Part shown: positions 1 to 64,000 of the stretch, piece after piece
Numbering within the stretch: position 1 is the stretch's first letter
Layout: every line of letters starts with the position of its first letter
Assembly (NCBI GenBank): GCA_048270185.1
Contig: JBLWTJ010000001.1
Span: 1 to 64,000 of the forward strand
Source: Bacteriovoracaceae bacterium
Lineage (GTDB): Bacteria > Bdellovibrionota > Bacteriovoracia > Bacteriovoracales > Bacteriovoracaceae
Length of the DNA stretch: 64,000 nt
Direction of reading: 5' to 3'
Position numbers and translations under genes: made by a program
The notes under the pieces: model-generated
What the model was told of the DNA's origin: nothing
Databases searched by the model: none
The model's input: the letters and a program-made list of their open reading frames with translations, nothing else

Positions 1-100
1 GGCGGGGAAACACCTGATACCATCCCGAACTCAGAAGTTAAGTCCGCTTGCGCCGAAGGTAGTGCCAGGGTAACTTGGTGTGAGACTAGGAAGATGCACC
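1..100 (+). rRNA. rrf: 5S rRNA (5' end truncated by window)
   Basis: Typical 5S motifs ACACCTGATACCATCCCGAACTCAGAAGTTAAG and CGCCGAAGGTAGTG...TGTGAGACTAGG, followed by a terminator. Confidence 0.95.
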
Positions 101-108
101 TTCTATAT

Positions 109-141
109 AAAAAGCCAGATCATTGATCTGGCTTTTTTTTT
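109..141 (+). terminator. Intrinsic terminator of rRNA operon
   Basis: AGCCAGATC-att-GATCTGGCT hairpin followed by T-run. Confidence 0.85.
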
Positions 142-275
142 GTTTGCGTACAATTGCAGGAGCAATTGACGCAATTCAACCCAGTGAGTCCCACGAGGGG
201 ACGAGTGGGATTCCCTGTAAAACTCATTTAACAATAGCTCTTTTTAATTTAAAAGTGGAAACGATACAGTTTCAA

Positions 276-1289
276 TTAAGCTAAAATCGAAGACACCTTC
301 TCAAAAACTTCCTCAACAGTAATGAGATCCATCATTCCATCTTCTTTGACACGGAAGCGCCAAGGGACTTCATTAGGAGTTTTGTGGAAGTAGTGCTCAA
401 GAGCACGTGGATAGGCGTTAACACAGTTTTGTATTTGGCCGTATGGACCAGTATACTCTGGTGGGACGGCCGTATAGAGACCGATAACTGGTGTACCTAA
501 GGCTGCGGCCATATGGGCCGGGCCTGAGTCTGGTGCAATAACTAGTTTTGTATTTAAGAAAACATTCTTAAGTTCATTAAGGGATGTTTTGCCACATAAG
601 TTGATGATCTTTGCTGTTGAATTCTTTTCGATTTCTACACAAATTTCTTTATCACTTGGAATTCCTGTAAGTATGATAGGGATATCATATTTTTGGCCAA
701 CAAGGTTTGCAACTTCGATATAGCGTTCAGTGGCCCAAGTTCTTTGTAATGAAGATGCCTTAGGGTGGATGACAATAAAATCACCTAAAGGTAGCTGGCC
801 GACTTGCTCTTTAATAATTGGAAGATCAAATGTAATTTCATCTGAATTAATTCCTAGGAAATCACTAAAGCCTAAGAAAGCTTCAACTGAGTGCTCTTGC
901 TTGAATGGAATTGATTCATCAATAAAGAATCTTTGAAGATCTCGCCCGCGCTTACTATCGAAGCCAATCTTTCGTTTGGCTTTTATAAAAGGGTAGATGA
1001 AATTAATTCTTAGATTTGCTTGAGCACATAAGAGAATATCAAAGTGATATGGCCTAAAAATGGTTTGAAGTCTGAAGTAATCTTTAAGCTTCTTTGGTTT
1101 ATCTATTCTAATTAGTTCAATTCCTTCCAAGTCCTCAATTAGGGGAGCGAAGGTATTGCTTGTGATATAGTAGATCTTTGCCTGAGGCATGGCCTTGCGA
1201 ATGCGATTGAGCATCGGCAGGGTCCAAATAATATCACCAAGGGCGCTCGTGCGCATAATTGCAATTGATTTTACTTCATTTAAATTCAT
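276..1289 (-). CDS. Glycosyltransferase family 9 (LPS heptosyltransferase, WaaF/WaaC-like)
   Basis: SALGD N-terminal motif and DSGPAHMAAALGTP motif; ATG at 1289 preferred to ORF-track start 1316. Confidence 0.9.
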   Translation of the reverse strand: MNLNEVKSIAIMRTSALGDIIWTLPMLNRIRKAMPQAKIYYITSNTFAPLIEDLEGIELIRIDKPKKLKDYFRLQTIFRPYHFDILLCAQANLRINFIYPFIKAKRKIGFDSKRGRDLQRFFIDESIPFKQEHSVEAFLGFSDFLGINSDEITFDLPIIKEQVGQLPLGDFIVIHPKASSLQRTWATERYIEVANLVGQKYDIPIILTGIPSDKEICVEIEKNSTAKIINLCGKTSLNELKNVFLNTKLVIAPDSGPAHMAAALGTPVIGLYTAVPPEYTGPYGQIQNCVNAYPRALEHYFHKTPNEVPWRFRVKEDGMMDLITVEEVFEKVSSILA

Positions 1290-1314
1290 GTGCTTATTAT
1301 AGAGAAGAAATCTC

Positions 1315-1344
1315 AAAAAGAAAGGCCCACAATAATGTGGGCCC
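1315..1344 (-). terminator. Intrinsic terminator after porin gene
   Basis: GGCCCACA-N4-TGTGGGCC hairpin with T-tract on minus strand. Confidence 0.75.
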
Positions 1345-1370
1345 GAGATTTAGGTATAATTAAATTCTCA

Positions 1371-2420
1371 TTAGAATTTGATTTGGATACCAGCTGCTGC
1401 CATTGTTGCTTCATTCTGAGTACCAGCTGTCTCATCTACATCATAAGTTAGAACAGTTAGATTCATATCTAGGTTCTTCGTGAACATATATTTGTAGTGA
1501 GCTGCAATTTGAGTATACTCATTATTTGCATCTTTCTCATCACGGTTTTGGTAAGTTACAGCAAATACATTCTTGTTAAGAGTGTAAGTGATACCTGCAA
1601 GCATTCTGTTGATTTCTGTCTCAACACTTGCTGCTTCTGTTGTTTCAACACTATAACCTAGGTTGATTTTGAAGTTTGAAAGACCAAGGTTTAGTCCACC
1701 AATCATGTAGTCATTACTATTGTCGCTTCCTGGCTTGTTTTCGAAGTCATAACCACCGTAAACATCAACATCGATCTTATCCATTTTTCTTTGGTAGCGA
1801 ACAAGTGCTGAATAGTGAGTATTTCCATAAGTATTAGCATTTGTCTTAACGTTGCTCATTCCGTTATTACGGTCTGTTGATAGTGCAACAGTTAAACCAC
1901 CCATGCTTGGTGTTTCGTATGAGAATTGATCATTTCTTGCACGATATCTAAAACCTAGTTTAGATTTAGCACCATCAATTCTTGCACTTGTATCTGAACC
2001 TGCCATTGAAGCTACAGTTGAGCTTAGTGGATCTGATTTAAGCATAACAGCATCTAGTGGAGTATAAGTTTGACCCATTTTAATAGTACCAAACTTAGTA
2101 TCAGCGCCTACGGCCGCTTGACGCATTCTAATTCTGTAATCTGTGTCATTAGTTTCATTTGTGTTAGAAGAGTTAAGACCAGCTTCAAGTACGTAAGTAC
2201 CTTTTACTCCTTCAATTTCCCATTTACCTTTTACTCCAAGGCGTGATTCTGAAGAATCAACATCAGTGAAACCTGAGAAAGAAGTTCTTCCTGTTGTGTC
2301 GTTGTCTGTATAAAGAGCAACTCTGTTAAGTTTTCCATAAACTGTTGGCATTTCAACATTGGCCGCCATTACCGGCGTAGCAACAGCTGCGATAGCTGTC
2401 ATAGCTAATAATTTTTTCAT
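1371..2420 (-). CDS. Gram-negative general porin
   Basis: Signal peptide MKKLLA..AA, TVYG start, SRLGVKG motif, C-terminal GIQIKF; probable ATG at 2420. Confidence 0.9.
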   Translation of the reverse strand: MKKLLAMTAIAAVATPVMAANVEMPTVYGKLNRVALYTDNDTTGRTSFSGFTDVDSSESRLGVKGKWEIEGVKGTYVLEAGLNSSNTNETNDTDYRIRMRQAAVGADTKFGTIKMGQTYTPLDAVMLKSDPLSSTVASMAGSDTSARIDGAKSKLGFRYRARNDQFSYETPSMGGLTVALSTDRNNGMSNVKTNANTYGNTHYSALVRYQRKMDKIDVDVYGGYDFENKPGSDNSNDYMIGGLNLGLSNFKINLGYSVETTEAASVETEINRMLAGITYTLNKNVFAVTYQNRDEKDANNEYTQIAAHYKYMFTKNLDMNLTVLTYDVDETAGTQNEATMAAAGIQIKF

Positions 2421-2540
2421 AATTCTCTCCATGAATAAATAATCTTATATAAATATTAAAACTAGGGTTAATTGATCTGGCAAGTTAAATGCCCAGAAAT
2501 ATTATGGTGATTTTGTTAAATTCTCATGATATAAAGCAGC

Positions 2541-3071
2541 ATGATGAAGAAATTAGAGAATATGGTGCTGCTTGGCACAGCTACAAGACCTCATGGGATC
2601 AAGGGTGGGTTTGCCTTTAACCTCGAAAACAAAGAGGATTCAGTCCTTGCAAATAAATCAACATTTCTTGCAATACCTCTTCAGGGAAGTAGTATCGCAA
2701 AAGATGGGCAAGATTTAAAAATTAAATCAATTTCATTTGGAAACAAAGTTATTGTTTATCTTGAAGGTGTTGATGATCGTAATATTACAGAATCAATGCT
2801 CCCATTTGAAATTTACGTCGATCGCAGTATTTTTCCTGAACCAGATGAAGATGAGTTTTATATGACTGATATCGTGGGGCTCGATGTTTACGATTTGGAG
2901 ACTGAAAAAGTCGTTGGTAAAGTTGTAAAGTACTTTGATAATAGTGCGCATATAGTTTTAGTGACAAAAGTTAATGGTAAGAGCGTCGATATTCCTTTTG
3001 TTGATCAATTTGTTAAACTTGTAAACTTAGAAGAGAATCGAGTGGAGTGCTATATTCCACATTTAATGTAA
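2541..3071 (+). CDS. rimM: Ribosome maturation factor RimM
   Basis: PHGIKG, EFYMTDIVGLDV and IPFV motifs; upstream of trmD. Confidence 0.92.
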   Translation: MMKKLENMVLLGTATRPHGIKGGFAFNLENKEDSVLANKSTFLAIPLQGSSIAKDGQDLKIKSISFGNKVIVYLEGVDDRNITESMLPFEIYVDRSIFPEPDEDEFYMTDIVGLDVYDLETEKVVGKVVKYFDNSAHIVLVTKVNGKSVDIPFVDQFVKLVNLEENRVECYIPHLM

Positions 3072-3799
3072 TGAATAAAGTATGGGTCTTAACATTATTT
3101 CCACAGTTCTTTGAAGCTTTCAAAGAGAGTGGAGTTATTGGTAAGTTTCTTGGAAACGAAGTAGACTTTCATCCTCTTTACTTAGGAGATTTTTCACCTA
3201 AAAGTTTTAAAGGAGTTGATGGTGCTCCTTATGGTGGCGGACCTGGAATGGTTATTCGCGCAGATGTTTTAGAAGAGGCCATTAATCATATTCTAAATAG
3301 AGAAAGTCTTTCAAAAGAAGACTTAGAAATTATCTATACATCACCTCGCGGTGAAGTTTTTAATAATGAAGTGGCCAAGTCTTTAGCAAAAGATTTTAGT
3401 GGTGCTAAGAAACAATATGTTTTTATTTGTGGCCGCTATGAAGGAATTGATGAGCGCTTTATTGAACAATATGTAACTCAAATTCTATCCTTAGGTGATT
3501 ATGTTTTGTCTGGTGGTGAGCTTGCTGTTATGACTATTGTTGATGCCATGATGAGATTTTTACCAAAAGCATTAGGTAATAGTGAAAGTGCAATTCAAGA
3601 TTCATTTGAAGATGGATTAATTGAAGGCCCTGTTTATACTAGACCGAGTGAGTTTAATGGCCAAAGTGTCCCAACTGTATTAACAGAAGGTAATCATAAA
3701 CTTATTGATGAATTTAACCATCAAAAGAAAATTGAATATACGAAAAAGTATAGACCTGATCTATACGAAGAATATATGAGGAATAAAAGTGCAAGATAG
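3071..3799 (+). CDS. trmD: tRNA (guanine37-N1)-methyltransferase
   Basis: VLTLFP, PYGGGPGMV, CGRYEGIDER, SLGDYVLSGGE motifs; ATG 3071 overlaps rimM stop. Confidence 0.97.
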   Translation: MNKVWVLTLFPQFFEAFKESGVIGKFLGNEVDFHPLYLGDFSPKSFKGVDGAPYGGGPGMVIRADVLEEAINHILNRESLSKEDLEIIYTSPRGEVFNNEVAKSLAKDFSGAKKQYVFICGRYEGIDERFIEQYVTQILSLGDYVLSGGELAVMTIVDAMMRFLPKALGNSESAIQDSFEDGLIEGPVYTRPSEFNGQSVPTVLTEGNHKLIDEFNHQKKIEYTKKYRPDLYEEYMRNKSAR

Positions 3800-4370
3800 A
3801 ATTTACCTGGGGTTAGTTCACCACCCAATCAAGAACAAGAGAGGAGATATCGTAACGACATCTGTTACGAATCTTGATATTCACGATATTGCTAGAAGTT
3901 GTCGAACTTTTGGTATGCAAAACTATTTCATTGTGACGCCACTTGAGGCCCAACATAAATTAGTGAATCGTATTCTTGGTCACTGGGAAGAAGATGATGC
4001 TGGAGTTTATAATCCAGATCGTCAGGATGCCCTTGCTATTGCGCGCGTAATTAATTCTGTTGAAGATGGGATTAATAAAATCAAAGAGATAGAAGGTGTT
4101 GAGCCACTTGTCTGTGTGACGGGGGCCAATTTTGAGTCAAATAATGGTGTAGAAACTGACCTGATTAGGAATGCGCGCCTTGACAAAAAGCCTATCTTCT
4201 TGTTATTTGGTACTGGATGGGGACTCCATGCACATGTACTCGAACGGGCCCATTTTGCGCTTGAGCCAATTTTTGGTGGAAGTGCAGATGGATATAATCA
4301 TTTGTCTGTTCGCTCGGCCGTAGCCATTTATTTGGACCGTCTGAATAGTGCCTCTGAGTCCATGAAATAA
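3789..4370 (+). CDS. SPOUT-class RNA methyltransferase (family often fused to the TrmD C-terminus)
   Basis: LVHHP, TNLDIHDIARS, FGTGWGL, YNHLSVRSA motifs. Confidence 0.85.
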   Translation: MQDRIYLGLVHHPIKNKRGDIVTTSVTNLDIHDIARSCRTFGMQNYFIVTPLEAQHKLVNRILGHWEEDDAGVYNPDRQDALAIARVINSVEDGINKIKEIEGVEPLVCVTGANFESNNGVETDLIRNARLDKKPIFLLFGTGWGLHAHVLERAHFALEPIFGGSADGYNHLSVRSAVAIYLDRLNSASESMK

Positions 4371-4434
4371 GGTTTACTTAAGAACAACATAGTGTTGGTC
4401 CTCTGAGAAACCCAATAGATGTTAGGAGTTCGTA

Positions 4435-4797
4435 ATGAATTTAGTAGACATTGTTAATGAAAATTACAAGAACGCAAACGTAGAGTCTTTCCCAACTTTT
4501 AAAACTGGGGATACTGTTGCTGTTCACGCAAGAATTACTGAAGGTCAAAAATCTCGTATTCAGGTTTTCCAAGGTGTAGTTATTGCAATGAAAGAAGCTG
4601 GTAAACTTTCTGGTCACTTTAGAGTTAGAAAGATGTCTTCTGGAATTGGTGTTGAAAGGGTATTCCCATTTCACTCACCAAACGTAGAAAAGATTGAGAT
4701 CGTTCAAAGAGGTAAATCTAGAAGATCTAAACTTTACTACCTTAGAGATCGTTCAGGTAAGTCTGCACGTATCGCAATTGACTACGATAGAAAGTAA
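4435..4797 (+). CDS. rplS: 50S ribosomal protein L19
   Basis: [43 protein letters not shown]. Confidence 0.98.
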
Positions 4798-4822
4798 TTT
4801 TAAAAACTATTTAAGTCATAAA

Positions 4823-4852
4823 GGGGCCCGCTTATTAAGTGGGCCTTCTTTT
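4823..4852 (+). terminator. Intrinsic terminator after rplS
   Basis: GGCCCGCTTA-t-TAAGTGGGCC hairpin plus TTCTTTT. Confidence 0.75.
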
Positions 4853-4881
4853 ATCTATTGTATCTAAAGATCTAGAGTCGT

Positions 4882-5541
4882 ATGTTTGAAAAACAATTTA
4901 TAAAAAAGCATTCTCATATTATCGCAACTGATGAGGTTGGACGTGGACCTCTTGCTGGTCCTGTTGTTACGGCGGCCGTAAAAGTTGACGTAAGAAACCT
5001 TGATAGACTTTATATACTTTTAAAGAAAATTGGCGTTACTGATTCAAAAAAATTAAGTCTAAAAAAAATGGAATTAATTTTAAAAGAATTAGAAATTGAA
5101 ACTTTCAAGAAGAATAATCACAAAGAGCTCTTTAGCTATAGTGTCGAAAAAGTTACTCCAGCAAAAATTGATGAGCTTAATATATTTCAAGCAAGTCTTC
5201 TCGGAATGAAGAAGTCATGCCATAATTTAAATGTTAGTGAAAGTGTCGTACTCGTTGATGGAAAATTTCCTTTTATTTCTAAGAAGGTTTCAGATATTCA
5301 CCCTGTGATTAAAGGTGATAGTAAATCATCGTTAATAGGTCTTGCTTCCATCATTGCAAAAGTATATCGAGATCGACTAATGATTAAGGCCGCAAAAATT
5401 TATCCTCATTACGGATTTGAAAAAAATGCTGGTTATCCAACGGCCGTCCATCGTAAGGCCATTGAAGTTCATGGTATCACCCCAATTCATCGCAAATCTT
5501 TCAAAGGGGTAAGAGAATATGTCCAAGGCCAAACAATTTAA
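4882..5541 (+). CDS. rnhB: Ribonuclease HII
   Basis: DEVGRGPLAGPV, DSKKL, IKGD, ASIIAKV, HRKSF motifs. Confidence 0.96.
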   Translation: MFEKQFIKKHSHIIATDEVGRGPLAGPVVTAAVKVDVRNLDRLYILLKKIGVTDSKKLSLKKMELILKELEIETFKKNNHKELFSYSVEKVTPAKIDELNIFQASLLGMKKSCHNLNVSESVVLVDGKFPFISKKVSDIHPVIKGDSKSSLIGLASIIAKVYRDRLMIKAAKIYPHYGFEKNAGYPTAVHRKAIEVHGITPIHRKSFKGVREYVQGQTI

Positions 5542-5806
5542 AGGTAAGAGCTTAGAACTAAAAAAATCCATCCAAATACATGGAGAGTCTATTCCAATTC
5601 TTATCTGTCCCACAATGCTAAGAAGAATTGGCTGTGGTCAGGTTGATATTTGTGGCATCTATAAATTAAATTCTGAATTTGTTATCAAAATATTTGAAGT
5701 TAAATCGGCCGGTGTTGTGACTCGTGCTCAACATCAAAGACTTTATCAAAGTGCAAATTTCGTTTCTCAATTCTTTAATTTATCATGCATAGTGTCGTTA
5801 ATATGA
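5519..5806 (+). CDS. Divergent YraN-like PD-(D/E)XK nuclease-fold protein
   Basis: GQVDI...FEVKS motif and position directly after rnhB, where yraN commonly lies. Confidence 0.55.
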   Translation: MSKAKQFKGKSLELKKSIQIHGESIPILICPTMLRRIGCGQVDICGIYKLNSEFVIKIFEVKSAGVVTRAQHQRLYQSANFVSQFFNLSCIVSLI

Positions 5807-6321
5807 ATAATAATTACCTTGCATCAAACAAGGCCATCTTTTACAATTTTCATATGATTAAAAAAATATTCTTAATTACACTACTTATTTCAACTACTTT
5901 TACTAGCTTTCAGGCTAAGGCCGACATGGATCCACGTGTTAAAATTGTGGCCTTAAATGCAGGATATGGAACCGTTGGTGGGGCCTTACTTGGTACTGCT
6001 GCTATGGCATTTGGTTCTTCAACTCGCTCAGTTGCAATTGGTGCTTCTTTAGGATTATACCTTGGATTAATTTTTGGTGGCTATATTGTCGGCTCTCACG
6101 AGTATCGTAAACAACAAATGCAAAGACCAGGTGGCCAAGAGAATTACTATTATCCAGATACTAATGATAGTCCTTATCAGGATTCATATAATCAAAATGG
6201 TGGTGGCTATAATTATCAAGGATCAATTGAGGAGAGTCTAAAAGGCCCTGCTGAGATTGGTTTTAAGCAACCCAAGCAAGGCCAAGATATTTACGTTAAT
6301 CTACTAAATTATCAGTTTTGA
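5785..6321 (+). CDS. Hypothetical membrane/secreted protein with glycine zipper
   Basis: Signal-like segment from internal Met (5854), GTVGGALLG / GASLGLYLG helices. Confidence 0.65.
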   Translation: MHSVVNMNNNYLASNKAIFYNFHMIKKIFLITLLISTTFTSFQAKADMDPRVKIVALNAGYGTVGGALLGTAAMAFGSSTRSVAIGASLGLYLGLIFGGYIVGSHEYRKQQMQRPGGQENYYYPDTNDSPYQDSYNQNGGGYNYQGSIEESLKGPAEIGFKQPKQGQDIYVNLLNYQF

Positions 6322-6695
6322 AAAGTGCGCTTTCTTTGACCATAGAATTGAGATAGTTCTGTTTCGTCTGTCTCAAATTCGTTGATTAGAATTTCCATTG
6401 CATCAAAATTATAAAGTTTGAATACTTTCATAAACTCCGGTGCTACATTCGAAAGCCTAACCTGGTCACGTCTCTTGTTAAGACTTTTAATTGTATCAAC
6501 AAAAATCCCAATTCCAGATGAACCGACAAAGTTTAGGGCCGTCAGATCTAGCGTAATAAGTGAAGTAGGGTGACTTGTTGTTATTGTCGCTAGTTCTTGT
6601 TTTAGAGGAATGATATTTTCATAATCCATTCCACCTTCAATATGAACTGTAATATTACCTGTTGAATCTGTGCGTACTCTTGCTTGCATTGCCAT
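6312..6695 (-). CDS. STAS-domain protein (anti-sigma factor antagonist)
   Basis: LDLTALNFVGSSGIG motif; GGAG RBS before ATG 6695. Confidence 0.88.
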   Translation of the reverse strand: MAMQARVRTDSTGNITVHIEGGMDYENIIPLKQELATITTSHPTSLITLDLTALNFVGSSGIGIFVDTIKSLNKRRDQVRLSNVAPEFMKVFKLYNFDAMEILINEFETDETELSQFYGQRKRTFQN

Positions 6696-6827
6696 TAAAA
6701 CTCCTTCTTCCATCAAAAAAACAGCATCTATATTGATTGTATCGCATAGCGTTAGAATATTTTAGATGGAAGTTATTTCTCTAATGCGTTATAAACTAAG
6801 GTAATTACAAGTAGAAAAGGATCAACT

Positions 6828-7646
6828 TTGAAATTAACACTCGTATCTACACCAATAGGTAACCTTGGGGATGTATCCGATAATATGCGTCAGGCATTTT
6901 CTGAATGTGATCTCGTTCTTGCTGAAGATACAAGAGTTTTTCGATCTCTATTAAGTAAACTTGAAATTTCCAGAGAATCACTAAAGGTGATTTCATTCAA
7001 TGACCACTCACAAGATAATTTGAAATACTATATCGATCAGATTAAAAACTCTCGCTTACCAATTCTCGTTTCAGATGCTGGTAGTCCGATTGTGTCAGAT
7101 CCTGGGCATATTCTTGTAAAAGAGCTACTTGCTCTCGGTGGTGAAGTAACTTCTATTGCTGGGCCTAGTGCTGTAACTGTCGCTCTTGAATTAAGTGGTA
7201 TGGCCCCTAATCCATATTGTTTCTTTGGATTTCTTCCTCGTAAAAAGGGAGAGATTAGTGCGAAGTTTTCAATGGCCGCAAACTCTGGTGCAACTTCATT
7301 ATTCTTTGAATCACCACATCGAATTCACGCAACTTTAACTCAACTTTGTGAAGAATATCCTCACGCTCATATTTGTGTTTGTCGTGAATTAACCAAGAAG
7401 TTTGAGGAGTGCGTGCGCTTTATTGCAAGTGACTATAGCGATGAACTTATCAAGGCTAAAGGTGAGTTTGTCATTGTAATTGAGTGGCCAAAAATTCCAT
7501 CGCAAACAGGTGCTGATAATAAAGAATTACAAGACTTGGCCAATAATTATCTAAAGAAGCAAAGTCCGAAGAATCTTGCAAAGCTTCTATCTAAGCTTGT
7601 TGGGAGCAAGACTCAAGATATTTATGACCAACTAACCTCTAAGTAG
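6828..7646 (+). CDS. rsmI: 16S rRNA (cytidine1402-2'-O)-methyltransferase
   Basis: STPIGNLGD, AEDTR, VSDAGSPIVSDPG, FESPHR, RELTKKFEE. Confidence 0.95.
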   Translation: MKLTLVSTPIGNLGDVSDNMRQAFSECDLVLAEDTRVFRSLLSKLEISRESLKVISFNDHSQDNLKYYIDQIKNSRLPILVSDAGSPIVSDPGHILVKELLALGGEVTSIAGPSAVTVALELSGMAPNPYCFFGFLPRKKGEISAKFSMAANSGATSLFFESPHRIHATLTQLCEEYPHAHICVCRELTKKFEECVRFIASDYSDELIKAKGEFVIVIEWPKIPSQTGADNKELQDLANNYLKKQSPKNLAKLLSKLVGSKTQDIYDQLTSK

Positions 7647-7726
7647 GCTAATTTATTCAATTTATAGTCTGATTAATTGTAGTAAAAAATCTAATTCCAA
7701 GTTAAAATAAATTAAATGGAGTTAGA

Positions 7727-8494
7727 ATGATTGTTAAAATCGTTGGGGGACACGGTGGTGTATCTCCTGGTTGTAGGGCAACGTCCTATTTAATTGATGA
7801 TAAATTACTAATTGATGCAGGTTCAATCGCTTCTGGTGTAAGTGTTAAAGAGCAAACCGCAATTGATAATATTTTAATTTCTCACTCTCATTTAGATCAT
7901 ATTTCAGATTTAGCTTTTCTAGCAGATAATTGTTTTGGCCTTAAAGATGCTCCTTTTCATATATGGGCCAATGAAGTTGTAGAAAAAAATGTAATGGCCC
8001 ATCTGTTAAATGATGAAATCTGGCCTGATTTTACGAAGCTTCCAGATTGTAAAAATCCAACTCTTAAATTTAATAATATCGAAAGTGGTCAAACAAAAGA
8101 AATTGGTGGTTATAAAGTACATGCTATTAAGGTCAATCACTTTGCTGGCTCACTTGGTTTTATTATTGAAAAAGATGGAAAATCGATTGTGTTTACTCAA
8201 GATACGGGTCCAACTGAAGAGATTTGGAAAAAGGCCTGTGAGCTAGGCAATGTTGTTGGAATCTTTTGTGAGGTTAGTTTTCCTAATGATATGGAAAAAC
8301 TTGCAATGGATAGTCGCCATCACACGGCCAATACCATTAGTGAGGAACTTTCAAAAATGCCTAAAGATGTTCCTGTATACCTTGGACACTTAAAGCCCAA
8401 TTACTTGGATCAACTAAGAAATGAAATTGAGGCAGTTAATACTGATGGTAGACTAAATATTTTGTGTTCTAAGAATTTAACAATAGAATTCTAA
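7727..8494 (+). CDS. Metallo-beta-lactamase-fold hydrolase, class II cyclic-nucleotide phosphodiesterase-like
   Basis: LLIDAG, SHSHLDH, NDEIWPDF, EVSFPN, HLKP motifs. Confidence 0.8.
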   Translation: MIVKIVGGHGGVSPGCRATSYLIDDKLLIDAGSIASGVSVKEQTAIDNILISHSHLDHISDLAFLADNCFGLKDAPFHIWANEVVEKNVMAHLLNDEIWPDFTKLPDCKNPTLKFNNIESGQTKEIGGYKVHAIKVNHFAGSLGFIIEKDGKSIVFTQDTGPTEEIWKKACELGNVVGIFCEVSFPNDMEKLAMDSRHHTANTISEELSKMPKDVPVYLGHLKPNYLDQLRNEIEAVNTDGRLNILCSKNLTIEF

Positions 8495-8535
8495 TTTCTG
8501 TGGAAAAAAATCTATTTTCGTGAGATATCTCCTGC

Positions 8536-9786
8536 GTGAAAAATAACTCTCTTGAAATTACTTTCCTTAATCGACTTGTCGCTCTATGCGGTAAGGAAAA
8601 CTTTCGTCCTAAATTAGATCATATTAGAGATTATCTTGCTGAGGATCGAAGAGCTATTGAATCGCAATCTAAAGTTATTATCGTTGGCGGAACTAATGGA
8701 AAGGGAGAGACTTGTCATAGTTTGAATTTCTTATTCAATCTCAATAAAAAATCAAATTGTCTTTGGACTTCGCCACATGTCTTATCGATTACGGAGAGAT
8801 TTAAATTAAACGAAACCAATATTTCAATTGAAGAGCTGACACAGTTACTAGATCTCTATGAAGACGATATTAAGAGTTTAGGGCTTTCTTTTTACGAAGC
8901 CTTATTCGTCCTTTTTATTAAATATGCTAGGGCCTCAAAAGTAGAATATATCATATTAGAAGTGGGCCTTGGTGGTCGATTTGATGCTACAAATATCTTC
9001 TCAAGGCCAATTGCTGCTATAACCTCAATTGGATTAGATCATACGCAAATTCTGGGTTCAACTCTTAAAGAAATCTTGTTTGAGAAGTATGGTATCTCTC
9101 GTATCAATGGCCAATTATTTTCAAATATCGAGCAACAATTTCTTTGTGATATTCTTCAGAATTGGTGTGATCGGGATTTTGTTGACTTAAAAACAGTAAG
9201 CACAAAAGAGACAGCAATTTATTATGAGAGAAACCGACAAATGGCCAAGGCCCTCTACGAGAAGGCCACAGGAGTTAATGTCGATATTTCAAATTTATCG
9301 TGGCCTGTGACACTTGGACGACGCGATGAAATGCAAGCTGGTCGATATAAGTTTTTATTTGTTGGAGCACATAATCAATTAGGACATAAAGAGCTTCTTA
9401 AAAGTTTAAATGATTGTAATGCAAGTGAAACATATGATGTACTTATAAGCTTTTCAACTGGGCGTGAAGATCAGATTGGCACGACTTTAAAGCTTTATAA
9501 GTCATATCCCTGTATTATTAAGTCGACTAATGTACTATGTTTTGATCACGAAAGAGCGATGTCAAAATATGAGATCGAACAAAATCTCAACACACGAACA
9601 AATGTATATCAAATGCATAAATTTCTCGATACAATATTAAGTACTAATGACAAAATTGAAGATAATAAAGATAGTAAATATATTAGAGATATTGATGCCG
9701 TTCTCAAGGCCGACAAAATACTTGTCGTTGGCTCTTACTATTTTATTGCTAACGTTCAAAAGTATCTTCTTTCTTTATCTAAATAG
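8536..9786 (+). CDS. folC: Folylpolyglutamate/dihydrofolate synthase
   Basis: GTNGKG, TSPH, EVGLGGRFDATN, TSIGLDH motifs; divergent C-terminus. Confidence 0.88.
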   Translation: MKNNSLEITFLNRLVALCGKENFRPKLDHIRDYLAEDRRAIESQSKVIIVGGTNGKGETCHSLNFLFNLNKKSNCLWTSPHVLSITERFKLNETNISIEELTQLLDLYEDDIKSLGLSFYEALFVLFIKYARASKVEYIILEVGLGGRFDATNIFSRPIAAITSIGLDHTQILGSTLKEILFEKYGISRINGQLFSNIEQQFLCDILQNWCDRDFVDLKTVSTKETAIYYERNRQMAKALYEKATGVNVDISNLSWPVTLGRRDEMQAGRYKFLFVGAHNQLGHKELLKSLNDCNASETYDVLISFSTGREDQIGTTLKLYKSYPCIIKSTNVLCFDHERAMSKYEIEQNLNTRTNVYQMHKFLDTILSTNDKIEDNKDSKYIRDIDAVLKADKILVVGSYYFIANVQKYLLSLSK

Positions 9787-12139
9787 CTCTCAATCTCTAG
9801 CTGACACTCCAAAGATTTTAGCCTTCGGTGAAAATGACGAAGTACAAATTTTGTCTGATAAGGCTTACCGAAAAAGTAGTGATAACTCATATGAGGCCCA
9901 TGGAAATGTTATTATCAAACTTGGTAATGACACAATTTATGGAGAAAAGGCGAGTATCTCTCTAGCAACAGGACTTGGAAAGATTTGGGGAAATGTTCGC
10001 TACACTGGTCCGCGTTTTAACTTATATGGAACTGAGATTTCTTACTCTTTAAAAAAAGCAGAGTTTGCAGTACAAAATGCAAAATTAGTTGATGAGAACT
10101 TTGTATTAAGAGGCAAGGAGATCATCAGGCAAGATGATGGAATGTTTAAGGCCCGAGATGCTGAGTTTACAACATGTAAAGATTGTCCTGAGTCTTGGAG
10201 TATACAAGGAAAGGAAGTTACTGTTGTACCTGATGACTATATTTCAATGAAGCATACATTCATTAAAATAAATGGTGTCGTTATTCTTTATATTCCTTAT
10301 ATCTCTCTTCCAATAAGAAAGGTAAGAGAATCAGGACTTTTATTTCCAACAATTGGCCTAGACTTCGATGAAGGCTTCTATTTTCAACAACCAATCTTTT
10401 GGGCCATCAATGACAATAGTGATATGACTTTTTCTCCTACTGTTTATGGGAAAAGAGGAAATGGACTGGAGTTAGAGTATCGTAATGCTCTTGGTAAGTA
10501 TTCAAGCCTTGATATTGAAACACAAACTGTTAATGATAAAATTTGGCAACCAGGTAAGTTAGATCTTTCGCCAAGTGGGGAAGATGAAATTCGTGGTGCC
10601 TATGATTTTAATTATTTCTATCATCCAAATAATAATTTCTCTTTTTTAGCAAATGGTATCTATCTTTCAGATCTTGATGTTCAAAGTGACTATGAAGATT
10701 ACTTTGATAAAGATATTTATATGGGAAGTGAGAAGGGTGCCAAGTTATCTTCTGATTATATGGGAGATGCATTTCTAGTTAATCTCTATTCAAGCTTTAT
10801 GAGCAATAGTCTTTATAATGATCCCGAAGGCTTTGATTCAAGCTACGTTCAAAATACACTCTCGCTTGGTATTGGGCACAGGCCTTTAAATATTTTCAAT
10901 TCGAAGGGTATTCTTTCAAAGATTAACTTCTATCAAAATTTAAAATTTGATTATTTTAAACAAGATGTTACGAATGAGAATTCTTTCTATCGTAATATTC
11001 AAAGAATGGACTATATGCCATCCCTTGAGTTTGTTCTAAGGCCTATTGCACACGTTAACTTCAAGTTTGAAGCAGGACTTGATGCTCAATACTATATACT
11101 ACCAACTGAAAAAGTTGACGAGCAAAATGGTTATAAGTATGGAAACTATGTTAACTCATCAATGTGGGTTGATGTTGAAAAAGTTTATGGCCGTGCTTTT
11201 GTTCAAGAAGAAGTAATCAAGCCTGTTTTGATCGAAGATGAGGAATTAAATTTAATTTCTAAGATTCCACGTTCAAAAAAAGAAGAGTTAAATATTCGAA
11301 AGATTTATCGCTCTTCTTATAAGCATAGTTTGAAATTTGGTTTGAATCATTATTATTACAATGAACAAAAATATCGCGGGAATCAAAAACTAGGTAATCA
11401 ATTTGCACAACTAGATGACTCTGGTCGTTTTGATGAAAGGGACATTATTAGAGGTAGTAACAATACCCTACAAGATGTATCGACCCGTACCGACCTTCCT
11501 GAGTCAAATACCCTCGAGTTTGTCTTTAATAATAATATTCTAAAGAAAACTCCACGTCCAAATTATGAGATGTTTAAGAACTTCAATTATCAACTCGATA
11601 ATTATGATTATACAAAAATTGCTTATTTAAATATTTCACAAGGCTTAATTCTTCAAAAAGAAGATACAGCTACTGGTGATATTGATGATCGACTTACTCG
11701 CTTGGCCATTCTCACAGGACTAAACTTTGAGAGCTTCTCTTTAGGTTTATCAGAATACTACTTTCATTCAGAAAGTAAGCATATTACATCAATTAACTTG
11801 GCCCATAATTTAGAAAAATTAAATTATCGTTTTGGGTTAAATTATGATTCTTTTTCTGATGAGAGACGTTATTTTACTCTTGATGTTGATTTTGAATTAA
11901 ATGATATTTTCTCTTTTAGAACAGGCTATTATTATGATTTTGAGCTTGAGCGTGTGTATGAGTCTTACCTCGGTACTCGTTATAATCCTTTAAATAATTG
12001 CTGGGTATTCGATATTGAATATCGTCAAAAAGATGAAATTATCAATAGTAAATTAAAGCTTGATCAATCGATCTCTCTAAAAATATTAATTAATTACAAC
12101 GCTAAGAATTTTGATTCGGTATTCGGTGTTACTCTGTGA
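9695..12139 (+). CDS. lptD: LPS-assembly outer membrane protein LptD-like
   Basis: OstA-like N-terminus (EAHGNV), FTTC..C...W, RESGLLFP, C-terminal NNCW; start uncertain (9647 or 9695), overlaps folC. Confidence 0.88.
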   Translation: MPFSRPTKYLSLALTILLLTFKSIFFLYLNSSQSLADTPKILAFGENDEVQILSDKAYRKSSDNSYEAHGNVIIKLGNDTIYGEKASISLATGLGKIWGNVRYTGPRFNLYGTEISYSLKKAEFAVQNAKLVDENFVLRGKEIIRQDDGMFKARDAEFTTCKDCPESWSIQGKEVTVVPDDYISMKHTFIKINGVVILYIPYISLPIRKVRESGLLFPTIGLDFDEGFYFQQPIFWAINDNSDMTFSPTVYGKRGNGLELEYRNALGKYSSLDIETQTVNDKIWQPGKLDLSPSGEDEIRGAYDFNYFYHPNNNFSFLANGIYLSDLDVQSDYEDYFDKDIYMGSEKGAKLSSDYMGDAFLVNLYSSFMSNSLYNDPEGFDSSYVQNTLSLGIGHRPLNIFNSKGILSKINFYQNLKFDYFKQDVTNENSFYRNIQRMDYMPSLEFVLRPIAHVNFKFEAGLDAQYYILPTEKVDEQNGYKYGNYVNSSMWVDVEKVYGRAFVQEEVIKPVLIEDEELNLISKIPRSKKEELNIRKIYRSSYKHSLKFGLNHYYYNEQKYRGNQKLGNQFAQLDDSGRFDERDIIRGSNNTLQDVSTRTDLPESNTLEFVFNNNILKKTPRPNYEMFKNFNYQLDNYDYTKIAYLNISQGLILQKEDTATGDIDDRLTRLAILTGLNFESFSLGLSEYYFHSESKHITSINLAHNLEKLNYRFGLNYDSFSDERRYFTLDVDFELNDIFSFRTGYYYDFELERVYESYLGTRYNPLNNCWVFDIEYRQKDEIINSKLKLDQSISLKILINYNAKNFDSVFGVTL

Positions 12140-12708
12140 AATTACTATTCATTGATTTCGAGGATAGTTTTACAAATAATATTCTTTCTTACCTAAGTCA
12201 TGACTTCAGTCTTGAAGTAAAAAACTATCGTGATGTTATGAGAGAGGATTTTCTTGATACAAATATTATTCTAGGGCCAGGGCCTGGTCATCCTGAGGAG
12301 TATCTGAACTTCTTTAGGTCAAAAGGACTTAATTTAGCACAGTTAATTCAACAAACTCGTCGTAGTTTAGGAATTTGCTTAGGGCATCAGATCATTCTTT
12401 CTGAAGTCTTTTATGCAATAATTGAGCGCAGTAACTTTCCTATGCACGGAAGGGGAATCAGAGTTTTAAACTCAGTTAATTTACTAGGCATTGATTTGGG
12501 AGAGTTTGTTTTTCAAAGATATAATTCTTTAACTGCTGTCATGAACAAGGCCACTAGTAATGATCATCAAATAATTTATGATGAAAATAACGAAATTCTC
12601 ATAACCTACCTTAGTGAACGAATTCTGACGATGCAATTTCACCCTGAATCTGTCGGCACATCTTGCAGTAAATCGATCTTCCAAGCAATCACTTCATTTT
12701 TCATGTAA
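12136..12708 (+). CDS. Class I glutamine amidotransferase (PabA/TrpG-like)
   Basis: IDFEDSFT, GPGPGHP, LGICLGHQ, QFHPES. Confidence 0.88.
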   Translation: MKLLFIDFEDSFTNNILSYLSHDFSLEVKNYRDVMREDFLDTNIILGPGPGHPEEYLNFFRSKGLNLAQLIQQTRRSLGICLGHQIILSEVFYAIIERSNFPMHGRGIRVLNSVNLLGIDLGEFVFQRYNSLTAVMNKATSNDHQIIYDENNEILITYLSERILTMQFHPESVGTSCSKSIFQAITSFFM

Positions 12709-12709
12709 A

Positions 12710-13384
12710 ATGAATAGGATGAAATTAGTACTCGATGGTATTTATGATAAGAGAAGTTTCCAGTTTGCAAATACGCATGCAAAGGGGATTTATGGCTTTG
12801 ATTTTAGGCCAAGAAGCTTTAATTTTGTTCAGGCCTATGTCGTTGAAGAATTATTGGCAGATAGTCTATTTAACGAAAATGATATTATCGAATTACACTT
12901 TGAAAATGACTCAGAAATCATAGTTAATTCAATCGTTTCACAGGTTGCAAATCATCATTCAAATATTCGCTTAAATTTTGGAACGAGCTCGATTCATCAA
13001 AAGAGTTATCTTGAATCCTTTGGCAAAGCCTTTAGTGTCATTTTCGATGCTAAAGATTCAAATGCATACCATAAGGTCTTATCTCCTTTGTGTCAGAGTG
13101 TTGTTTTTGATTATGAATTCTTGCACGATTTATCGGCAACAGGTCAACTTGATCGCTTCATCATTAATTTCTATTCAAAAGTCATGAAGGCCAAGAATGA
13201 TAAGTTTGAAATTGGTATAAGACTTAACTGGGACTCAAATCTTTCATCAAGTGTAATAGAAAGTATTGGGCCAAATTATATCAAATTTGAGATTTCACCA
13301 CAGGTTGAACGTTGTTATCGTAATATCGATGTCCCTAAGTTATCAGAATATATAGGCCATACAAGAAAGGCCCTTGCATTTTAA
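12710..13384 (+). CDS. Hypothetical protein, possibly a degenerate TrpF-like TIM barrel
   Basis: N-terminus KLVLDGI..YGFDFRPRSFNFV echoes TrpF KICGI..GFIF..SPRYV; size ~220 aa. Confidence 0.5.
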   Translation: MNRMKLVLDGIYDKRSFQFANTHAKGIYGFDFRPRSFNFVQAYVVEELLADSLFNENDIIELHFENDSEIIVNSIVSQVANHHSNIRLNFGTSSIHQKSYLESFGKAFSVIFDAKDSNAYHKVLSPLCQSVVFDYEFLHDLSATGQLDRFIINFYSKVMKAKNDKFEIGIRLNWDSNLSSSVIESIGPNYIKFEISPQVERCYRNIDVPKLSEYIGHTRKALAF

Positions 13385-13408
13385 TTCAATTCTATTTTAT
13401 AAGTAATT

Positions 13409-14167
13409 ATGAATATTTTACTTTCAAATGATGATGGCTTCTCGGCCGATGGAATTCAATGCCTTTACGAACATCTTAAAGATATAGCAAATGTCTCGAT
13501 CGTTGCACCTGATAAGGAGCGCTCGGCCACTTCACAAGCATTAACACTCCATGACCCATTAAGAGTTAAAAGAATTAATGACTACACCTATAGCTGTACC
13601 GGCTTTCCGGCCGATAGTGTTTTACTGGGAATCAATTCAATTCTAGATGTTAGGCCAGACCTTGTGATTTCTGGGATTAATCACGGGGCAAACCTTGGTC
13701 AGGATATTTACTACTCTGGTACCGTTGGTGCCGCAAGGCAGGCCGTATTTCAAGGAATTAAGGCCATTGCAGTCTCGACGGTAATGAGTTCAGCAGATGA
13801 GCAAAGACACTTCTCGACGGCAGCTGAGATCATTAGAGAGCTTGTTAAGAATAAGTCTGAAGCGATAGCTTCAATGCCTGATTGCTCACTGTTAAATATT
13901 AATGTTCCAAACCTTCATCCGTCTGAAGTAGGAGAGGTTATTTGGACTACACCACAGATGAGAAGATACTCGGAAGAAGTTCATGAGAGAGTTGATCAAA
14001 ATGGTCAACAATACTATTGGATTGGCGGATCGCCCCTTGAGATCGACCCTCACCATACATCTGATCATCACGCAATTATGAATGGTAATATTTCTTTTTC
14101 TTTACTAAACCTTTTGAATTTTTCGTCCGATGTGTTTGATGAATGGGCGGCAAAAATTTCCGATTAA
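13409..14167 (+). CDS. surE: 5'/3'-nucleotidase SurE
   Basis: ILLSNDDG, VAPDKERSA, SGINHGANLG, YSGTVGAA, NINVP. Confidence 0.96.
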   Translation: MNILLSNDDGFSADGIQCLYEHLKDIANVSIVAPDKERSATSQALTLHDPLRVKRINDYTYSCTGFPADSVLLGINSILDVRPDLVISGINHGANLGQDIYYSGTVGAARQAVFQGIKAIAVSTVMSSADEQRHFSTAAEIIRELVKNKSEAIASMPDCSLLNINVPNLHPSEVGEVIWTTPQMRRYSEEVHERVDQNGQQYYWIGGSPLEIDPHHTSDHHAIMNGNISFSLLNLLNFSSDVFDEWAAKISD

Positions 14168-14217
14168 TCAATATAACTGATTAGAGCGCTCATTCGAAAC
14201 TAAACGAATGGGGACTC

Positions 14218-14871
14218 ATGAAGAGGTTTGTTTTAATTTTTGGAATCTTGCTTACCATCTTAGGGTGTTCGACTCTTAAGAATGGACGCTATATTAAACT
14301 CACCGCTAATTACGATGCAAAAGAGCTTGCGAATATCTTTAATATCCCTCAATGGCAAATAGAAGAATTTAATAAGAATGCAGCTTTTAGAAAAGGTGAG
14401 ACAATATTCTTACCATACAAGAAAGGAATCCTCTTCAATCGCGTTGAGGGCCGCTCAATTTCTTCGATAAATTATCAACAACTTCGATCATCTTCGCGTT
14501 TCCTATGGCCTGTGCCTTCTTCAAAGAGGGTTTCATCTGGCTACGGACATCGTTGGGGGAGACCTCATGAAGGTATTGATATAGCTGCTCGTAAAGGTAC
14601 CTATATTGTTTCAGCAGACGCCGGAGTTGTTGTCTACAGTGGACGTAAATCTGGCTACGGTAATATTACAGTTATTTCACATGTTGGTGGCTTTTTTACT
14701 GTCTATGCTCACGCCAATAAGAACTATACTTCTCGTGGCCAGAAAGTAACTCGCGGACAAGTTATTGCAACAGTAGGAAATACTGGAAAATCGACAGGTA
14801 ATCACCTACATTTTGAAATTAGACACGATTCAAAGGCGTTTGATCCACTAAACTTTTTTCACAGACACTAG
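14218..14871 (+). CDS. M23 peptidase lipoprotein (NlpD-like)
   Basis: Lipobox ILGC, HEGID, YAH, STGNHLHFE; follows surE. Confidence 0.9.
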   Translation: MKRFVLIFGILLTILGCSTLKNGRYIKLTANYDAKELANIFNIPQWQIEEFNKNAAFRKGETIFLPYKKGILFNRVEGRSISSINYQQLRSSSRFLWPVPSSKRVSSGYGHRWGRPHEGIDIAARKGTYIVSADAGVVVYSGRKSGYGNITVISHVGGFFTVYAHANKNYTSRGQKVTRGQVIATVGNTGKSTGNHLHFEIRHDSKAFDPLNFFHRH

Positions 14872-15441
14872 CTCAAGTAACTTAAAGTACATAAGAGCAG
14901 TATTAATTGCATCTTCAAGCGCAGTATGGGCGACTTCTCCCATATTTAAGAACTTCATAAGCTTGGATCCGCTTTCACATTCGGCAGGAATTAATTCCAT
15001 ATCAATGAGCCCATAGGCGATACATGAAAGATCAAGTTGACGGTGTTCGAAGTAATTTCTCATAAACTCCCAACCAAGGTCACGATTTAAAAAAGGAAGA
15101 TCAATAGCACTTAACGACTTTCCAAAGAGTGTAATTTTCTTATTATCAAAATACTCTTTTACTTTAGGTGACTCAAGGTAAGAGGTTAGTTCTTCTTTAA
15201 ACTTTGTAATCTCGATGCCGTCGTTATGGGCCTTATCGATAAGCTCTTTATTGTGATCAATAACCCACTGATTTAGATTTGGCTTCAATTCCTCAAAACT
15301 TGGACATTTAATGTAGAAGTGTTTTTGAAGCTCTTTATTAACAGTCTTAGTTTTAGAACAAAAAGGGATCATAGCAAACTCAATGATATAGTCTTTTTCA
15401 TCTAGTCCTGTTGCTTCTATATCAAATGATAGATACTTCAT
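14848..15441 (-). CDS. DEDDh 3'-5' exonuclease
   Basis: SFDIEATG, DLPFL, HTALEDA. Confidence 0.85.
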   Translation of the reverse strand: MKYLSFDIEATGLDEKDYIIEFAMIPFCSKTKTVNKELQKHFYIKCPSFEELKPNLNQWVIDHNKELIDKAHNDGIEITKFKEELTSYLESPKVKEYFDNKKITLFGKSLSAIDLPFLNRDLGWEFMRNYFEHRQLDLSCIAYGLIDMELIPAECESGSKLMKFLNMGEVAHTALEDAINTALMYFKLLELVSVKKV

Positions 15442-15463
15442 TTTATGATCCTTTGTTTTATTT

Positions 15464-15709
15464 TTATAAATAGTTAATTGTTATGTTTGAATTATACTTG
15501 CTAATAATATCTTTTACTAGAGTGTTACAAGCTAATATATCATCATTAATAATACATAAACGACAAATTGCTTCACCATCACAACTCGAGGCCACTGGCA
15601 GCTGTTTTAGACGAAGAAAGTTGAGAACATTTAGCTCCAGATCCTCTTGAGTAATATTAAAGTCCCAGGACTTGCCAGAAGCAAGGCCATCAATTCTTAT
15701 TACTGGCAT
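15464..15709 (-). CDS. Small 2Fe-2S ferredoxin-like protein
   Basis: SSCDGEAICRLC...LAC cysteine pattern. Confidence 0.75.
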   Translation of the reverse strand: MPVIRIDGLASGKSWDFNITQEDLELNVLNFLRLKQLPVASSCDGEAICRLCIINDDILACNTLVKDIISKYNSNITINYL

Positions 15710-16920
15710 GCTAACTGCTTATTACGTGGATCAATATATGTACTTAATTTACTTCCTAGTTCTAAAATCGTTAAAGAGCCGAGTGAAGGAGCGTAGTACT
15801 GTGAATTACTAGCATCCTGGATACTTTTTCCATATATTTCTGAGATCCTTCTCTTAGGGTTGTGTAGTAGTAGAGAACGTTTTGTATTCATGAGTTCTTC
15901 TGGACTAACTTGCTTAACATAGGACTTAATGAGCGTATTTAAAACTTGAGCATTATAAGTAATACCACTCATGAAGATGACTTGATCCGCTTGTTCTTTT
16001 GACTTTGAAAAGCATACTGCAGGGTAGTTGTCATTTTCGAAATTTGAAAAGATGATTTCATTTACAGAGTGGGCCAGATCTGGAATTGAGCTTGTGACAC
16101 CAATAATATAATTATTCTTATTTTTAAAATGAGCAAAGATATTATTGTAAGACTTCTTTGGCTTCTTTAAAATAACGACTTGTGCTTCATGTAATTTGTT
16201 ATCAAACGAGCAGCTATAGTTTCCGCGAGTAAAGAGATAGTCAGAACTGTAGCTCTTTGTCTTAAGTTTCTTTTGAGAAATTCTTTTTAATCGATTAAAT
16301 CTTTTTAAATAACTGACTCGTTGAAATAATTCATTTTCTCGAACACCTTGAGCACCTCTAAAATAGAGTTTCTTTAAGTTCTTTTTGGTAAAGAGTTCTC
16401 CTTGATTATCCTTGATGAATTCTTCAAGTGATTTAGAAGCGTAGATATATTCACTAGTTCTTTTTTCAATTAATTCCAATCTAGACTTTATTGCAAGTGG
16501 CTTCTTATAGAATTTCGCAAGCTTTTCAATAGCATTTATAAAAGAAAAATCATAGGTATCTTGTGGGATACTATTGATGAAAAACTCTCTTCCATCAACT
16601 TTTGCAAATAATAATGTATGAGAGTTCACTGTTGTTGACTGAGGTGAGAAGTACAATTGTGATAAAGCAAAATTTATTATTTGGTGGCGATAAGCATTAC
16701 TAGAGCTATCACTTGAAATTAGTTTTGATACTTCTTCCTTATTACGATTATTTTCTAAAAGTATATTTGATTTTTCTTCAATAACAGGGCAAGTGCTATT
16801 GATACTTTGACTTTCGTTGAGTTGCTTTTCAACTTCTGAGCAACCTGAAAATAATATTAAGAGTGAAATTATAAATAATAGTCTATGCTTCAAAATTATC
16901 ATCTTTGTGAAATTCTTCAT
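15700..16920 (-). CDS. Hypothetical lipoprotein
   Basis: Long ORF with lipobox FSGC; no recognised domain. Confidence 0.7.
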   Translation of the reverse strand: MKNFTKMIILKHRLLFIISLLILFSGCSEVEKQLNESQSINSTCPVIEEKSNILLENNRNKEEVSKLISSDSSSNAYRHQIINFALSQLYFSPQSTTVNSHTLLFAKVDGREFFINSIPQDTYDFSFINAIEKLAKFYKKPLAIKSRLELIEKRTSEYIYASKSLEEFIKDNQGELFTKKNLKKLYFRGAQGVRENELFQRVSYLKRFNRLKRISQKKLKTKSYSSDYLFTRGNYSCSFDNKLHEAQVVILKKPKKSYNNIFAHFKNKNNYIIGVTSSIPDLAHSVNEIIFSNFENDNYPAVCFSKSKEQADQVIFMSGITYNAQVLNTLIKSYVKQVSPEELMNTKRSLLLHNPKRRISEIYGKSIQDASNSQYYAPSLGSLTILELGSKLSTYIDPRNKQLACQ

Positions 16921-17248
16921 GGTCTTCGTAGTAAATTTCTAGATCATGGTCTGCTTCAGTGTTCACTTTACTTGAAAGATTATCTTGAAGTTCTGCAATG
17001 ATCTTATTTAGTGTCGTATTGTCACCGAATAATTCAAGAATAATCCAGACTCCTTTAGAATTTGAAGGAGTATTTGAGATTTTGAAACAAATTCCATTGC
17101 GATTAAGAAAACTTGTAACTTGATCAAAGGCCTTTTCTTGATAGGGAGTCGATCTTTCAGGTGGAGATGGAATAAAATAAGTAAAGGTTTGCTTATGTTT
17201 TGTATTTATTTTATTTTTTTCCTGCGAATTCCTGTTGAAAATACTCAT
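16883..17248 (-). CDS. Hypothetical protein
   Basis: 121-aa ORF with AAGGA RBS heading a minus-strand operon. Confidence 0.65.
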   Translation of the reverse strand: MSIFNRNSQEKNKINTKHKQTFTYFIPSPPERSTPYQEKAFDQVTSFLNRNGICFKISNTPSNSKGVWIILELFGDNTTLNKIIAELQDNLSSKVNTEADHDLEIYYEDHEEFHKDDNFEA

Positions 17249-17365
17249 CTATTCCTTCTAAGTTTATGTGAATACATACAATTATAAACGTGCTTTCGAT
17301 CAAATGGAAATGTTTACCCATTTATTTTTTTTCTGCTTTTTTCATTATTGTGCGTTATAATTTAA

Positions 17366-17443
17366 TTGATCGACAGGATGTCGTAGCAAGAGATAGGCAT
17401 GAAGCCGAAAAATGGAGGGCCAGTTGCAGGGCCCTCTTTTTTT
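17366..17443 (+). ncRNA. Candidate small RNA with CAGGAUG hairpin loop (CsrA/Rsm-site-like)
   Basis: TATAAT at 17356-17361, CGAC-AGGAT-GTCG hairpin, GGC-ATGAA-GCC hairpin, terminator with + strand T7. Confidence 0.45.
17409..17443. terminator. Probably bidirectional intrinsic terminator
   Basis: GAGGGCC-N8-GGCCCTC with T7 on + strand and an A-run upstream. Confidence 0.8.
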
Positions 17444-17445
17444 AT

Positions 17446-18075
17446 CTAAATTTCAAAAATCTTTTTTTCAAAACCTTCATTTAATTTTTCTACTGATTGC
17501 CCTTGGGCCAAATTGATTACTTTAAATTTTCCATTTGTAATCTTAAAACTACCGCACTCTGTAACAACATAATCAACGACAGACTTACCCGTGAGTGGAA
17601 GTTCGCACTTTTCTAAAAGCTTTGGTGCACCATCTTTACTGAAGTGTCTCATCATGACGATAATATTCTTTGCGCCATTGACTAGATCCATTGCACCACC
17701 CATGCCTGTAATTTTCTTACCAGGAATTTTCCAATTGGCCAGGGAGCCTTCGATATCAACCTCCATTCCACCAAGTACACAGAAGTCAATATGGCCTCCG
17801 CGGATCATTCCAAAGCTTAAAGCACTATCAAAGAAGCTTGCCCCTTTTTCAACGCTAATTGTTTCTTTTCCTGCATTGATTAGAGTAGGTGAGACTTCAT
17901 CTTTCAATGGACTATCTCCCACACCGAGAACTCCATTTTCACTATGGATAATATAAGAATGATTCTTAGGTAGCTGAGAAGGAATTAAAGTCGGTAGTCC
18001 AATACCTAAGTTAATAGTTGAGTTATCAGCGAATAATGTAATGACTTCTTTTGCCATTTCTTCTTTTGACCACAT
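17446..18075 (-). CDS. scoB: 3-oxoacid CoA-transferase subunit B
   Basis: NLGIGLPT, SENG catalytic Glu, GMGGAMDL. Confidence 0.92.
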   Translation of the reverse strand: MWSKEEMAKEVITLFADNSTINLGIGLPTLIPSQLPKNHSYIIHSENGVLGVGDSPLKDEVSPTLINAGKETISVEKGASFFDSALSFGMIRGGHIDFCVLGGMEVDIEGSLANWKIPGKKITGMGGAMDLVNGAKNIIVMMRHFSKDGAPKLLEKCELPLTGKSVVDYVVTECGSFKITNGKFKVINLAQGQSVEKLNEGFEKKIFEI

Positions 18076-18077
18076 AA

Positions 18078-18782
18078 TTAATCCCTCACCCTTAAGTGCT
18101 CAATTGCATTTTCATAGTTACTACCTAAGTAGATTCTTTGGACGAAGACACCTGGAACATGTACGTCTTCAGGTTTGATATCTCCAAGTTCAACAATTTC
18201 TTCGACTTCAACGATGGCCGTCTTTGCTGCCATGGCCATTAAAGGAGAGAAGTTACGGGCCGTCTCTTTAAACCATAGATTTCCATAAGGGTCTGCTTTT
18301 TGCGCCTTGATAATAGCAAAGTCAGCGTGAAGAGCTTCCTCTAGGATACAAGGGCGATCAAAGTTTTTGACATCTTTTCCCTCTGCCACTTCTGTTCCAT
18401 AGCCTGTTGGTGTATAGAATGCTCTAATTCCCATGCCAGCAGCTCTAATTCTTTCACTTAGAGTTCCCTGTGGGACAAGTTCAATTTCGATTTCACCTGC
18501 AAACATTGCTGCTTCAAGATCGGGGTTACCACCAACATATGAGCAATAGCCTTTTGTGATCATTTTATTCTTTAAAAGCTTCACAAGACCACGTCCTGAG
18601 TTTCCAATATTATTAGAAATAACAGTTAAGTTATTTAAATTCATTGTTGCGAGTTGGTTAATTGAATTTTCTGGAATTCCACAAAGGCCAAAGCCTCCAC
18701 TCATAATTGTTGAGCCACTCGTTACATCTTCCAATGCTTGCTGGGCACTACTAAAAATTTTACTATACATATAAGTCCTCAA
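18078..18782 (-). CDS. scoA: 3-oxoacid CoA-transferase subunit A
   Basis: GGFGLCGIPE, PQGTLSERIRAAG, ARNFSP; real start may be a few codons downstream. Confidence 0.92.
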   Translation of the reverse strand: MRTYMYSKIFSSAQQALEDVTSGSTIMSGGFGLCGIPENSINQLATMNLNNLTVISNNIGNSGRGLVKLLKNKMITKGYCSYVGGNPDLEAAMFAGEIEIELVPQGTLSERIRAAGMGIRAFYTPTGYGTEVAEGKDVKNFDRPCILEEALHADFAIIKAQKADPYGNLWFKETARNFSPLMAMAAKTAIVEVEEIVELGDIKPEDVHVPGVFVQRIYLGSNYENAIEHLRVRD

Positions 18783-19965
18783 TTACTTCTTTTAAAATTA
18801 AAAGTTTTTGTGAAAGTTCTTGATTTGGAAAGTTTAAATATGGACAAAGAATAATTGTATTTCTTGTCATATTAATAAAGATACCTCTCTTAAGTAACTC
18901 TTCCCAAAGTTTTCGCATATCAAGTTTATTATCAATTAAGTCAATGGCCATAAGCATTCCAATACGTCTTGTTTTATCAACGATTGAAATATTACTAATG
19001 TCTTTTTCAAAGTTTTCTAAGAGCGCTTCATTCTTTCTCTTTAAATTTATAAAGTCTTGGTCTTCGATAAGATTTAAAACTTCATCAAGAAGCTTAAGTC
19101 CAATTGGATGGGCAGCATTTGTTAAACCACAATTTAAAATATGATCATCAAAATAGCTGGCGTTTTCTTCACTGACAAAGACTGCTCCAAAAGGGAAGAA
19201 GCCTCCAGATATATTCTTAGCAAATGTTATAAAGTCTGGTCTTAAGTTATAGTGACTAAGGCCAAAATCTTGGCCACAACGACCAAAGCCACAAATAACT
19301 TCATCAAGAATTAGTTTGATACCAAAGTTATTACAAATCTTTTGGATTTCGTCATAGTAACTTTGCGGTGGAATGTAGACGCCATTTCCTCCTGTTATTG
19401 TCTCTAGGCATATGGCCGCAATATTTTGTTCTCCAACTTGAGAAAGAATCTTCTTTGTCTCCACAAGTTTTGGGTCATTATAGAAGTTTGGGATGAAGGC
19501 ATGGAATTGTGTCGGTATGCCTGCTCCTTCCTTTCTCCAGTCTCCTGTGACTGCGAGGGCCCCAAGAGTTGCTCCGTGGTAAGAATTATCACAAGAGACT
19601 AAGTTCTTTCGTCCCGTAATCTGTCTTGCCATTTTTATAGCATTCTCATTTGATTCAGCACCGGAGAGTGTGTAGAAGATACGTCCATCAAGTCCAATCT
19701 TATCAATGAATCTTTGAGAAACCTTCTCTTTTAATTCAAACTCCGCTTTGGGAATTGCCATCGGCAGTACGCTAAGCTGGTCAATTAACGCTTGCTCAAG
19801 TTGCTGATTTCTAAGGCCAAATGATTGATGGTAGCTACCACTACTAAGATCGTAAATCTTATTTCCATCATTAGTTAAATATCCCCAGTCAAATGTTGAT
19901 TTAAGATTGATCTTCTTGGCGTTACTCTGTGCAGTCCATGTGTGTAAATAGGGAAGATGTCCCAT
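18763..19965 (-). CDS. Class III (omega-amino) PLP aminotransferase
   Basis: SGAESNENAIK, SYHGAT, DEVICGFGR, PDFITFAK. Confidence 0.92.
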   Translation of the reverse strand: MGHLPYLHTWTAQSNAKKINLKSTFDWGYLTNDGNKIYDLSSGSYHQSFGLRNQQLEQALIDQLSVLPMAIPKAEFELKEKVSQRFIDKIGLDGRIFYTLSGAESNENAIKMARQITGRKNLVSCDNSYHGATLGALAVTGDWRKEGAGIPTQFHAFIPNFYNDPKLVETKKILSQVGEQNIAAICLETITGGNGVYIPPQSYYDEIQKICNNFGIKLILDEVICGFGRCGQDFGLSHYNLRPDFITFAKNISGGFFPFGAVFVSEENASYFDDHILNCGLTNAAHPIGLKLLDEVLNLIEDQDFINLKRKNEALLENFEKDISNISIVDKTRRIGMLMAIDLIDNKLDMRKLWEELLKRGIFINMTRNTIILCPYLNFPNQELSQKLLILKEVIEDLYV

Positions 19966-19994
19966 AAACTCTCACTTCAAACATCTAATTTATA

Positions 19995-21083
19995 TCAAAT
20001 TAGGGGTAGAGGAATTTCTACTTCAATAAAATTATCATCGTATTCTTTGCAACCACGCCATACTCTAAGAATTTCTGACTTATAATTATAAAGTGCACCA
20101 CCACAAGTTTGTGAAGGATCTGCTGCTCCTTCTGGGGCGTAGTGTGAACAAATCGAGATAGGGTGTCCATCATGAGAAGTTAAGAATTGATAAATAGAAG
20201 ACTCATCATTTAATGTCTTCTCATATTTCTTTGCTAACTCATAACGTGGCGTTGTTGTTTTACTTATATTATTAACATCTTCCACTGCGATAATATTATC
20301 TGCTAGGCAGTGGTTGGTATGGTAGATTAAATTCTTTGTTTGTGGTTTTAAGACTTCCTTGGCCGTAGGTGTGATCTCATAGTTAAAAGCTTTGCTACCA
20401 TCACTAATTAAATAATTGTGACCAGATGTAATATTAGATTCCATAAGAAGCTTAATGATATCTTCTTGCTTTTGTTGAAGCGCCACTTTTCTAATCAGTG
20501 CTGGCCAAATAATGCCATTTTTTCCGTCGACGACATTAATATTATTAACACCAATAAATTGCCCGCTATTATTTATGGCCATAAGTCCTAGGCAGCCGCA
20601 TACAGTATAAATATAGGCCGTCTTACTTGAATCCTTTGGGTCTTTTACCTTAAGTAGCATTAAGTAATTCTTAGCACTTTGGTGCATATCCCACGTCTGA
20701 CCTGCAATACTTACGTCTTCATCGATATAAGAGAGGGAAGTACACCCTTCGTCTTGGACTTCTTTTTGAAATTGGATATCTCTAAAATCAGTGTAATTAT
20801 TTAGGATAATGATATCTGTTACTGAAGACTCACTACCCTGAGCTATTCCTTCTATTTCTCGAGCTAAGTCTAAGTCAAACTTCTTAGTCTCTGCAAATTG
20901 AAGCTTTGCAAACTCTTCTAATTTTTCCTTCAAATGAGGAGACCTCTTAAGGAGAAGATTAGTTCTTATTTGAATGAGCTCTTTGATGGATACTTTAAAT
21001 GTCTTGCCGTGAGCAAGCCCATTTTCAAAAGAGTCATCAGATTCATATTCAAAAATTGGAAGATTAATATCGGTCATTAACAT
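19995..21083 (-). CDS. C45-family Ntn-hydrolase/acyltransferase (isopenicillin N acyltransferase-like)
   Basis: EIEGIA.G, EG|CT autocleavage Cys, GQTWD, HTNH, SICSH. Confidence 0.88.
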   Translation of the reverse strand: MLMTDINLPIFEYESDDSFENGLAHGKTFKVSIKELIQIRTNLLLKRSPHLKEKLEEFAKLQFAETKKFDLDLAREIEGIAQGSESSVTDIIILNNYTDFRDIQFQKEVQDEGCTSLSYIDEDVSIAGQTWDMHQSAKNYLMLLKVKDPKDSSKTAYIYTVCGCLGLMAINNSGQFIGVNNINVVDGKNGIIWPALIRKVALQQKQEDIIKLLMESNITSGHNYLISDGSKAFNYEITPTAKEVLKPQTKNLIYHTNHCLADNIIAVEDVNNISKTTTPRYELAKKYEKTLNDESSIYQFLTSHDGHPISICSHYAPEGAADPSQTCGGALYNYKSEILRVWRGCKEYDDNFIEVEIPLPLI

Positions 21084-23923
21084 TTAAAGAACCAGCTTCC
21101 TGTATTGCCAAATCTTTTAGGAGCATCAATCTCCATTGAATAAGGTCTCTTTTCAAATTTTACATAGTCTTTTACTTGATTTGAACTCATATACTCTAGG
21201 GCCTGAGCAAGTCCATAAGAGTCACCATCCCAAGTCGAGATCATCATTAATGGCCTTGACTCATAGACTTCTTCTGAGAGCATACAAATACCAATTTGTC
21301 CTCCCATGTGGACATAAGTAGCATCTGGAGATAAACCTAATTCTTTAGATAGAAGTTTTCTATTCTTGTGGAAGTAAATTGACTCATTAAAGACAACTTT
21401 AGTTCCATGCTTGTGTGAGAGAGTGATAATTGAATTTAGTTCTTCTTTTGAGAATGATTCAAGACGTTTCCCAATATAGAGACATAAGATATCTTCACTC
21501 TTAAGTGCTTCCTCAAGCTCACTTAGATCAGAGATTCTTGTGTTTGGATAAAAATCTATCTTACCCGACAGAGTCGCTGACATAAAACTTTGCTTACCAA
21601 AGTAGTCACCATTAAAAGAGAGAACTTTTGTTCTTTGCTTTCCATTTTTTATGAGAATTGATTTATAAATCTTATCCACACACTCACTATGGCCACTTGC
21701 TGTAAATAAGTGGGCAAGTCCTGTTGGTGCTAGCTCTTTTAGCCCTTTAAGGTTTTCCATAAAACTTGTATCAATGAAGTTTGAAAGACAGATCTTATTA
21801 ACAAGTGTCTCCATATTATCAAAAGAAGGAGTATTTAATATAGGTGCCGTTGAAAGCTTTGGCGCCTCATTATTCCATTTTAGATTTTGACGATAAATAA
21901 TTACGTCTCTGTGCTCTTCATTATCAAGATAATTTTCTTTTAAAGTGAACTCTATAATCGCCCCTAGTGAACAATTAATTGTTAGCATTGCACCTGCATG
22001 TATATCTCGGTTACGACCATAAATATATTCAAAGCCACTTGTACTAGCTAGGAGAGTAAGAGCATATTTTAAGTATTTACCCATACCACGAGATTGCTCG
22101 TCTCCAATAATTGTTGTATCAAGCATGTAAAGAGTCTTGTCGTTATTAAAGTATTTTACAAGTCTTAGACCACTTTCTAGTGGGAAGTGCGAAATTTTAC
22201 CAGCAAACGAAATTCCAATTAATTGCTTTGTGTTTGAAAGCAGTCCGATGGCAATTGAATTCTTGCATTTGGCAATTTTTTCAAATTTATCAATACTTGT
22301 TTGTCTTGTCGGTTCGTATGTATGACGTTGGATTTCAGAAATCTGATGCTTGTAATAATCGAAGTTCTCTTCATCAATAACAATGAGTTCTTGTTCACAT
22401 TCGTCTTTAAAGAATTTTGCAGCAAAATCGAAAGAGCTTTTAAAGTCAGATTGACCTTGGAAGGCCTGGACTAATTTCTCATGCCATAGATATTCTTTTG
22501 GTGCCGTTACTTGAGTTTTTGGAGAAAACTTAAGCTTAGAAGTTTTGTCCAGATATACGCGATTTGCAATTTCATCAATAGCATCAAAGAGATAGTCGAT
22601 ATCTTCTTTTGACCAAGCAGTATTAAGTCTGAAGCGAAGAGTGTTGTCTCCTGCTTGATAGTAGAGGAGTCCCAGGTCAAAGCGGTGCTTAATAAAACCT
22701 GGAATATCATTGGCATCTGAAAGGTCAAAAGCAAACGCCACTCCAAAGCAACGAGGAGAAGATAATTGCTCCCATTTAGAAATTAAAACTTCAAGCTTTT
22801 GCTTTGTATAGTCTTCAATGTCTTTAATTCGATAGCGTTGTTGATCAATACTAATTGCCTGATAGTAGCCACGAATAACTGATGTTGTTTGAAATTCATT
22901 GTTTTCCCAAAGAGGATCTTGCGTTAGAACAATCCCTGATTGGGCCTTCTTTGCACAAGTTACATAGTCTGGATAGACGATACTTCCTGTGCTGTCTTTT
23001 AAATCGAATGTTCTATGCCAGAAGAAGTCGCGACCAAGGTTAAATCCTGTTTGTACTTCGTCGTATATAATGGCCACGCCATAAGACTTAGTTAAAAGAG
23101 TTAGGGCCGTGTGGAAACGATTTGTCGAGTAACGATCTCCACCTTCACATTGCATCGGCTCAATTAAAAGTGCAAAGTGTTCATCTTTCTTAAGTTCTTC
23201 GTTAAGTTGTTTTAATGAGGCGATCTCAGTTGCAAGTAATTGATCTGCACCTTTTTCAAATTGAGCAAGCTTTGAATCAAAGTCATTTGCAAATGGATTT
23301 TCCCATAGCTTTCTCCAGTCGTTTGAAATATCAAGTGTGAAGTTATCATCTTTTGATTCTGGATATTTTATAAAAGTCGTCTCATGCCCCGGAATTTGAT
23401 ACGGTTCTCTTTTAGATGGATTCCAAGTCGAAAAGAGTGTTGATAGAAAACGTCCGTGGAAGCTTCCTTCAAAAGCAATAATCTTCTTTGCTCCTACAAT
23501 GGCCGACTTCTTATAGGCCATAATAAGTGCTGTTTCATTGGCCTCTGCACCAGAATTGACAAAGACTGGAGTATAATTTGGATTAGAAGTTTTCTCTCTT
23601 AATAAATTTGTAAAAGACTCAGCAATCTCAACAAAAGTTGAATCTTGGTAATTACCAGTCCATGCACTTTGGTGCATTGTTGTTCCAAAGAGTGCTGTAG
23701 CATTAAATCCAAGTCCTAGGGTTGCAATTTGTGAAGCAGCATCAAGAAGATATTCTGACTTATTCTTATCCGCTGTCTCCATTGCAAGGTATGCGCCTTG
23801 GGAATTGCGATGTTGTGGAATATATTCCTTCTTTTCTGCTGGAGTAAAATTATCTTGATACATTTGTGCAAGCTTGTTCTTTGCGTGCTCATGGCTGTTT
23901 GAACCTATTAATTCGATTGTCAT
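21077..23923 (-). CDS. Fusion: class III aminotransferase (lysine 6-aminotransferase-like) + GNAT + degenerate aminotransferase domain
   Basis: NSGAEANE, FEGSFHGR, EPMQCEGGD, DEVQTG, TCAKKAQ; central QSRGMGK acetyl-CoA motif; C-terminal copy (SGHSECVDK, SFNGDYFG, NES, STWDGD) lacks the PLP lysine. Confidence 0.85.
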   Translation of the reverse strand: MTIELIGSNSHEHAKNKLAQMYQDNFTPAEKKEYIPQHRNSQGAYLAMETADKNKSEYLLDAASQIATLGLGFNATALFGTTMHQSAWTGNYQDSTFVEIAESFTNLLREKTSNPNYTPVFVNSGAEANETALIMAYKKSAIVGAKKIIAFEGSFHGRFLSTLFSTWNPSKREPYQIPGHETTFIKYPESKDDNFTLDISNDWRKLWENPFANDFDSKLAQFEKGADQLLATEIASLKQLNEELKKDEHFALLIEPMQCEGGDRYSTNRFHTALTLLTKSYGVAIIYDEVQTGFNLGRDFFWHRTFDLKDSTGSIVYPDYVTCAKKAQSGIVLTQDPLWENNEFQTTSVIRGYYQAISIDQQRYRIKDIEDYTKQKLEVLISKWEQLSSPRCFGVAFAFDLSDANDIPGFIKHRFDLGLLYYQAGDNTLRFRLNTAWSKEDIDYLFDAIDEIANRVYLDKTSKLKFSPKTQVTAPKEYLWHEKLVQAFQGQSDFKSSFDFAAKFFKDECEQELIVIDEENFDYYKHQISEIQRHTYEPTRQTSIDKFEKIAKCKNSIAIGLLSNTKQLIGISFAGKISHFPLESGLRLVKYFNNDKTLYMLDTTIIGDEQSRGMGKYLKYALTLLASTSGFEYIYGRNRDIHAGAMLTINCSLGAIIEFTLKENYLDNEEHRDVIIYRQNLKWNNEAPKLSTAPILNTPSFDNMETLVNKICLSNFIDTSFMENLKGLKELAPTGLAHLFTASGHSECVDKIYKSILIKNGKQRTKVLSFNGDYFGKQSFMSATLSGKIDFYPNTRISDLSELEEALKSEDILCLYIGKRLESFSKEELNSIITLSHKHGTKVVFNESIYFHKNRKLLSKELGLSPDATYVHMGGQIGICMLSEEVYESRPLMMISTWDGDSYGLAQALEYMSSNQVKDYVKFEKRPYSMEIDAPKRFGNTGSWFFKC

Positions 23924-23946
23924 ATTTTGTCCCTAGATGTGTGCTT

Positions 23947-24939
23947 TTATTTTCTTATGTCTCGAGAGATCTTCTCTTCTAAAAAATCACAAAACTTTAG
24001 TCCAGTATTTTCTAGCATCTTCGGAAACATCGAAATACTAGTCATGCCTGGAAAAGTATTAATTTCATTTAAGTAAACTTCGCCATCAGCTAAGAAGAAG
24101 TCTACTCGTGATAAGTGTCTAAGTTTTAAGTTTTTAAAAACGGTCTTTGCAATAATTTGCATTTGATTAATTTGATTGATTGTTAAATCAGGTGCTTCTA
24201 CAAAGGTCTTGGCCTTTGAATCATTACTATATTTCTGATTGTAGTCGTAGAATAAATCTTCTTCATTAACGATTTCACCAGGAACAGTAGCATGGAGGTT
24301 GTCTCCTTGCTCAAAGACGGCTATCTCAAGTTCACGTCCTTTAAGTGTCTTTTCAATTAAAACGTCATCGCTATATTCAAATGCCTTATTAATCGAATCA
24401 ATTAGATCGCTCTTATCTGTGACATGATAGCAGCCAACCGATGAGCCTTGGCTTGCGGCCTTGATGAAAATATCTTCATTAGATATTTCAAAGAAGTCGA
24501 CTATTTCTTGGCGTTCATAAGGCAGGTTCTTATGTACAGACATCCAAGGAGCAGTTGGTATTCTTAGGTGATCAAACCAAAGCTTTGTTGTCACCTTATT
24601 AAAGCAAATACTACTTCCTTCGTGAGCTGGCCCTAAGTAGGGCAGTTTGTGAAATTCAAGAAATGGTTGAATCTCGCCACTTTCTCCTGGAGGTCCATGG
24701 ATAACTGGAATCACATAACTTATATATGGACGCTGTGTTGCAGTCTCTAGAATTTGTCCATTAAGACTTACTTTGTGGCCATCAAGAGTCAATTGGCCTG
24801 ACTCATTTAGAACCACAAGGATTGGATTGTATGACTTTGTGAGTGCGACTTGCTCCTTTATGTATTGAGCTGAGCGAATCGAAACTTCGTGTTCGCTTGA
24901 GCCTCCACCACAAATAATTAAGATATTTTTCCTTTCCAT
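23947..24939 (-). CDS. ddl: D-alanine--D-alanine ligase
   Basis: GGGSSEHEVS, HGPPGE, QGSSVG, RVDFF, NEINTFPG. Confidence 0.95.
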   Translation of the reverse strand: MERKNILIICGGGSSEHEVSIRSAQYIKEQVALTKSYNPILVVLNESGQLTLDGHKVSLNGQILETATQRPYISYVIPVIHGPPGESGEIQPFLEFHKLPYLGPAHEGSSICFNKVTTKLWFDHLRIPTAPWMSVHKNLPYERQEIVDFFEISNEDIFIKAASQGSSVGCYHVTDKSDLIDSINKAFEYSDDVLIEKTLKGRELEIAVFEQGDNLHATVPGEIVNEEDLFYDYNQKYSNDSKAKTFVEAPDLTINQINQMQIIAKTVFKNLKLRHLSRVDFFLADGEVYLNEINTFPGMTSISMFPKMLENTGLKFCDFLEEKISRDIRK

Positions 24940-24975
24940 GGAAACCTTCTCTCTAAAATGGAAACTCCCTAAGGC

Positions 24976-26718
24976 TTATGCCTTAGGGTATTTTAAATCG
25001 TCTAATGCTTTAAGTTTCTCAAGCATTTCTGCGTTCGTCCAATTAAATGAACCTTTGGATCCATGCTTACGAACTGCAACCGCATTGTTTTCAATTTCGC
25101 GATCACCCACAACAAACATAAAAGGAATTTTAGACTTTTGAATTTGACGAGTCTTATATCCCATCGTTTCATTTCGATCATCAACGCTTACACGGTAACC
25201 TTGTGCAAATAATTGATCTTTGAGTTTGTGGGCCGCTTCACCATGAGCATCATTATTTACTGGAACGATGACAATTTGCTCTGGAGCTAGCCAAAAAGGG
25301 AAGACACCGGCAACGTGTTCTGTATATACTCCAAAGAATCTCTCAAGAGATCCAAGCAGGGCACGGTGAACAACTACTGGTCTTTCTTCACCACCATCTG
25401 CCGTCGTAAACTTTAGATCAAAACGATCCGGAAGTTGGAAGTCTAGCTGGATTGTTCCTAGTTGCCACTTACGTCCGATAGCATCTGCTACTTCAATATC
25501 AATTTTTGGTCCGTAGAATGCACCGTCGCCTTCTTTGATGACATAGTCGTGACCTGAAGCCTTTAATGCTTCTTCAAGTGCATTCTCAGCAATATCCCAA
25601 GTCTTATCATCTCCGGCCTTCTTTTCAGGACGAGTCGATAGGTTAACAGTGATATTATCAAAACCAAAGAGCTCGTAAGCAGTGAAGATCATCTTCATTG
25701 TTCTTTGAATCTCTTCTTGTACTTGATCAAGAGCTAGGAAGATGTGAGCGTCATCTTGGCAGAAAGAGCGAACACGCGTAAGACCTGCAAGGGCCCCTGC
25801 TTTTTCATTTCTGTGGAGTCGGCCAAAGTCTGCATAGCGAAGAGGTAGGTCACGGTAGCTGTACTTATAATGCTTAAACATTAGCATGTGACATGGGCAG
25901 TTCATTGGTTTTACTGCATACTCTCTGTCGTCTATCTTTGAGAAGAACATATCTTCTTTATAGTGTTCGTAGTGACCAGAAGTGTGCCAAAGAGAGCTAT
26001 CAAGAATTTGAGGAGTAATTACTTCATCATATTCATAAATGCGGTAAAGTCTTCTGATATAATTAACTAGTTCATTAATAACAATTGTCCCCTTAGGCAT
26101 AAAGAATGGTGCCCCTGGAGCAACTGGCTCAAAGTGGAAGAGCTCAAGCTCTTTACCTAACTTTCTATGGTCACGCTTCTTTGCTTCTTCAAGCATCATT
26201 AAATGCTGCTTAAGCTCTTTCTTATCCATGAATGAAGCAGCATAGATTCTTTGCATAACTTCACGTTTCTCATCGCCACGCCAGTATGCTCCAGCAATAC
26301 TAAGTAGCTTAAAGCCTTGTGGTAGATCTGAAGTATTTTCAACGTGAGGCCCACGACAAAGGTCAATGAATTCTCCTTGAGAATAGCAACTAACGGCCTC
26401 GTCTTCAGGGATTGCTTCAATTAGTTCAACTTTTAGATCTTGTCCTTGTGATTTGAAGAATTCCACAGCTTCTGGTCTTGAGAGAACTTTTCTATCAATT
26501 GGCAGCTTTTCTTTAATAATGGCCTTCATCATCTCTTCAATTTTTGGAAGATCATCCTCGCCCAGGGTTCGATCCATCAGAATATCGTAGTAGAATCCAT
26601 TTTCAATTACTGGTCCAACACCAAATTGGACGTTTGAATCTGGGTAAAGTCTTGAAATTGCTTGCGCCATAAGGTGGGCGCTCGAGTGTCTGATTGTGTC
26701 TAAATCGTACTTAGGCAT
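24976..26718 (-). CDS. thrS: Threonine--tRNA ligase (short form lacking TGS domain)
   Basis: RHSSAH, DLCRGPH, RDHRKLG, KPMNCP, GAFYGPK; GGAG RBS before ATG 26718. Confidence 0.97.
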   Translation of the reverse strand: MPKYDLDTIRHSSAHLMAQAISRLYPDSNVQFGVGPVIENGFYYDILMDRTLGEDDLPKIEEMMKAIIKEKLPIDRKVLSRPEAVEFFKSQGQDLKVELIEAIPEDEAVSCYSQGEFIDLCRGPHVENTSDLPQGFKLLSIAGAYWRGDEKREVMQRIYAASFMDKKELKQHLMMLEEAKKRDHRKLGKELELFHFEPVAPGAPFFMPKGTIVINELVNYIRRLYRIYEYDEVITPQILDSSLWHTSGHYEHYKEDMFFSKIDDREYAVKPMNCPCHMLMFKHYKYSYRDLPLRYADFGRLHRNEKAGALAGLTRVRSFCQDDAHIFLALDQVQEEIQRTMKMIFTAYELFGFDNITVNLSTRPEKKAGDDKTWDIAENALEEALKASGHDYVIKEGDGAFYGPKIDIEVADAIGRKWQLGTIQLDFQLPDRFDLKFTTADGGEERPVVVHRALLGSLERFFGVYTEHVAGVFPFWLAPEQIVIVPVNNDAHGEAAHKLKDQLFAQGYRVSVDDRNETMGYKTRQIQKSKIPFMFVVGDREIENNAVAVRKHGSKGSFNWTNAEMLEKLKALDDLKYPKA

Positions 26719-26928
26719 GTAATCTCCGTAAATTGGGCGTAAAATCTTCACTTTTCTTTATGTGAAGGCCCATAATATCAAATAATTAAAGGGTTCATCA
26801 ATCTTTTGAGTGTAAATATTTTAATCCAGTTAAACGGTTTTTGACTTGTAGCGTGATGACATGTTATGAACATGTTGTGGTAAGATTCCACAAAATTCTC
26901 ACAGCGCAAATTTCAATAGGGAGTTGAT

Positions 26929-28215
26929 ATGCAGATGACCGGTGGACACGTATCTGATTCAAAAAATGAACAACAGACTTTCAAGTCAGAAGTCCTTGGA
27001 TTTGTAGGCTCAGGAGAGGGATTAATTCCATCTCAAGAAAGTCTAACGAAACTAGAAGTTGGTAAAGCTTATTATCAATTAGGTAAGCTTCATTATGACA
27101 AGGCTGATCTTAATAAGGCCGAAGTTAACTTCCTTAAAGCGATTGATTGTGCTGAACGTCCACAAGACAACTTTCGTGTTTTAAAAATTCTTAGTTTCCT
27201 TATTCGTATTGCTGCTGAGAAACTTGAAGACGATAAAGCATCTCAATATATTGAGCAGAGTGAAGATATAATTAATGATCTTCAGATGAATCTTGGTAGC
27301 CTTTCTGCTGAGTATTTCTACTATGCTGGTTTAATTAAATCTTATCACAATGATTTTGAGGGAGCATATCGTGACCTTGAATTATCTTATAATCGCTCCA
27401 AAGAAGAGAACGATCCGGACCTGCATTCAAAGTGCTTACTAGCTCTTGCTAATAATGCATTTAATAGAGGTGAACTTGATCTTTCTCTCGAGTTTATGGG
27501 GCAACTTGATAATCTACTAAAGATTATCAATAAGGAATACCTTGGTGGATCAATGCATATGACATATGGAAAGATCCTAATGGCAAAGGGTGATATTGAA
27601 GCTTCTCTTAAGCATTTTCAACTCGCAAACACGACTCTTCAGAATAAGAAGTGTTGGAACCTTTACGGATATATTCTTTTAGGTATTGGACAAGTTGAAA
27701 AGGTGAGAGGGGATTACGATAAAGCAACTCTTTATTATAATCTTGCTAAACAAGCAGTTGATTCGACAACATTTAAGCGTCTGACAAATGTACTTGATGC
27801 TGAAATTCACGAAGTAAATGATTCAAGTGTTGATATATACCTGGATCGAAATAATAGAAAAGTAAAAGAAAAGAATATCGGTGTTATCGACTTTAAGCAC
27901 CGTTTCGTACTTCTTGAGATCTTGTTCCTTCTAGCGAAGAATCGTGGTTCTTTCTATGATAAAGAAGATCTTGCTCGTGATATCTGGAAAGATGAATATA
28001 ACCCACTAATTCACGATAAATTAATTTATACTTCAATCTCTCGTCTTAGAAAGCTTATCGAGCCAAAAGACAATAGTGATACAAAGAGAAAGTATATCAT
28101 TCGTGGTAAAGATGGTTATACATTCAACCCAGATGTTAAGATTCGTTACCAAATGGAAACGAAACTTACAGCAGGTAAGGCCGTTGCCAACGTAGATATC
28201 TCATCACCTGTATAG
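26929..28215 (+). CDS. TPR-repeat protein with C-terminal OmpR-type winged-helix DNA-binding domain
   Basis: Repeated (L)G..Y...G....A...Y helices; KEDLARDIW, ISRLRKLIE, GYTF wHTH motifs. Confidence 0.8.
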   Translation: MQMTGGHVSDSKNEQQTFKSEVLGFVGSGEGLIPSQESLTKLEVGKAYYQLGKLHYDKADLNKAEVNFLKAIDCAERPQDNFRVLKILSFLIRIAAEKLEDDKASQYIEQSEDIINDLQMNLGSLSAEYFYYAGLIKSYHNDFEGAYRDLELSYNRSKEENDPDLHSKCLLALANNAFNRGELDLSLEFMGQLDNLLKIINKEYLGGSMHMTYGKILMAKGDIEASLKHFQLANTTLQNKKCWNLYGYILLGIGQVEKVRGDYDKATLYYNLAKQAVDSTTFKRLTNVLDAEIHEVNDSSVDIYLDRNNRKVKEKNIGVIDFKHRFVLLEILFLLAKNRGSFYDKEDLARDIWKDEYNPLIHDKLIYTSISRLRKLIEPKDNSDTKRKYIIRGKDGYTFNPDVKIRYQMETKLTAGKAVANVDISSPV

Positions 28216-28263
28216 GTTAATGTTTAGTTGCAAAAAATTGTTTTTGCTTTAAACTAAATCTTC

Positions 28264-28752
28264 ATGCAACGTGTATTACTTATAACTTTAATTTTTACGC
28301 TAAATACATGGGCCCTAAAAGATAGGGCCCTTTTTTCTATTAATGGTGAAATTCTTTTCACAAACGACGTCAATTTCATTTTAAAGTCCTATGACTATTC
28401 TCGCTGCCTAATTGGAAAGAATAATTTTATAAGCCTAGTGACGGGAATCGGCTCCAAAGTTGAATATGTTGAAGCAACGCCAGTTCCTCTTGATGCAGAC
28501 CAAAGATTAATCGTTTTAAAGGCTTTAGAGCTTAATAAAGTAATGGCCATCGAAAATGAATTTTTGGAGACTCCAAAACTTGGTAAGTGCAAAGTTCCAA
28601 AACAGTATTTATCTAAAGTTTATCAAATCTATAATGCAAACCGTGAACTAATAAAAAGACATGAGAGTTATAAATCAGAAAATAATGATGTATCGATGCA
28701 AAGTTATAAGTCTCTCATCTTTAAACCTATTCAAACTCGCTTATTCTTATAG
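28264..28752 (+). CDS. Hypothetical secreted protein, N-terminus resembles SurA_N start
   Basis: Signal peptide then DRALFSINGEILFTNDV. Confidence 0.55.
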   Translation: MQRVLLITLIFTLNTWALKDRALFSINGEILFTNDVNFILKSYDYSRCLIGKNNFISLVTGIGSKVEYVEATPVPLDADQRLIVLKALELNKVMAIENEFLETPKLGKCKVPKQYLSKVYQIYNANRELIKRHESYKSENNDVSMQSYKSLIFKPIQTRLFL

Positions 28753-28760
28753 GGCATTTA

Positions 28761-29246
28761 ATGTTAAACTCATCAACACAATTACTTTCTAAATTGAATG
28801 AAGATGAAATAACTGCACTTGCTATTTTTGAAAGACAAATATTTGATTGGCCTTGGACTCTTGATACTTGGTACTCAATGGCCAACTCAAGTCGACAAAT
28901 CTTTGTTGGCCAACTAAAAGAGGGTGATCGTATTGTAGGCTCTAGTGTCTATGAATTAACTTCCCCAGACTTTTGCCATCTTTATAAAATAGTTGTGGAC
29001 CCTTCTCAAAGAAGAAAAGGTTATGGATATAATTTGTTTAAAGACATGACGCAACAGGCTGCAGATACTCTTGGTTCAATATATGATATTTATCTTGAAG
29101 TTGAAGAAACAAATCGTGGTGCCATCGCTCTCTATACAGCATTAGGACTTAAAGAGACTTTTAGAAAGCCAAAGTTTTATCAGAATGGCAGGACTGCAGT
29201 AATTATGCAGTGCGACTCGAAAAGTATTACTTATGACAAACCTTGA
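28761..29246 (+). CDS. RimI-like GNAT N-acetyltransferase
   Basis: FDWPW, QRRKGYG, LEVEETNRGAIALY. Confidence 0.85.
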   Translation: MLNSSTQLLSKLNEDEITALAIFERQIFDWPWTLDTWYSMANSSRQIFVGQLKEGDRIVGSSVYELTSPDFCHLYKIVVDPSQRRKGYGYNLFKDMTQQAADTLGSIYDIYLEVEETNRGAIALYTALGLKETFRKPKFYQNGRTAVIMQCDSKSITYDKP

Positions 29247-29270
29247 CAAGATTTCAAAATCTTTGATAAT
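29243..29270 (+). promoter_or_regulatory. sigma70-type promoter of rimP-nusA-infB operon
   Basis: TTGACA-N16-GATAAT; spacer holds imperfect palindrome AAGATTT/AAATCTT. Confidence 0.55.
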
Positions 29271-29354
29271 TAATAGGTACTTAGATTTATTCTCTTTATA
29301 GCGAGTGAATTTGGGTAAATAACGATTAGTTAAATTTTTAACGAATATATAATC

Positions 29355-29385
29355 GGGTAGACTTTTAGGGCTACCCTTTTTTTTT
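29355..29385 (+). terminator. Leader terminator/attenuator upstream of rimP
   Basis: GGGTAG-N10-CTACCC plus T9, between promoter and rimP start. Confidence 0.7.
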
Positions 29386-29399
29386 ATTAATGGGCTTAT

Positions 29400-29918
29400 T
29401 TGATGGATTTAAACGTCACTTATACAGGTATTGAAGAAAAGTTTTACGAGCTTTCTAAAGAGGTTGTTTCTGAAGCAGGCTACCTTCTTTATGATATGGA
29501 ATATATCAAAGGTTCAAAAACTCTACGTGTCTATATCATGGATAAAGAAACAAAGAGTGCTCTTATCGAAGACTGTGTAAACGTTGATAGAGGCTTTAGC
29601 GAGCCTATGGAAGCTGCCGAGTGGATACCAGATGATATTGTTTTAGAGGTATCTTCACCAGGGATGTTTAGAAAAATAAAAACAACTGAGCACTTAGAGT
29701 TAAGTCTAGGCGAAAGAATTCTTATTCAATTAAATAAAAAATTTGGTGATCTTTTTCCAAATGAAAAATTTGATAAGAAAACAGCAAGCTCTAAAAAAGT
29801 ACTATGTGTATTAAATAGTTATGGAGACGACTACGTCGAAGTAACAATAGATAATGATTTTGATTTAAAATTAAATTTAAATGATATTAATAAGATCGCA
29901 CTTGAACCAGAAGTGTAA
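29400..29918 (+). CDS. rimP: Ribosome maturation factor RimP
   Basis: LRVYI, IEDC, LEVSSPG; precedes nusA. Confidence 0.9.
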   Translation: MMDLNVTYTGIEEKFYELSKEVVSEAGYLLYDMEYIKGSKTLRVYIMDKETKSALIEDCVNVDRGFSEPMEAAEWIPDDIVLEVSSPGMFRKIKTTEHLELSLGERILIQLNKKFGDLFPNEKFDKKTASSKKVLCVLNSYGDDYVEVTIDNDFDLKLNLNDINKIALEPEV

Positions 29919-29933
29919 TTATTGAGGTGAAAA

Positions 29934-31346
29934 ATGAGTTTCTCAGAACTAGGTAAAATTATTGATGTATTAGGTAAAGACCGTGGAATCGATAAGGCCA
30001 TTATCGTAAACGCTATTGAACAAGCTTTCTTAGTAACAGCTAGAAAGAAATTTGGAATTCAAGGTGAATACGAAACTCGTTATAATGACGACGATGATGA
30101 TGTAGAAATCTTTCAATATAAGAACGTTGTAGAAGAAGTTAGAGACTCAATTATTGAGATTAATCTTTCTGATGCTAGAGAACTTGATGAAGATGTTGAA
30201 ATTGGTGATCAATTAGGTATTAAAATCGAAAACCCTAATTTTACAAGAGTTGACGTTCAAACTGCTCGTCAGATTATTTTCCAAAAAGTACGTGATGCAG
30301 AAAGAGAAATTCTATTCTCTGAGTTTAAGCATAGAGAAGGTGACTTAGTTACTGGTATCGTAAGAAGATATGAGCGTGGGAATGTTGTTGTTGATCTTGG
30401 GAAAGCAGATGCTGTTCTTTCAAGAAGAGAGCTTATTCCAGGTGAGCAATTCAATCCAGGTGATCGAGTTCAAGCTTACTTAACTGAAGTTGTTATGACG
30501 AATAGAGGTCCAGAGATTAGACTTTCTAGAACGTCTCCAATGTTCCTTGTTAAGCTATTTGAAATTGAGGTTCCAGAAATTCAAGATGGAACAATTGAAA
30601 TTAAGTCAGCTGCACGTGAGCCAGGTCAAAGAGCTAAAATCGCTGTTCAGTCAGTTGATAAAGACATTGACCCTGTTGGAGCATGTGTTGGTATGAAAGG
30701 ATCACGTGTTCAAAATATCGTTAATGAGCTTCAAGGTGAGAAAATTGATATCGTTAGATGGAATGATGATCTAGCGACGTTTGCTATTGCAGCTCTCGCA
30801 CCATCAGAAATTGAAAATATTTCAATTGATCATGATAATAAAGCAATGGACGTTATCGTTGAAGAAGATCAACTTTCACTGGCCATTGGTAGACGTGGTC
30901 AAAACGTAAGACTAGCAGCAATGCTATCTGGATATAATATCAATATTATCTCGAAGTCTAAGCTTCAAGAAAAAGTTGGTAAAGCTGTTGATAACTTACT
31001 TCAAATTCCATCAATCACAGATGCAATGGCCCAAGTTCTTGTACAAAATAGCATCATGGCAATTGGTGACTTCATGGCAACGCCTGCTGATGAAATTGCA
31101 CAAATGACTGGAGTTGATGAAGCAACTGCTCAAGGAGCAATTGATGAAGCAGCTAAGCTAGTTGAGGAAGGTTCAATTGAACTTCAACCAGAAGGTGAAG
31201 AAGAGTTAGTTTCTGCTTCAGCTGTACCAAGATACCTAGGTATCATTAATAAAGAAGGATCTGAGTCTGATGAAGAAGGTTCAGATAAATTTAATGAAGC
31301 AGAAAGAAGACTAAGAGAAGAACTAGCTGCTTTTAAAATTAAATAG
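29934..31346 (+). CDS. nusA: Transcription termination factor NusA
   Basis: S1 and KH domains, AREPGQRAK, DPVGACVG, SLAIGRRGQN. Confidence 0.98.
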   Translation: MSFSELGKIIDVLGKDRGIDKAIIVNAIEQAFLVTARKKFGIQGEYETRYNDDDDDVEIFQYKNVVEEVRDSIIEINLSDARELDEDVEIGDQLGIKIENPNFTRVDVQTARQIIFQKVRDAEREILFSEFKHREGDLVTGIVRRYERGNVVVDLGKADAVLSRRELIPGEQFNPGDRVQAYLTEVVMTNRGPEIRLSRTSPMFLVKLFEIEVPEIQDGTIEIKSAAREPGQRAKIAVQSVDKDIDPVGACVGMKGSRVQNIVNELQGEKIDIVRWNDDLATFAIAALAPSEIENISIDHDNKAMDVIVEEDQLSLAIGRRGQNVRLAAMLSGYNINIISKSKLQEKVGKAVDNLLQIPSITDAMAQVLVQNSIMAIGDFMATPADEIAQMTGVDEATAQGAIDEAAKLVEEGSIELQPEGEEELVSASAVPRYLGIINKEGSESDEEGSDKFNEAERRLREELAAFKIK

Positions 31347-31379
31347 ATTAATAAATTGTAGTCATACTACGGAGATAAA

Positions 31380-34136
31380 ATGCCTAAGAAAATATTTGAA
31401 TTGGCCAACGAAATCGGAAAGAAGCCTTTAGATCTTGTTGAAGAGTTAAAGTCTTTCGGCTTTACAGTAAGAAATCACATGTCGGTATTATCTGATGATG
31501 ATATCACAAAGTGGGAATCTCTTTCTGGAAAGAGTGAGAAAGAAGACGCTCCTGCAAAGAAGAAGGTTGTTAAGAAGAAGACGGTCAAAAAGAAAGCTGC
31601 TAAGAAAACTTCTGTAAGGAAGAAAGCTGCTGCAAGTGCTGACGGTGAAGAAGCTGGTGAAGAAGATAAACCAGCTAAGAAGACAGTAACTCGTAAGAAA
31701 ACTGTTGTTCGTCGTAAAGCATCTTCAAAATCTTCTGAGGCAACTTCCGAAGATGAAAGTACTGAAACTCAAACAACACATGTTGCTCAAGCACAAGACT
31801 CAAACGATGAGGTTGTTGCAGAGAGTGTTGAAGTTATTGAAGATACAACTTTAGAACAAGATGAAGAAGTTGTTGAGGCAAGTTCAGACGATGAGCAAGA
31901 TAACTTAGTTGAAGCTAAAGAGAGTAAGGAAGAAAAGAAAGATGAATCATCAACTTCTTCTAAGCCTTTTGGTTTAAGAATTGTTTCGGCACCTACAAAA
32001 GAAGACAAAGAAAAAGCTGCTGCTCGCAAAGCAAAAGCTAAGGTGACTAAAGAGGAAGTTAAAGAAGATGATATCAACGATAAGGCTGGTCCTGTTGATG
32101 CAACGACTAAAGCTAAGGACTCTAAGAATCGTCTAAGTGGTCTTGCTTCAATGTTAAGTGCTAAGAAAACTGTTAATCGTTCTCAAGCACTAAATGAAGA
32201 AAGAGCGACTTCTGAACTCAAGACATATGCCCTTCAAGGAAGTGGCCGTCCAATGTATACGCAAGTAAAGAGAAAGCGTCAGTACTCTGGGCCAAGTAAG
32301 TCAACAGAGATCACAGAAGTAAAAGAATCAAAAAGAGTAATTAAGTTACATGGTGGTGCTTATGCAGAACAACTTGCTAAGAAACTATCTATTAAACTTA
32401 AAGATATGATCGACATGTGTCTTGACCTGAATCTACTTGTTAGAAATGGAGACTATATAGGTCTTAAGCTTGCAAGCCAGATTGCTGAACTTTACGACTA
32501 TCGTGTTGAAGACCAATCTTTTGACGAAGATGCAATGCTAGGGAAGGAAGAGCTTTCAGAAGAAGAGCTGAATAAACTTCCACTTCGTGCTCCTGTTATC
32601 ACAATTATGGGACACGTTGATCACGGTAAAACAACACTTCTTGATTACATTAGAAATGAGTCAATTGCAGAAGGTGAAGCAGGTGGTATCACTCAACATA
32701 TTGGTGCTTATTCTGTTGATGTTAAAGGTTCACAACTTACATTTCTCGATACTCCAGGTCACGCGGCTTTCGGTGCAATGAGACAACGTGGTGCTGATAT
32801 AACAGATATCGTTATTCTTATCGTTGCTGCAGATGATGGTGTTATGCCACAAACTGTTGAATCGATTAAATATATTCAAAGTGCAGGAAAACCAGTAATT
32901 GTAGCTGTTAACAAAATGGATAGAGAAGGGGCCAACCCTGATCGAATCAAACAAGCTCTTACTGAGTACAATATCACTCCAGAAGAATGGGGTGGAGAGA
33001 CTCAATTCTGTCATATCTCAGCTCTAAAAGGTGATGGTATAGATGAGCTTCTAGAGTCGATTGCACTTCAAGCAGAAATTCTTGAACTTCGTGCAGACCC
33101 AGCAGGTCCTGCTGAAGGTGTTGTTATTGAATCAAGAATTGAGCACGGACGTGGTCCTGTTGCAACTGTTCTTGTTCAAACAGGAACGCTTCAAAAAGGT
33201 GACTCAATTGTTGTTGGTGAAACTTTTGGCCGTGCCAGAAGCCTAACTGACCATAAGGGAACGCAACATCCTAAAGTTGGTCCTTCATTCCCGGTTCAAA
33301 TTATCGGTCTAGCTGAAGCTCCATCTCCAGGTGATTCTCTAAACGTTGTTAAAAACGAAAGAGAAGCTAAGAAAATTGCACAAAATAGAATTGACGAGAG
33401 AATTAGACTTGAGACAGCTTCAACTGTTGCAGGACCTAAGGTTTCTCTTGAAGACTTCTTTGCAACTGCTGTTTCAGAAGAAGGTCAGAAGAAAGATCTT
33501 AATCTTATCATTCGTTCAGATGTACAAGGTTCTTTTGAAGCAATTAAAACTGCGATGGCAACAATCTCTAACCCAGAAGTTGAGGTTAAGGTTATCCGTG
33601 GTGGTGTAGGGCAAATTAGCGATTCAGATATTGAACTTGCAAATACTTCAGGTGCATTCGTTCTCGGTTTCAACATGAGACCTTCGACATCTGCACGTAA
33701 GCTTGCTGAACAATATGGAATTGATGTTAAAACATACTCAATCATCTATGAACTAATCAATGATGTTAAGCTTGCTGTTGAAGGTCTTCTTGATCCTGAG
33801 TTTACAGAAGAGTACATCGGTCGTGCAGAAGTTCGCGATACATTCTCTGTGCCAAAAGTTGGTACAATTGCAGGTTCAATCGTTGTTGACGGTTCGATCC
33901 AAGTTGGATGTAACGTACGTCTTCTTCGTGAAGGAAAAATTATGTTCGACGGGAAAATGTCTTCTCTTAAACGTTTCAAAGATGATGTTAAAGAAGTTAA
34001 GAATGGTTACGAATGTGGTGTTGGTCTTGAAAACTATAATGACGTTAAGATTGGAGATCTATTCGAAGCTTATAAAATGATTGAAAAGAAGCGTACCCTT
34101 GAAGATGTTATGACATCTGATTCGGCAATTCTTTAA
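31380..34136 (+). CDS. infB: Translation initiation factor IF-2
   Basis: MGHVDHGKTT, DTPGH, NKMD, SLKRFKDDVKEV; Lys- and Glu-rich N-terminal linker. Confidence 0.98.
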   Translation: MPKKIFELANEIGKKPLDLVEELKSFGFTVRNHMSVLSDDDITKWESLSGKSEKEDAPAKKKVVKKKTVKKKAAKKTSVRKKAAASADGEEAGEEDKPAKKTVTRKKTVVRRKASSKSSEATSEDESTETQTTHVAQAQDSNDEVVAESVEVIEDTTLEQDEEVVEASSDDEQDNLVEAKESKEEKKDESSTSSKPFGLRIVSAPTKEDKEKAAARKAKAKVTKEEVKEDDINDKAGPVDATTKAKDSKNRLSGLASMLSAKKTVNRSQALNEERATSELKTYALQGSGRPMYTQVKRKRQYSGPSKSTEITEVKESKRVIKLHGGAYAEQLAKKLSIKLKDMIDMCLDLNLLVRNGDYIGLKLASQIAELYDYRVEDQSFDEDAMLGKEELSEEELNKLPLRAPVITIMGHVDHGKTTLLDYIRNESIAEGEAGGITQHIGAYSVDVKGSQLTFLDTPGHAAFGAMRQRGADITDIVILIVAADDGVMPQTVESIKYIQSAGKPVIVAVNKMDREGANPDRIKQALTEYNITPEEWGGETQFCHISALKGDGIDELLESIALQAEILELRADPAGPAEGVVIESRIEHGRGPVATVLVQTGTLQKGDSIVVGETFGRARSLTDHKGTQHPKVGPSFPVQIIGLAEAPSPGDSLNVVKNEREAKKIAQNRIDERIRLETASTVAGPKVSLEDFFATAVSEEGQKKDLNLIIRSDVQGSFEAIKTAMATISNPEVEVKVIRGGVGQISDSDIELANTSGAFVLGFNMRPSTSARKLAEQYGIDVKTYSIIYELINDVKLAVEGLLDPEFTEEYIGRAEVRDTFSVPKVGTIAGSIVVDGSIQVGCNVRLLREGKIMFDGKMSSLKRFKDDVKEVKNGYECGVGLENYNDVKIGDLFEAYKMIEKKRTLEDVMTSDSAIL

Positions 34137-34150
34137 TCATTGGAGTCGGC

Positions 34151-34507
34151 ATGAGTGGCAATAAGAAGAAACTTCAGTATGAAGAACAAATAAAAAACGA
34201 AGTAAATAAGCTATTTCGTACCGGAATGGACAATAGTGCTTTTACTTTCTGTTCTGTTACTAAAGTTGAAATGAGCCCTGATTTCTCAATGGCAAAACTT
34301 TACTGGGATACTTTTGATCCAAGTCGTAGAGGGGATATCAGTAAGGCCATGGAATCTGCCCTTGGGAAGATTCGTACTCACTTGGCCAAGACTTTACAAG
34401 TTAGGCATACTCCTGCACTTACAGCAGAGTATGACTCTCAATTTGAAGATGAGCAGGAAATTGAAAAACTTCTGCAATCTGAAAAAGATAAAGGTAAAAC
34501 TTTCTAA
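34151..34507 (+). CDS. rbfA: Ribosome-binding factor A
   Basis: VTKVEMSPD, RHTPAL..YD; follows infB. Confidence 0.92.
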   Translation: MSGNKKKLQYEEQIKNEVNKLFRTGMDNSAFTFCSVTKVEMSPDFSMAKLYWDTFDPSRRGDISKAMESALGKIRTHLAKTLQVRHTPALTAEYDSQFEDEQEIEKLLQSEKDKGKTF

Positions 34508-35475
34508 TGAGTAATAAAAGTAAGAAAAATAAAGGCCCAATTTTTGGGCCTTACTTTTTTAAAGTGGACAAGCCAAAGGGCATGACATCATTTGACGTTA
34601 TTAGACGCTTTAAAAGAAATCTTCCAAAGAATATTGGAAAAATAGGTCACTTTGGAACCCTTGATCCATTTGCTACAGGTCTTCTTGTCATTGGAATTGG
34701 GCCTGCGACTAGGCTTAATCAATACACTCAGTCTAATGCCAAAGAATATATTGCAACAGGAAGATTAGGTGTTATCACTCCAACTGGGGACTTCGATACT
34801 GATGAGTCGACTATTGAGAGAGTTGATTTTAACAATGTTACTTTTGATGAAGTCAGTAATGCTCTAAATTCATTTGTTGGTGCATATATGCAGAGTCCAC
34901 CTGCCTTTTCGGCCACTAAGCATGAAGGTAAGGCCCTTCATGAGTGGGCAAGACAAGGCGTTATTATTGAAAAACCACCTGTTGAGAGACAAATCTATGA
35001 GACTGAACTAATTGAGCTCTCTGGTGATAAAGTTATTTTTCGCGTTAGTGTATCTTCTGGGACTTATATTCGTGTACTCTTTGATGATCTTTCAAAGAAG
35101 CTTGGAACCCGTGGGGCCCTTGAAGATCTAAGGCGAACAAATTCAGCAGGTATTCTAGTTGAAGACTCAATTAATTTAGATATTTTTGAACAGGCCGACT
35201 TCAGTGCTCAAAACTTCCTTGAAACATACGCAATGCCAATCACTGAATTAATTGATTTTAAGCATATATTGCTGACAGAGGCAGATGCCAAGAGCTTTAT
35301 TAATGGCCAAAATCCGGTCGTTGAAGTTGAAAATGGCCTTTATTGGGTTAGGCAAGAAGGAAAAACCCTTGGATTAGGGCAAGTTAATGAAAATTTATTG
35401 AAATCCTGCGTGACATTTTGTCCTGTAGCGTTAGATAAAATCGATTTAACTATGTGTAATTCCTTAGACGAATAA
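34507..35475 (+). CDS. truB: tRNA pseudouridine55 synthase
   Basis: DKPKGMTS, GHFGTLDPFATG, SSGTYIR, LRRT. Confidence 0.95.
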   Translation: MSNKSKKNKGPIFGPYFFKVDKPKGMTSFDVIRRFKRNLPKNIGKIGHFGTLDPFATGLLVIGIGPATRLNQYTQSNAKEYIATGRLGVITPTGDFDTDESTIERVDFNNVTFDEVSNALNSFVGAYMQSPPAFSATKHEGKALHEWARQGVIIEKPPVERQIYETELIELSGDKVIFRVSVSSGTYIRVLFDDLSKKLGTRGALEDLRRTNSAGILVEDSINLDIFEQADFSAQNFLETYAMPITELIDFKHILLTEADAKSFINGQNPVVEVENGLYWVRQEGKTLGLGQVNENLLKSCVTFCPVALDKIDLTMCNSLDE

Positions 35476-35527
35476 TTTCAAATCATGTTATACTTTGGAA
35501 AAATACAATCATTTAATAGGAGATAAA

Positions 35528-36370
35528 GTGAATACTACTTTAATCGCATTAGCTATTGCATTATTAGTTGTTGCAGGGATGATCGTACAGCTTGGGCTTC
35601 TGAGCTTACTATCAGGTGCTTTCTTCTTCCTTTTTGGGAAGTCTAAATTCGATCTTTTAAAGTCATCATCAGATGAGACTTTTGCCTTTGGTTATCGTTG
35701 GAATAATTCACGTGAACCAGCAAAGTTCAATCATGTTTCTGTTAGACTTTTCAATCCATTTGGTAAAAAGACTCAGGTAACTGTTTCTAGTGATTTTGCT
35801 GTTCAAGACAGTGACTTTGCAGTTGAAGTTAAATTAGGTCCTGCTTTTAAAGATATTCTAGCTACTGAGAACCTAGACAAGGCAACAGTTGAAATCGAAC
35901 TAAAATCAAAAGATAATGTTTCTCAAACACGCTCAATGAAGGCCCGTCGTTTCATCGAATTATATCGAGGTGCTACGGAAAGTGTTGAGGAATTCAATGA
36001 TAAGCATGGATATGTAAAACCAAAAACTTTCTATCACCAAAATGGCCGCTCTTTTATTGCTGAGCCACTACCGCAAACAGATATTCCTCTAGGGTTAAGA
36101 ATTGCTGCTAATCCACAATTTGCTGGAGAGTTTGCTGGTGCCGCTGGTGGTGGAGCAGCAGCTGCTGTTGAGAACTTTGCTGTTGCAAAGGTTTGGATTG
36201 AAGAGGGTTGTATTGTTTGTAATGCTTGTGAAGGGATCTATCCTGAGGTATTTGAAGTAACAGATACTAACTGTGTGATTCGTCCAGATGCGCCTCTTGA
36301 TAATGGACTTCTTATTCTTGAAGCTGCTGAAGCTTGTCCGACAGAAGTTATCAAATTCGACAAAGCTTAA
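35528..36370 (+). CDS. Membrane-anchored protein with C-terminal single-cluster ferredoxin domain
   Basis: AGGAG RBS before GTG 35528, hydrophobic N-terminus, Gly/Ala linker, CIVCNAC...ACP. Confidence 0.8.
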   Translation: MNTTLIALAIALLVVAGMIVQLGLLSLLSGAFFFLFGKSKFDLLKSSSDETFAFGYRWNNSREPAKFNHVSVRLFNPFGKKTQVTVSSDFAVQDSDFAVEVKLGPAFKDILATENLDKATVEIELKSKDNVSQTRSMKARRFIELYRGATESVEEFNDKHGYVKPKTFYHQNGRSFIAEPLPQTDIPLGLRIAANPQFAGEFAGAAGGGAAAAVENFAVAKVWIEEGCIVCNACEGIYPEVFEVTDTNCVIRPDAPLDNGLLILEAAEACPTEVIKFDKA

Positions 36371-36398
36371 TCTTAAAATTAAAATTTTGATTAGATAT

Positions 36399-36423
36399 AG
36401 GGCCCGCATTTTGCGGGCCTTTG
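36399..36423 (+). terminator. Intrinsic terminator
   Basis: GGCCCGCA-ttt-TGCGGGCC plus TTT. Confidence 0.7.
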
Positions 36424-36445
36424 TCGTCTATAGGGGGAAGAAGTA

Positions 36446-36964
36446 ATGATTACTCTTAGATACTTAACTCTAAATGATCGAGAAGAGTTTTTCCGCGCCA
36501 TTAATGAAGCCTGGGAAGAAAACTTTGACTTTGTTCACTACCTAGAAAGTCTTGCAGGTAATGACTTTGAAACCTATGTGAAGATTGCTCCTGAAATGGC
36601 CAAGGGCCAGCATCTTCCAAGTGGCCATGTTCCATGTGCCATGCTCTTTGCGTTCAATGATGAAGGAAAAATTGTCGGCCGAACTTCGATTCGTTTCGAA
36701 TTAACTGAACATCTCTTGAAAGTTGGTGGTCATATCGGCTACGGAGTATGCCCTAGTTTTCGTCGTCAGGGTTATGCCACTGAGATTCTGGCAAAAAGCT
36801 TAGAATGGGCCTCAGGTAATATTAAGGGCCTTAAAAGGGTTCTTGTCACTTGCGATGAAGATAATATCGGCTCTCGTAAGACTATTGTAAATAATGGGGG
36901 AGAGCTTGAGAGTATTATCGACAATGGTGGCGTTAATAAAATGAGGTTTTGGATAAATCTTTAG
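36446..36964 (+). CDS. GNAT acetyltransferase
   Basis: GGHIGYGVCPSFRRQGYA, VTCDEDNIGSRKTI. Confidence 0.9.
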   Translation: MITLRYLTLNDREEFFRAINEAWEENFDFVHYLESLAGNDFETYVKIAPEMAKGQHLPSGHVPCAMLFAFNDEGKIVGRTSIRFELTEHLLKVGGHIGYGVCPSFRRQGYATEILAKSLEWASGNIKGLKRVLVTCDEDNIGSRKTIVNNGGELESIIDNGGVNKMRFWINL

Positions 36965-36973
36965 GCCCAGAAT

Positions 36974-37007
36974 AAAGAAAACCCACCTTGGACGAGGTGG
37001 GTTTCTT
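36974..37007. terminator. Bidirectional terminator between convergent genes
   Basis: AAACCCACCT-N6-AGGTGGGTTT. Confidence 0.8.
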
Positions 37008-37037
37008 AATATTTTAATTTTTACTTCAATGGTTAGA

Positions 37038-40000
37038 TTACTTACCTTCCATTGGGTTGATGATTCTTAGGTATAATCCAAGAAGTTTAACGTTTCTCTT
37101 GATATCACCGTAACTGCTTTCAACTGTCTTAGTGGCCTTCGCTCCATTTAAGATTTCAGTGAAAACTGCATCTTGCTGCATATTCTGTTGAATTGTAGCA
37201 TTGTCAGTGTACTGTCTTAAGTATACAGTTCCAAGTTTCATCTGCTCATTAGCATTTAGACCTTCCATTACTCTTGCAACTAGTGGAAGTACAATGCTGT
37301 AACCATCTTCTGTAAGTTGTGGCATAGAGATCGCGTTTAAAATATTCTCTTTCTTTCTCTGTAAGTATGCCGCTTTATTTCCTGCTCCTAATTGAACAAG
37401 ATCTTCGATTTGACAGTATTGGTCATCGTATTCACAGTTAGCAATGCTAATTAGCTCTGGTAATACGTTTTGTGCCATTACATTTAAAATGTCATTTACT
37501 GTCGCTCCTCCAAAACCAAGCTCTGCTAGCATTGTATTGAATTGTGCATTTACGAAGTACTGACCACCTCTTTTCATTAGCTCACGCATTACTTTGTAGG
37601 CTTCAAGTTGTGTTACTTGATCTCCAATTAGAGCGTTCACTTGTGAATAAGTTGCCTGAAGCGCTTGAGCAATAGCTTGTGGCTCACCAACTGCTGATGC
37701 ATCATCTAAAGCCTTCTTGGCAGCCGCTAGAGTTTCAAGAGTAGCACCTGGTGCTGGCTCTGAATTTGCTAGTTGTGAAGCTGCAACGTGCATTTTCTCC
37801 CACTGAGTAAAGATCTCTGACCAGCGCTCGTCATGTACAATTGCTTGCATTACGGCCGCCTTAGAAATTAGGCTCCCTGATACATAAGAGTCTTCAGAGT
37901 AAGGAACATAAGCTCTTCTTCTATCTGACTTCTCTGCAACAAAGTCTTCTGTTACTTCATACTCATTACCATCAGCACCAGTAAATCTATTCGTTAGAAG
38001 ATCTTGCTTGTTAATATGGCTCACCCAGTAAGCTCTTGCAGGGTTAGCTGTTTGCTCGAAAGTATCGATATTTCCGTAAAGTAGACCACCCATTGCTGCG
38101 TAATTAGTTTCAACTTCACCAATTTCAACTTTAAATGCACTATCTAGGGCAACGTTTCTTCCTGTTTCAGAATCGTACACAAGTGGTGTTACAGTACCTG
38201 AAAGTACTTGGTTAACAGTTGCTTGAGTAATTGAATCTTTAATATCAATTCCAAATAGGTACTGCTCTAGTAACTGGTATGGAATTCTTAAAGAGTTCGA
38301 TAAGTATCTGTAAGAGTAAGACTCTGACTGTGTAAGAGCAATAAGAGCTGCTGCCTTATCGTACTCAATACCACGATTTCTTGCTCTTGAAGAAATATTA
38401 TCAACTGAGTAAGATTCATTCCACTTCGTTTCAACAACCATGGCCTTAGAGATATTAACCTCAAGTTCAGTACCATCATCAGCTTTTACAACTGTTTGTG
38501 ATGGTGCAATTGTTTCAACAAATCTCTTATTTCTTTGGGCCTGAGTTGCAAGTCCTACTCCTGGAGAAACCTCAGGTGTCGCAACAACAGACTGGAAGAA
38601 GAACATTGACTTAATCGTTGCATTAACAAGGTCATTTGTTGTTGCATCGTGTGCCGCTTGATCTGTTCCAGCAAATAACTCTGGAGTATAGATTAAGTGG
38701 TAGAATACTTCTTCGTTTAACATTCTAAGCTTAAAGAATTTATTAAGTGCCCATTCAAATGCTGCTCCACCAGTGAAGTTTTGACGTTGTCCTGGGAAGT
38801 AAATGTATTCGTACATTTGACGGTAATCTTGAATTTCATAATCAACGATTTCCTCAAATGATGCACCAAAGTCGTGTCTTTGACATTGTGGAGTATCTCC
38901 AGCATCTTCGTCTGAACAGAACTTGATTCTCTTTAAGTTAGCTTGCGCCATAATTGCTCTCTTAGAGATATCAGCAGGGTTACCTGTTTCTCCCATTAGA
39001 GCATCAATTACGTCTTGAATTTTTACTAAATGGTAGTACATACCTTTTTCAAATTCAGACTCAACTGGAGTAACTTTAACCGTTTTGCCGTTAATCGACT
39101 TAGAAGTAATTGGAGTTGATGTATAGTCATCAAGTTCAACCATTCCTGTATATGCTGCACGAAGTGCGTATACATCGTATGGAGCTAGTCCATCGTAAGT
39201 GGCATGGTCATCAATTGTGTAATCCATAACTGATGATGATGTTCTTTTCGATTCTTTCTCTCCTGGGAATAGCCAGTTCTTCTTATCGAATGAACCGATG
39301 AAGTTGTGACGTAGACCAAGGTTATGTCCGATTTCGTGAGCAAGTGTAGGCATCCAGATATCAATTAGAATATCGTTCTTACCTTCGTTTGTTTTTGCCA
39401 TTTCTAGAACATCGTAATTCTTAGCAAGGTTACTTAATGCAAACTGTGCAGATTCATGGTTACAGATTGGCGTTTTTCTTCCGTTCTCATCGTAATTCAT
39501 ACTGTGAACGATTTCAGCTCTTTTAGCTTCTACAGAATCTTCACCGTAGATTGCCTTTGCAAGTGCAACTTCATCTTTGTTTGCGACAGCTTTCCATGCA
39601 TTATGAAGAGCTTTTGAGTCTTTCTCACTTGCCTGTGAAAAGTGGCTTAGTGCTTCTTCTTCATCGTATTGGCTTGCCTTGAAGTCATTTTTCATTAGAC
39701 GGTGAGCGTCTTTGATCTTTGACATTCTATTGGCAATATTTGGAACTTTAATTCTATTAAGTAAGTTACTCTTAAAGTTGTGGTGCGCAATTCCGTGACG
39801 GTGAGAATTGATTTCAATTTTCTCTTTTGAGTTTGGAACTGTGTTTAATTCACCTTCAACTTCAACTTCAATTGTATCTTGTTGAGCCTGAGCCTGTGCT
39901 TGAGCAGCAGCCTTTTTTGCTTCGTGGTCTGCAAGTGCTTTTTGTATTGCAGCTTGGTTAGACTGAGCTACTAGGCTTTCAAGTTGCTTTGAAGGTGTCA

Positions 40001-42512
40001 TGTTTTTAACAAAGTTCTTCTCAGCTTTTGCTTTTTCGACCATCCAGTCAATTGAAGACTTCATGTTACCACCGTATAGGTATACAGAAGCTGATTCAAC
40101 GATTCCGTTTTTAGGGTTATATGAAGGACCACCAAGACCAATAATTGAACTTGAAGTTGCTTTCTCTACCCAGTAGATATGGTTACGTTGTAGATCACCT
40201 AAGTGAGTTTTTTCTGTTACTGGAATAGTTGCTGTTTTTTCAGCACCATCAAGATTGTATGTAACAGTATAGTTCTTTGTCCCTGCTGGAATTGAATCAT
40301 CTTTTTCAATTTCAAGAACGATTACATCTCCACGGCCTTCGTATTGAGTCCCTTTGAATGCTCTCTTAAAACCTTCATTGATATCATCAACAACTTTCTG
40401 AGAAGATAGAATAATCTTATTTCTTAGATCTAATTCAGTCTTAGTTAGAGTTCTAATTTTCTTACCAGTGTGATCGAATTGATCAGAAGGTATACCTGTT
40501 AGAACATACTTGATTTGTTTTCCATTTTTAATATCAAATACCATCGGAAGATCAACTGTTGCATCATGGTCACGTGTTGATTGGCTATATCCTTTTGGAT
40601 CTAACTTACTTCCAGTGAATAAACCAAAATTGAACTTCTTTTGCACTTCATATGAAAGGTCTTGATCCGGACCTTCTTGTACGTGATCGTACTTCATGAA
40701 AGTTGTTCTTTCTTTGAAGTTTAGAGTCTCGTTTTGTGGTCCCCAACCAGATCCACCAAAATCAGCACAGTCATATTGTCCACGCTTATATGTTTTAGAT
40801 AGAGTATAGTTAAGAACGTCGTCCTTGTTATCAACAGTTTGAACGATATTTTCAACTCTTCTTAGTCCTCTTTCTTCACCTGATGTACAAGCATTTTTAA
40901 TGTATCGATCTAGTGCTGTTTGTACATTACCAATTTGATCGTCGCTTAGGTCAACAACTGCAAAGGCAGTCTCATCGTTATGACTTGCAGGAACATAAGA
41001 ATTCTTATTTGTACGACTTGGTCTGAAGTATTCAGCTTCAAATTCCATTAATACTTCTGAGTCAACACTTGTTTTTCCATCTTTTTCAAGAATTGGTGCT
41101 GTTCTCATTACCTTGACGCGATCTGATTCAAATACAAATTTAACAATTTCAACATGGAAAGAGTTCTTTGAACCAGCAAAGCTGTAGTTGAAGATATTTG
41201 GTGCATCTTCAAGTACTCTTCTGAATGTATATTCTTGATTTTTGAATTTTTCAATTGGAAGCCAAGCTTCATTAATTTTATCTTTAAGCTCACTTGCTTC
41301 AACGAATTCTGGTTTATCATCTGACTTCACTAGTTTGATGAATTTTGCACTTTCTGGGTTAGTTGTTGTAATAACCTTTGTCGCTGCAAGAATATCAGAA
41401 TCTTCTTTATTATTGTTGTAAGCAACATCCTTATCATATGTGAAACTTACGTATTTAATATCTTTGCTAAACTCTGATCTTAGGAAACAATCTTCGATTG
41501 CAAGTTTTGCTTTCTTTGCTGTTTCTTCATCACATTGTGATAGGAGAGTGTTGAATTTTTTAGCGATTACAATTTGTAACTCATCATTTGTAAGTTGAGA
41601 ACGATCAAGAGCACGTGCAAAGTATGCTTTTTCTTCTTTGTCATCAACAACGATTTTCATGATATCAGTATCTTGAAATTCATGATTATCAATAAGAGAT
41701 TTATTTTGGAAAGACTCTTCTTCAAGGTAGTCAGATTTAATGTCTTTAATTGTAAAGACAGCTTCTGTTAGAGTCGATTTTCTATAGATCTCTTTAATTG
41801 AATCGATTTCAAGTCCAAAACCACCAGCGTATGTTCTATTCTTTAGAAGCGGGTCTAGTTTGAAGTGAGTTGATTCACCCTTTGTTCTTTCTGTATATTT
41901 AATATTTCTTGTTTCTTCATCAAGGTCATTTTTGATTTTCTCTCTAATAACGAAATCAACACCATATTGAAATAGTGGAATCCCATCCTCAAGCTCTGCA
42001 GCATTTAATGGTAGGAAGTCTCTTACGATTTTCTTATCTTTTTTATCGTCTCTTCCATTGTTAAGAGAATTTGCAATAAAAGTTCCAACAGACTCATCTA
42101 CTGGTGTCATTGTTGCAACAAGGTAGTTATTTGTTAGCTTGAACTTAATTTTAAAGCGCTTTCCTTCTTCTCCTGCAGGAATTAGTAGATCCTTAAGTAG
42201 AATACGGTAACTATCATCATTGATACTCTCAATTTCTGTTGTAAATAAGTTAGATCCTTCTGAACCTAAGCTTCCAACAACATCACTAACAGCAATATTA
42301 TTCTTTACTAAGTCTTCCTGTTTGGCTTGGCCAAGTGAGACAACGATTGCTTCGGCCGACGTAACTGTCGACATCGCTCTTACTTGCTCTTCTGCGCGAT
42401 CTGGTTCGTTTTCAGGTAAAGTCTTAGCACAACTCGACATGATTGCAGCAAGTGCAAATGCATGTGTGAGTCCTCTTAGCATGCTTGGTCTTTCGTTTTT
42501 CGTTTTTTTCAT
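37038..42512 (-). CDS. Giant lipoprotein zinc metalloprotease (metzincin, EcxA/DUF4953-like)
   Basis: Lipobox MSSC, HEIGHNLGLRH zinc motif, SSVMDY Met-turn, GPSYNPKNGIVESA. Confidence 0.88.
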   Translation of the reverse strand: MKKTKNERPSMLRGLTHAFALAAIMSSCAKTLPENEPDRAEEQVRAMSTVTSAEAIVVSLGQAKQEDLVKNNIAVSDVVGSLGSEGSNLFTTEIESINDDSYRILLKDLLIPAGEEGKRFKIKFKLTNNYLVATMTPVDESVGTFIANSLNNGRDDKKDKKIVRDFLPLNAAELEDGIPLFQYGVDFVIREKIKNDLDEETRNIKYTERTKGESTHFKLDPLLKNRTYAGGFGLEIDSIKEIYRKSTLTEAVFTIKDIKSDYLEEESFQNKSLIDNHEFQDTDIMKIVVDDKEEKAYFARALDRSQLTNDELQIVIAKKFNTLLSQCDEETAKKAKLAIEDCFLRSEFSKDIKYVSFTYDKDVAYNNNKEDSDILAATKVITTTNPESAKFIKLVKSDDKPEFVEASELKDKINEAWLPIEKFKNQEYTFRRVLEDAPNIFNYSFAGSKNSFHVEIVKFVFESDRVKVMRTAPILEKDGKTSVDSEVLMEFEAEYFRPSRTNKNSYVPASHNDETAFAVVDLSDDQIGNVQTALDRYIKNACTSGEERGLRRVENIVQTVDNKDDVLNYTLSKTYKRGQYDCADFGGSGWGPQNETLNFKERTTFMKYDHVQEGPDQDLSYEVQKKFNFGLFTGSKLDPKGYSQSTRDHDATVDLPMVFDIKNGKQIKYVLTGIPSDQFDHTGKKIRTLTKTELDLRNKIILSSQKVVDDINEGFKRAFKGTQYEGRGDVIVLEIEKDDSIPAGTKNYTVTYNLDGAEKTATIPVTEKTHLGDLQRNHIYWVEKATSSSIIGLGGPSYNPKNGIVESASVYLYGGNMKSSIDWMVEKAKAEKNFVKNMTPSKQLESLVAQSNQAAIQKALADHEAKKAAAQAQAQAQQDTIEVEVEGELNTVPNSKEKIEINSHRHGIAHHNFKSNLLNRIKVPNIANRMSKIKDAHRLMKNDFKASQYDEEEALSHFSQASEKDSKALHNAWKAVANKDEVALAKAIYGEDSVEAKRAEIVHSMNYDENGRKTPICNHESAQFALSNLAKNYDVLEMAKTNEGKNDILIDIWMPTLAHEIGHNLGLRHNFIGSFDKKNWLFPGEKESKRTSSSVMDYTIDDHATYDGLAPYDVYALRAAYTGMVELDDYTSTPITSKSINGKTVKVTPVESEFEKGMYYHLVKIQDVIDALMGETGNPADISKRAIMAQANLKRIKFCSDEDAGDTPQCQRHDFGASFEEIVDYEIQDYRQMYEYIYFPGQRQNFTGGAAFEWALNKFFKLRMLNEEVFYHLIYTPELFAGTDQAAHDATTNDLVNATIKSMFFFQSVVATPEVSPGVGLATQAQRNKRFVETIAPSQTVVKADDGTELEVNISKAMVVETKWNESYSVDNISSRARNRGIEYDKAAALIALTQSESYSYRYLSNSLRIPYQLLEQYLFGIDIKDSITQATVNQVLSGTVTPLVYDSETGRNVALDSAFKVEIGEVETNYAAMGGLLYGNIDTFEQTANPARAYWVSHINKQDLLTNRFTGADGNEYEVTEDFVAEKSDRRRAYVPYSEDSYVSGSLISKAAVMQAIVHDERWSEIFTQWEKMHVAASQLANSEPAPGATLETLAAAKKALDDASAVGEPQAIAQALQATYSQVNALIGDQVTQLEAYKVMRELMKRGGQYFVNAQFNTMLAELGFGGATVNDILNVMAQNVLPELISIANCEYDDQYCQIEDLVQLGAGNKAAYLQRKKENILNAISMPQLTEDGYSIVLPLVARVMEGLNANEQMKLGTVYLRQYTDNATIQQNMQQDAVFTEILNGAKATKTVESSYGDIKRNVKLLGLYLRIINPMEGK

Positions 42513-42565
42513 TTCTCTTACTACCTTGTTTGTTTTTTTCTTTCTCTTTTTTCTTAAATATATTT

Positions 42566-43405
42566 TTAAATCTTAATTGTTAGTGACGCGTATACAGATG
42601 AGTCCCGCTCATCAAAGAACTCGATTTCAGTTTTTCTCCCGTTTGGAGATAGGGGAGAACCCCCAAACTCATGTCCTACTTCTAAGTTAAATGCTGATGT
42701 AAAACTGTAGCCGACGGCCTGTGAAAATGAATAAAGGTCTTTAGTATTATTTTCATAAGTCCAACCTTTCATGTAAGTTCCACCTAGATTAAAGTAGAGC
42801 TTATCTGTTGCACTATATGTAAGGTAAGCAACTCCTGATAGTGAATAAGATGTATTTGATCTTCCCGTAAGCGAAGTTTTGAACTCATGGAAATTCTTAG
42901 TTGCTCCTAGTATCGTCAGAATTGAAAAGTTCTTAAGAGGAAGGATCTCATCAGAAATAGAAATACCTTCAGATAGACTTACTCCTGTTCTTAGTTTTGC
43001 GTAGTCTTTTGATCCCTCACTTGTTGGGATCTTAAAAGATAGGGAACCGAATGAAACAATACCCTTTGTTGGTGATGCCACATTTCGTGAGAATGAGAAT
43101 GATGAATCACCCATATAAGCTTCTCGCTCATTCGTGAGCTCCTTTGAAAATGAAGTCTTAGCACTGATACTTCCAAAGCCAGTTACATAACCAAACTTCA
43201 AAGAGTTTTGAGTACTTGCTGAGTGCTGTGTATCACTTGTCTTTAAAAGATCTCTTGAAATTGTTGAGTCAACTCGTAGTGACCATCTCTTCTTGTCTTC
43301 GAGTCCTTTTTTGACACTCGCAACATTACTGGTACTACTTTGCGCCACTGCTGTTGCAGAAGTAAACGCTAATAAAATTAATGACATACACTTAAATAGT
43401 GTCAC
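42566..43405 (-). CDS. Putative outer-membrane beta-barrel protein
   Basis: AGGAG RBS before GTG 43405, signal peptide (AVA), alternating amphipathic strands, C-terminal YASLTIKI. Confidence 0.7.
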   Translation of the reverse strand: MTLFKCMSLILLAFTSATAVAQSSTSNVASVKKGLEDKKRWSLRVDSTISRDLLKTSDTQHSASTQNSLKFGYVTGFGSISAKTSFSKELTNEREAYMGDSSFSFSRNVASPTKGIVSFGSLSFKIPTSEGSKDYAKLRTGVSLSEGISISDEILPLKNFSILTILGATKNFHEFKTSLTGRSNTSYSLSGVAYLTYSATDKLYFNLGGTYMKGWTYENNTKDLYSFSQAVGYSFTSAFNLEVGHEFGGSPLSPNGRKTEIEFFDERDSSVYASLTIKI

Positions 43406-43452
43406 ATTGTCTCCTTTTCTCACCCTGAAAATTCAAATAGTCTAGTACTTGA

Positions 43453-43468
43453 TGCAAATAGTATGCCA
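43453..43468 (-). promoter_or_regulatory. sigma54 (-24/-12) promoter
   Basis: Minus strand TGGCATACTATTTGCA with exact GG-N10-GC spacing, ~50 nt upstream of GTG 43405. Confidence 0.75.
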
Positions 43469-43634
43469 TTCGTTCAAGTACGTTCAGGTTCGAGTTTCAG
43501 TGTAAGTATATAACTTTACGCATTATGTAGAGGCAATTTTGAAAAATCTATAATGGGTGTGTATGAATTATGCACATATGACTGAAGAACGAGCATTTTC
43601 AAATGAATAATATTGATGAGTTGCACGAGATATT

Positions 43635-43765
43635 AAAAGAGGGGCCATTGGAGATGACCCCCCGTTACACCTAGGTCCCAAAAAGAGAGAGGGATTATGA
43701 GGGATATTAGGACCTAAATGAAATGTAACCAAAAATAACACGAAGTACGCGGTGCGTTATCTTCT
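43635..43765 (-). ncRNA. Candidate three-hairpin sRNA with CU-rich loop
   Basis: Three stems whose mismatches become G-U pairs only on the minus strand; last is terminator GGGGUCAU/AUGGCCCC-UCUUUU. Confidence 0.55.
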
Positions 43766-43832
43766 CTTAATGAGTATGCTTTATAAACGGCTAGAGTGAT
43801 AGAGAAATTAAGTTAATTTTGTTTAATTGAAG

Positions 43833-44519
43833 TTAAAGAAATCTCTTAAGAATGCCACTTGTTAGCATCTCTTTAAAGCCCACTTCATTTTCATTCCAGA
43901 CTTGCTCAAGTGTGACGCCGCTATCAAGGGTTGGACATTCAAATGTGAGAACAGGGCTTTTTAGATCAACACTTCCATATGTTCCAAGTGAACCAGGTGT
44001 TGGATAGCCGATATCGTCGGCAACAGGGTAGTTATTATGCTTTGCTAGTAGCTGCGCTACATCTTGGCAGTCACCGTTGTAGTTTATAATTGGCTTCCAT
44101 GAGTGGATCGATAGAATGAAGGCCGGAGGGTAGACTTTAAAGAGCTGATCTAGGTATTGGTTTTCAGGCTCACTAAGAGGGGCCTTGCCTGGATTGTACT
44201 TATCTTCTGTGTACTCGCTCTCCCAACTGGCCGTCGGCAGATTGCGATTGAGATCAACTCCATTAGCATTGATACGAGTTCCTGCCGCAACACCATCGAC
44301 ATTGACGATTGGTATCACTACAAGTGGAAGATCTATCTGAGTACTATCAAGCTCTTTTAGCCATGAATAGATTTCTTTTAGACAATGGACGCCTTCGACT
44401 TCATCACCGTGTACTCCGGCCATGAGATAAATATAGCGTGGAGCCTCAAGTTTATTCTTGAAGGATTGGATTTCTTGGCCGTTTACTGATTTTCCAGAGT
44501 CTAATTTTATAAATTCCAT
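43833..44519 (-). CDS. Murein peptide amidase A-like M14 zinc carboxypeptidase
   Basis: GVHGDE, NANGVDLNRN, SEPE, SIH, GYPTPGSLG. Confidence 0.88.
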   Translation of the reverse strand: MEFIKLDSGKSVNGQEIQSFKNKLEAPRYIYLMAGVHGDEVEGVHCLKEIYSWLKELDSTQIDLPLVVIPIVNVDGVAAGTRINANGVDLNRNLPTASWESEYTEDKYNPGKAPLSEPENQYLDQLFKVYPPAFILSIHSWKPIINYNGDCQDVAQLLAKHNNYPVADDIGYPTPGSLGTYGSVDLKSPVLTFECPTLDSGVTLEQVWNENEVGFKEMLTSGILKRFL

Positions 44520-44592
44520 AAAGAAATTGTGGTTGAAGTTTTCTTTTTTGTAAATGAAGTTTTATACTTATGTTTTAAGGATTGGATAATTA

Positions 44593-45231
44593 ATGAAGAA
44601 ACAAAATATTTATAAAGTTTTAGATTACCTAGAAAGCGTTTTAGATACTCAGGATGATCATGATGCCCTTGAGCAATTAAGAGAAAGTGTTGATTTACTA
44701 GAAGATATAGATACTGGTGTTTCAAGTGCTATTGGTGGCTTTGCAATTGCTTCAGAGGCCCAAGGTGCATACACTGTCTATAGTGATGGAGGATGTCGCG
44801 GAAATCCTGGACCTGGTGCGTGGGGTGCCATGGGACAATCGCCTGATGGAAAAGTGTTCTTTGAGAGTTCAGGCTTTGAATTTCATACAACTAATAACAG
44901 AATGGAGTTAACCGGGGCCATTGAATCCCTGCGTTCATTAGAAAATGAATTAGAAGAGCAAGGCCTGGGCCTTGATCATCCAGCTTTTCTTTATAGTGAT
45001 TCAAAATATGTCGTGGACGGTATTTCAAAGTGGGTTCCAGGCTGGAAGGCCCGTGGATGGAAAAAGGCCGATAAGAAAACCCCTGAGAACGTCGAGTTAT
45101 GGCAAAGCTTTGATGAAATGGCCGCAAAATTCTCAAACCTCTCGTTTCGCTGGGTAAAGGGTCATAGTGGACACCCTCAGAATGAGCATTGTGATCAATT
45201 GGCAAATAAGGCCATGGATGAAAATATTTAA
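44593..45231 (+). CDS. rnhA: Ribonuclease HI with N-terminal extension
   Basis: SDGGCRGNPGPG, TTNNRMEL, DSKYV, WVKGHSG..NE..D. Confidence 0.95.
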   Translation: MKKQNIYKVLDYLESVLDTQDDHDALEQLRESVDLLEDIDTGVSSAIGGFAIASEAQGAYTVYSDGGCRGNPGPGAWGAMGQSPDGKVFFESSGFEFHTTNNRMELTGAIESLRSLENELEEQGLGLDHPAFLYSDSKYVVDGISKWVPGWKARGWKKADKKTPENVELWQSFDEMAAKFSNLSFRWVKGHSGHPQNEHCDQLANKAMDENI

Positions 45232-45311
45232 GCTTGAAAAGCAAGTTAAAGGCAATTAACCTATTATAGAAAACTTTATTAAAGTAGATCAATTTATACA
45301 AAGGATGTTAA

Positions 45312-45995
45312 ATGAAGAAACTACTAGCGACAATGGCATTAGCGCCATTACTATTCGTTTCATGTAGCAAGAATGCTGAAGTGAAGCCAGAAACTGAAAA
45401 CGATAAAATCTTCTACTCTGTCGGTCACGTTTACGGTGCTCGTTTCAAAGATTTCAAACTAACTGACAAAGAAATTGCTAACCTTATTCAAGGGGTTCGT
45501 GATGGAGCAGCAAATAAAGATACTGGAATTGATACAAGAAAATTTGCTTTCAAATTCAGAGATGTTGTTAATGCAAGAATGAGTGAAGTTTCTAAGACTG
45601 AAAAAGATGCTGGAGCAAAATTCTTAGAAGAATTTGTTACTAAAGAAGGTGCTAAGAAGACTGAATCTGGTCTTGCTTACAAAATCATTGAAGCTGGTTC
45701 AAGCAAGAAAGCTAAGCCAACTGATACAGTAAAAGTTCATTATAAAGGAACTCTTAGAGATGGTACTGAATTTGATTCATCTTACAAAAGAAATAAGCCA
45801 ATTGAATTCCCATTAAATAGAGTTATCAAAGGTTGGACTGAAGGGATGCAACTTATTGGTGAAGGTGGAAAGATCAAACTAGTTATTCCATCTGAGCTTG
45901 CTTATGGCGATCAAGGTGCTCCTCCATCAATTCCAGGTGGTGCAACACTTACTTTTGAAGTTGAACTAATTGAAGTTCTACCAGCAAAGAAATAA
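45312..45995 (+). CDS. FKBP-type peptidyl-prolyl isomerase lipoprotein (Mip/FkpA-like)
   Basis: Lipobox [31 protein letters not shown]. Confidence 0.95.
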
Positions 45996-46024
45996 TTAGT
46001 TAAAATATTACTAAATACCTCGAT

Positions 46025-46063
46025 GGGCCTTCTTAAGTTTACTTAATGAAGGCCTATTTTTTT
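46025..46063 (+). terminator. Intrinsic terminator
   Basis: GGCCTTC...GAAGGCC plus T7. Confidence 0.7.
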
Positions 46064-46144
46064 GTCATCACTAAGACATTTGATCTTCATTGTGTTCTCC
46101 TAGATTGTAACTAGAAATTTTTATCAATTTTACGGAGGATACTG

Positions 46145-46294
46145 GTGAAAACTTTTCTTGTTCTAGTCTTACTTATTGGGCCACTTTCACAAGATGCTTA
46201 TGCAAAGCACTCTCGTCACAAAGGAGAGTCTTTTTTTCAATATATTATAAGAATTTTGATTAAACCTTCTGTTCCCCACGATAGAGAGAATTAA
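46145..46294 (+). CDS. Small secreted peptide (49 aa), not in ORF track
   Basis: GGAGG RBS, GTG start, MKTFLVLVLLIGPLSQDAYA|KHSRHKGESFFQYIIRILIKPSVPHDREN. Confidence 0.6.
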   Translation: MKTFLVLVLLIGPLSQDAYAKHSRHKGESFFQYIIRILIKPSVPHDREN

Positions 46295-46300
46295 GGTCTT

Positions 46301-47254
46301 TTAGAAAGCGTAACCGACACTTAGTCCAAGTAAAGTCATGTCTGTTGATTGCTGAAAGCCATCGGCGAATTCTTCACTTGATTGGAGTGCTTCAAAATTC
46401 ACTTTAAAGATCAGGGATTGATTTGTTGATATTTTATATTCAAGTCCTAGACTTACAGAAGGAAGCAGAATGGCAGTTCCAACTCTTGCCGTATTTTGAA
46501 TCTCTGTTTGTGAACGTCCAAAACCGGCTCCAATGCTAACAAAGTAGCTAAATCGATAGCTCCAGTCATTTTGAAATGAAAACTTTAAATCGGCCGTTCC
46601 CATCATTCTCATCGATTCTTGCTCAACACTAGGGTTTGTCAGTGTTAAAAGATCGGTATCATAACGTCCGCCTAGAATTAGCTGAATTGTTTGATTAAAG
46701 GGAATAGCGTAATGGAGTTGAAAACTATCTCCAGTTCTTGAACCATCATTATTTGTACTATCTGTCGTTGATTCACTAAGTCCTTGGTTCTTTGCGTAAA
46801 AGAATTCAAAACGATTTTCATATTTAATGTATTGCCTTTCTCTAAGAGCACTTTCTTCTTTGGCCAATAGCTGTTGATAATTCTCATCACCAAGTATCTT
46901 TGGAATTTCTAGCCATACTCTTTCAGGTGAATAATTTACTGTAACGATATCACCTTTTTCAAAAGGAACTTTTATATTGTTGTCACTTACTAACCATTGG
47001 GAATACTCTTTTGTGATTGATAGAGCACGGGCCGTGAATGAGATTGATTTATTTGAAAATAGGGAAGTTTGACCTTTGATAATTCCATCGGCCAGTCCTT
47101 TTCTTATGATGAAAGACAAACCGTCATTTGCTATTTTTTGAACAACGACAAGGTTTGTATTGAGTCTCTTATCTTGTGCTAAAGAGTTATGAGATGAAAA
47201 GAGAATGAAGGCAGTGACCACAAAAGATTGCAAAATACGATTTAGCTTGTTCAT
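46301..47254 (-). CDS. Outer-membrane beta-barrel protein with extra N-terminal domain
   Basis: Signal peptide, amphipathic strands, C-terminal LSVGYAF. Confidence 0.75.
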   Translation of the reverse strand: MNKLNRILQSFVVTAFILFSSHNSLAQDKRLNTNLVVVQKIANDGLSFIIRKGLADGIIKGQTSLFSNKSISFTARALSITKEYSQWLVSDNNIKVPFEKGDIVTVNYSPERVWLEIPKILGDENYQQLLAKEESALRERQYIKYENRFEFFYAKNQGLSESTTDSTNNDGSRTGDSFQLHYAIPFNQTIQLILGGRYDTDLLTLTNPSVEQESMRMMGTADLKFSFQNDWSYRFSYFVSIGAGFGRSQTEIQNTARVGTAILLPSVSLGLEYKISTNQSLIFKVNFEALQSSEEFADGFQQSTDMTLLGLSVGYAF

Positions 47255-47353
47255 AGTCTTATTTTATAGGTAAAGCCAAGTTTAGGTAATCATTGAAAAA
47301 ATCTCCGTAATCATCTATTTACCTGAGTTATGTACTACAGTAATATTAATAGT

Positions 47354-47380
47354 TTAACTTTATTTATTAATCTCCGATAT
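47354..47380 (+). promoter_or_regulatory. sigma28 (FliA)-like promoter
   Basis: TTAA-N15-TCCGATAT upstream of the fibre gene. Confidence 0.5.
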
Positions 47381-47394
47381 GAATTTAGGGATTT

Positions 47395-50300
47395 ATGAAT
47401 ATGAGAATAAAAATTTTAATTTTACCATTTATTTTACTTGCTCTTGCTTCTTGTCAGCCGGCCGGAAATACTAGTCGTTTGGATAGTAATTCGTCGAATA
47501 CAACTGATTTAAGTAAGAAGCATCAGATCTCTCTAATTGAAGTTTCTTCTAATCAATTAATTCTTAATGGAACAAATCTAAATACTGTTTCAGCAGTAAA
47601 GACTAAGTATGGCCCTCAGGTCATCAATTTAAATATTTTATCCAAAACGGCCAATATGGTGAGACTCTCTATTCCAAATGGAATGAAATTAGTTGCTGGA
47701 TATCTTTATGATCTTGTTGTTACTGATGCCTTTGGACAATCGACGACAACAATCAGCTTTGATGTCCAAGATGATTCGATTTCGACGAGTAAAATCCAAG
47801 ATGGCAGTATTACGAATTCAAAGCTTGGTTCTTTAGGAGCGACGACGGCGGGACAACTCCTGCAATATGATGGTGCAGATTGGGTTGCTGTTGATTACGT
47901 TGGTGGAAATAATTATCTTGGAAGAATTGTTCTTGCGCCAAGTGGTTCTGTGCTTCCTTTATCGACATCAGGCTTTAATAATGGTGACTTCTACGTTATT
48001 AACGATGCTTCTGCTGTTGTAGGGGATGTGAATGATCCAGCAGGAGTTGGAGCGATAACGTACAATCCTGGAGATATTATTCGCCTTAATACAGCTTTAT
48101 CAACTCCTGAGTGGGAGTTACAGTCAAGTGGTACATCTTACGTTGGTCCATGGAGTGTTAGTGGATCAAATATTCGAAGAGTGTCTTCTAATAAAGTCAC
48201 AATCCATAATACCGCATATGATGGTCCAGCAATGTTTAATGTTGGTACTGATTCGGCAGCTTCCGCAACAATTGAGGATAGCTCTCTAATTAGTATTGCT
48301 GGTAATGTTGCATCAGGGGCCGGTCAATGGTCGAGAGCGATGTCTTTTGGTCTAAGAGATGAAAGATATGCAACGATGGGGGTTATGGGTTCTAACTCTG
48401 GCTTTGGTACAGCAGGTGATTACTTTTATATTGATGTTGATGGAGCAGGGAGTCCTTCAGGAACACCGTGGCTTAATGCAGATTTCTATATTGCAATGAA
48501 TGGTTATACCTATTTAGGAATGATTCCAGATGGTTCAAGCTATCGACTAAATGTAAATGGTGATACAAGAATTCATGATGATCTTGATGTCGATGGGAAT
48601 ATTGTCGCATCATCTTTCACTGGTGATGGCTCTGGGATTACAAATGTTAATGCGACTAATATGACGAACTCTTCAACGATGACACTTCAAGGTGGAACAA
48701 GTGGAAGTGGAAATATTGCATTTCAATCAAATACTTCTGACTTTGCCGTCTTTGATTCTCAGGGGTATCTATCCTTTGGACATAATAATGCGAACTCAAC
48801 AGACTATACGGCAACAGCTCAGATTGATGTAAGAAGTAATTCTGAAGATGTTGTTGGTCAGTTTTATTCATATGATGGCAACCAATCTTCCATCAATTTA
48901 GGTTCATCTCAAGGTTTAACGACAGGTCCTGTTGCTACTGCTACTGGAGATTCTCTTGGTTCAATTAACTTTGGAGGGGATAATAGTACTGGAATTGTAA
49001 GTTCTTCAAATATTACTTCACGTGCAACAGAAAACTTTGCTGCTGGTAATCTTGGATCAGAACTAGCATTTAGTACAACTCCAAATACAACAAATACACC
49101 TGTTGAAAGTATGAAGTTATCGCACGATGGGCGTCTTCTTGTTGGTGTACCTGCCTTAAGTGATACTTCAGCTAATTCGTTAGTTGTTGGTGGAGATACT
49201 CTATTAGATGGTGATATGAGAAATACTGGTCTTTCAACTTTTTTCAATATTGATTTAGGTGGTACTTTTACACAAACAGGTGGTGGAGTTGTGAGTCTTG
49301 ATGGGCCATTAACTTCGACAAATAATATCACCGGAGCAAATGTAACTTCCACTGGTGGTATGACAAACACAGGTGTTCTACAGAATTTTGGTAATGCTAA
49401 TGTTATTGGTGACCTTGAAGTTACTGGTACAACAACATTCAACGGTAATATTAATCTTAATGGAGATATTGCGCTTCAAAATCTTACTGTTAATACGATT
49501 GGCGGTAATACTTCATCGAGTACAGCAAGTTTTGGGACCATTACGGCAGTTAGTAAACTAATTGGTGTTGGAGATTCGAATAATTCAATTCTAAAAGGTG
49601 GTTCGGCCAATAACTTTGAAGTTAACTTGGGCCCAACTGAAATAAAGGTTGGTAACGTTAACACTGGTGGAACAGTTACAACAGCTATTCCACTTGCTCT
49701 TTATACAAACGATACAGCTCGTTTACATATTTCGACAGCAGGTGATGTCGGTATTGGTACTACAACACCAACTCAGGCCCTCGATGTAAATGGAAATATT
49801 ACAGCAACTCAATTATGTATTGGAACGGATTGTCGCTCAGTTTGGCCTGATACTCTAACTGATATTGCTGATGGTGTTACAATTGAAGAAAATGGCGCAA
49901 ATAAATTACAAGTTGTAGCCGGGAGTATTCAAAACTCTCACCTGGCCTCGGGAATTGATGCAAGTAAGATAACAACTGGAGCAATAAATGATTCTCTTTT
50001 AGGTCCAACTGTATCTAAATTAGGTCAAACGATAGAGTCTTCAGAAATCACTGATGCAACAATTGTAAATGCTGATATTAATGCCGCAGCTCAAATTGCA
50101 TGGAGTAAGATTAATAATAGTGGTGTCATCACAAATGCAAATATCCACCCTACAGCAGCTATTGATTACGCAAAATTAAATATTGCAGATGGTGCTATCC
50201 CTTACGCAAAACTAAGTGTTGCTGATGGAGATATACCTTATGCTAAGTTGACTGTCGCTGATGGAGATATACCTTATGCTAAGTTGACTGTCGCTGATGG

Positions 50301-50928
50301 AGATATACCTTATGCTAAGTTGACTGTCGCTGATGGAGATATTGCGTGGACTAAACTCGATACTTCAGTCGATGTAGGTATTGGCACAAGCTCTCCAACT
50401 GAGAAATTACATGTTGTTGGAAATCTTCGCGTTGAAGGTACAACTGACTGTACATTAGGAGATGGAGCTGGAGCAACGAATTGTACTTCAGATCGAAGAT
50501 TAAAAGATAATATTGAAAATATACCTAATGCTCTTGATAAGATTAAATCACTTAATGGTGTCTCGTTTGATTGGAATGAAAAATCAATTGCGCCAGGAAA
50601 GCACTCAATTGGTGTTATCGCTCAAGATGTTCAGGCCCAATTTCCAACGGCAGTAATTGAAAATAGTGAAGGCTGGCTGGCCGTTGATTACGCAGTTCTA
50701 GTTTCTCCTTTGATTGAGGCCGTAAAGGAATTAGATAAGAACCTTGAAATGTATAAGTTAATGAGTGAAGGCGTTGAGCAAAAGGTTGAGGCAAATACTC
50801 GTGCTATAGCTAGTTTAAAAGAAGAGAATACGGCCTTAAAAACGCAGGTCAATAAGCTTAAAGAGGACAATGCACAAATGAAAGAGGCCCTGTGTAGCAT
50901 GAACTCATCTTTTAAGTTTTGTCAGTAG
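47395..50928 (+). CDS. Tail-fibre-like trimeric adhesin lipoprotein with C-terminal peptidase S74 chaperone (Bdellovibrio MAT-like)
   Basis: Lipobox LASC, VGIGTTTP..LDVNG repeats, TSDRRLKDNI, GVIAQDV, VDY..L...LIEAVKEL, terminal coiled coil. Confidence 0.88.
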   Translation: MNMRIKILILPFILLALASCQPAGNTSRLDSNSSNTTDLSKKHQISLIEVSSNQLILNGTNLNTVSAVKTKYGPQVINLNILSKTANMVRLSIPNGMKLVAGYLYDLVVTDAFGQSTTTISFDVQDDSISTSKIQDGSITNSKLGSLGATTAGQLLQYDGADWVAVDYVGGNNYLGRIVLAPSGSVLPLSTSGFNNGDFYVINDASAVVGDVNDPAGVGAITYNPGDIIRLNTALSTPEWELQSSGTSYVGPWSVSGSNIRRVSSNKVTIHNTAYDGPAMFNVGTDSAASATIEDSSLISIAGNVASGAGQWSRAMSFGLRDERYATMGVMGSNSGFGTAGDYFYIDVDGAGSPSGTPWLNADFYIAMNGYTYLGMIPDGSSYRLNVNGDTRIHDDLDVDGNIVASSFTGDGSGITNVNATNMTNSSTMTLQGGTSGSGNIAFQSNTSDFAVFDSQGYLSFGHNNANSTDYTATAQIDVRSNSEDVVGQFYSYDGNQSSINLGSSQGLTTGPVATATGDSLGSINFGGDNSTGIVSSSNITSRATENFAAGNLGSELAFSTTPNTTNTPVESMKLSHDGRLLVGVPALSDTSANSLVVGGDTLLDGDMRNTGLSTFFNIDLGGTFTQTGGGVVSLDGPLTSTNNITGANVTSTGGMTNTGVLQNFGNANVIGDLEVTGTTTFNGNINLNGDIALQNLTVNTIGGNTSSSTASFGTITAVSKLIGVGDSNNSILKGGSANNFEVNLGPTEIKVGNVNTGGTVTTAIPLALYTNDTARLHISTAGDVGIGTTTPTQALDVNGNITATQLCIGTDCRSVWPDTLTDIADGVTIEENGANKLQVVAGSIQNSHLASGIDASKITTGAINDSLLGPTVSKLGQTIESSEITDATIVNADINAAAQIAWSKINNSGVITNANIHPTAAIDYAKLNIADGAIPYAKLSVADGDIPYAKLTVADGDIPYAKLTVADGDIPYAKLTVADGDIAWTKLDTSVDVGIGTSSPTEKLHVVGNLRVEGTTDCTLGDGAGATNCTSDRRLKDNIENIPNALDKIKSLNGVSFDWNEKSIAPGKHSIGVIAQDVQAQFPTAVIENSEGWLAVDYAVLVSPLIEAVKELDKNLEMYKLMSEGVEQKVEANTRAIASLKEENTALKTQVNKLKEDNAQMKEALCSMNSSFKFCQ
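50185..50342 (+). repeat. 36-bp coding tandem repeat (ADGDIPYAKLTV)
   Basis: Three identical copies of GCTGATGGAGATATACCTTATGCTAAGTTGACTGTC at 50221-50328, a 14-nt partial copy, and a diverged upstream copy. Confidence 0.95.
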
Positions 50929-51066
50929 TGAAGTGATATCGTCAGGATATATGGGCATTTTTCCTTTGTTACACTTCTCTAACTATATAAAATTACATTA
51001 GTTTCGAAGTCGAGTTCTATACATCCTATAATATTGAAATAACTTATTTCTTTTTTTAGCTAAGTT

Positions 51067-51093
51067 TAAAGTTAAGAAATTAAATGGCGATAA
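51067..51093 (+). promoter_or_regulatory. sigma28 (FliA)-like promoter
   Basis: TAAA-N15-GGCGATAA. Confidence 0.65.
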
Positions 51094-51118
51094 GTTATTG
51101 GGATATTTGGGAAAAGTA

Positions 51119-54100
51119 ATGAAACGTATATTATTAATTTCTTTATTTATGAGTTTCTTTGTGGCGTGTACGCCCCAAATGAATTCACTCAGACAAGCAG
51201 ACTGTGGTGCTGGACACTACTTTGACGAGGTTACTCGTAGCTGTATACTCGATGTCTCTCCAAAGGCTCCCGTCATCACAAGTTCAAGTTTATCAATTAC
51301 TGAAAACGATGCAAAGACGACATACCCAATTACTTACACTGATCAAAACGGGGGAGTCGCTACATCATGTACGATCGTAGATACTGATACAGGATTAAAT
51401 CAATCTCTAACTTTTGGATCAATTACTATTGAGAGAGTTAACACTTGGGCCAATGCTCAAGATTATTCAAATCTATTTATTCAGGTTGTTGATAACCCTT
51501 CAATTGCCTATGGAAATGAAGTCGTTTCTGTTTCAGGAAATACAATCACTATTGAAATCGATGCTGGTTTTACAACTTCATCACAAATTGTAACTGCAAT
51601 AAATGCAAATCTTGCTGTCAACGCAATTATTTATGCTTCTGTAACAGGTGGGAATACAACGGAATCAATTACACCTCTTTTAAAAGTTCTTGGGGCAACT
51701 TGTGAGTGTGCAAATGGTGCTTGTGAGATGGAAATTGAACCATCTCGAAATATTAGTGGTTCAACTTATGTTGATCTCTACATTACAGATGATGATGGAG
51801 ATAGTGCAACAAAGAGAATTTATATCAATGTAGCCGATACAAACCAGGCACCAGTCGTTGCCGCAACTCGATCAATTACTGTTGCTGAAGATAATCAAAT
51901 TGTTTTTACATTTTCTTCTTCAACTACTGAAGTTCCTACAACAGATTATTTTGACTATGATGGAGATATTGCATCGGCTTGTTTTGCTAATTCAATTCAT
52001 GCAAATGTTCAAAACTCAAATATCTCATGTACTTGTAATATTGGAACAGGAGTCTGTACTTTAAGTTTTTATACAGATGCTGATTATTTTAATACGTCGG
52101 CAGAGGCGATGGTCGAATATCAAATCATTGCCAACGGACAGCTATCAAATACTGGTGTAGCTTCGGCTCTTGTTTCAGAAGTTGATGATGATCCGGTTCC
52201 TGCTTCAACCATCACAATTGCAGTTAACGAAGATGCGACAGGTATTCCTGGAGCTCAAACAATTGCAGGTTTTTATTTTCCGACAGCAAGTGATGATGGC
52301 TTTACAGGATTTAATGCTTCAGATATTCGATATAAATTAAAGAATCTCGATAACTACACAGAGATAGAGGGGTCATGTACTGGTAACCCTGGGTTACCTG
52401 ATGAAAATAATTATAACTTACTTGTAGATGACTCTACCTATTGTCAGGTTAATTTTGAAGGTAATGCCAATGGAATTTATACTCTTGAGTATAGTGTTTC
52501 AGACTCTAATTTACCTTTGACTTCAATGGCACAATTTCATGGAACAGGGTATATTAATATTAGTATCATTGCACAAAATGATCCTCCATTTATCACTGGT
52601 GGAACTACTTTTACTCATTCGATGAATGAGTCGACTGACTGGAATCCTGTTAGTTCGACGATTTCTTTAGGAAATGTTTCTGATATAGATGATGCAATGA
52701 CTGATTTAAGTGTTTACTTTCTCGATAGTAGTAGTTCGAGTTATGTCAATACGATGGCCTCTCAGGCCAGTGTCACTGGAAGTGAAGGGACGATTAGTGA
52801 TTGTGCCATTGATTCGTCAGGAAATATTTCTTGTCTTTATACGACATTAAATGGAAATAGTTCAAATACAGTAGGGACACCAGATTCATTTAACTTTATT
52901 GTACGAGACGATGAAGGGGCAGGTTCGGCCGTGCAAACTCTTGAGGTCGTTGTCTTAGAAACTTCTGATGCACCTGTTATTTGTAATTACTCAACTTATA
53001 ATCTACGATCTGGCCGTACTGAATGTGGGGTTAATCATTGTATCGGTGAAGGTGCTCCAACATTTGCACCAACATCTCACTTATCAACTGATCCTGTAAT
53101 TTACTTTGATCGCACGAATATGATTTGTTATCAATCAAATTCAACAACAAGTAGTGGCTGGGAAGTTGCAAGTAATAATGGAAATCAGAACGCTAGCTAC
53201 ATGTCAGATATTGTTATTGGTGAAAAAGAAAATGTTATTATCGATAATGTTATTCTTTCAGAAGGTGGCTCTGTAGATGAAGGTGGGCAAACACTAACAA
53301 TTCAAAATATAGCTTCAACAAATTCAATTCTAATTAATCCATCAAATATCACTTTCTTTAATGATATTGAAAATGACAATATTTTTGATGAGCCATCAAC
53401 TATTACGGTTACAGGACCTGGTGGTGGAAATATTGATAATATTAATGCCTTTAATGAGAACTTAAGAATTAAGATGATTCCAACGGCGTCACAATTTGGA
53501 GAGACGACGATTTCTTTTGATATTGTTGATTCAGGAACGGGGACGCTTACAACAAGTATTTCTTTCAATGTACGAGTTGAGCCACAAACAATTACCCATA
53601 ATGGTTGGGAAGATGTTAAGGCACTAGGTGTAAAAGTTAATCACTATGGAACTCGTGCTCAAATTGAAACAACTTGCTCACACTCTTTAACAAAGTGTAA
53701 TGGAGGGGATGAGTGTTACGGAACGTCATCTCCTGTCGCAGCTGTCATTCCAGATGCACCGGGAGCAATCTATCGTTCAAGCTCTGATAATAAGTGTTAC
53801 TACTCAACAGGTACAACGGCCGCTGACTGGGTATTATTTAATAAGCAAGTAGCATGTAATATTAGTGAAGTGAACCGTGACTACATTAATCAAGGAATTT
53901 TAGAAGATAGTTCAACGACTTGTGACACATTAAATAGCGCGAGTTGTATTGGTGATGTTACTTTTGTAAACCCTGGTTCAACTCAGTTAACTGTTACATT
54001 TAATGCAACGACTTCAGTTCTTGATGCTAGCTTAAATAAAGGAAAATTCTTATTTAATACTCTTTATAATGCTTCAACAAAGAACGATTGTTACTACTCT

Positions 54101-55792
54101 GATGGAACAACTTGGACTCCGTATCATGGAACTTCAACTGTAAAACTAGATTGGGAAGCTTTCACTGTTAATACTTCTGGAGCAATACAGGGCTATAATG
54201 TATATCGTAAACTTGCTGGGAAAGAGAATTTATTCAATTACGATATGCCTCTTAATCGTGAAATTATCAGTTCAACAACGACTTCTTATATTGATAATGG
54301 AGAGAACTCACGTATTGCGCCGGCACCTAATCATACTTATGTTTATGAAGTAAGACCTGTCTTAAGCTTTACAAATCAACTAAGTGCATCTGAAGAGCTT
54401 GAGATTACAACGAATAATAATGTTGCAAAACTAAGAGTGATCGCACCTCAGGAAAACTATACTTTTGTTCACCGTTGGATGGTTAATAAGAAAGCGTGTG
54501 AAATGATGCATTCTGAGTCATTCATTGATAATGATTATAAATGTGAATATAAAGGCTTTGGAGATTCTGACTCAAATGGACTTGGAACAATTAATGCTGT
54601 CTATGATTTTGGTAAAGATCTACTTGTTCCAAAATTCGAGATGGGATGTCCATTTACAAAAACAGGCTGTGATACTGTCGATGGACAATGTGTTGCTCAA
54701 AACTTAGTTAATAACTCAACTCCATATACAGGAGCTTCTGGTTCAATCTTCTATGAAAGGTCAACTGGTGCATGCTATCGTCATGATGGTTCAAGCTTTG
54801 TTGCATACAACGGTGAAGACCTTGATGCTGAAAAAGCATATCAGGCATATTTACCTCCTCTTACAAATATTGATTATACTCAAGCTACGGCTGCATGTAG
54901 TGCACTAACAGCAAATACTATTATTGGTTATACTGCAGGACTTACTTTCGATCTGCCAACTCGTGACGAACAAATTGCTTATACTGCTTGGGATCTTCGT
55001 AATCCATCTGGTGGTAATTATGCAGAGTCTGTTTTTGAGACTAGAGAAAGAGGTCAATCACTAAATTCTTCTAGTAAGTGTAACTCTAATCTTGCCAGTG
55101 GTCTTGAGTCTTCATATATGGACGTTGATACTTTAAGTTCAACTGATGTGCACACGATTCCTGGAACATATTCTTCAGGAATTCGCTCTCTTCATACAGG
55201 TTCGACTTATACTGAAGATTGTTCTTCAATGTTTGGTATTCAGGATGCTGTCGGTAACGTTGCAGAGTTTTCTCGAACAGAATATACATACGATAATACG
55301 ACTTTTACTTACGATTTTCCTTCTATTACTTCGGCCACTGATTCAACAATCTATGGTACAGGTGGAACTTATGGCTTCGAAGGGATTTCTGGTCCATGTG
55401 CCGATACCGATGGTGATGGATTTTGTGATTCTGAAATGGGTTCTTTCCTATTTGAAGATAAATCAACTTATAGCACAGGTTATTTCAACTACGTCTATGG
55501 TATTCCTATTACCAATGATGCCCAGGCCGGTGTCGATGGAACATCTGTTGGAGACTATACGTTAAGAATTGGATCTTCCGCAGGTATCACAAGTGCGCAA
55601 TTACATGATGATGCAATGTTTAGAGAACTTCCTAATACTGCATCAGGAACAATTGTTAGTGGTGGTGATTATCAGGCATTAAATGAGTCTGGTGTTTATA
55701 CACTTGAAATGTTCCCTGATGGAGAGGCCAATAGTCGTGTTGGTGTGCGTTGTGTTATTGAAGTTGATCCAACAAATTATGAAGCAGAATAA
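51119..55792 (+). CDS. Giant Cys-rich surface lipoprotein with Ig/cadherin-like repeats and C-terminal FGE-sulfatase/C-type-lectin-like domain
   Basis: Lipobox VAC after ATG 51119, NQAP/NDPP-type repeat boundaries, FN3-like segment, LPTRDE, QDAVGNVAEF, VGVRC. Confidence 0.75.
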   Translation: MKRILLISLFMSFFVACTPQMNSLRQADCGAGHYFDEVTRSCILDVSPKAPVITSSSLSITENDAKTTYPITYTDQNGGVATSCTIVDTDTGLNQSLTFGSITIERVNTWANAQDYSNLFIQVVDNPSIAYGNEVVSVSGNTITIEIDAGFTTSSQIVTAINANLAVNAIIYASVTGGNTTESITPLLKVLGATCECANGACEMEIEPSRNISGSTYVDLYITDDDGDSATKRIYINVADTNQAPVVAATRSITVAEDNQIVFTFSSSTTEVPTTDYFDYDGDIASACFANSIHANVQNSNISCTCNIGTGVCTLSFYTDADYFNTSAEAMVEYQIIANGQLSNTGVASALVSEVDDDPVPASTITIAVNEDATGIPGAQTIAGFYFPTASDDGFTGFNASDIRYKLKNLDNYTEIEGSCTGNPGLPDENNYNLLVDDSTYCQVNFEGNANGIYTLEYSVSDSNLPLTSMAQFHGTGYINISIIAQNDPPFITGGTTFTHSMNESTDWNPVSSTISLGNVSDIDDAMTDLSVYFLDSSSSSYVNTMASQASVTGSEGTISDCAIDSSGNISCLYTTLNGNSSNTVGTPDSFNFIVRDDEGAGSAVQTLEVVVLETSDAPVICNYSTYNLRSGRTECGVNHCIGEGAPTFAPTSHLSTDPVIYFDRTNMICYQSNSTTSSGWEVASNNGNQNASYMSDIVIGEKENVIIDNVILSEGGSVDEGGQTLTIQNIASTNSILINPSNITFFNDIENDNIFDEPSTITVTGPGGGNIDNINAFNENLRIKMIPTASQFGETTISFDIVDSGTGTLTTSISFNVRVEPQTITHNGWEDVKALGVKVNHYGTRAQIETTCSHSLTKCNGGDECYGTSSPVAAVIPDAPGAIYRSSSDNKCYYSTGTTAADWVLFNKQVACNISEVNRDYINQGILEDSSTTCDTLNSASCIGDVTFVNPGSTQLTVTFNATTSVLDASLNKGKFLFNTLYNASTKNDCYYSDGTTWTPYHGTSTVKLDWEAFTVNTSGAIQGYNVYRKLAGKENLFNYDMPLNREIISSTTTSYIDNGENSRIAPAPNHTYVYEVRPVLSFTNQLSASEELEITTNNNVAKLRVIAPQENYTFVHRWMVNKKACEMMHSESFIDNDYKCEYKGFGDSDSNGLGTINAVYDFGKDLLVPKFEMGCPFTKTGCDTVDGQCVAQNLVNNSTPYTGASGSIFYERSTGACYRHDGSSFVAYNGEDLDAEKAYQAYLPPLTNIDYTQATAACSALTANTIIGYTAGLTFDLPTRDEQIAYTAWDLRNPSGGNYAESVFETRERGQSLNSSSKCNSNLASGLESSYMDVDTLSSTDVHTIPGTYSSGIRSLHTGSTYTEDCSSMFGIQDAVGNVAEFSRTEYTYDNTTFTYDFPSITSATDSTIYGTGGTYGFEGISGPCADTDGDGFCDSEMGSFLFEDKSTYSTGYFNYVYGIPITNDAQAGVDGTSVGDYTLRIGSSAGITSAQLHDDAMFRELPNTASGTIVSGGDYQALNESGVYTLEMFPDGEANSRVGVRCVIEVDPTNYEAE

Positions 55793-55837
55793 AGCTATGC
55801 TATAATTCTTCCCATCTAATCACTTTGGGGAATTCAT

Positions 55838-56704
55838 ATGTTCTTTGGTCGAAATAAAGCTAAAAAAAATGATCGCGGTAGTGGGAAAGTTATAAGCTTT
55901 CTTAACCAAAAAGGTGGAGTTGGTAAAACAACGATGTGTTTTAATACGGCACATGCTTTGGCCCACAAAGGTCACAAAGTTCTAGTGATTGATATGGATC
56001 CTCAGTCAAATATGTCTTATCTCTTTGATTGCCTGGAGCCGGAAACTAGTGTTTTCAATCTTCTTTTAAACAATGTCAAAGAACTTAAACATCTTCATTC
56101 ATCGGCAATTTTTGAAACAGTTGTCCATAATAATGAAACAGGAGTTGATTTACTTCCTGCCGCCCAAGAACTTTCGGGATTTGAATTATGTGTTGCTGCT
56201 ATAAATTCACCAAGGCAAACTATATTAAAGAAGTATATCGATCAAGCTGGGCTTAGAAGTCGCTATGACTTTATATTAATCGATTGTCCGCCGACGCTTG
56301 GACTCCTCGTTGTCAATAGTATTTGTGCTAGTGATGGAGTGATCGTTCCATTTAGGCCTGATGATTTCTCAATGAAGGGGCTGGAGCACTTTTATCGCAT
56401 GTTAGGGGATATTGAGGAAATGGAGTTAACAAAGCTTCCTGAGATTATTACACATATCCCAAATTTAATGGATACTAGGCGCAAGCAAGAAGAGAGCGAT
56501 CTTGATCAGATTCAAGAACTTATTCGTAAGGTAACTGGGGACGATCGTTATATATCTCCTTTCTTTAATAAGGCCCAGATCGTAAAATCCCAGGCTGCAA
56601 AAAAATCAATTTACGCTTATAATTCTAAGGAGTATAGGCCGCTTCATGAACAGTTTAATAAAATCGCAAATATAATTGATTCGTGGAATGAATCGAGTCT
56701 ATAA
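55838..56704 (+). CDS. ParA/Soj-family ATPase
   Basis: NQKGGVGKTT, IDMDPQSN, IDCPP; TGCTATAAT extended -10 upstream. Confidence 0.92.
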   Translation: MFFGRNKAKKNDRGSGKVISFLNQKGGVGKTTMCFNTAHALAHKGHKVLVIDMDPQSNMSYLFDCLEPETSVFNLLLNNVKELKHLHSSAIFETVVHNNETGVDLLPAAQELSGFELCVAAINSPRQTILKKYIDQAGLRSRYDFILIDCPPTLGLLVVNSICASDGVIVPFRPDDFSMKGLEHFYRMLGDIEEMELTKLPEIITHIPNLMDTRRKQEESDLDQIQELIRKVTGDDRYISPFFNKAQIVKSQAAKKSIYAYNSKEYRPLHEQFNKIANIIDSWNESSL

Positions 56705-56737
56705 ATAAGAATAGAATAATTTTAAATAGGAGAATTT

Positions 56738-56989
56738 GTGGCAAGTATCAAGAATCCACTCTATGTTGTTTCAAATAGCGGTCAAGATGTTGAAGGTGTT
56801 TCAAATTATATCGAGTTAATTATCAAGAAATTCGGACTTGAGCCTTATCTTGAACTTCTTGACTCAATGCTTGCGATGATCACAAATCAGGTCGGTAATT
56901 ACGGCTTTTTTATTGCGCTCCAGAATTTTATTGATCATATTGCGGCCCAAATTGAAAAAGTCGTGGAGTTTGCTTCACGCATTATCTAA
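56738..56989 (+). CDS. Small hypothetical protein
   Basis: AGGAG RBS, GTG start, 83 aa, predicted helical. Confidence 0.7.
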   Translation: MASIKNPLYVVSNSGQDVEGVSNYIELIIKKFGLEPYLELLDSMLAMITNQVGNYGFFIALQNFIDHIAAQIEKVVEFASRII

Positions 56990-57029
56990 ATAATGCTAGA
57001 CTCCGGCCATATCGATTAAGGAGTCAATT

Positions 57030-57461
57030 TTGAAAATACAAGAAAGAGTTAATGCTCTCATTGAAGAATTTAATGGATTTGGCGATTGGGAAGATCGCTA
57101 TATGCATATTATTTCTCGCGGCAAGAATATGCCGGCCTTAGACGAACAATTATGTACAGAAGAATATAAAGTGAAGGGCTGCCAGTCACAAGTTTGGCTT
57201 GTACCTGAACTCAAAGATGGGAAGATAATCTTTAAGGCCGATAGTGATGCGGCCATTGTAAAAGGAATCGTTTCAATCTTAATTGGTGTCTATTCAGATG
57301 CAACACCTGATGAAATTCTTGCAACAAAACCAGACTTTTTAGATACGATTGGGCTAAGACAGCACCTATCAATGTCACGAGCTAATGGGCTTTCAAGTAT
57401 GGTTAAGCAAATTTCAATGTACGCGCTTGCATTTAAGACGAAAATTCAAATGGGACTATAA
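57030..57461 (+). CDS. sufE: SufE-family sulfur acceptor
   Basis: WEDRY, VKGCQSQVW, DSDAAIVKG, SRANG. Confidence 0.92.
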   Translation: MKIQERVNALIEEFNGFGDWEDRYMHIISRGKNMPALDEQLCTEEYKVKGCQSQVWLVPELKDGKIIFKADSDAAIVKGIVSILIGVYSDATPDEILATKPDFLDTIGLRQHLSMSRANGLSSMVKQISMYALAFKTKIQMGL

Positions 57462-57475
57462 GGGAATTAAAGAAA

Positions 57476-58468
57476 ATGTACTTAAATAATATTAGACCAA
57501 GAAGAAATAGAAAGAATCATGCCATGAGATCTCTTATGCGTGAAACCATTTTAACAGTTGATGATCTAATTATGCCACTATTTATTATTGATGGTGAGAA
57601 TAAAGTAGATCCTGTTCTTTCAATGCCAGGGATTAACCGCCTAAGTCGTGACCTTATTGTTAAGGAAGTAAAAGAACTTTGGAATCTAGGTATTAAATGT
57701 GTTTCTCTTTTTCCGGCCCTTGATGATTCAATTAAAAATCGTCTTGCGACAGAGTCTAAGAATAAGAATGGACTTCTACAAAAGACAATTAAAGATATAA
57801 AAGATGCATGTCCAGATATGCTCATTATGACAGATGTAGCAATGGACCCATACTCAAGTGATGGACACGACGGTATTGTGTGCGAGAAAACAGGTGAAAT
57901 CTTAAATGATGAAACATTAGAAATTCTTGCGGCCATGGCCATCAGCCAAGTTGAAGCAGGAAGTGATATCATCGGTCCAAGTGATATGATGGATGGACGA
58001 GTTGGTTATATTCGCGAGGCCCTTGATAGTGAAGGTCTAAGCCACGCTTCAATCATGGCCTATACTGCAAAATATGCATCAGCTTTCTATGGCCCTTTTA
58101 GAGACGCCCTTGATAGTGCGCCAAAGGCCGGTGATAAGAAGACTTATCAAATGGATCCTGCAAATCTTACAGAAGCACTTCGCGAAATCGAATTAGATGA
58201 AGCTGAAGGTGCTGATATTCTCATGGTAAAGCCTGGTATTAGTTATCTTGATGTTATCGCCAAGATGAAGGAAACAACAAACCTTCCTGTTGCGGCCTAT
58301 AATGTCTCTGGTGAATATGCTATGGTAAAGGCTGCTGCTGAAAAAGGTTGGATCGACGGTGATGCTGTTGCTCTTGAGATGTTGACAAGCTTTAAGCGCG
58401 CTGGAACAGACATGATCCTAACTTACTTTGCTAAAGAAGTAGCACTGGGTTTTACTCGATCTAAATAG
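57476..58468 (+). CDS. hemB: Porphobilinogen synthase
   Basis: RPRR.R, DVAMDPYSSDGHDG, PSDMMDGR, FYGPFR, MVKP, YNVSGEY. Confidence 0.97.
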   Translation: MYLNNIRPRRNRKNHAMRSLMRETILTVDDLIMPLFIIDGENKVDPVLSMPGINRLSRDLIVKEVKELWNLGIKCVSLFPALDDSIKNRLATESKNKNGLLQKTIKDIKDACPDMLIMTDVAMDPYSSDGHDGIVCEKTGEILNDETLEILAAMAISQVEAGSDIIGPSDMMDGRVGYIREALDSEGLSHASIMAYTAKYASAFYGPFRDALDSAPKAGDKKTYQMDPANLTEALREIELDEAEGADILMVKPGISYLDVIAKMKETTNLPVAAYNVSGEYAMVKAAAEKGWIDGDAVALEMLTSFKRAGTDMILTYFAKEVALGFTRSK

Positions 58469-58469
58469 A

Positions 58470-58583
58470 TTATTTTTTGACGCGAATTGGGATGTATGCC
58501 TTTGCTCTCTTTTCGCGTGCTTCTTTTTCCTTAAGTGAAGCAAGGCCAATTAGTGCGCCGATAATTAAAACAGGAATCCACAT
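58470..58583 (-). CDS. Small single-pass membrane protein (37 aa), not in ORF track
   Basis: GGAG RBS, MWIPVLIIGALIGLASLKEKEAREKRAKAYIPIRVKK, own promoter. Confidence 0.65.
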   Translation of the reverse strand: MWIPVLIIGALIGLASLKEKEAREKRAKAYIPIRVKK

Positions 58584-58633
58584 AATCACTCCATTGTTTT
58601 TCCTAAGGATATTGTAGCATCCTTCTAAGGTAC

Positions 58634-58660
58634 TTATCGACAGTTCTTGGTCAAATTTTA
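58634..58660 (-). promoter_or_regulatory. sigma28 (FliA)-like promoter
   Basis: Minus strand TAAA-N15-GTCGATAA. Confidence 0.65.
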
Positions 58661-58671
58661 GTGAACTTCTT

Positions 58672-58962
58672 CTAAGTACTTGATTCTACGTACTGACAAA
58701 TTGTCTCAAATGATTGGGCAGTGCCATTTTTAAACCATTTGGCCTCAGGATAGCTGACAATATGAATACCTTCACGGCATTTTCCAAGACAGTCACTTGT
58801 CGTTACTCGCACAACTCCTTTGCCATATTTCTCGTTGAAGTGGGACTTTAGTTTTGCCTTTAATTCAATGGCCTCATCACTCATGCACTTGTCGGCAACT
58901 TTACAGCTCTTGCAAATAAATAGATGTTTTTTAAAGAGATTCGTCTCGTGTTCTTTTGCCAT
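58672..58962 (-). CDS. Thioredoxin-like (2Fe-2S) ferredoxin
   Basis: HLFICKSC, TSDCLGKC..G, YPE.KW. Confidence 0.78.
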   Translation of the reverse strand: MAKEHETNLFKKHLFICKSCKVADKCMSDEAIELKAKLKSHFNEKYGKGVVRVTTSDCLGKCREGIHIVSYPEAKWFKNGTAQSFETICQYVESST

Positions 58963-59012
58963 ATGAAGTCCTAACCTGATATTATATCTAAAAGATTTTT
59001 AAGGATTATATT

Positions 59013-60422
59013 ATGGATTTTTGCCAAATTCTATCAGCAAAACAAAAAGCATTACAAATTAATTTAGATAGTAATATTTACGGAAGTTTCGCCGAAATCG
59101 GTGCGGGGCAAGAAGTCGCACGTGAGTTCTTTAGGGCCGGTGGTGCCGCCGGGACAATTGCAAAAACAATGTCGGCCTACGATATGCAGATTTCAGATGC
59201 GATTTATGGTGTCGAAGAGTCGGGTCGCTACGTTTCACAAGGACGACTTTATAAGATGCTCGATACTGAATTCTCTAAGATGTACAAACGTCTTAAAGAC
59301 GAGCGCGGCAATAGCACTAAGTTTTTTACTTTTGCCGACACTGTCGCAGCTAAGAGCTATTCTGGACGTGGTGAATGTCATGGATGGTTAGGAGTTCGCT
59401 TTCAACATGAAAGGGGAGCTGAGCCTTCGGATCTAATTATTCACGTTAATATGCTTGACCAAGAAAACCTGCAACAACAAGAGGCCGTGGGTTATCTTGG
59501 TGTAAATATGATTCATAGTTGCTTCTATAATGCACATGAACATGGCCAAGGTCACTTTGTTGCTTCCCTTATGGATAACCTTTCATCAAGTCGTTTAAGA
59601 ATCGATATGATCGATGTGAGAGGTCCTGCTTTTAAAGGACTTGATCCACGTATTCTATCTCTTGAACTTGTTAAGAGAAAATTCACTTCGGCCGTTATGT
59701 TTGATGAGAACGGAAGTGTTGTGCAGATTAAAGATTATCTCTACCGTAAACCACTTGTTGTTCTAAGGGGATCATTTAGGCCACCAACGAAAGGAAATAT
59801 TGATGCCCTTAAAGTTGGCCGTGAACATCTATGTACAACTGAGAAGTGTGAGAATGTTGTGACTCTATCTGAGATCTCAATGTCTAAACTTCTATCTCGT
59901 TCTGAAGCAATCGATAATGCCGATTTTCTTGCAAGAGTTGATGTTCTAGCAAAGCTTAAGCAAAAAGTACTTATTACAAATTTTGCTTCTTATTTTGAGT
60001 TAAATCAATTCTTACAACCAATTTCAAAAAGTGAAATTGCTTTCATTACAAATACATATAATTTAAATGAGATCCTAAATATTAAACAATATGCAGATGC
60101 TAAGTTTGGTATTCTTGGAGGTCTTGGAGAGTTATTTGGATTAAATACTAAACTTTACCTCTATCCATGTGCCGATGATAACGATCCAAATAATCGTCTT
60201 GGATTTGATGATGTTACTTATGATAAGTCGCTTGAGTTTCTTGTGAAGTACTTAAGAGACAATAAGCTTATCGTCGAACTTGAAAATTATGATTTTGAAG
60301 CTTCTGGTATTTGGTCACGTACTGTAATTGAGATGATTGAAAATGGACAGTCTGGTTGGGAAAATATGCTTCCTGATGAAGTTGTCGACTTAGTTAAAAA
60401 GAATAAACTTTTTAAAAACTAA
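59013..60422 (+). CDS. Conserved protein with degenerate nucleotidyltransferase-like C-terminal domain
   Basis: YGSFAEIGAGQEVAR N-terminus; RGSFRPPT and SRTVIEMI..G...W...LP resemble the NadD-type fold. Confidence 0.6.
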   Translation: MDFCQILSAKQKALQINLDSNIYGSFAEIGAGQEVAREFFRAGGAAGTIAKTMSAYDMQISDAIYGVEESGRYVSQGRLYKMLDTEFSKMYKRLKDERGNSTKFFTFADTVAAKSYSGRGECHGWLGVRFQHERGAEPSDLIIHVNMLDQENLQQQEAVGYLGVNMIHSCFYNAHEHGQGHFVASLMDNLSSSRLRIDMIDVRGPAFKGLDPRILSLELVKRKFTSAVMFDENGSVVQIKDYLYRKPLVVLRGSFRPPTKGNIDALKVGREHLCTTEKCENVVTLSEISMSKLLSRSEAIDNADFLARVDVLAKLKQKVLITNFASYFELNQFLQPISKSEIAFITNTYNLNEILNIKQYADAKFGILGGLGELFGLNTKLYLYPCADDNDPNNRLGFDDVTYDKSLEFLVKYLRDNKLIVELENYDFEASGIWSRTVIEMIENGQSGWENMLPDEVVDLVKKNKLFKN

Positions 60423-60435
60423 AACGAGTTTATAT

Positions 60436-62742
60436 ATGAAAAAGGCCTTTGTTGGATTTGTCTCATTAGTTGTTTTCTTGATACTAGGAATTTACTTTGC
60501 ACTACTGGGCTCTTTCCCTGTCATGCAAGGAAGTCTTAAAATTGCAGGCCTTGATTCACTCACAAAGATTTATCGTGATCAGGAGGGGATTGTTCATATT
60601 GATGCTCAAACAAATCACGATATGAACTTTGCACTTGGTTTTGCCATGGCAAGTGATCGTGCCTTTCAGTATGAACTTGTTAGTCGTGCGGGACAAGGGC
60701 GTTTAAGTGAGCTGCTTGGAGCTGATCTTATTCCTGTCGATAAACTTTTTAGAACACTTAACTCTAAGTACATTCGCGATGGGATTTTAGAAAATCTCGA
60801 TCCAAAAGTTAAACGTGATCTAGAGTCTTTTATGGCCGGATATAATTACTATCTTGAAAATAACATCAGGCCAATAGAGTTCTTTCTACTAGGAGCAAAG
60901 CCGATGAAGATCGGTTTTGAAGATATTTACGGTGTCTTTGTTTATTTAAATTACAGCTTTTCTCCTTTTATGAGAAATGAACTAACGAATACCCATATCT
61001 TAGCAAAAGTTAAAGACCGTAACCTTAAGTATCTCTTCGCTAATAATGAAGTCGATCTAAGCTCTAAAATAAGGCACGTTGTTCAAAACTCTGTTATTGA
61101 TTATGAGTCACTACTTGAGGGGATTGGAACTTTTACAGGCTCCAATGCTTGGGCCATAAGTGGGGCCAACTCAAAGTCAAAGAAGCCAATTCTAGCAAGT
61201 GATCCCCATATTAATTACTCAGCTCCAAATATTTGGTTTGAGGCCAATATTAGAAATAAGCAAGAAGATTTCCACATGTATGGACACTTCTTACCTCTTA
61301 TTCCGTTTCCGGCCATGGGCCATAATCGCCAGCATGGTTGGGGGCTTACAATTAGCTACACTGATGATGTCGATCTCTATCAACTTGAAGATGACTATGA
61401 AGTTATTCGTGTAGAAGACTCATTAATAAAGGTAAAGGGACAGGAGCCAATTGACTTTAGTCTTAAATGGAGTAAGAAAGGACCTGTCGTAACAGAGGTT
61501 GTTCAAGGTGTAAGAAAGGACGCTAAGAATATCGCAGCTCACTTTAGTTTCTATCAAGAAGGAAATAAGCCGATTCAAGGTTTTCACGATTTGAATTATG
61601 CGAAGAATTTTGAAGAAGTGAAAAAGGCCGTAAGTATTGTCAAATCTCCTGGACTTAATATTGTCTATGCCGATCGTGATGGAAATATTGCTAGGCTAAT
61701 TATGGGCGATAGCTATAATCGTAGCCATCCTTTTGAGTCTGACTTTGTTCAAACTCCTGATCGTGAAATTCTTGGGGCCTATGAATTCATGGATAAGCCT
61801 CATGAAATAAACCCGGCCAATGGTTATATTGTATCGGCCAATGATCGTCCAAAGACTATTAAGAACACAATTAATCATCGCGGTGGTTGGCATAGTGATA
61901 ATCGCTACAATACTATCTTAGAGGCCTTGGAGCTTCGTCATGACTGGGATATTGATGGCCAAAAGATGATGCAAACAGCAAGCTTTAGTTCAAATAATAA
62001 GCGTATGGTTAAGCTTATTGAAAAGGCCTTAAAGCTTAGTGATCTCGATGATTTTGAAATGAACGCTCTTTCAATTCTTGTCAATTGGACTGGTCACTCT
62101 CGAAAGGATTTAGTCGGACCTACTATTTTTCATGAAACAAATATGGAGATTAGGCATCTTCTTATGGATGAGCTTGAAGAGGATCGTTTAAAATATTGTA
62201 AGGCCATTAATTCTTGGACTTTCTATTATCGTCTCCTTGATAGGCCAAATGATTTCTGGTGGGATATCAAGAAGACTGGACCGATTGAAGATATGAATGC
62301 TGTCATGGCACAGGCTTTTAAAAACACGATAAAGAAGTTTAGATCAGATCTTGGAGATGATCTTAGTGAGTGGAAATGGGGACGTGTACACCAGTTAAAA
62401 ATGCCACACGCATTTGAAAAGAGTAAGTTGCTTGCCAAGGTTTTTTCTCACGGCCCATATCCCGCTAATGGATCAATTAATAGTATCAACCATATCAGAC
62501 GAGTAACATGTGATAATGGCCACACTCCGGTGACTGGACCTAGTACCAGAAGACTTATTGATTTTTCAAATGTTGATATCTCATATGGAATTCTGCCTTT
62601 AGGAAATTCAGGCCACATGCTTTCACCATTCTATGATAATCAAAGAGAGCGCTTCTTTAATGATGAGTATCGTCCTCAGATTTTTAATTTTGATTTAGTA
62701 AGAAAGAGCGAGGCCAAGATTTTAACTTTGGCCCCGTTATAA
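60436..62742 (+). CDS. Penicillin acylase family (S45) Ntn-hydrolase
   Basis: RDQEGIVHI, GSNAWAI catalytic Ser, ASDPH, WGRVH, GNSG..SPFY. Confidence 0.92.
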   Translation: MKKAFVGFVSLVVFLILGIYFALLGSFPVMQGSLKIAGLDSLTKIYRDQEGIVHIDAQTNHDMNFALGFAMASDRAFQYELVSRAGQGRLSELLGADLIPVDKLFRTLNSKYIRDGILENLDPKVKRDLESFMAGYNYYLENNIRPIEFFLLGAKPMKIGFEDIYGVFVYLNYSFSPFMRNELTNTHILAKVKDRNLKYLFANNEVDLSSKIRHVVQNSVIDYESLLEGIGTFTGSNAWAISGANSKSKKPILASDPHINYSAPNIWFEANIRNKQEDFHMYGHFLPLIPFPAMGHNRQHGWGLTISYTDDVDLYQLEDDYEVIRVEDSLIKVKGQEPIDFSLKWSKKGPVVTEVVQGVRKDAKNIAAHFSFYQEGNKPIQGFHDLNYAKNFEEVKKAVSIVKSPGLNIVYADRDGNIARLIMGDSYNRSHPFESDFVQTPDREILGAYEFMDKPHEINPANGYIVSANDRPKTIKNTINHRGGWHSDNRYNTILEALELRHDWDIDGQKMMQTASFSSNNKRMVKLIEKALKLSDLDDFEMNALSILVNWTGHSRKDLVGPTIFHETNMEIRHLLMDELEEDRLKYCKAINSWTFYYRLLDRPNDFWWDIKKTGPIEDMNAVMAQAFKNTIKKFRSDLGDDLSEWKWGRVHQLKMPHAFEKSKLLAKVFSHGPYPANGSINSINHIRRVTCDNGHTPVTGPSTRRLIDFSNVDISYGILPLGNSGHMLSPFYDNQRERFFNDEYRPQIFNFDLVRKSEAKILTLAPL

Positions 62743-62749
62743 GAAATAT

Positions 62750-64000
62750 CTAACTACAATGAGATTTTGAAGAGCGATTTGGCGCATTCCACCTCTCGCT
62801 CTCAAGTCCTTGAACAACTTGCTTTGATTGTTCAAAATTTACTTCCTCGTTATCGTAAACAACTCCTGCATCTTGTTGCACATGGAGAGTTTGTGTTGGG
62901 AAGGCAAAGTTTATTCCATGGGCCTTGGCCGCTCTTAGAATATCTAATAAGAATTTATGTTTTTCATTTAATTCATCATCCCAGCTATTTACTTGCCAGA
63001 ACATATAGACAAGAACATTTAGAGAACTTGCTCCCATTGAGTTGAAATAAACTTGAAAATTCGACTTGCGTGTTTTTGGATGGGCGATAATAAGCTGTCT
63101 AATGCTCTCACAGAAGTTTTCAATCTTCTCTGGCGGAGTTGCATAATCGATTCCTAGGTTAGTCGAGAAGCGTCTAAATTGTCTTCTCCCAAGGTTGTCG
63201 ATATTGGCACTGATGAGGTTACCATTTGGAACAGATAGAAGTGAGTTATGAAAAGTACGTATTCTCGTTGAACGAAGACCTACTTCTTCCACGATTCCTT
63301 CGATATTATCATTTATTTTAATCCAGTCCCCAATTGTAAATGGATTATCAAATAAGACAGTAAATGAACCAAATAGATTTGAAATAGTATCCTTTGCCGC
63401 AAGAGCGAAGGCAATACCTCCAATACCCATCCCAGCAAGAATTGATTTCATATTTAGTTCAAGGGCATCACCTATAAAGATCACACCAATTGCATAAATG
63501 AAGAAGCGTGCAGTTTTTCTAATCAGTGGGACGACGATATCATCAAATTTATTTTCAGTTTCACGGGCCTTATCTTCTAGATACAAGCAGACAACAGTTA
63601 AAAGCTCATTTAAAAGAATGACAAGGCTTACGGCCATGACAATATCACAGGCCTTAACGATAATCTCTAGAGCATCAGTGGGTAGAGAGATCCAAGTTGA
63701 TAGAACCTTAAAAAGGTAAGAGAAAGTTACGATCCCAAAAGGTGATGTAAGTCTACTTTGCTGTTTTTCACTAAATTTAATATTTCTCTTTTGAAGAATT
63801 GCAATTGTTTTGGAAGCGATATAGTAGCGAATAATTCGATCAAAAATGAAGCATATAATTGTAATACACAGTAAAAGAATCCAATGAATATTTAACAGTA
63901 GAAAACGTTGATTAAATGTCCATGCTGGTAGGTATTCTTTCAAACGGTCTTTAACTGAGCGACTGTAAACAACATCCTTGGCGATAGGTTTGCCTCTTAA
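62750..64000 (-). CDS. MscS-family mechanosensitive channel (5' end beyond window)
   Basis: GIGGIAFALAAKD, PFTIGDWI, EVGLRSTRIRT, FAFPTQ; frame stays open to the window edge. Confidence 0.92.
   Translation of the reverse strand, partial: LRGKPIAKDVVYSRSVKDRLKEYLPAWTFNQRFLLLNIHWILLLCITIICFIFDRIIRYYIASKTIAILQKRNIKFSEKQQSRLTSPFGIVTFSYLFKVLSTWISLPTDALEIIVKACDIVMAVSLVILLNELLTVVCLYLEDKARETENKFDDIVVPLIRKTARFFIYAIGVIFIGDALELNMKSILAGMGIGGIAFALAAKDTISNLFGSFTVLFDNPFTIGDWIKINDNIEGIVEEVGLRSTRIRTFHNSLLSVPNGNLISANIDNLGRRQFRRFSTNLGIDYATPPEKIENFCESIRQLIIAHPKTRKSNFQVYFNSMGASSLNVLVYMFWQVNSWDDELNEKHKFLLDILRAAKAHGINFAFPTQTLHVQQDAGVVYDNEEVNFEQSKQVVQGLESERWNAPNRSSKSHCS

Follow-up and report, generated by a model that had tools for sequence, protein, structure and literature searches.

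The degradation of L-beta-lysine by Pseudomonas B4 was reportedly worked out in the Barker laboratory in about 1979-81 (EC 2.6.1.65, EC 3.5.1.51). It is said to involve an acetyltransferase, two transaminases and a 4-acetamidobutyryl-CoA deacetylase, with 4-aminobutyrate as product, and a cleavage enzyme that takes acetyl-CoA; the pathway was reportedly defined by enzyme activities only, and a full-text literature search found no gene assignment for it. Each of the specialised activities has one candidate in the operon described here, but the candidate acetyltransferase is fused to an aminotransferase, the candidate deacetylase is a C45-family Ntn hydrolase, and a CoA-transferase together with a thiolase would replace the cleavage enzyme.

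In Bacillus subtilis, the operon kamA-yodP-yodQ-yodR-yodS-yodT presumably encodes a lysine 2,3-aminomutase, a GNAT, a deacetylase, a two-subunit CoA-transferase and a class III aminotransferase. We take the deacetylase to be of the M20 type, the GNAT to be free-standing and the aminotransferase to be the only one, and we know of no thiolase in this operon. Compared by described gene composition, it is analogous to the present operon, which differs by its putative C45 deacetylase, its fused GNAT and its two aminotransferases. The combination, which the sequence-only reading had not recognised as a described pathway, is not wholly new, given this analogy and the enzymology of Pseudomonas B4. In the accessible parts of the published accounts, yodQ and yodS adjoin kamA, and KamA and YodT are SigE-dependent proteins whose function is given there as undetermined; the structure named as closest to YodT was absent from the best 60 PDB matches of AT2, the second aminotransferase of the present operon.

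The end steps of the beta-ketoadipate pathway (PcaIJ/PcaF) have the CoA-transferase families PcaI/PcaJ in common with the present ScoA/ScoB, but PcaF is not the closest family for the thiolases of related clusters (266 of 597 bits), and the screened clusters that encode the fusion protein FUS lack the aldehyde dehydrogenase (ALDH) of the variant clusters described below. The arginine succinyltransferase and ArgA/ArgD/ArgE/ArgJ routes protect one amine, transaminate the other and deprotect; the logic here is alike, and none of the cluster proteins was seen by sequence to belong to the Ast enzymes. Lysine fermentation proceeds by KamA, KamDE, Kdd, Kce and Kal. Its lysine 2,3-aminomutase start and its CoA-transferase are alike, but GNAT and C45 have no counterpart in it, none of its 5,6-aminomutase or dehydrogenase genes was seen in the clusters, and the window's genome has no BKACE/Kce. 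A variant of this fermentation uses an acyl-CoA beta-transaminase, a class III enzyme as found here, according to the accessible part of its description (PMC3149608).

The window, a stretch of 64,000 nt from a Bacteriovoracaceae bacterium, contains five ORFs, all on the minus strand (Table 1), exactly where the sequence-only reading had placed five tightly packed co-oriented genes. Its family calls (class III aminotransferases, C45, ScoA/ScoB) were also right by Pfam and NCBIfam scores. The genes for FUS and C45 overlap by 7 nt, a gap of 29 nt separates C45 from AT2, the end of AT2 overlaps the start of scoA by 20 nt, and 2 nt lie between scoA and scoB. The hairpin after scoB has 7-8 pairs, 6 of them G-C, and is readable on both strands, with the T-run strongest on the plus strand; by its match to the consensus, it likely marks the end of the transcription unit. 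ScoA and ScoB scored 266.5 bits with TIGR02429 (cut-off 128.5) and 268.5 bits with TIGR02428 (cut-off 243.55), respectively, and ScoB contains an S-E-N-G stretch, within which the catalytic Glu presumably lies.

Table 1. Features of the operon in the window (positions in nt, strand, and basis of the assignment).
Feature	Position	Strand	Basis
FUS, 948-aa three-domain protein (class III aminotransferase, GNAT, pseudo-aminotransferase)	21077..23923	-	ORF and domain work
FUS N-terminal domain, residues 1-455, active-looking class III aminotransferase	22559..23923	-	
FUS middle domain, residues 490-700, GNAT-fold acyltransferase	21824..22456	-	AlphaFold, Foldseek, PF00583 in relatives
FUS C-terminal domain, residues 701-948, degenerate class III aminotransferase PLP-domain	21080..21823	-	hhalign, AlphaFold, Foldseek
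C45-family autoproteolytic Ntn acyltransferase/hydrolase, 362 aa; proposed N-deacetylase	19995..21083	-	NCBIfam C45_proenzyme
AT2, 400-aa class III aminotransferase; proposed beta-amino-acid transaminase feeding ScoAB	18763..19965	-	Pfam
ScoA/PcaI-family 3-oxoacid CoA-transferase subunit A, 234 aa	18078..18782	-	TIGR02429
ScoB/PcaJ-family 3-oxoacid CoA-transferase subunit B, 209 aa	17446..18075	-	TIGR02428
Terminator-like G+C-rich hairpin just 3' of scoB	17414..17437	-	Consensus match only

FUS had been read as an aminotransferase-GNAT fusion. Both domains are real, but a third one, the degenerate aminotransferase at the C-terminus, had been missed. We found 439 relatives of FUS; in all 120 listed, the match spans 95% or more of the query. 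Pfam places Aminotran_3 at residues 42-452 (132.9 bits). The best PDB matches of the N-domain were 1vef (E 2.1e-14) and the lysine epsilon-aminotransferase (LAT) 2cin (E 2e-8), and its best NCBIfam matches (PRK08117, argD, PRK05769) were all under cut-off. By sequence, its closest neighbours are the acetylornithine/acetyl-lysine, GABA and lysine-epsilon aminotransferases, and it looks active: D288-E-V-Q and A324-K325-K326 are invariant (16 and 22 sequences). In the window's own FUS, the GNAT domain matched 0 Pfam or NCBIfam families at E≤10, and PF00583 was above cut-off in four of six FUS relatives scanned. The AlphaFold model of residues 490-700 (pLDDT 90.8, pTM 0.87) gave at least 500 Foldseek matches at E≤0.001, those listed being nearly all GNAT acetyltransferases, with RimI 5isv as best match (E 2.7e-9); within Q-S-R-G-M-G-K, G615 is invariant and K619 nearly so. 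Since no NCBIfam model matches this domain, its substrate cannot be guessed from homology. The C-domain aligned with the profile of the N-domain (hhalign probability 97%, E 1.1e-10, 150 columns), with AKKAQ of the N-domain opposite LGGQ and DEVQ opposite NET, and it lacks the PLP lysine. Its AlphaFold model (pLDDT 81.9) best matched PigE 4ppm (5.7e-11) and AcOAT 1vef (9.9e-11) in Foldseek. This catalytically dead domain probably takes the place that a second subunit has in ordinary aminotransferase dimers.

The C45 protein scored 146.6 bits with C45_proenzyme (NCBIfam cut-off 85) and 47.3 bits with Pfam AAT, and its Cys114 is invariant in 69/69 orthologs. It aligned with isopenicillin-N acyltransferase 2x1d (E 3.8e-19), with which it shares the fold family and the Gly-Cys autoproteolytic nucleophile. 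The similarity amounts to just 72 bits, and 2x1d is a fungal enzyme of secondary metabolism, whereas the C45 protein stands in the context of a putative bacterial amino-acid catabolic operon. Isopenicillin-N acyltransferase uses acyl-CoA and cleaves an amide. AT2 matched Aminotran_3 with 209 bits (Pfam) and, in the PDB, taurine:2-oxoglutarate aminotransferase 6jix best (1.5e-58), followed by omega-transaminases; Lys250 is invariant in 64/64 sequences.

In related loci with enough DNA downstream of the FUS gene, C45 followed in 63/65, AT2 in 59/61, scoA in 57/59 and scoB in 56/58. The five genes form one set, as had been proposed: they stay together in three arrangements under three or more phylum-level labels, and their arrangement is not due to chance. 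Within Bacteriovoracaceae synteny is generally high, and thrS and ddl are also kept upstream. In three distant loci (L038, L056, L077; GC 0.42-0.57), whose FUS proteins are mutually 38-47% identical, the order is FUS-C45-AT2-scoA-KamA-like-scoB-thiolase, so that scoA and scoB directly flank the KamA-like gene and a thiolase belongs to the set. Such clusters with embedded KamA-like and terminal thiolase genes occur in Planctomycetota and two other distant lineages. The KamA-like protein led to 80 loci; 25 of them were of the FUS/C45 type, mostly from Planctomycetota.

The window's genome has a KamA-like ortholog at G000:C1:302092-303420, 280 kb from the operon, whose product is 68% identical to a cluster-embedded one. 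Of 67 genomes sampled from the same family, both FUS and the KamA-like gene occurred in 38, FUS only in 3, the KamA-like gene only in 0, and neither in 26. Within one genus, G162 has all genes; the KamA-like gene and AT2 are both missing from G219 and G276, which have intact FUS and C45 genes 1.4-1.8 Mb apart. A second family (f4) likewise has fusion-like and C45 genes without a KamA-like ortholog. Because the FUS and C45 pair persists without the KamA-like gene in these cases, it may serve a separate purpose. As negative control we took another KamA paralog, of 383 aa, which cluster genes adjoined in 0/80 loci. All 67 KamA-like sequences keep the equivalents of Arg134, Asp293, Asp330 and Lys337 of lysine 2,3-aminomutase (LAM), whose roles we take over from that enzyme; both Asp presumably bind the epsilon-ammonium group of lysine. 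Conservation of this Asp/Asp pair suggests a lysine-type substrate.

We conclude that the operon probably serves in beta-lysine catabolism. For one specific route, lysine catabolism through N6-acetylated intermediates, a 3-oxoacid and 4-aminobutyrate, we arrive at a probability of only about 0.4. The KamA-family aminomutase would convert L-lysine to beta-lysine (3,6-diaminohexanoate), and the GNAT domain of FUS would acetylate the distal N6 amine, which would prevent cyclisation of the 3-oxo intermediate formed later. The 3-amino group would then be turned into a 3-oxo group by one of the two aminotransferases; the overlap of its gene with scoA and its loss alongside the aminomutase make AT2 the favoured candidate. 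ScoAB would put CoA on 6-acetamido-3-oxohexanoate, and the thiolase would yield acetyl-CoA and 4-acetamidobutyryl-CoA, from which the C45 hydrolase may remove the acetyl group, possibly the thioester as well, to give 4-aminobutyrate. The other aminotransferase, taken to be the FUS N-domain, would form succinate semialdehyde. Substrate, regiochemistry and step order of this scheme are predicted from the genes. The earlier proposal of acylation, transamination, deacylation and transamination fits a diamino compound in its general logic, but the step order differs, and CoA activation would probably come mid-route, on the 3-oxoacid from beta-transamination, instead of last. Lysine was among the substrates proposed; the embedded KamA-family gene now points specifically to beta-lysine.

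This N6-acetyl route is supported by the conserved five-gene cluster, by the aminomutase gene embedded in distant clusters with an ortholog in the window's genome, by the co-occurrence of FUS and KamA-like genes, by the fact that G219 and G276 have jointly lost AT2 and the KamA-like gene, and by the lack of cluster genes beside the control paralog. It is also supported by the conserved catalytic residues (C45 Cys114, AT2 Lys250, FUS K325/K326 and D288) and by the use of acyl-CoA in C45 relatives, 2x1d being the nearest structure. A CoA-transferase and a thiolase doing the cleavage job fit a genome without a BKACE cleavage enzyme, and the route needs no dedicated aldehyde dehydrogenase. Further support comes from B. 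subtilis, in which yodP-kamA make N-epsilon-acetyl-beta-lysine according to the accessible part of the report. Several points count against the N6-acetyl route. With AT2 as beta-transaminase, FUS joins the first and last steps, which is an odd pairing; the KamA-like protein, with 279 bits, stays under the 525-bit equivalog cut-off for lysine 2,3-aminomutase; and aminomutase, thiolase and succinate-semialdehyde dehydrogenase are all unlinked to the operon in the window's genome. The FUS and C45 genes that persist without a KamA-like gene, the GNAT domain with its uninformative homology, and the variant clusters described next count against it as well. If the route is true, a predatory marine bacterium would break down lysine through beta-lysine with an unusual three-part enzyme, and decades-old pathway chemistry, apparently never tied to genes, would gain candidate genes.

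Six Planctomycetota-type loci have a symporter, a P5C-dehydrogenase-like ALDH (428 of 648 bits, versus 256-308 bits for SSADH models) and an ornithine/GABA-type aminotransferase in place of FUS and C45. These variant clusters are nested among the FUS-type clusters (clade support 99), and their core proteins are no more diverged than those of FUS-type clusters among themselves (AT2 64 vs 70%, ScoA 84 vs 84%, ScoB 78 vs 77%, thiolase 72 vs 74%). This pattern is better suited by a different route from beta-lysine, via 3-aminoadipate and 3-oxoadipate, which we consider unlikely but the most serious alternative. By a logic like that of the arginine succinyltransferase and ornithine routes, the GNAT would acetylate the 3-amino group, the acetylornithine-aminotransferase-like domain of FUS would transaminate the 6-amino group, an unlinked aldehyde dehydrogenase would give N-acetyl-3-aminoadipate, and C45 would remove or recycle the acetyl group; AT2 would convert 3-aminoadipate to 3-oxoadipate, and ScoAB and thiolase would act like PcaIJ and PcaF to yield acetyl-CoA and succinyl-CoA. 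FUS would then join consecutive steps, and 1vef as nearest structure of its N-domain, an acetylornithine/acetyl-lysine aminotransferase, agrees with this, as do the top NCBIfam families PRK08117 and PRK05769, which the N-domain has in common with the variant-cluster aminotransferase. The latter, with its ALDH, might convert beta-lysine to 3-aminoadipate, PcaI/PcaJ belong to the ScoA/ScoB families, and FUS and C45 persist in G219 and G276 as an autonomous protect/transaminate/deprotect module would. However, the 3-aminoadipate route needs an aldehyde dehydrogenase, and, unlike the variant clusters with their ALDH beside the aminotransferase, 0 of the 25 FUS/C45-type loci had the variant-type enzyme, which was the query in a screen of the 80 KamA-like loci; no dedicated ALDH was noticed in annotated FUS-type clusters and their flanks either. 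The distance of the thiolases from PcaF also speaks against it, and YodP acetylates N6, not N3, in the accessible part of the Bacillus source.

It is improbable that the operon serves another diamine or omega-amine (putrescine, cadaverine, ornithine, taurine-like), or that ScoAB is an unrelated ketone-body enzyme next door. The taurine aminotransferase as nearest structure of AT2, the genomes with FUS and C45 but no KamA-like gene, and the generally high synteny that also keeps thrS and ddl would agree with this. However, the set is found in three arrangements in distant lineages whose flanks differ, scoA and scoB flank the KamA-like gene there, and AT2 overlaps scoA; moreover, a 3-oxoacid CoA-transferase and a thiolase would be superfluous in a diamine route, which would require an aldehyde dehydrogenase.

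With an acidic substrate, the Asp pair of LAM would be expected to be replaced, as in glutamate 2,3-aminomutase. The retention of both Asp in 67/67 sequences makes it very improbable that the FUS N-domain is a lysine epsilon-aminotransferase and the KamA-like protein a 2-aminoadipate 2,3-aminomutase feeding AT2, ScoAB and thiolase, for which partial LAT-family matches (TIGR03251 78 bits, 2cin 2e-8) and a saccharopine-dehydrogenase-like gene upstream at one variant locus would speak; this 2-aminoadipate route also leaves GNAT and C45 without explanation, and the variant-type ALDH is absent from the FUS-type clusters screened. Equally improbable is that N-epsilon-acetyl-beta-lysine is produced or turned over as a compatible solute, as by methanogen ablA/ablB: a KamA-family enzyme and a GNAT form the ablAB pair in the accessible part of the source, and the closest named relatives of the window among the matches listed are marine Halobacteriovorax, but the GNAT domain has no NCBIfam match, the compound gave B. 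subtilis no protection from osmotic stress as far as the accessible text of the report goes, the two aminotransferases, the CoA-transferase, the thiolase and the deacylase are degradative, and the cluster is also present in groundwater and freshwater samples by their record titles.

The sequence-only reading had described five tightly packed, co-oriented genes, and all five were recovered with the same boundaries as minus-strand open reading frames (see table). Its assignments to an aminotransferase, a C45 hydrolase, a second class III aminotransferase and ScoA/ScoB also agree with the Pfam and NCBIfam matches. The gene for the 948-aa fusion protein (FUS) overlaps C45 by 7 nt, and AT2 overlaps scoA by 20 nt; gaps of 29 and 2 nt separate C45 from AT2 and scoA from scoB. 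Past the terminator-like hairpin that follows scoB, no Pfam or NCBIfam match was obtained for three ORFs of 121, 406 and 81 aa (15464-17248, minus strand); in many related loci scoB is likewise followed by weak homologs of them. On the other side, ddl lies 23 nt from FUS on the same strand and starts 36 nt past thrS. It is the sole gene in the genome over the Ddl family cut-off, and we regard it as a housekeeping gene outside the pathway, possibly co-transcribed with FUS. A second Ddl-like frame in this genome (G000:C1:1254167-1255048; 128 bits, below the cut-off) carries one in-frame TAG and could be either a disrupted gene or a pair of genes.

Features of the five-gene cluster and its flanks in the window
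Feature	Positions	Strand	Remarks
FUS, 948 aa	21077-23923	-	ORF; class III aminotransferase match at residues 42-452
C45, 362 aa	19995-21083	-	ORF; autoproteolytic acyltransferase/hydrolase family match
AT2, 400 aa	18763-19965	-	ORF; second class III aminotransferase (Pfam/NCBIfam)
ScoA/PcaI-family subunit, 234 aa	18078-18782	-	ORF; over family cut-off
ScoB/PcaJ-family subunit, 209 aa	17446-18075	-	ORF; over family cut-off
thrS and ddl	23947-26751	-	upstream of FUS
TPR protein with OmpR-type DNA-binding domain, 428 aa	26929-28215	+	divergent
G+C-rich hairpin	17414-17437		directly after scoB; terminator-like
G+C-rich hairpin between thrS and ddl	24967-24988		overlaps thrS stop

The N-terminal domain of FUS (residues 1-455) scored 132.9 bits with PF00202 (cut-off 30.5), and D288 (of a D-E-V-Q stretch) and K325/K326 were invariant in 16 and 22 aligned sequences. 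The profile assigns it to the class III (fold type I) aminotransferases, with K325 or K326 as candidate PLP lysine. It passed the cut-off of no named aminotransferase equivalog in NCBIfam (ArgD, GabT, LAT, LysJ and others); its best score was 107.5 of 574 bits, for PRK08117, and it reached 97 of 410 bits with ArgD and 78 of 521 with LAT_fam. The C-terminal 495 residues of the window's FUS gave no match in Pfam, NCBIfam or PDB sequences, while four of six FUS relatives scanned scored over the PF00583 (GNAT) cut-off, roughly across residues 535-640. An AlphaFold model of residues 490-700, calculated with a 33-sequence alignment, reached a pLDDT of 90.8, and the Foldseek matches listed for it were nearly all GNAT acetyltransferases. 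This region contains a stretch of the Q-x-x-G-x-G type, known for CoA binding, and G615 is invariant. As judged from the model, the middle domain has a GNAT fold; none of the NCBIfam models matched it.

Homology of residues 701-948 to the N-terminal domain was detected with hhalign (97% probability, E 1.1e-10). The model of these residues (pLDDT 81.9) has the fold of a class III PLP-binding domain, with PigE and AcOAT as best Foldseek matches. In the profile alignment of the two domains the PLP-binding lysine is absent from the C-terminal one. Because L-G-G-Q is found there opposite the invariant A-K-K-A-Q, and N-E-T opposite D-E-V-Q, we regard this domain as a putative dead aminotransferase copy, a pseudo-enzyme domain. 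Class III aminotransferases are active as dimers, and the dead domain probably acts as the partner subunit inside the same chain. Both parts of the aminotransferase-GNAT fusion proposed from the sequence were confirmed, and the third, dead aminotransferase-like domain is an addition to that proposal.

The 362-aa protein encoded next to FUS exceeded the cut-offs of NF040521 (146.6 versus 85 bits) and PF03417 (47.3 versus 23.2 bits). Its Cys114 (kept in 69/69), the predicted N-terminal nucleophile, and the preceding Gly113 (67/69) aligned with the Gly-Cys of IAT. These matches place it in the Peptidase C45/acyl-CoA:6-APA acyltransferase family, and it is predicted to be autoproteolytic; C45 enzymes presumably use acyl-CoA. 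Both subunit profiles (ScoA 266.5 bits, cut-off 128.5; ScoB 268.5 bits, cut-off 243.55) point to a Family I 3-oxoacid CoA-transferase (ScoAB/PcaIJ). ScoB contains an S-E-N-G stretch, which we take to be the Glu-containing motif of subunit B in this family. The nearest structures to AT2, the second class III aminotransferase, were a taurine transaminase and omega-transaminases.

FUS had 439 detected relatives. The 120 listed were all full-length, and the named ones among them came from Halobacteriovorax, Bacteriovorax and Bacteriovoracaceae records. In a species-level genome collection 228 stretches encoded a FUS relative, and 77 loci were kept. Conservation of the gene neighbourhood had been suggested as a check of the sequence-only reading, and the order downstream of FUS was indeed kept in nearly all loci with enough DNA (C45 63/65, AT2 59/61, scoA 57/59, scoB 56/58); it was broken in L016 and L075. 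Since the upstream genes are likewise conserved in place across Bacteriovoracaceae loci (ddl 66/72, thrS 57/70), synteny within the family is weak evidence when taken alone. The divergent gene for the TPR/OmpR-type protein also keeps its upstream place in most of these loci.

Distant loci that have neither thrS nor ddl are stronger evidence. The order in L038, L056 and L077 is FUS-C45-AT2-scoA-[KamA-like]-scoB-thiolase; their FUS proteins are 35-37% identical to that of the window and 38-47% to one another, and locus GC is 0.42-0.57. In a second family of the phylum (f4), a FUS-like gene and C45 adjoin another class III aminotransferase and a thiolase, and in one of its loci (L085) a divergent CoA-transferase pair is also found beside them. 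Locus L083, from another family, carries a gene for a 1024-aa MFS-acyltransferase-AMP-binding fusion (11514-14588) between C45 and the aminotransferase/thiolase pair. This protein presumably resembles lysophospholipid acyltransferase/acyl-ACP synthetase and is probably unrelated to the pathway.

The KamA-like protein embedded in the distant clusters, a radical-SAM aminomutase, belongs to the KamA family (TIGR00238, 256 bits, cut-off 199). It stayed below the equivalog cut-offs for lysine, glutamate and arginine aminomutases (lysine TIGR03820, 279.5 of 525.4 bits) and by these scores is a subfamily separate from AblA-type lysine 2,3-aminomutase. Alignment to the solved lysine 2,3-aminomutase structure 2a5h showed that the C-x3-C-x2-C triad, Arg134, Asp293, Asp330 and the PLP lysine Lys337 are retained, and these were kept in 67/67 subfamily members. 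Asp293 and Asp330 presumably bind the epsilon-ammonium group of lysine, with Lys/Asn at those sites in glutamate 2,3-aminomutase. Because both lysine-holding Asp residues are kept, the reaction is likely the conversion of lysine to beta-lysine.

With the embedded protein as query 80 loci were obtained and classified by their neighbours. FUS and/or C45 was located upstream of AT2-scoA-KamA-scoB-thiolase in 25 of them (type A), with mostly Planctomycetota (Pirellulales) record titles. Six loci had a variant module, eight the core only, and 12 were cut by contig ends. In the other 29 the aminomutase stood alone; these comprise the Bacteriovoracaceae and a group at about 50% identity (L247-L256, L260, L261), which had no cluster gene within 9 kb, bore Myxococcota, Polyangia and Gammaproteobacteria titles and kept the Asp/Asp pair in 11/11. 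The ortholog in the window's genome (C1:302092-303420) is 68% identical to that of L038 and has unrelated neighbours. A divergent gene for a penicillin-amidase-family Ntn hydrolase lies 87 nt from it (G000:C1:299800-302000; L080 7835-10006) and was rejected as its partner, since the pairing was conserved in 0/80 loci. A 383-aa KamA paralog of a second family is widespread but adjoined cluster genes in 0/80 loci, and was discarded as well.

We then compared occurrence in the window's genome and 300 others sampled from the phylum. FUS was present in 62/301 (E<=1e-30), among them 41/67 genomes of the window's family and, as a divergent form, 15/20 of f4; three large families of the sample gave no FUS match (0/34, 0/35, 0/34). 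The KamA-like ortholog was present in 39/301 (E<=1e-80), all within the window's family (38/67). Of the 67 family genomes, 38 had both genes, three FUS only (G219, G276, G288), none the aminomutase only, and 26 neither; as related genomes are not independent, this pattern may reflect few events. More telling is a contrast within one genus (g17). The cluster is intact in G162, while G219 and G276 (two contigs each; 96% and 93% complete) have neither the KamA-like gene nor AT2 and retain intact FUS and C45 genes 1.4-1.8 Mb apart. The joint absence suggests that the KamA-like protein goes with AT2, and that FUS and C45 can stand alone.

We read the conserved core as a short route for a beta-amino acid, in which the aminomutase would make a 3-amino acid, AT2 would convert it to the 3-oxoacid, ScoAB would form the CoA ester, and the thiolase would split off acetyl-CoA. 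AT2 is taken as the beta-transaminase because of its likeness to taurine and omega-transaminases, its overlap with scoA and its joint loss with the aminomutase. The second amine of beta-lysine would be handled by FUS and C45. We favour an N6-acetyl-beta-lysine route ending in 4-aminobutyrate transamination, with a probability of roughly 0.4. The GNAT domain would N6-acetylate beta-lysine, and C3 transamination, CoA transfer and thiolysis would lead to 4-acetamidobutyryl-CoA. C45 would deacetylate this product, and the resulting 4-aminobutyrate would be transaminated. This fits in that no clustered aldehyde dehydrogenase is needed, Bacillus YodP acetylates N6 and C45 enzymes use acyl-CoA. No BKACE (PF05853) cleavage enzyme was found in the window's genome (95.9% complete), which fits a CoA-transferase and thiolase replacing it. 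The acylate-transaminate-deacylate scheme of the sequence-only reading is retained in its logic; its substrate and order of steps are not.

Six loci (L194, L196-L199, L258; type B) have three genes in place of FUS and C45. They encode a sodium:solute symporter, an aldehyde dehydrogenase that scores about 410-429 of about 650 bits with its best matches, P5C dehydrogenase models, against 256-308 bits with SSADH models, and a class III aminotransferase that exceeds the PRK05769 cut-off (594 versus 552 bits). In a FastTree phylogeny of the aminomutase these loci share a Planctomycetota clade of 12 rows (support 99) with six clusters of the FUS type. Identities between types and within the FUS type were 77% and 81% for KamA-like, 64% and 70% for AT2, 84% and 84% for ScoA, 78% and 77% for ScoB, and 72% and 74% for the thiolase. 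By these values the core proteins appear about equally similar between types as within the FUS type. The top NCBIfam families of the FUS N-terminal domain are those of the variant's aminotransferase.

The variant bears on an alternative in which beta-lysine is degraded via 3-aminoadipate and 3-oxoadipate. N3-acetylation would be followed by C6 transamination through the acetylornithine-aminotransferase-like FUS domain; an unlinked dehydrogenase would oxidise the product, C45 would deacetylate it to 3-aminoadipate, and AT2 would give 3-oxoadipate for PcaIJ/PcaF-like steps. This would better explain the GNAT-aminotransferase fusion, the exchange of FUS and C45 for an ornithine-type aminotransferase and a P5C-dehydrogenase-like enzyme, a core seemingly unchanged by that exchange, and the survival of FUS and C45 alone. 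Its weakness is that no such dehydrogenase was seen in the FUS-type clusters annotated, and the type B aldehyde dehydrogenase is absent from 25/25 type A loci. We consider this alternative less probable than the N6-acetyl-beta-lysine route. A more inclusive version is less probable still. In it FUS and C45 would form a portable protect/transaminate/deprotect module plugged into the KamA-AT2-ScoAB-thiolase core, both common to predatory Bacteriovoracaceae and Planctomycetota. FUS would be a self-contained enzyme of a new kind, its active aminotransferase paired in-chain with the dead copy and the GNAT beside a single active site; an ArgJ-like C45 would pass the acetyl group on, and an undescribed aerobic route would run from lysine over beta-lysine, 3-aminoadipate and 3-oxoadipate to succinyl-CoA and acetyl-CoA. 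Lesser alternatives are a 2-aminoadipate route, against which the Asp/Asp signature of the KamA-like protein argues, an osmolyte role for the cluster, and other diamines as substrate.

The beta-lysine pathway of Pseudomonas B4 reportedly uses two distinct transaminases besides an acetyltransferase and a deacetylase-thiolesterase. The N6-acetyl-beta-lysine route would match it in each of these activities, with candidate genes for an acetyltransferase, two transaminases and a deacetylase occurring alongside a predicted source of beta-lysine. It differs in that the BKACE-type 3-keto-6-acetamidohexanoate cleavage enzyme is absent and a CoA-transferase plus thiolase is proposed instead. From the Bacillus kamA-yod operon the cluster differs by a GNAT without NCBIfam match and a candidate C45 deacylase in place of a metallo-deacetylase. 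For B. subtilis, one study describes YodT as uncharacterised and the physiological role of KamA as not yet established (PMC6522883). Another describes N-epsilon-acetyl-beta-lysine from yodP-kamA overexpression, with no osmoprotection (PMC9049628), and a third places yodQ/yodS beside kamA (PMC12361552). In the full-text literature, with most subscription journals outside it, we found no genes tied to 4-acetamidobutyryl-CoA deacetylase, N6-acetyl-beta-lysine transaminase or 6-acetamido-3-oxohexanoate.

On sequence grounds the cluster is best seen as new at the gene level, for a kind of pathway known biochemically, and the three-domain enzyme, with its built-in putative pseudo-subunit, as new. 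If the favoured route is true, it would supply genes for N6-acetyl-beta-lysine transaminase and 4-acetamidobutyryl-CoA deacetylase, activities for which we found no gene assignment, and primary catabolism would become a role of the C45 family. It would also explain lysine use by amino-acid-fed predators (Bacteriovoracaceae) and many Pirellulales, and hint at what the Bacillus kamA-yod operon does. About 228 FUS genes in the species-level collection carry no label beyond 'aminotransferase class III', and a demonstrated function would correct all of them.

The best SSADH-like aldehyde dehydrogenase and a neighbouring thiolase (C1:745-748 kb) were considered as missing parts of the pathway and rejected, since they sit in a phenylacetate-type cluster. 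This cluster (G000:C1:741000-748200; L102) encodes two enoyl-CoA hydratases, a PaaA/C-like protein, a 3-hydroxyacyl-CoA dehydrogenase, the thiolase and the aldehyde dehydrogenase, and a 4-hydroxyphenylpyruvate-dioxygenase-like gene is located upstream of it.
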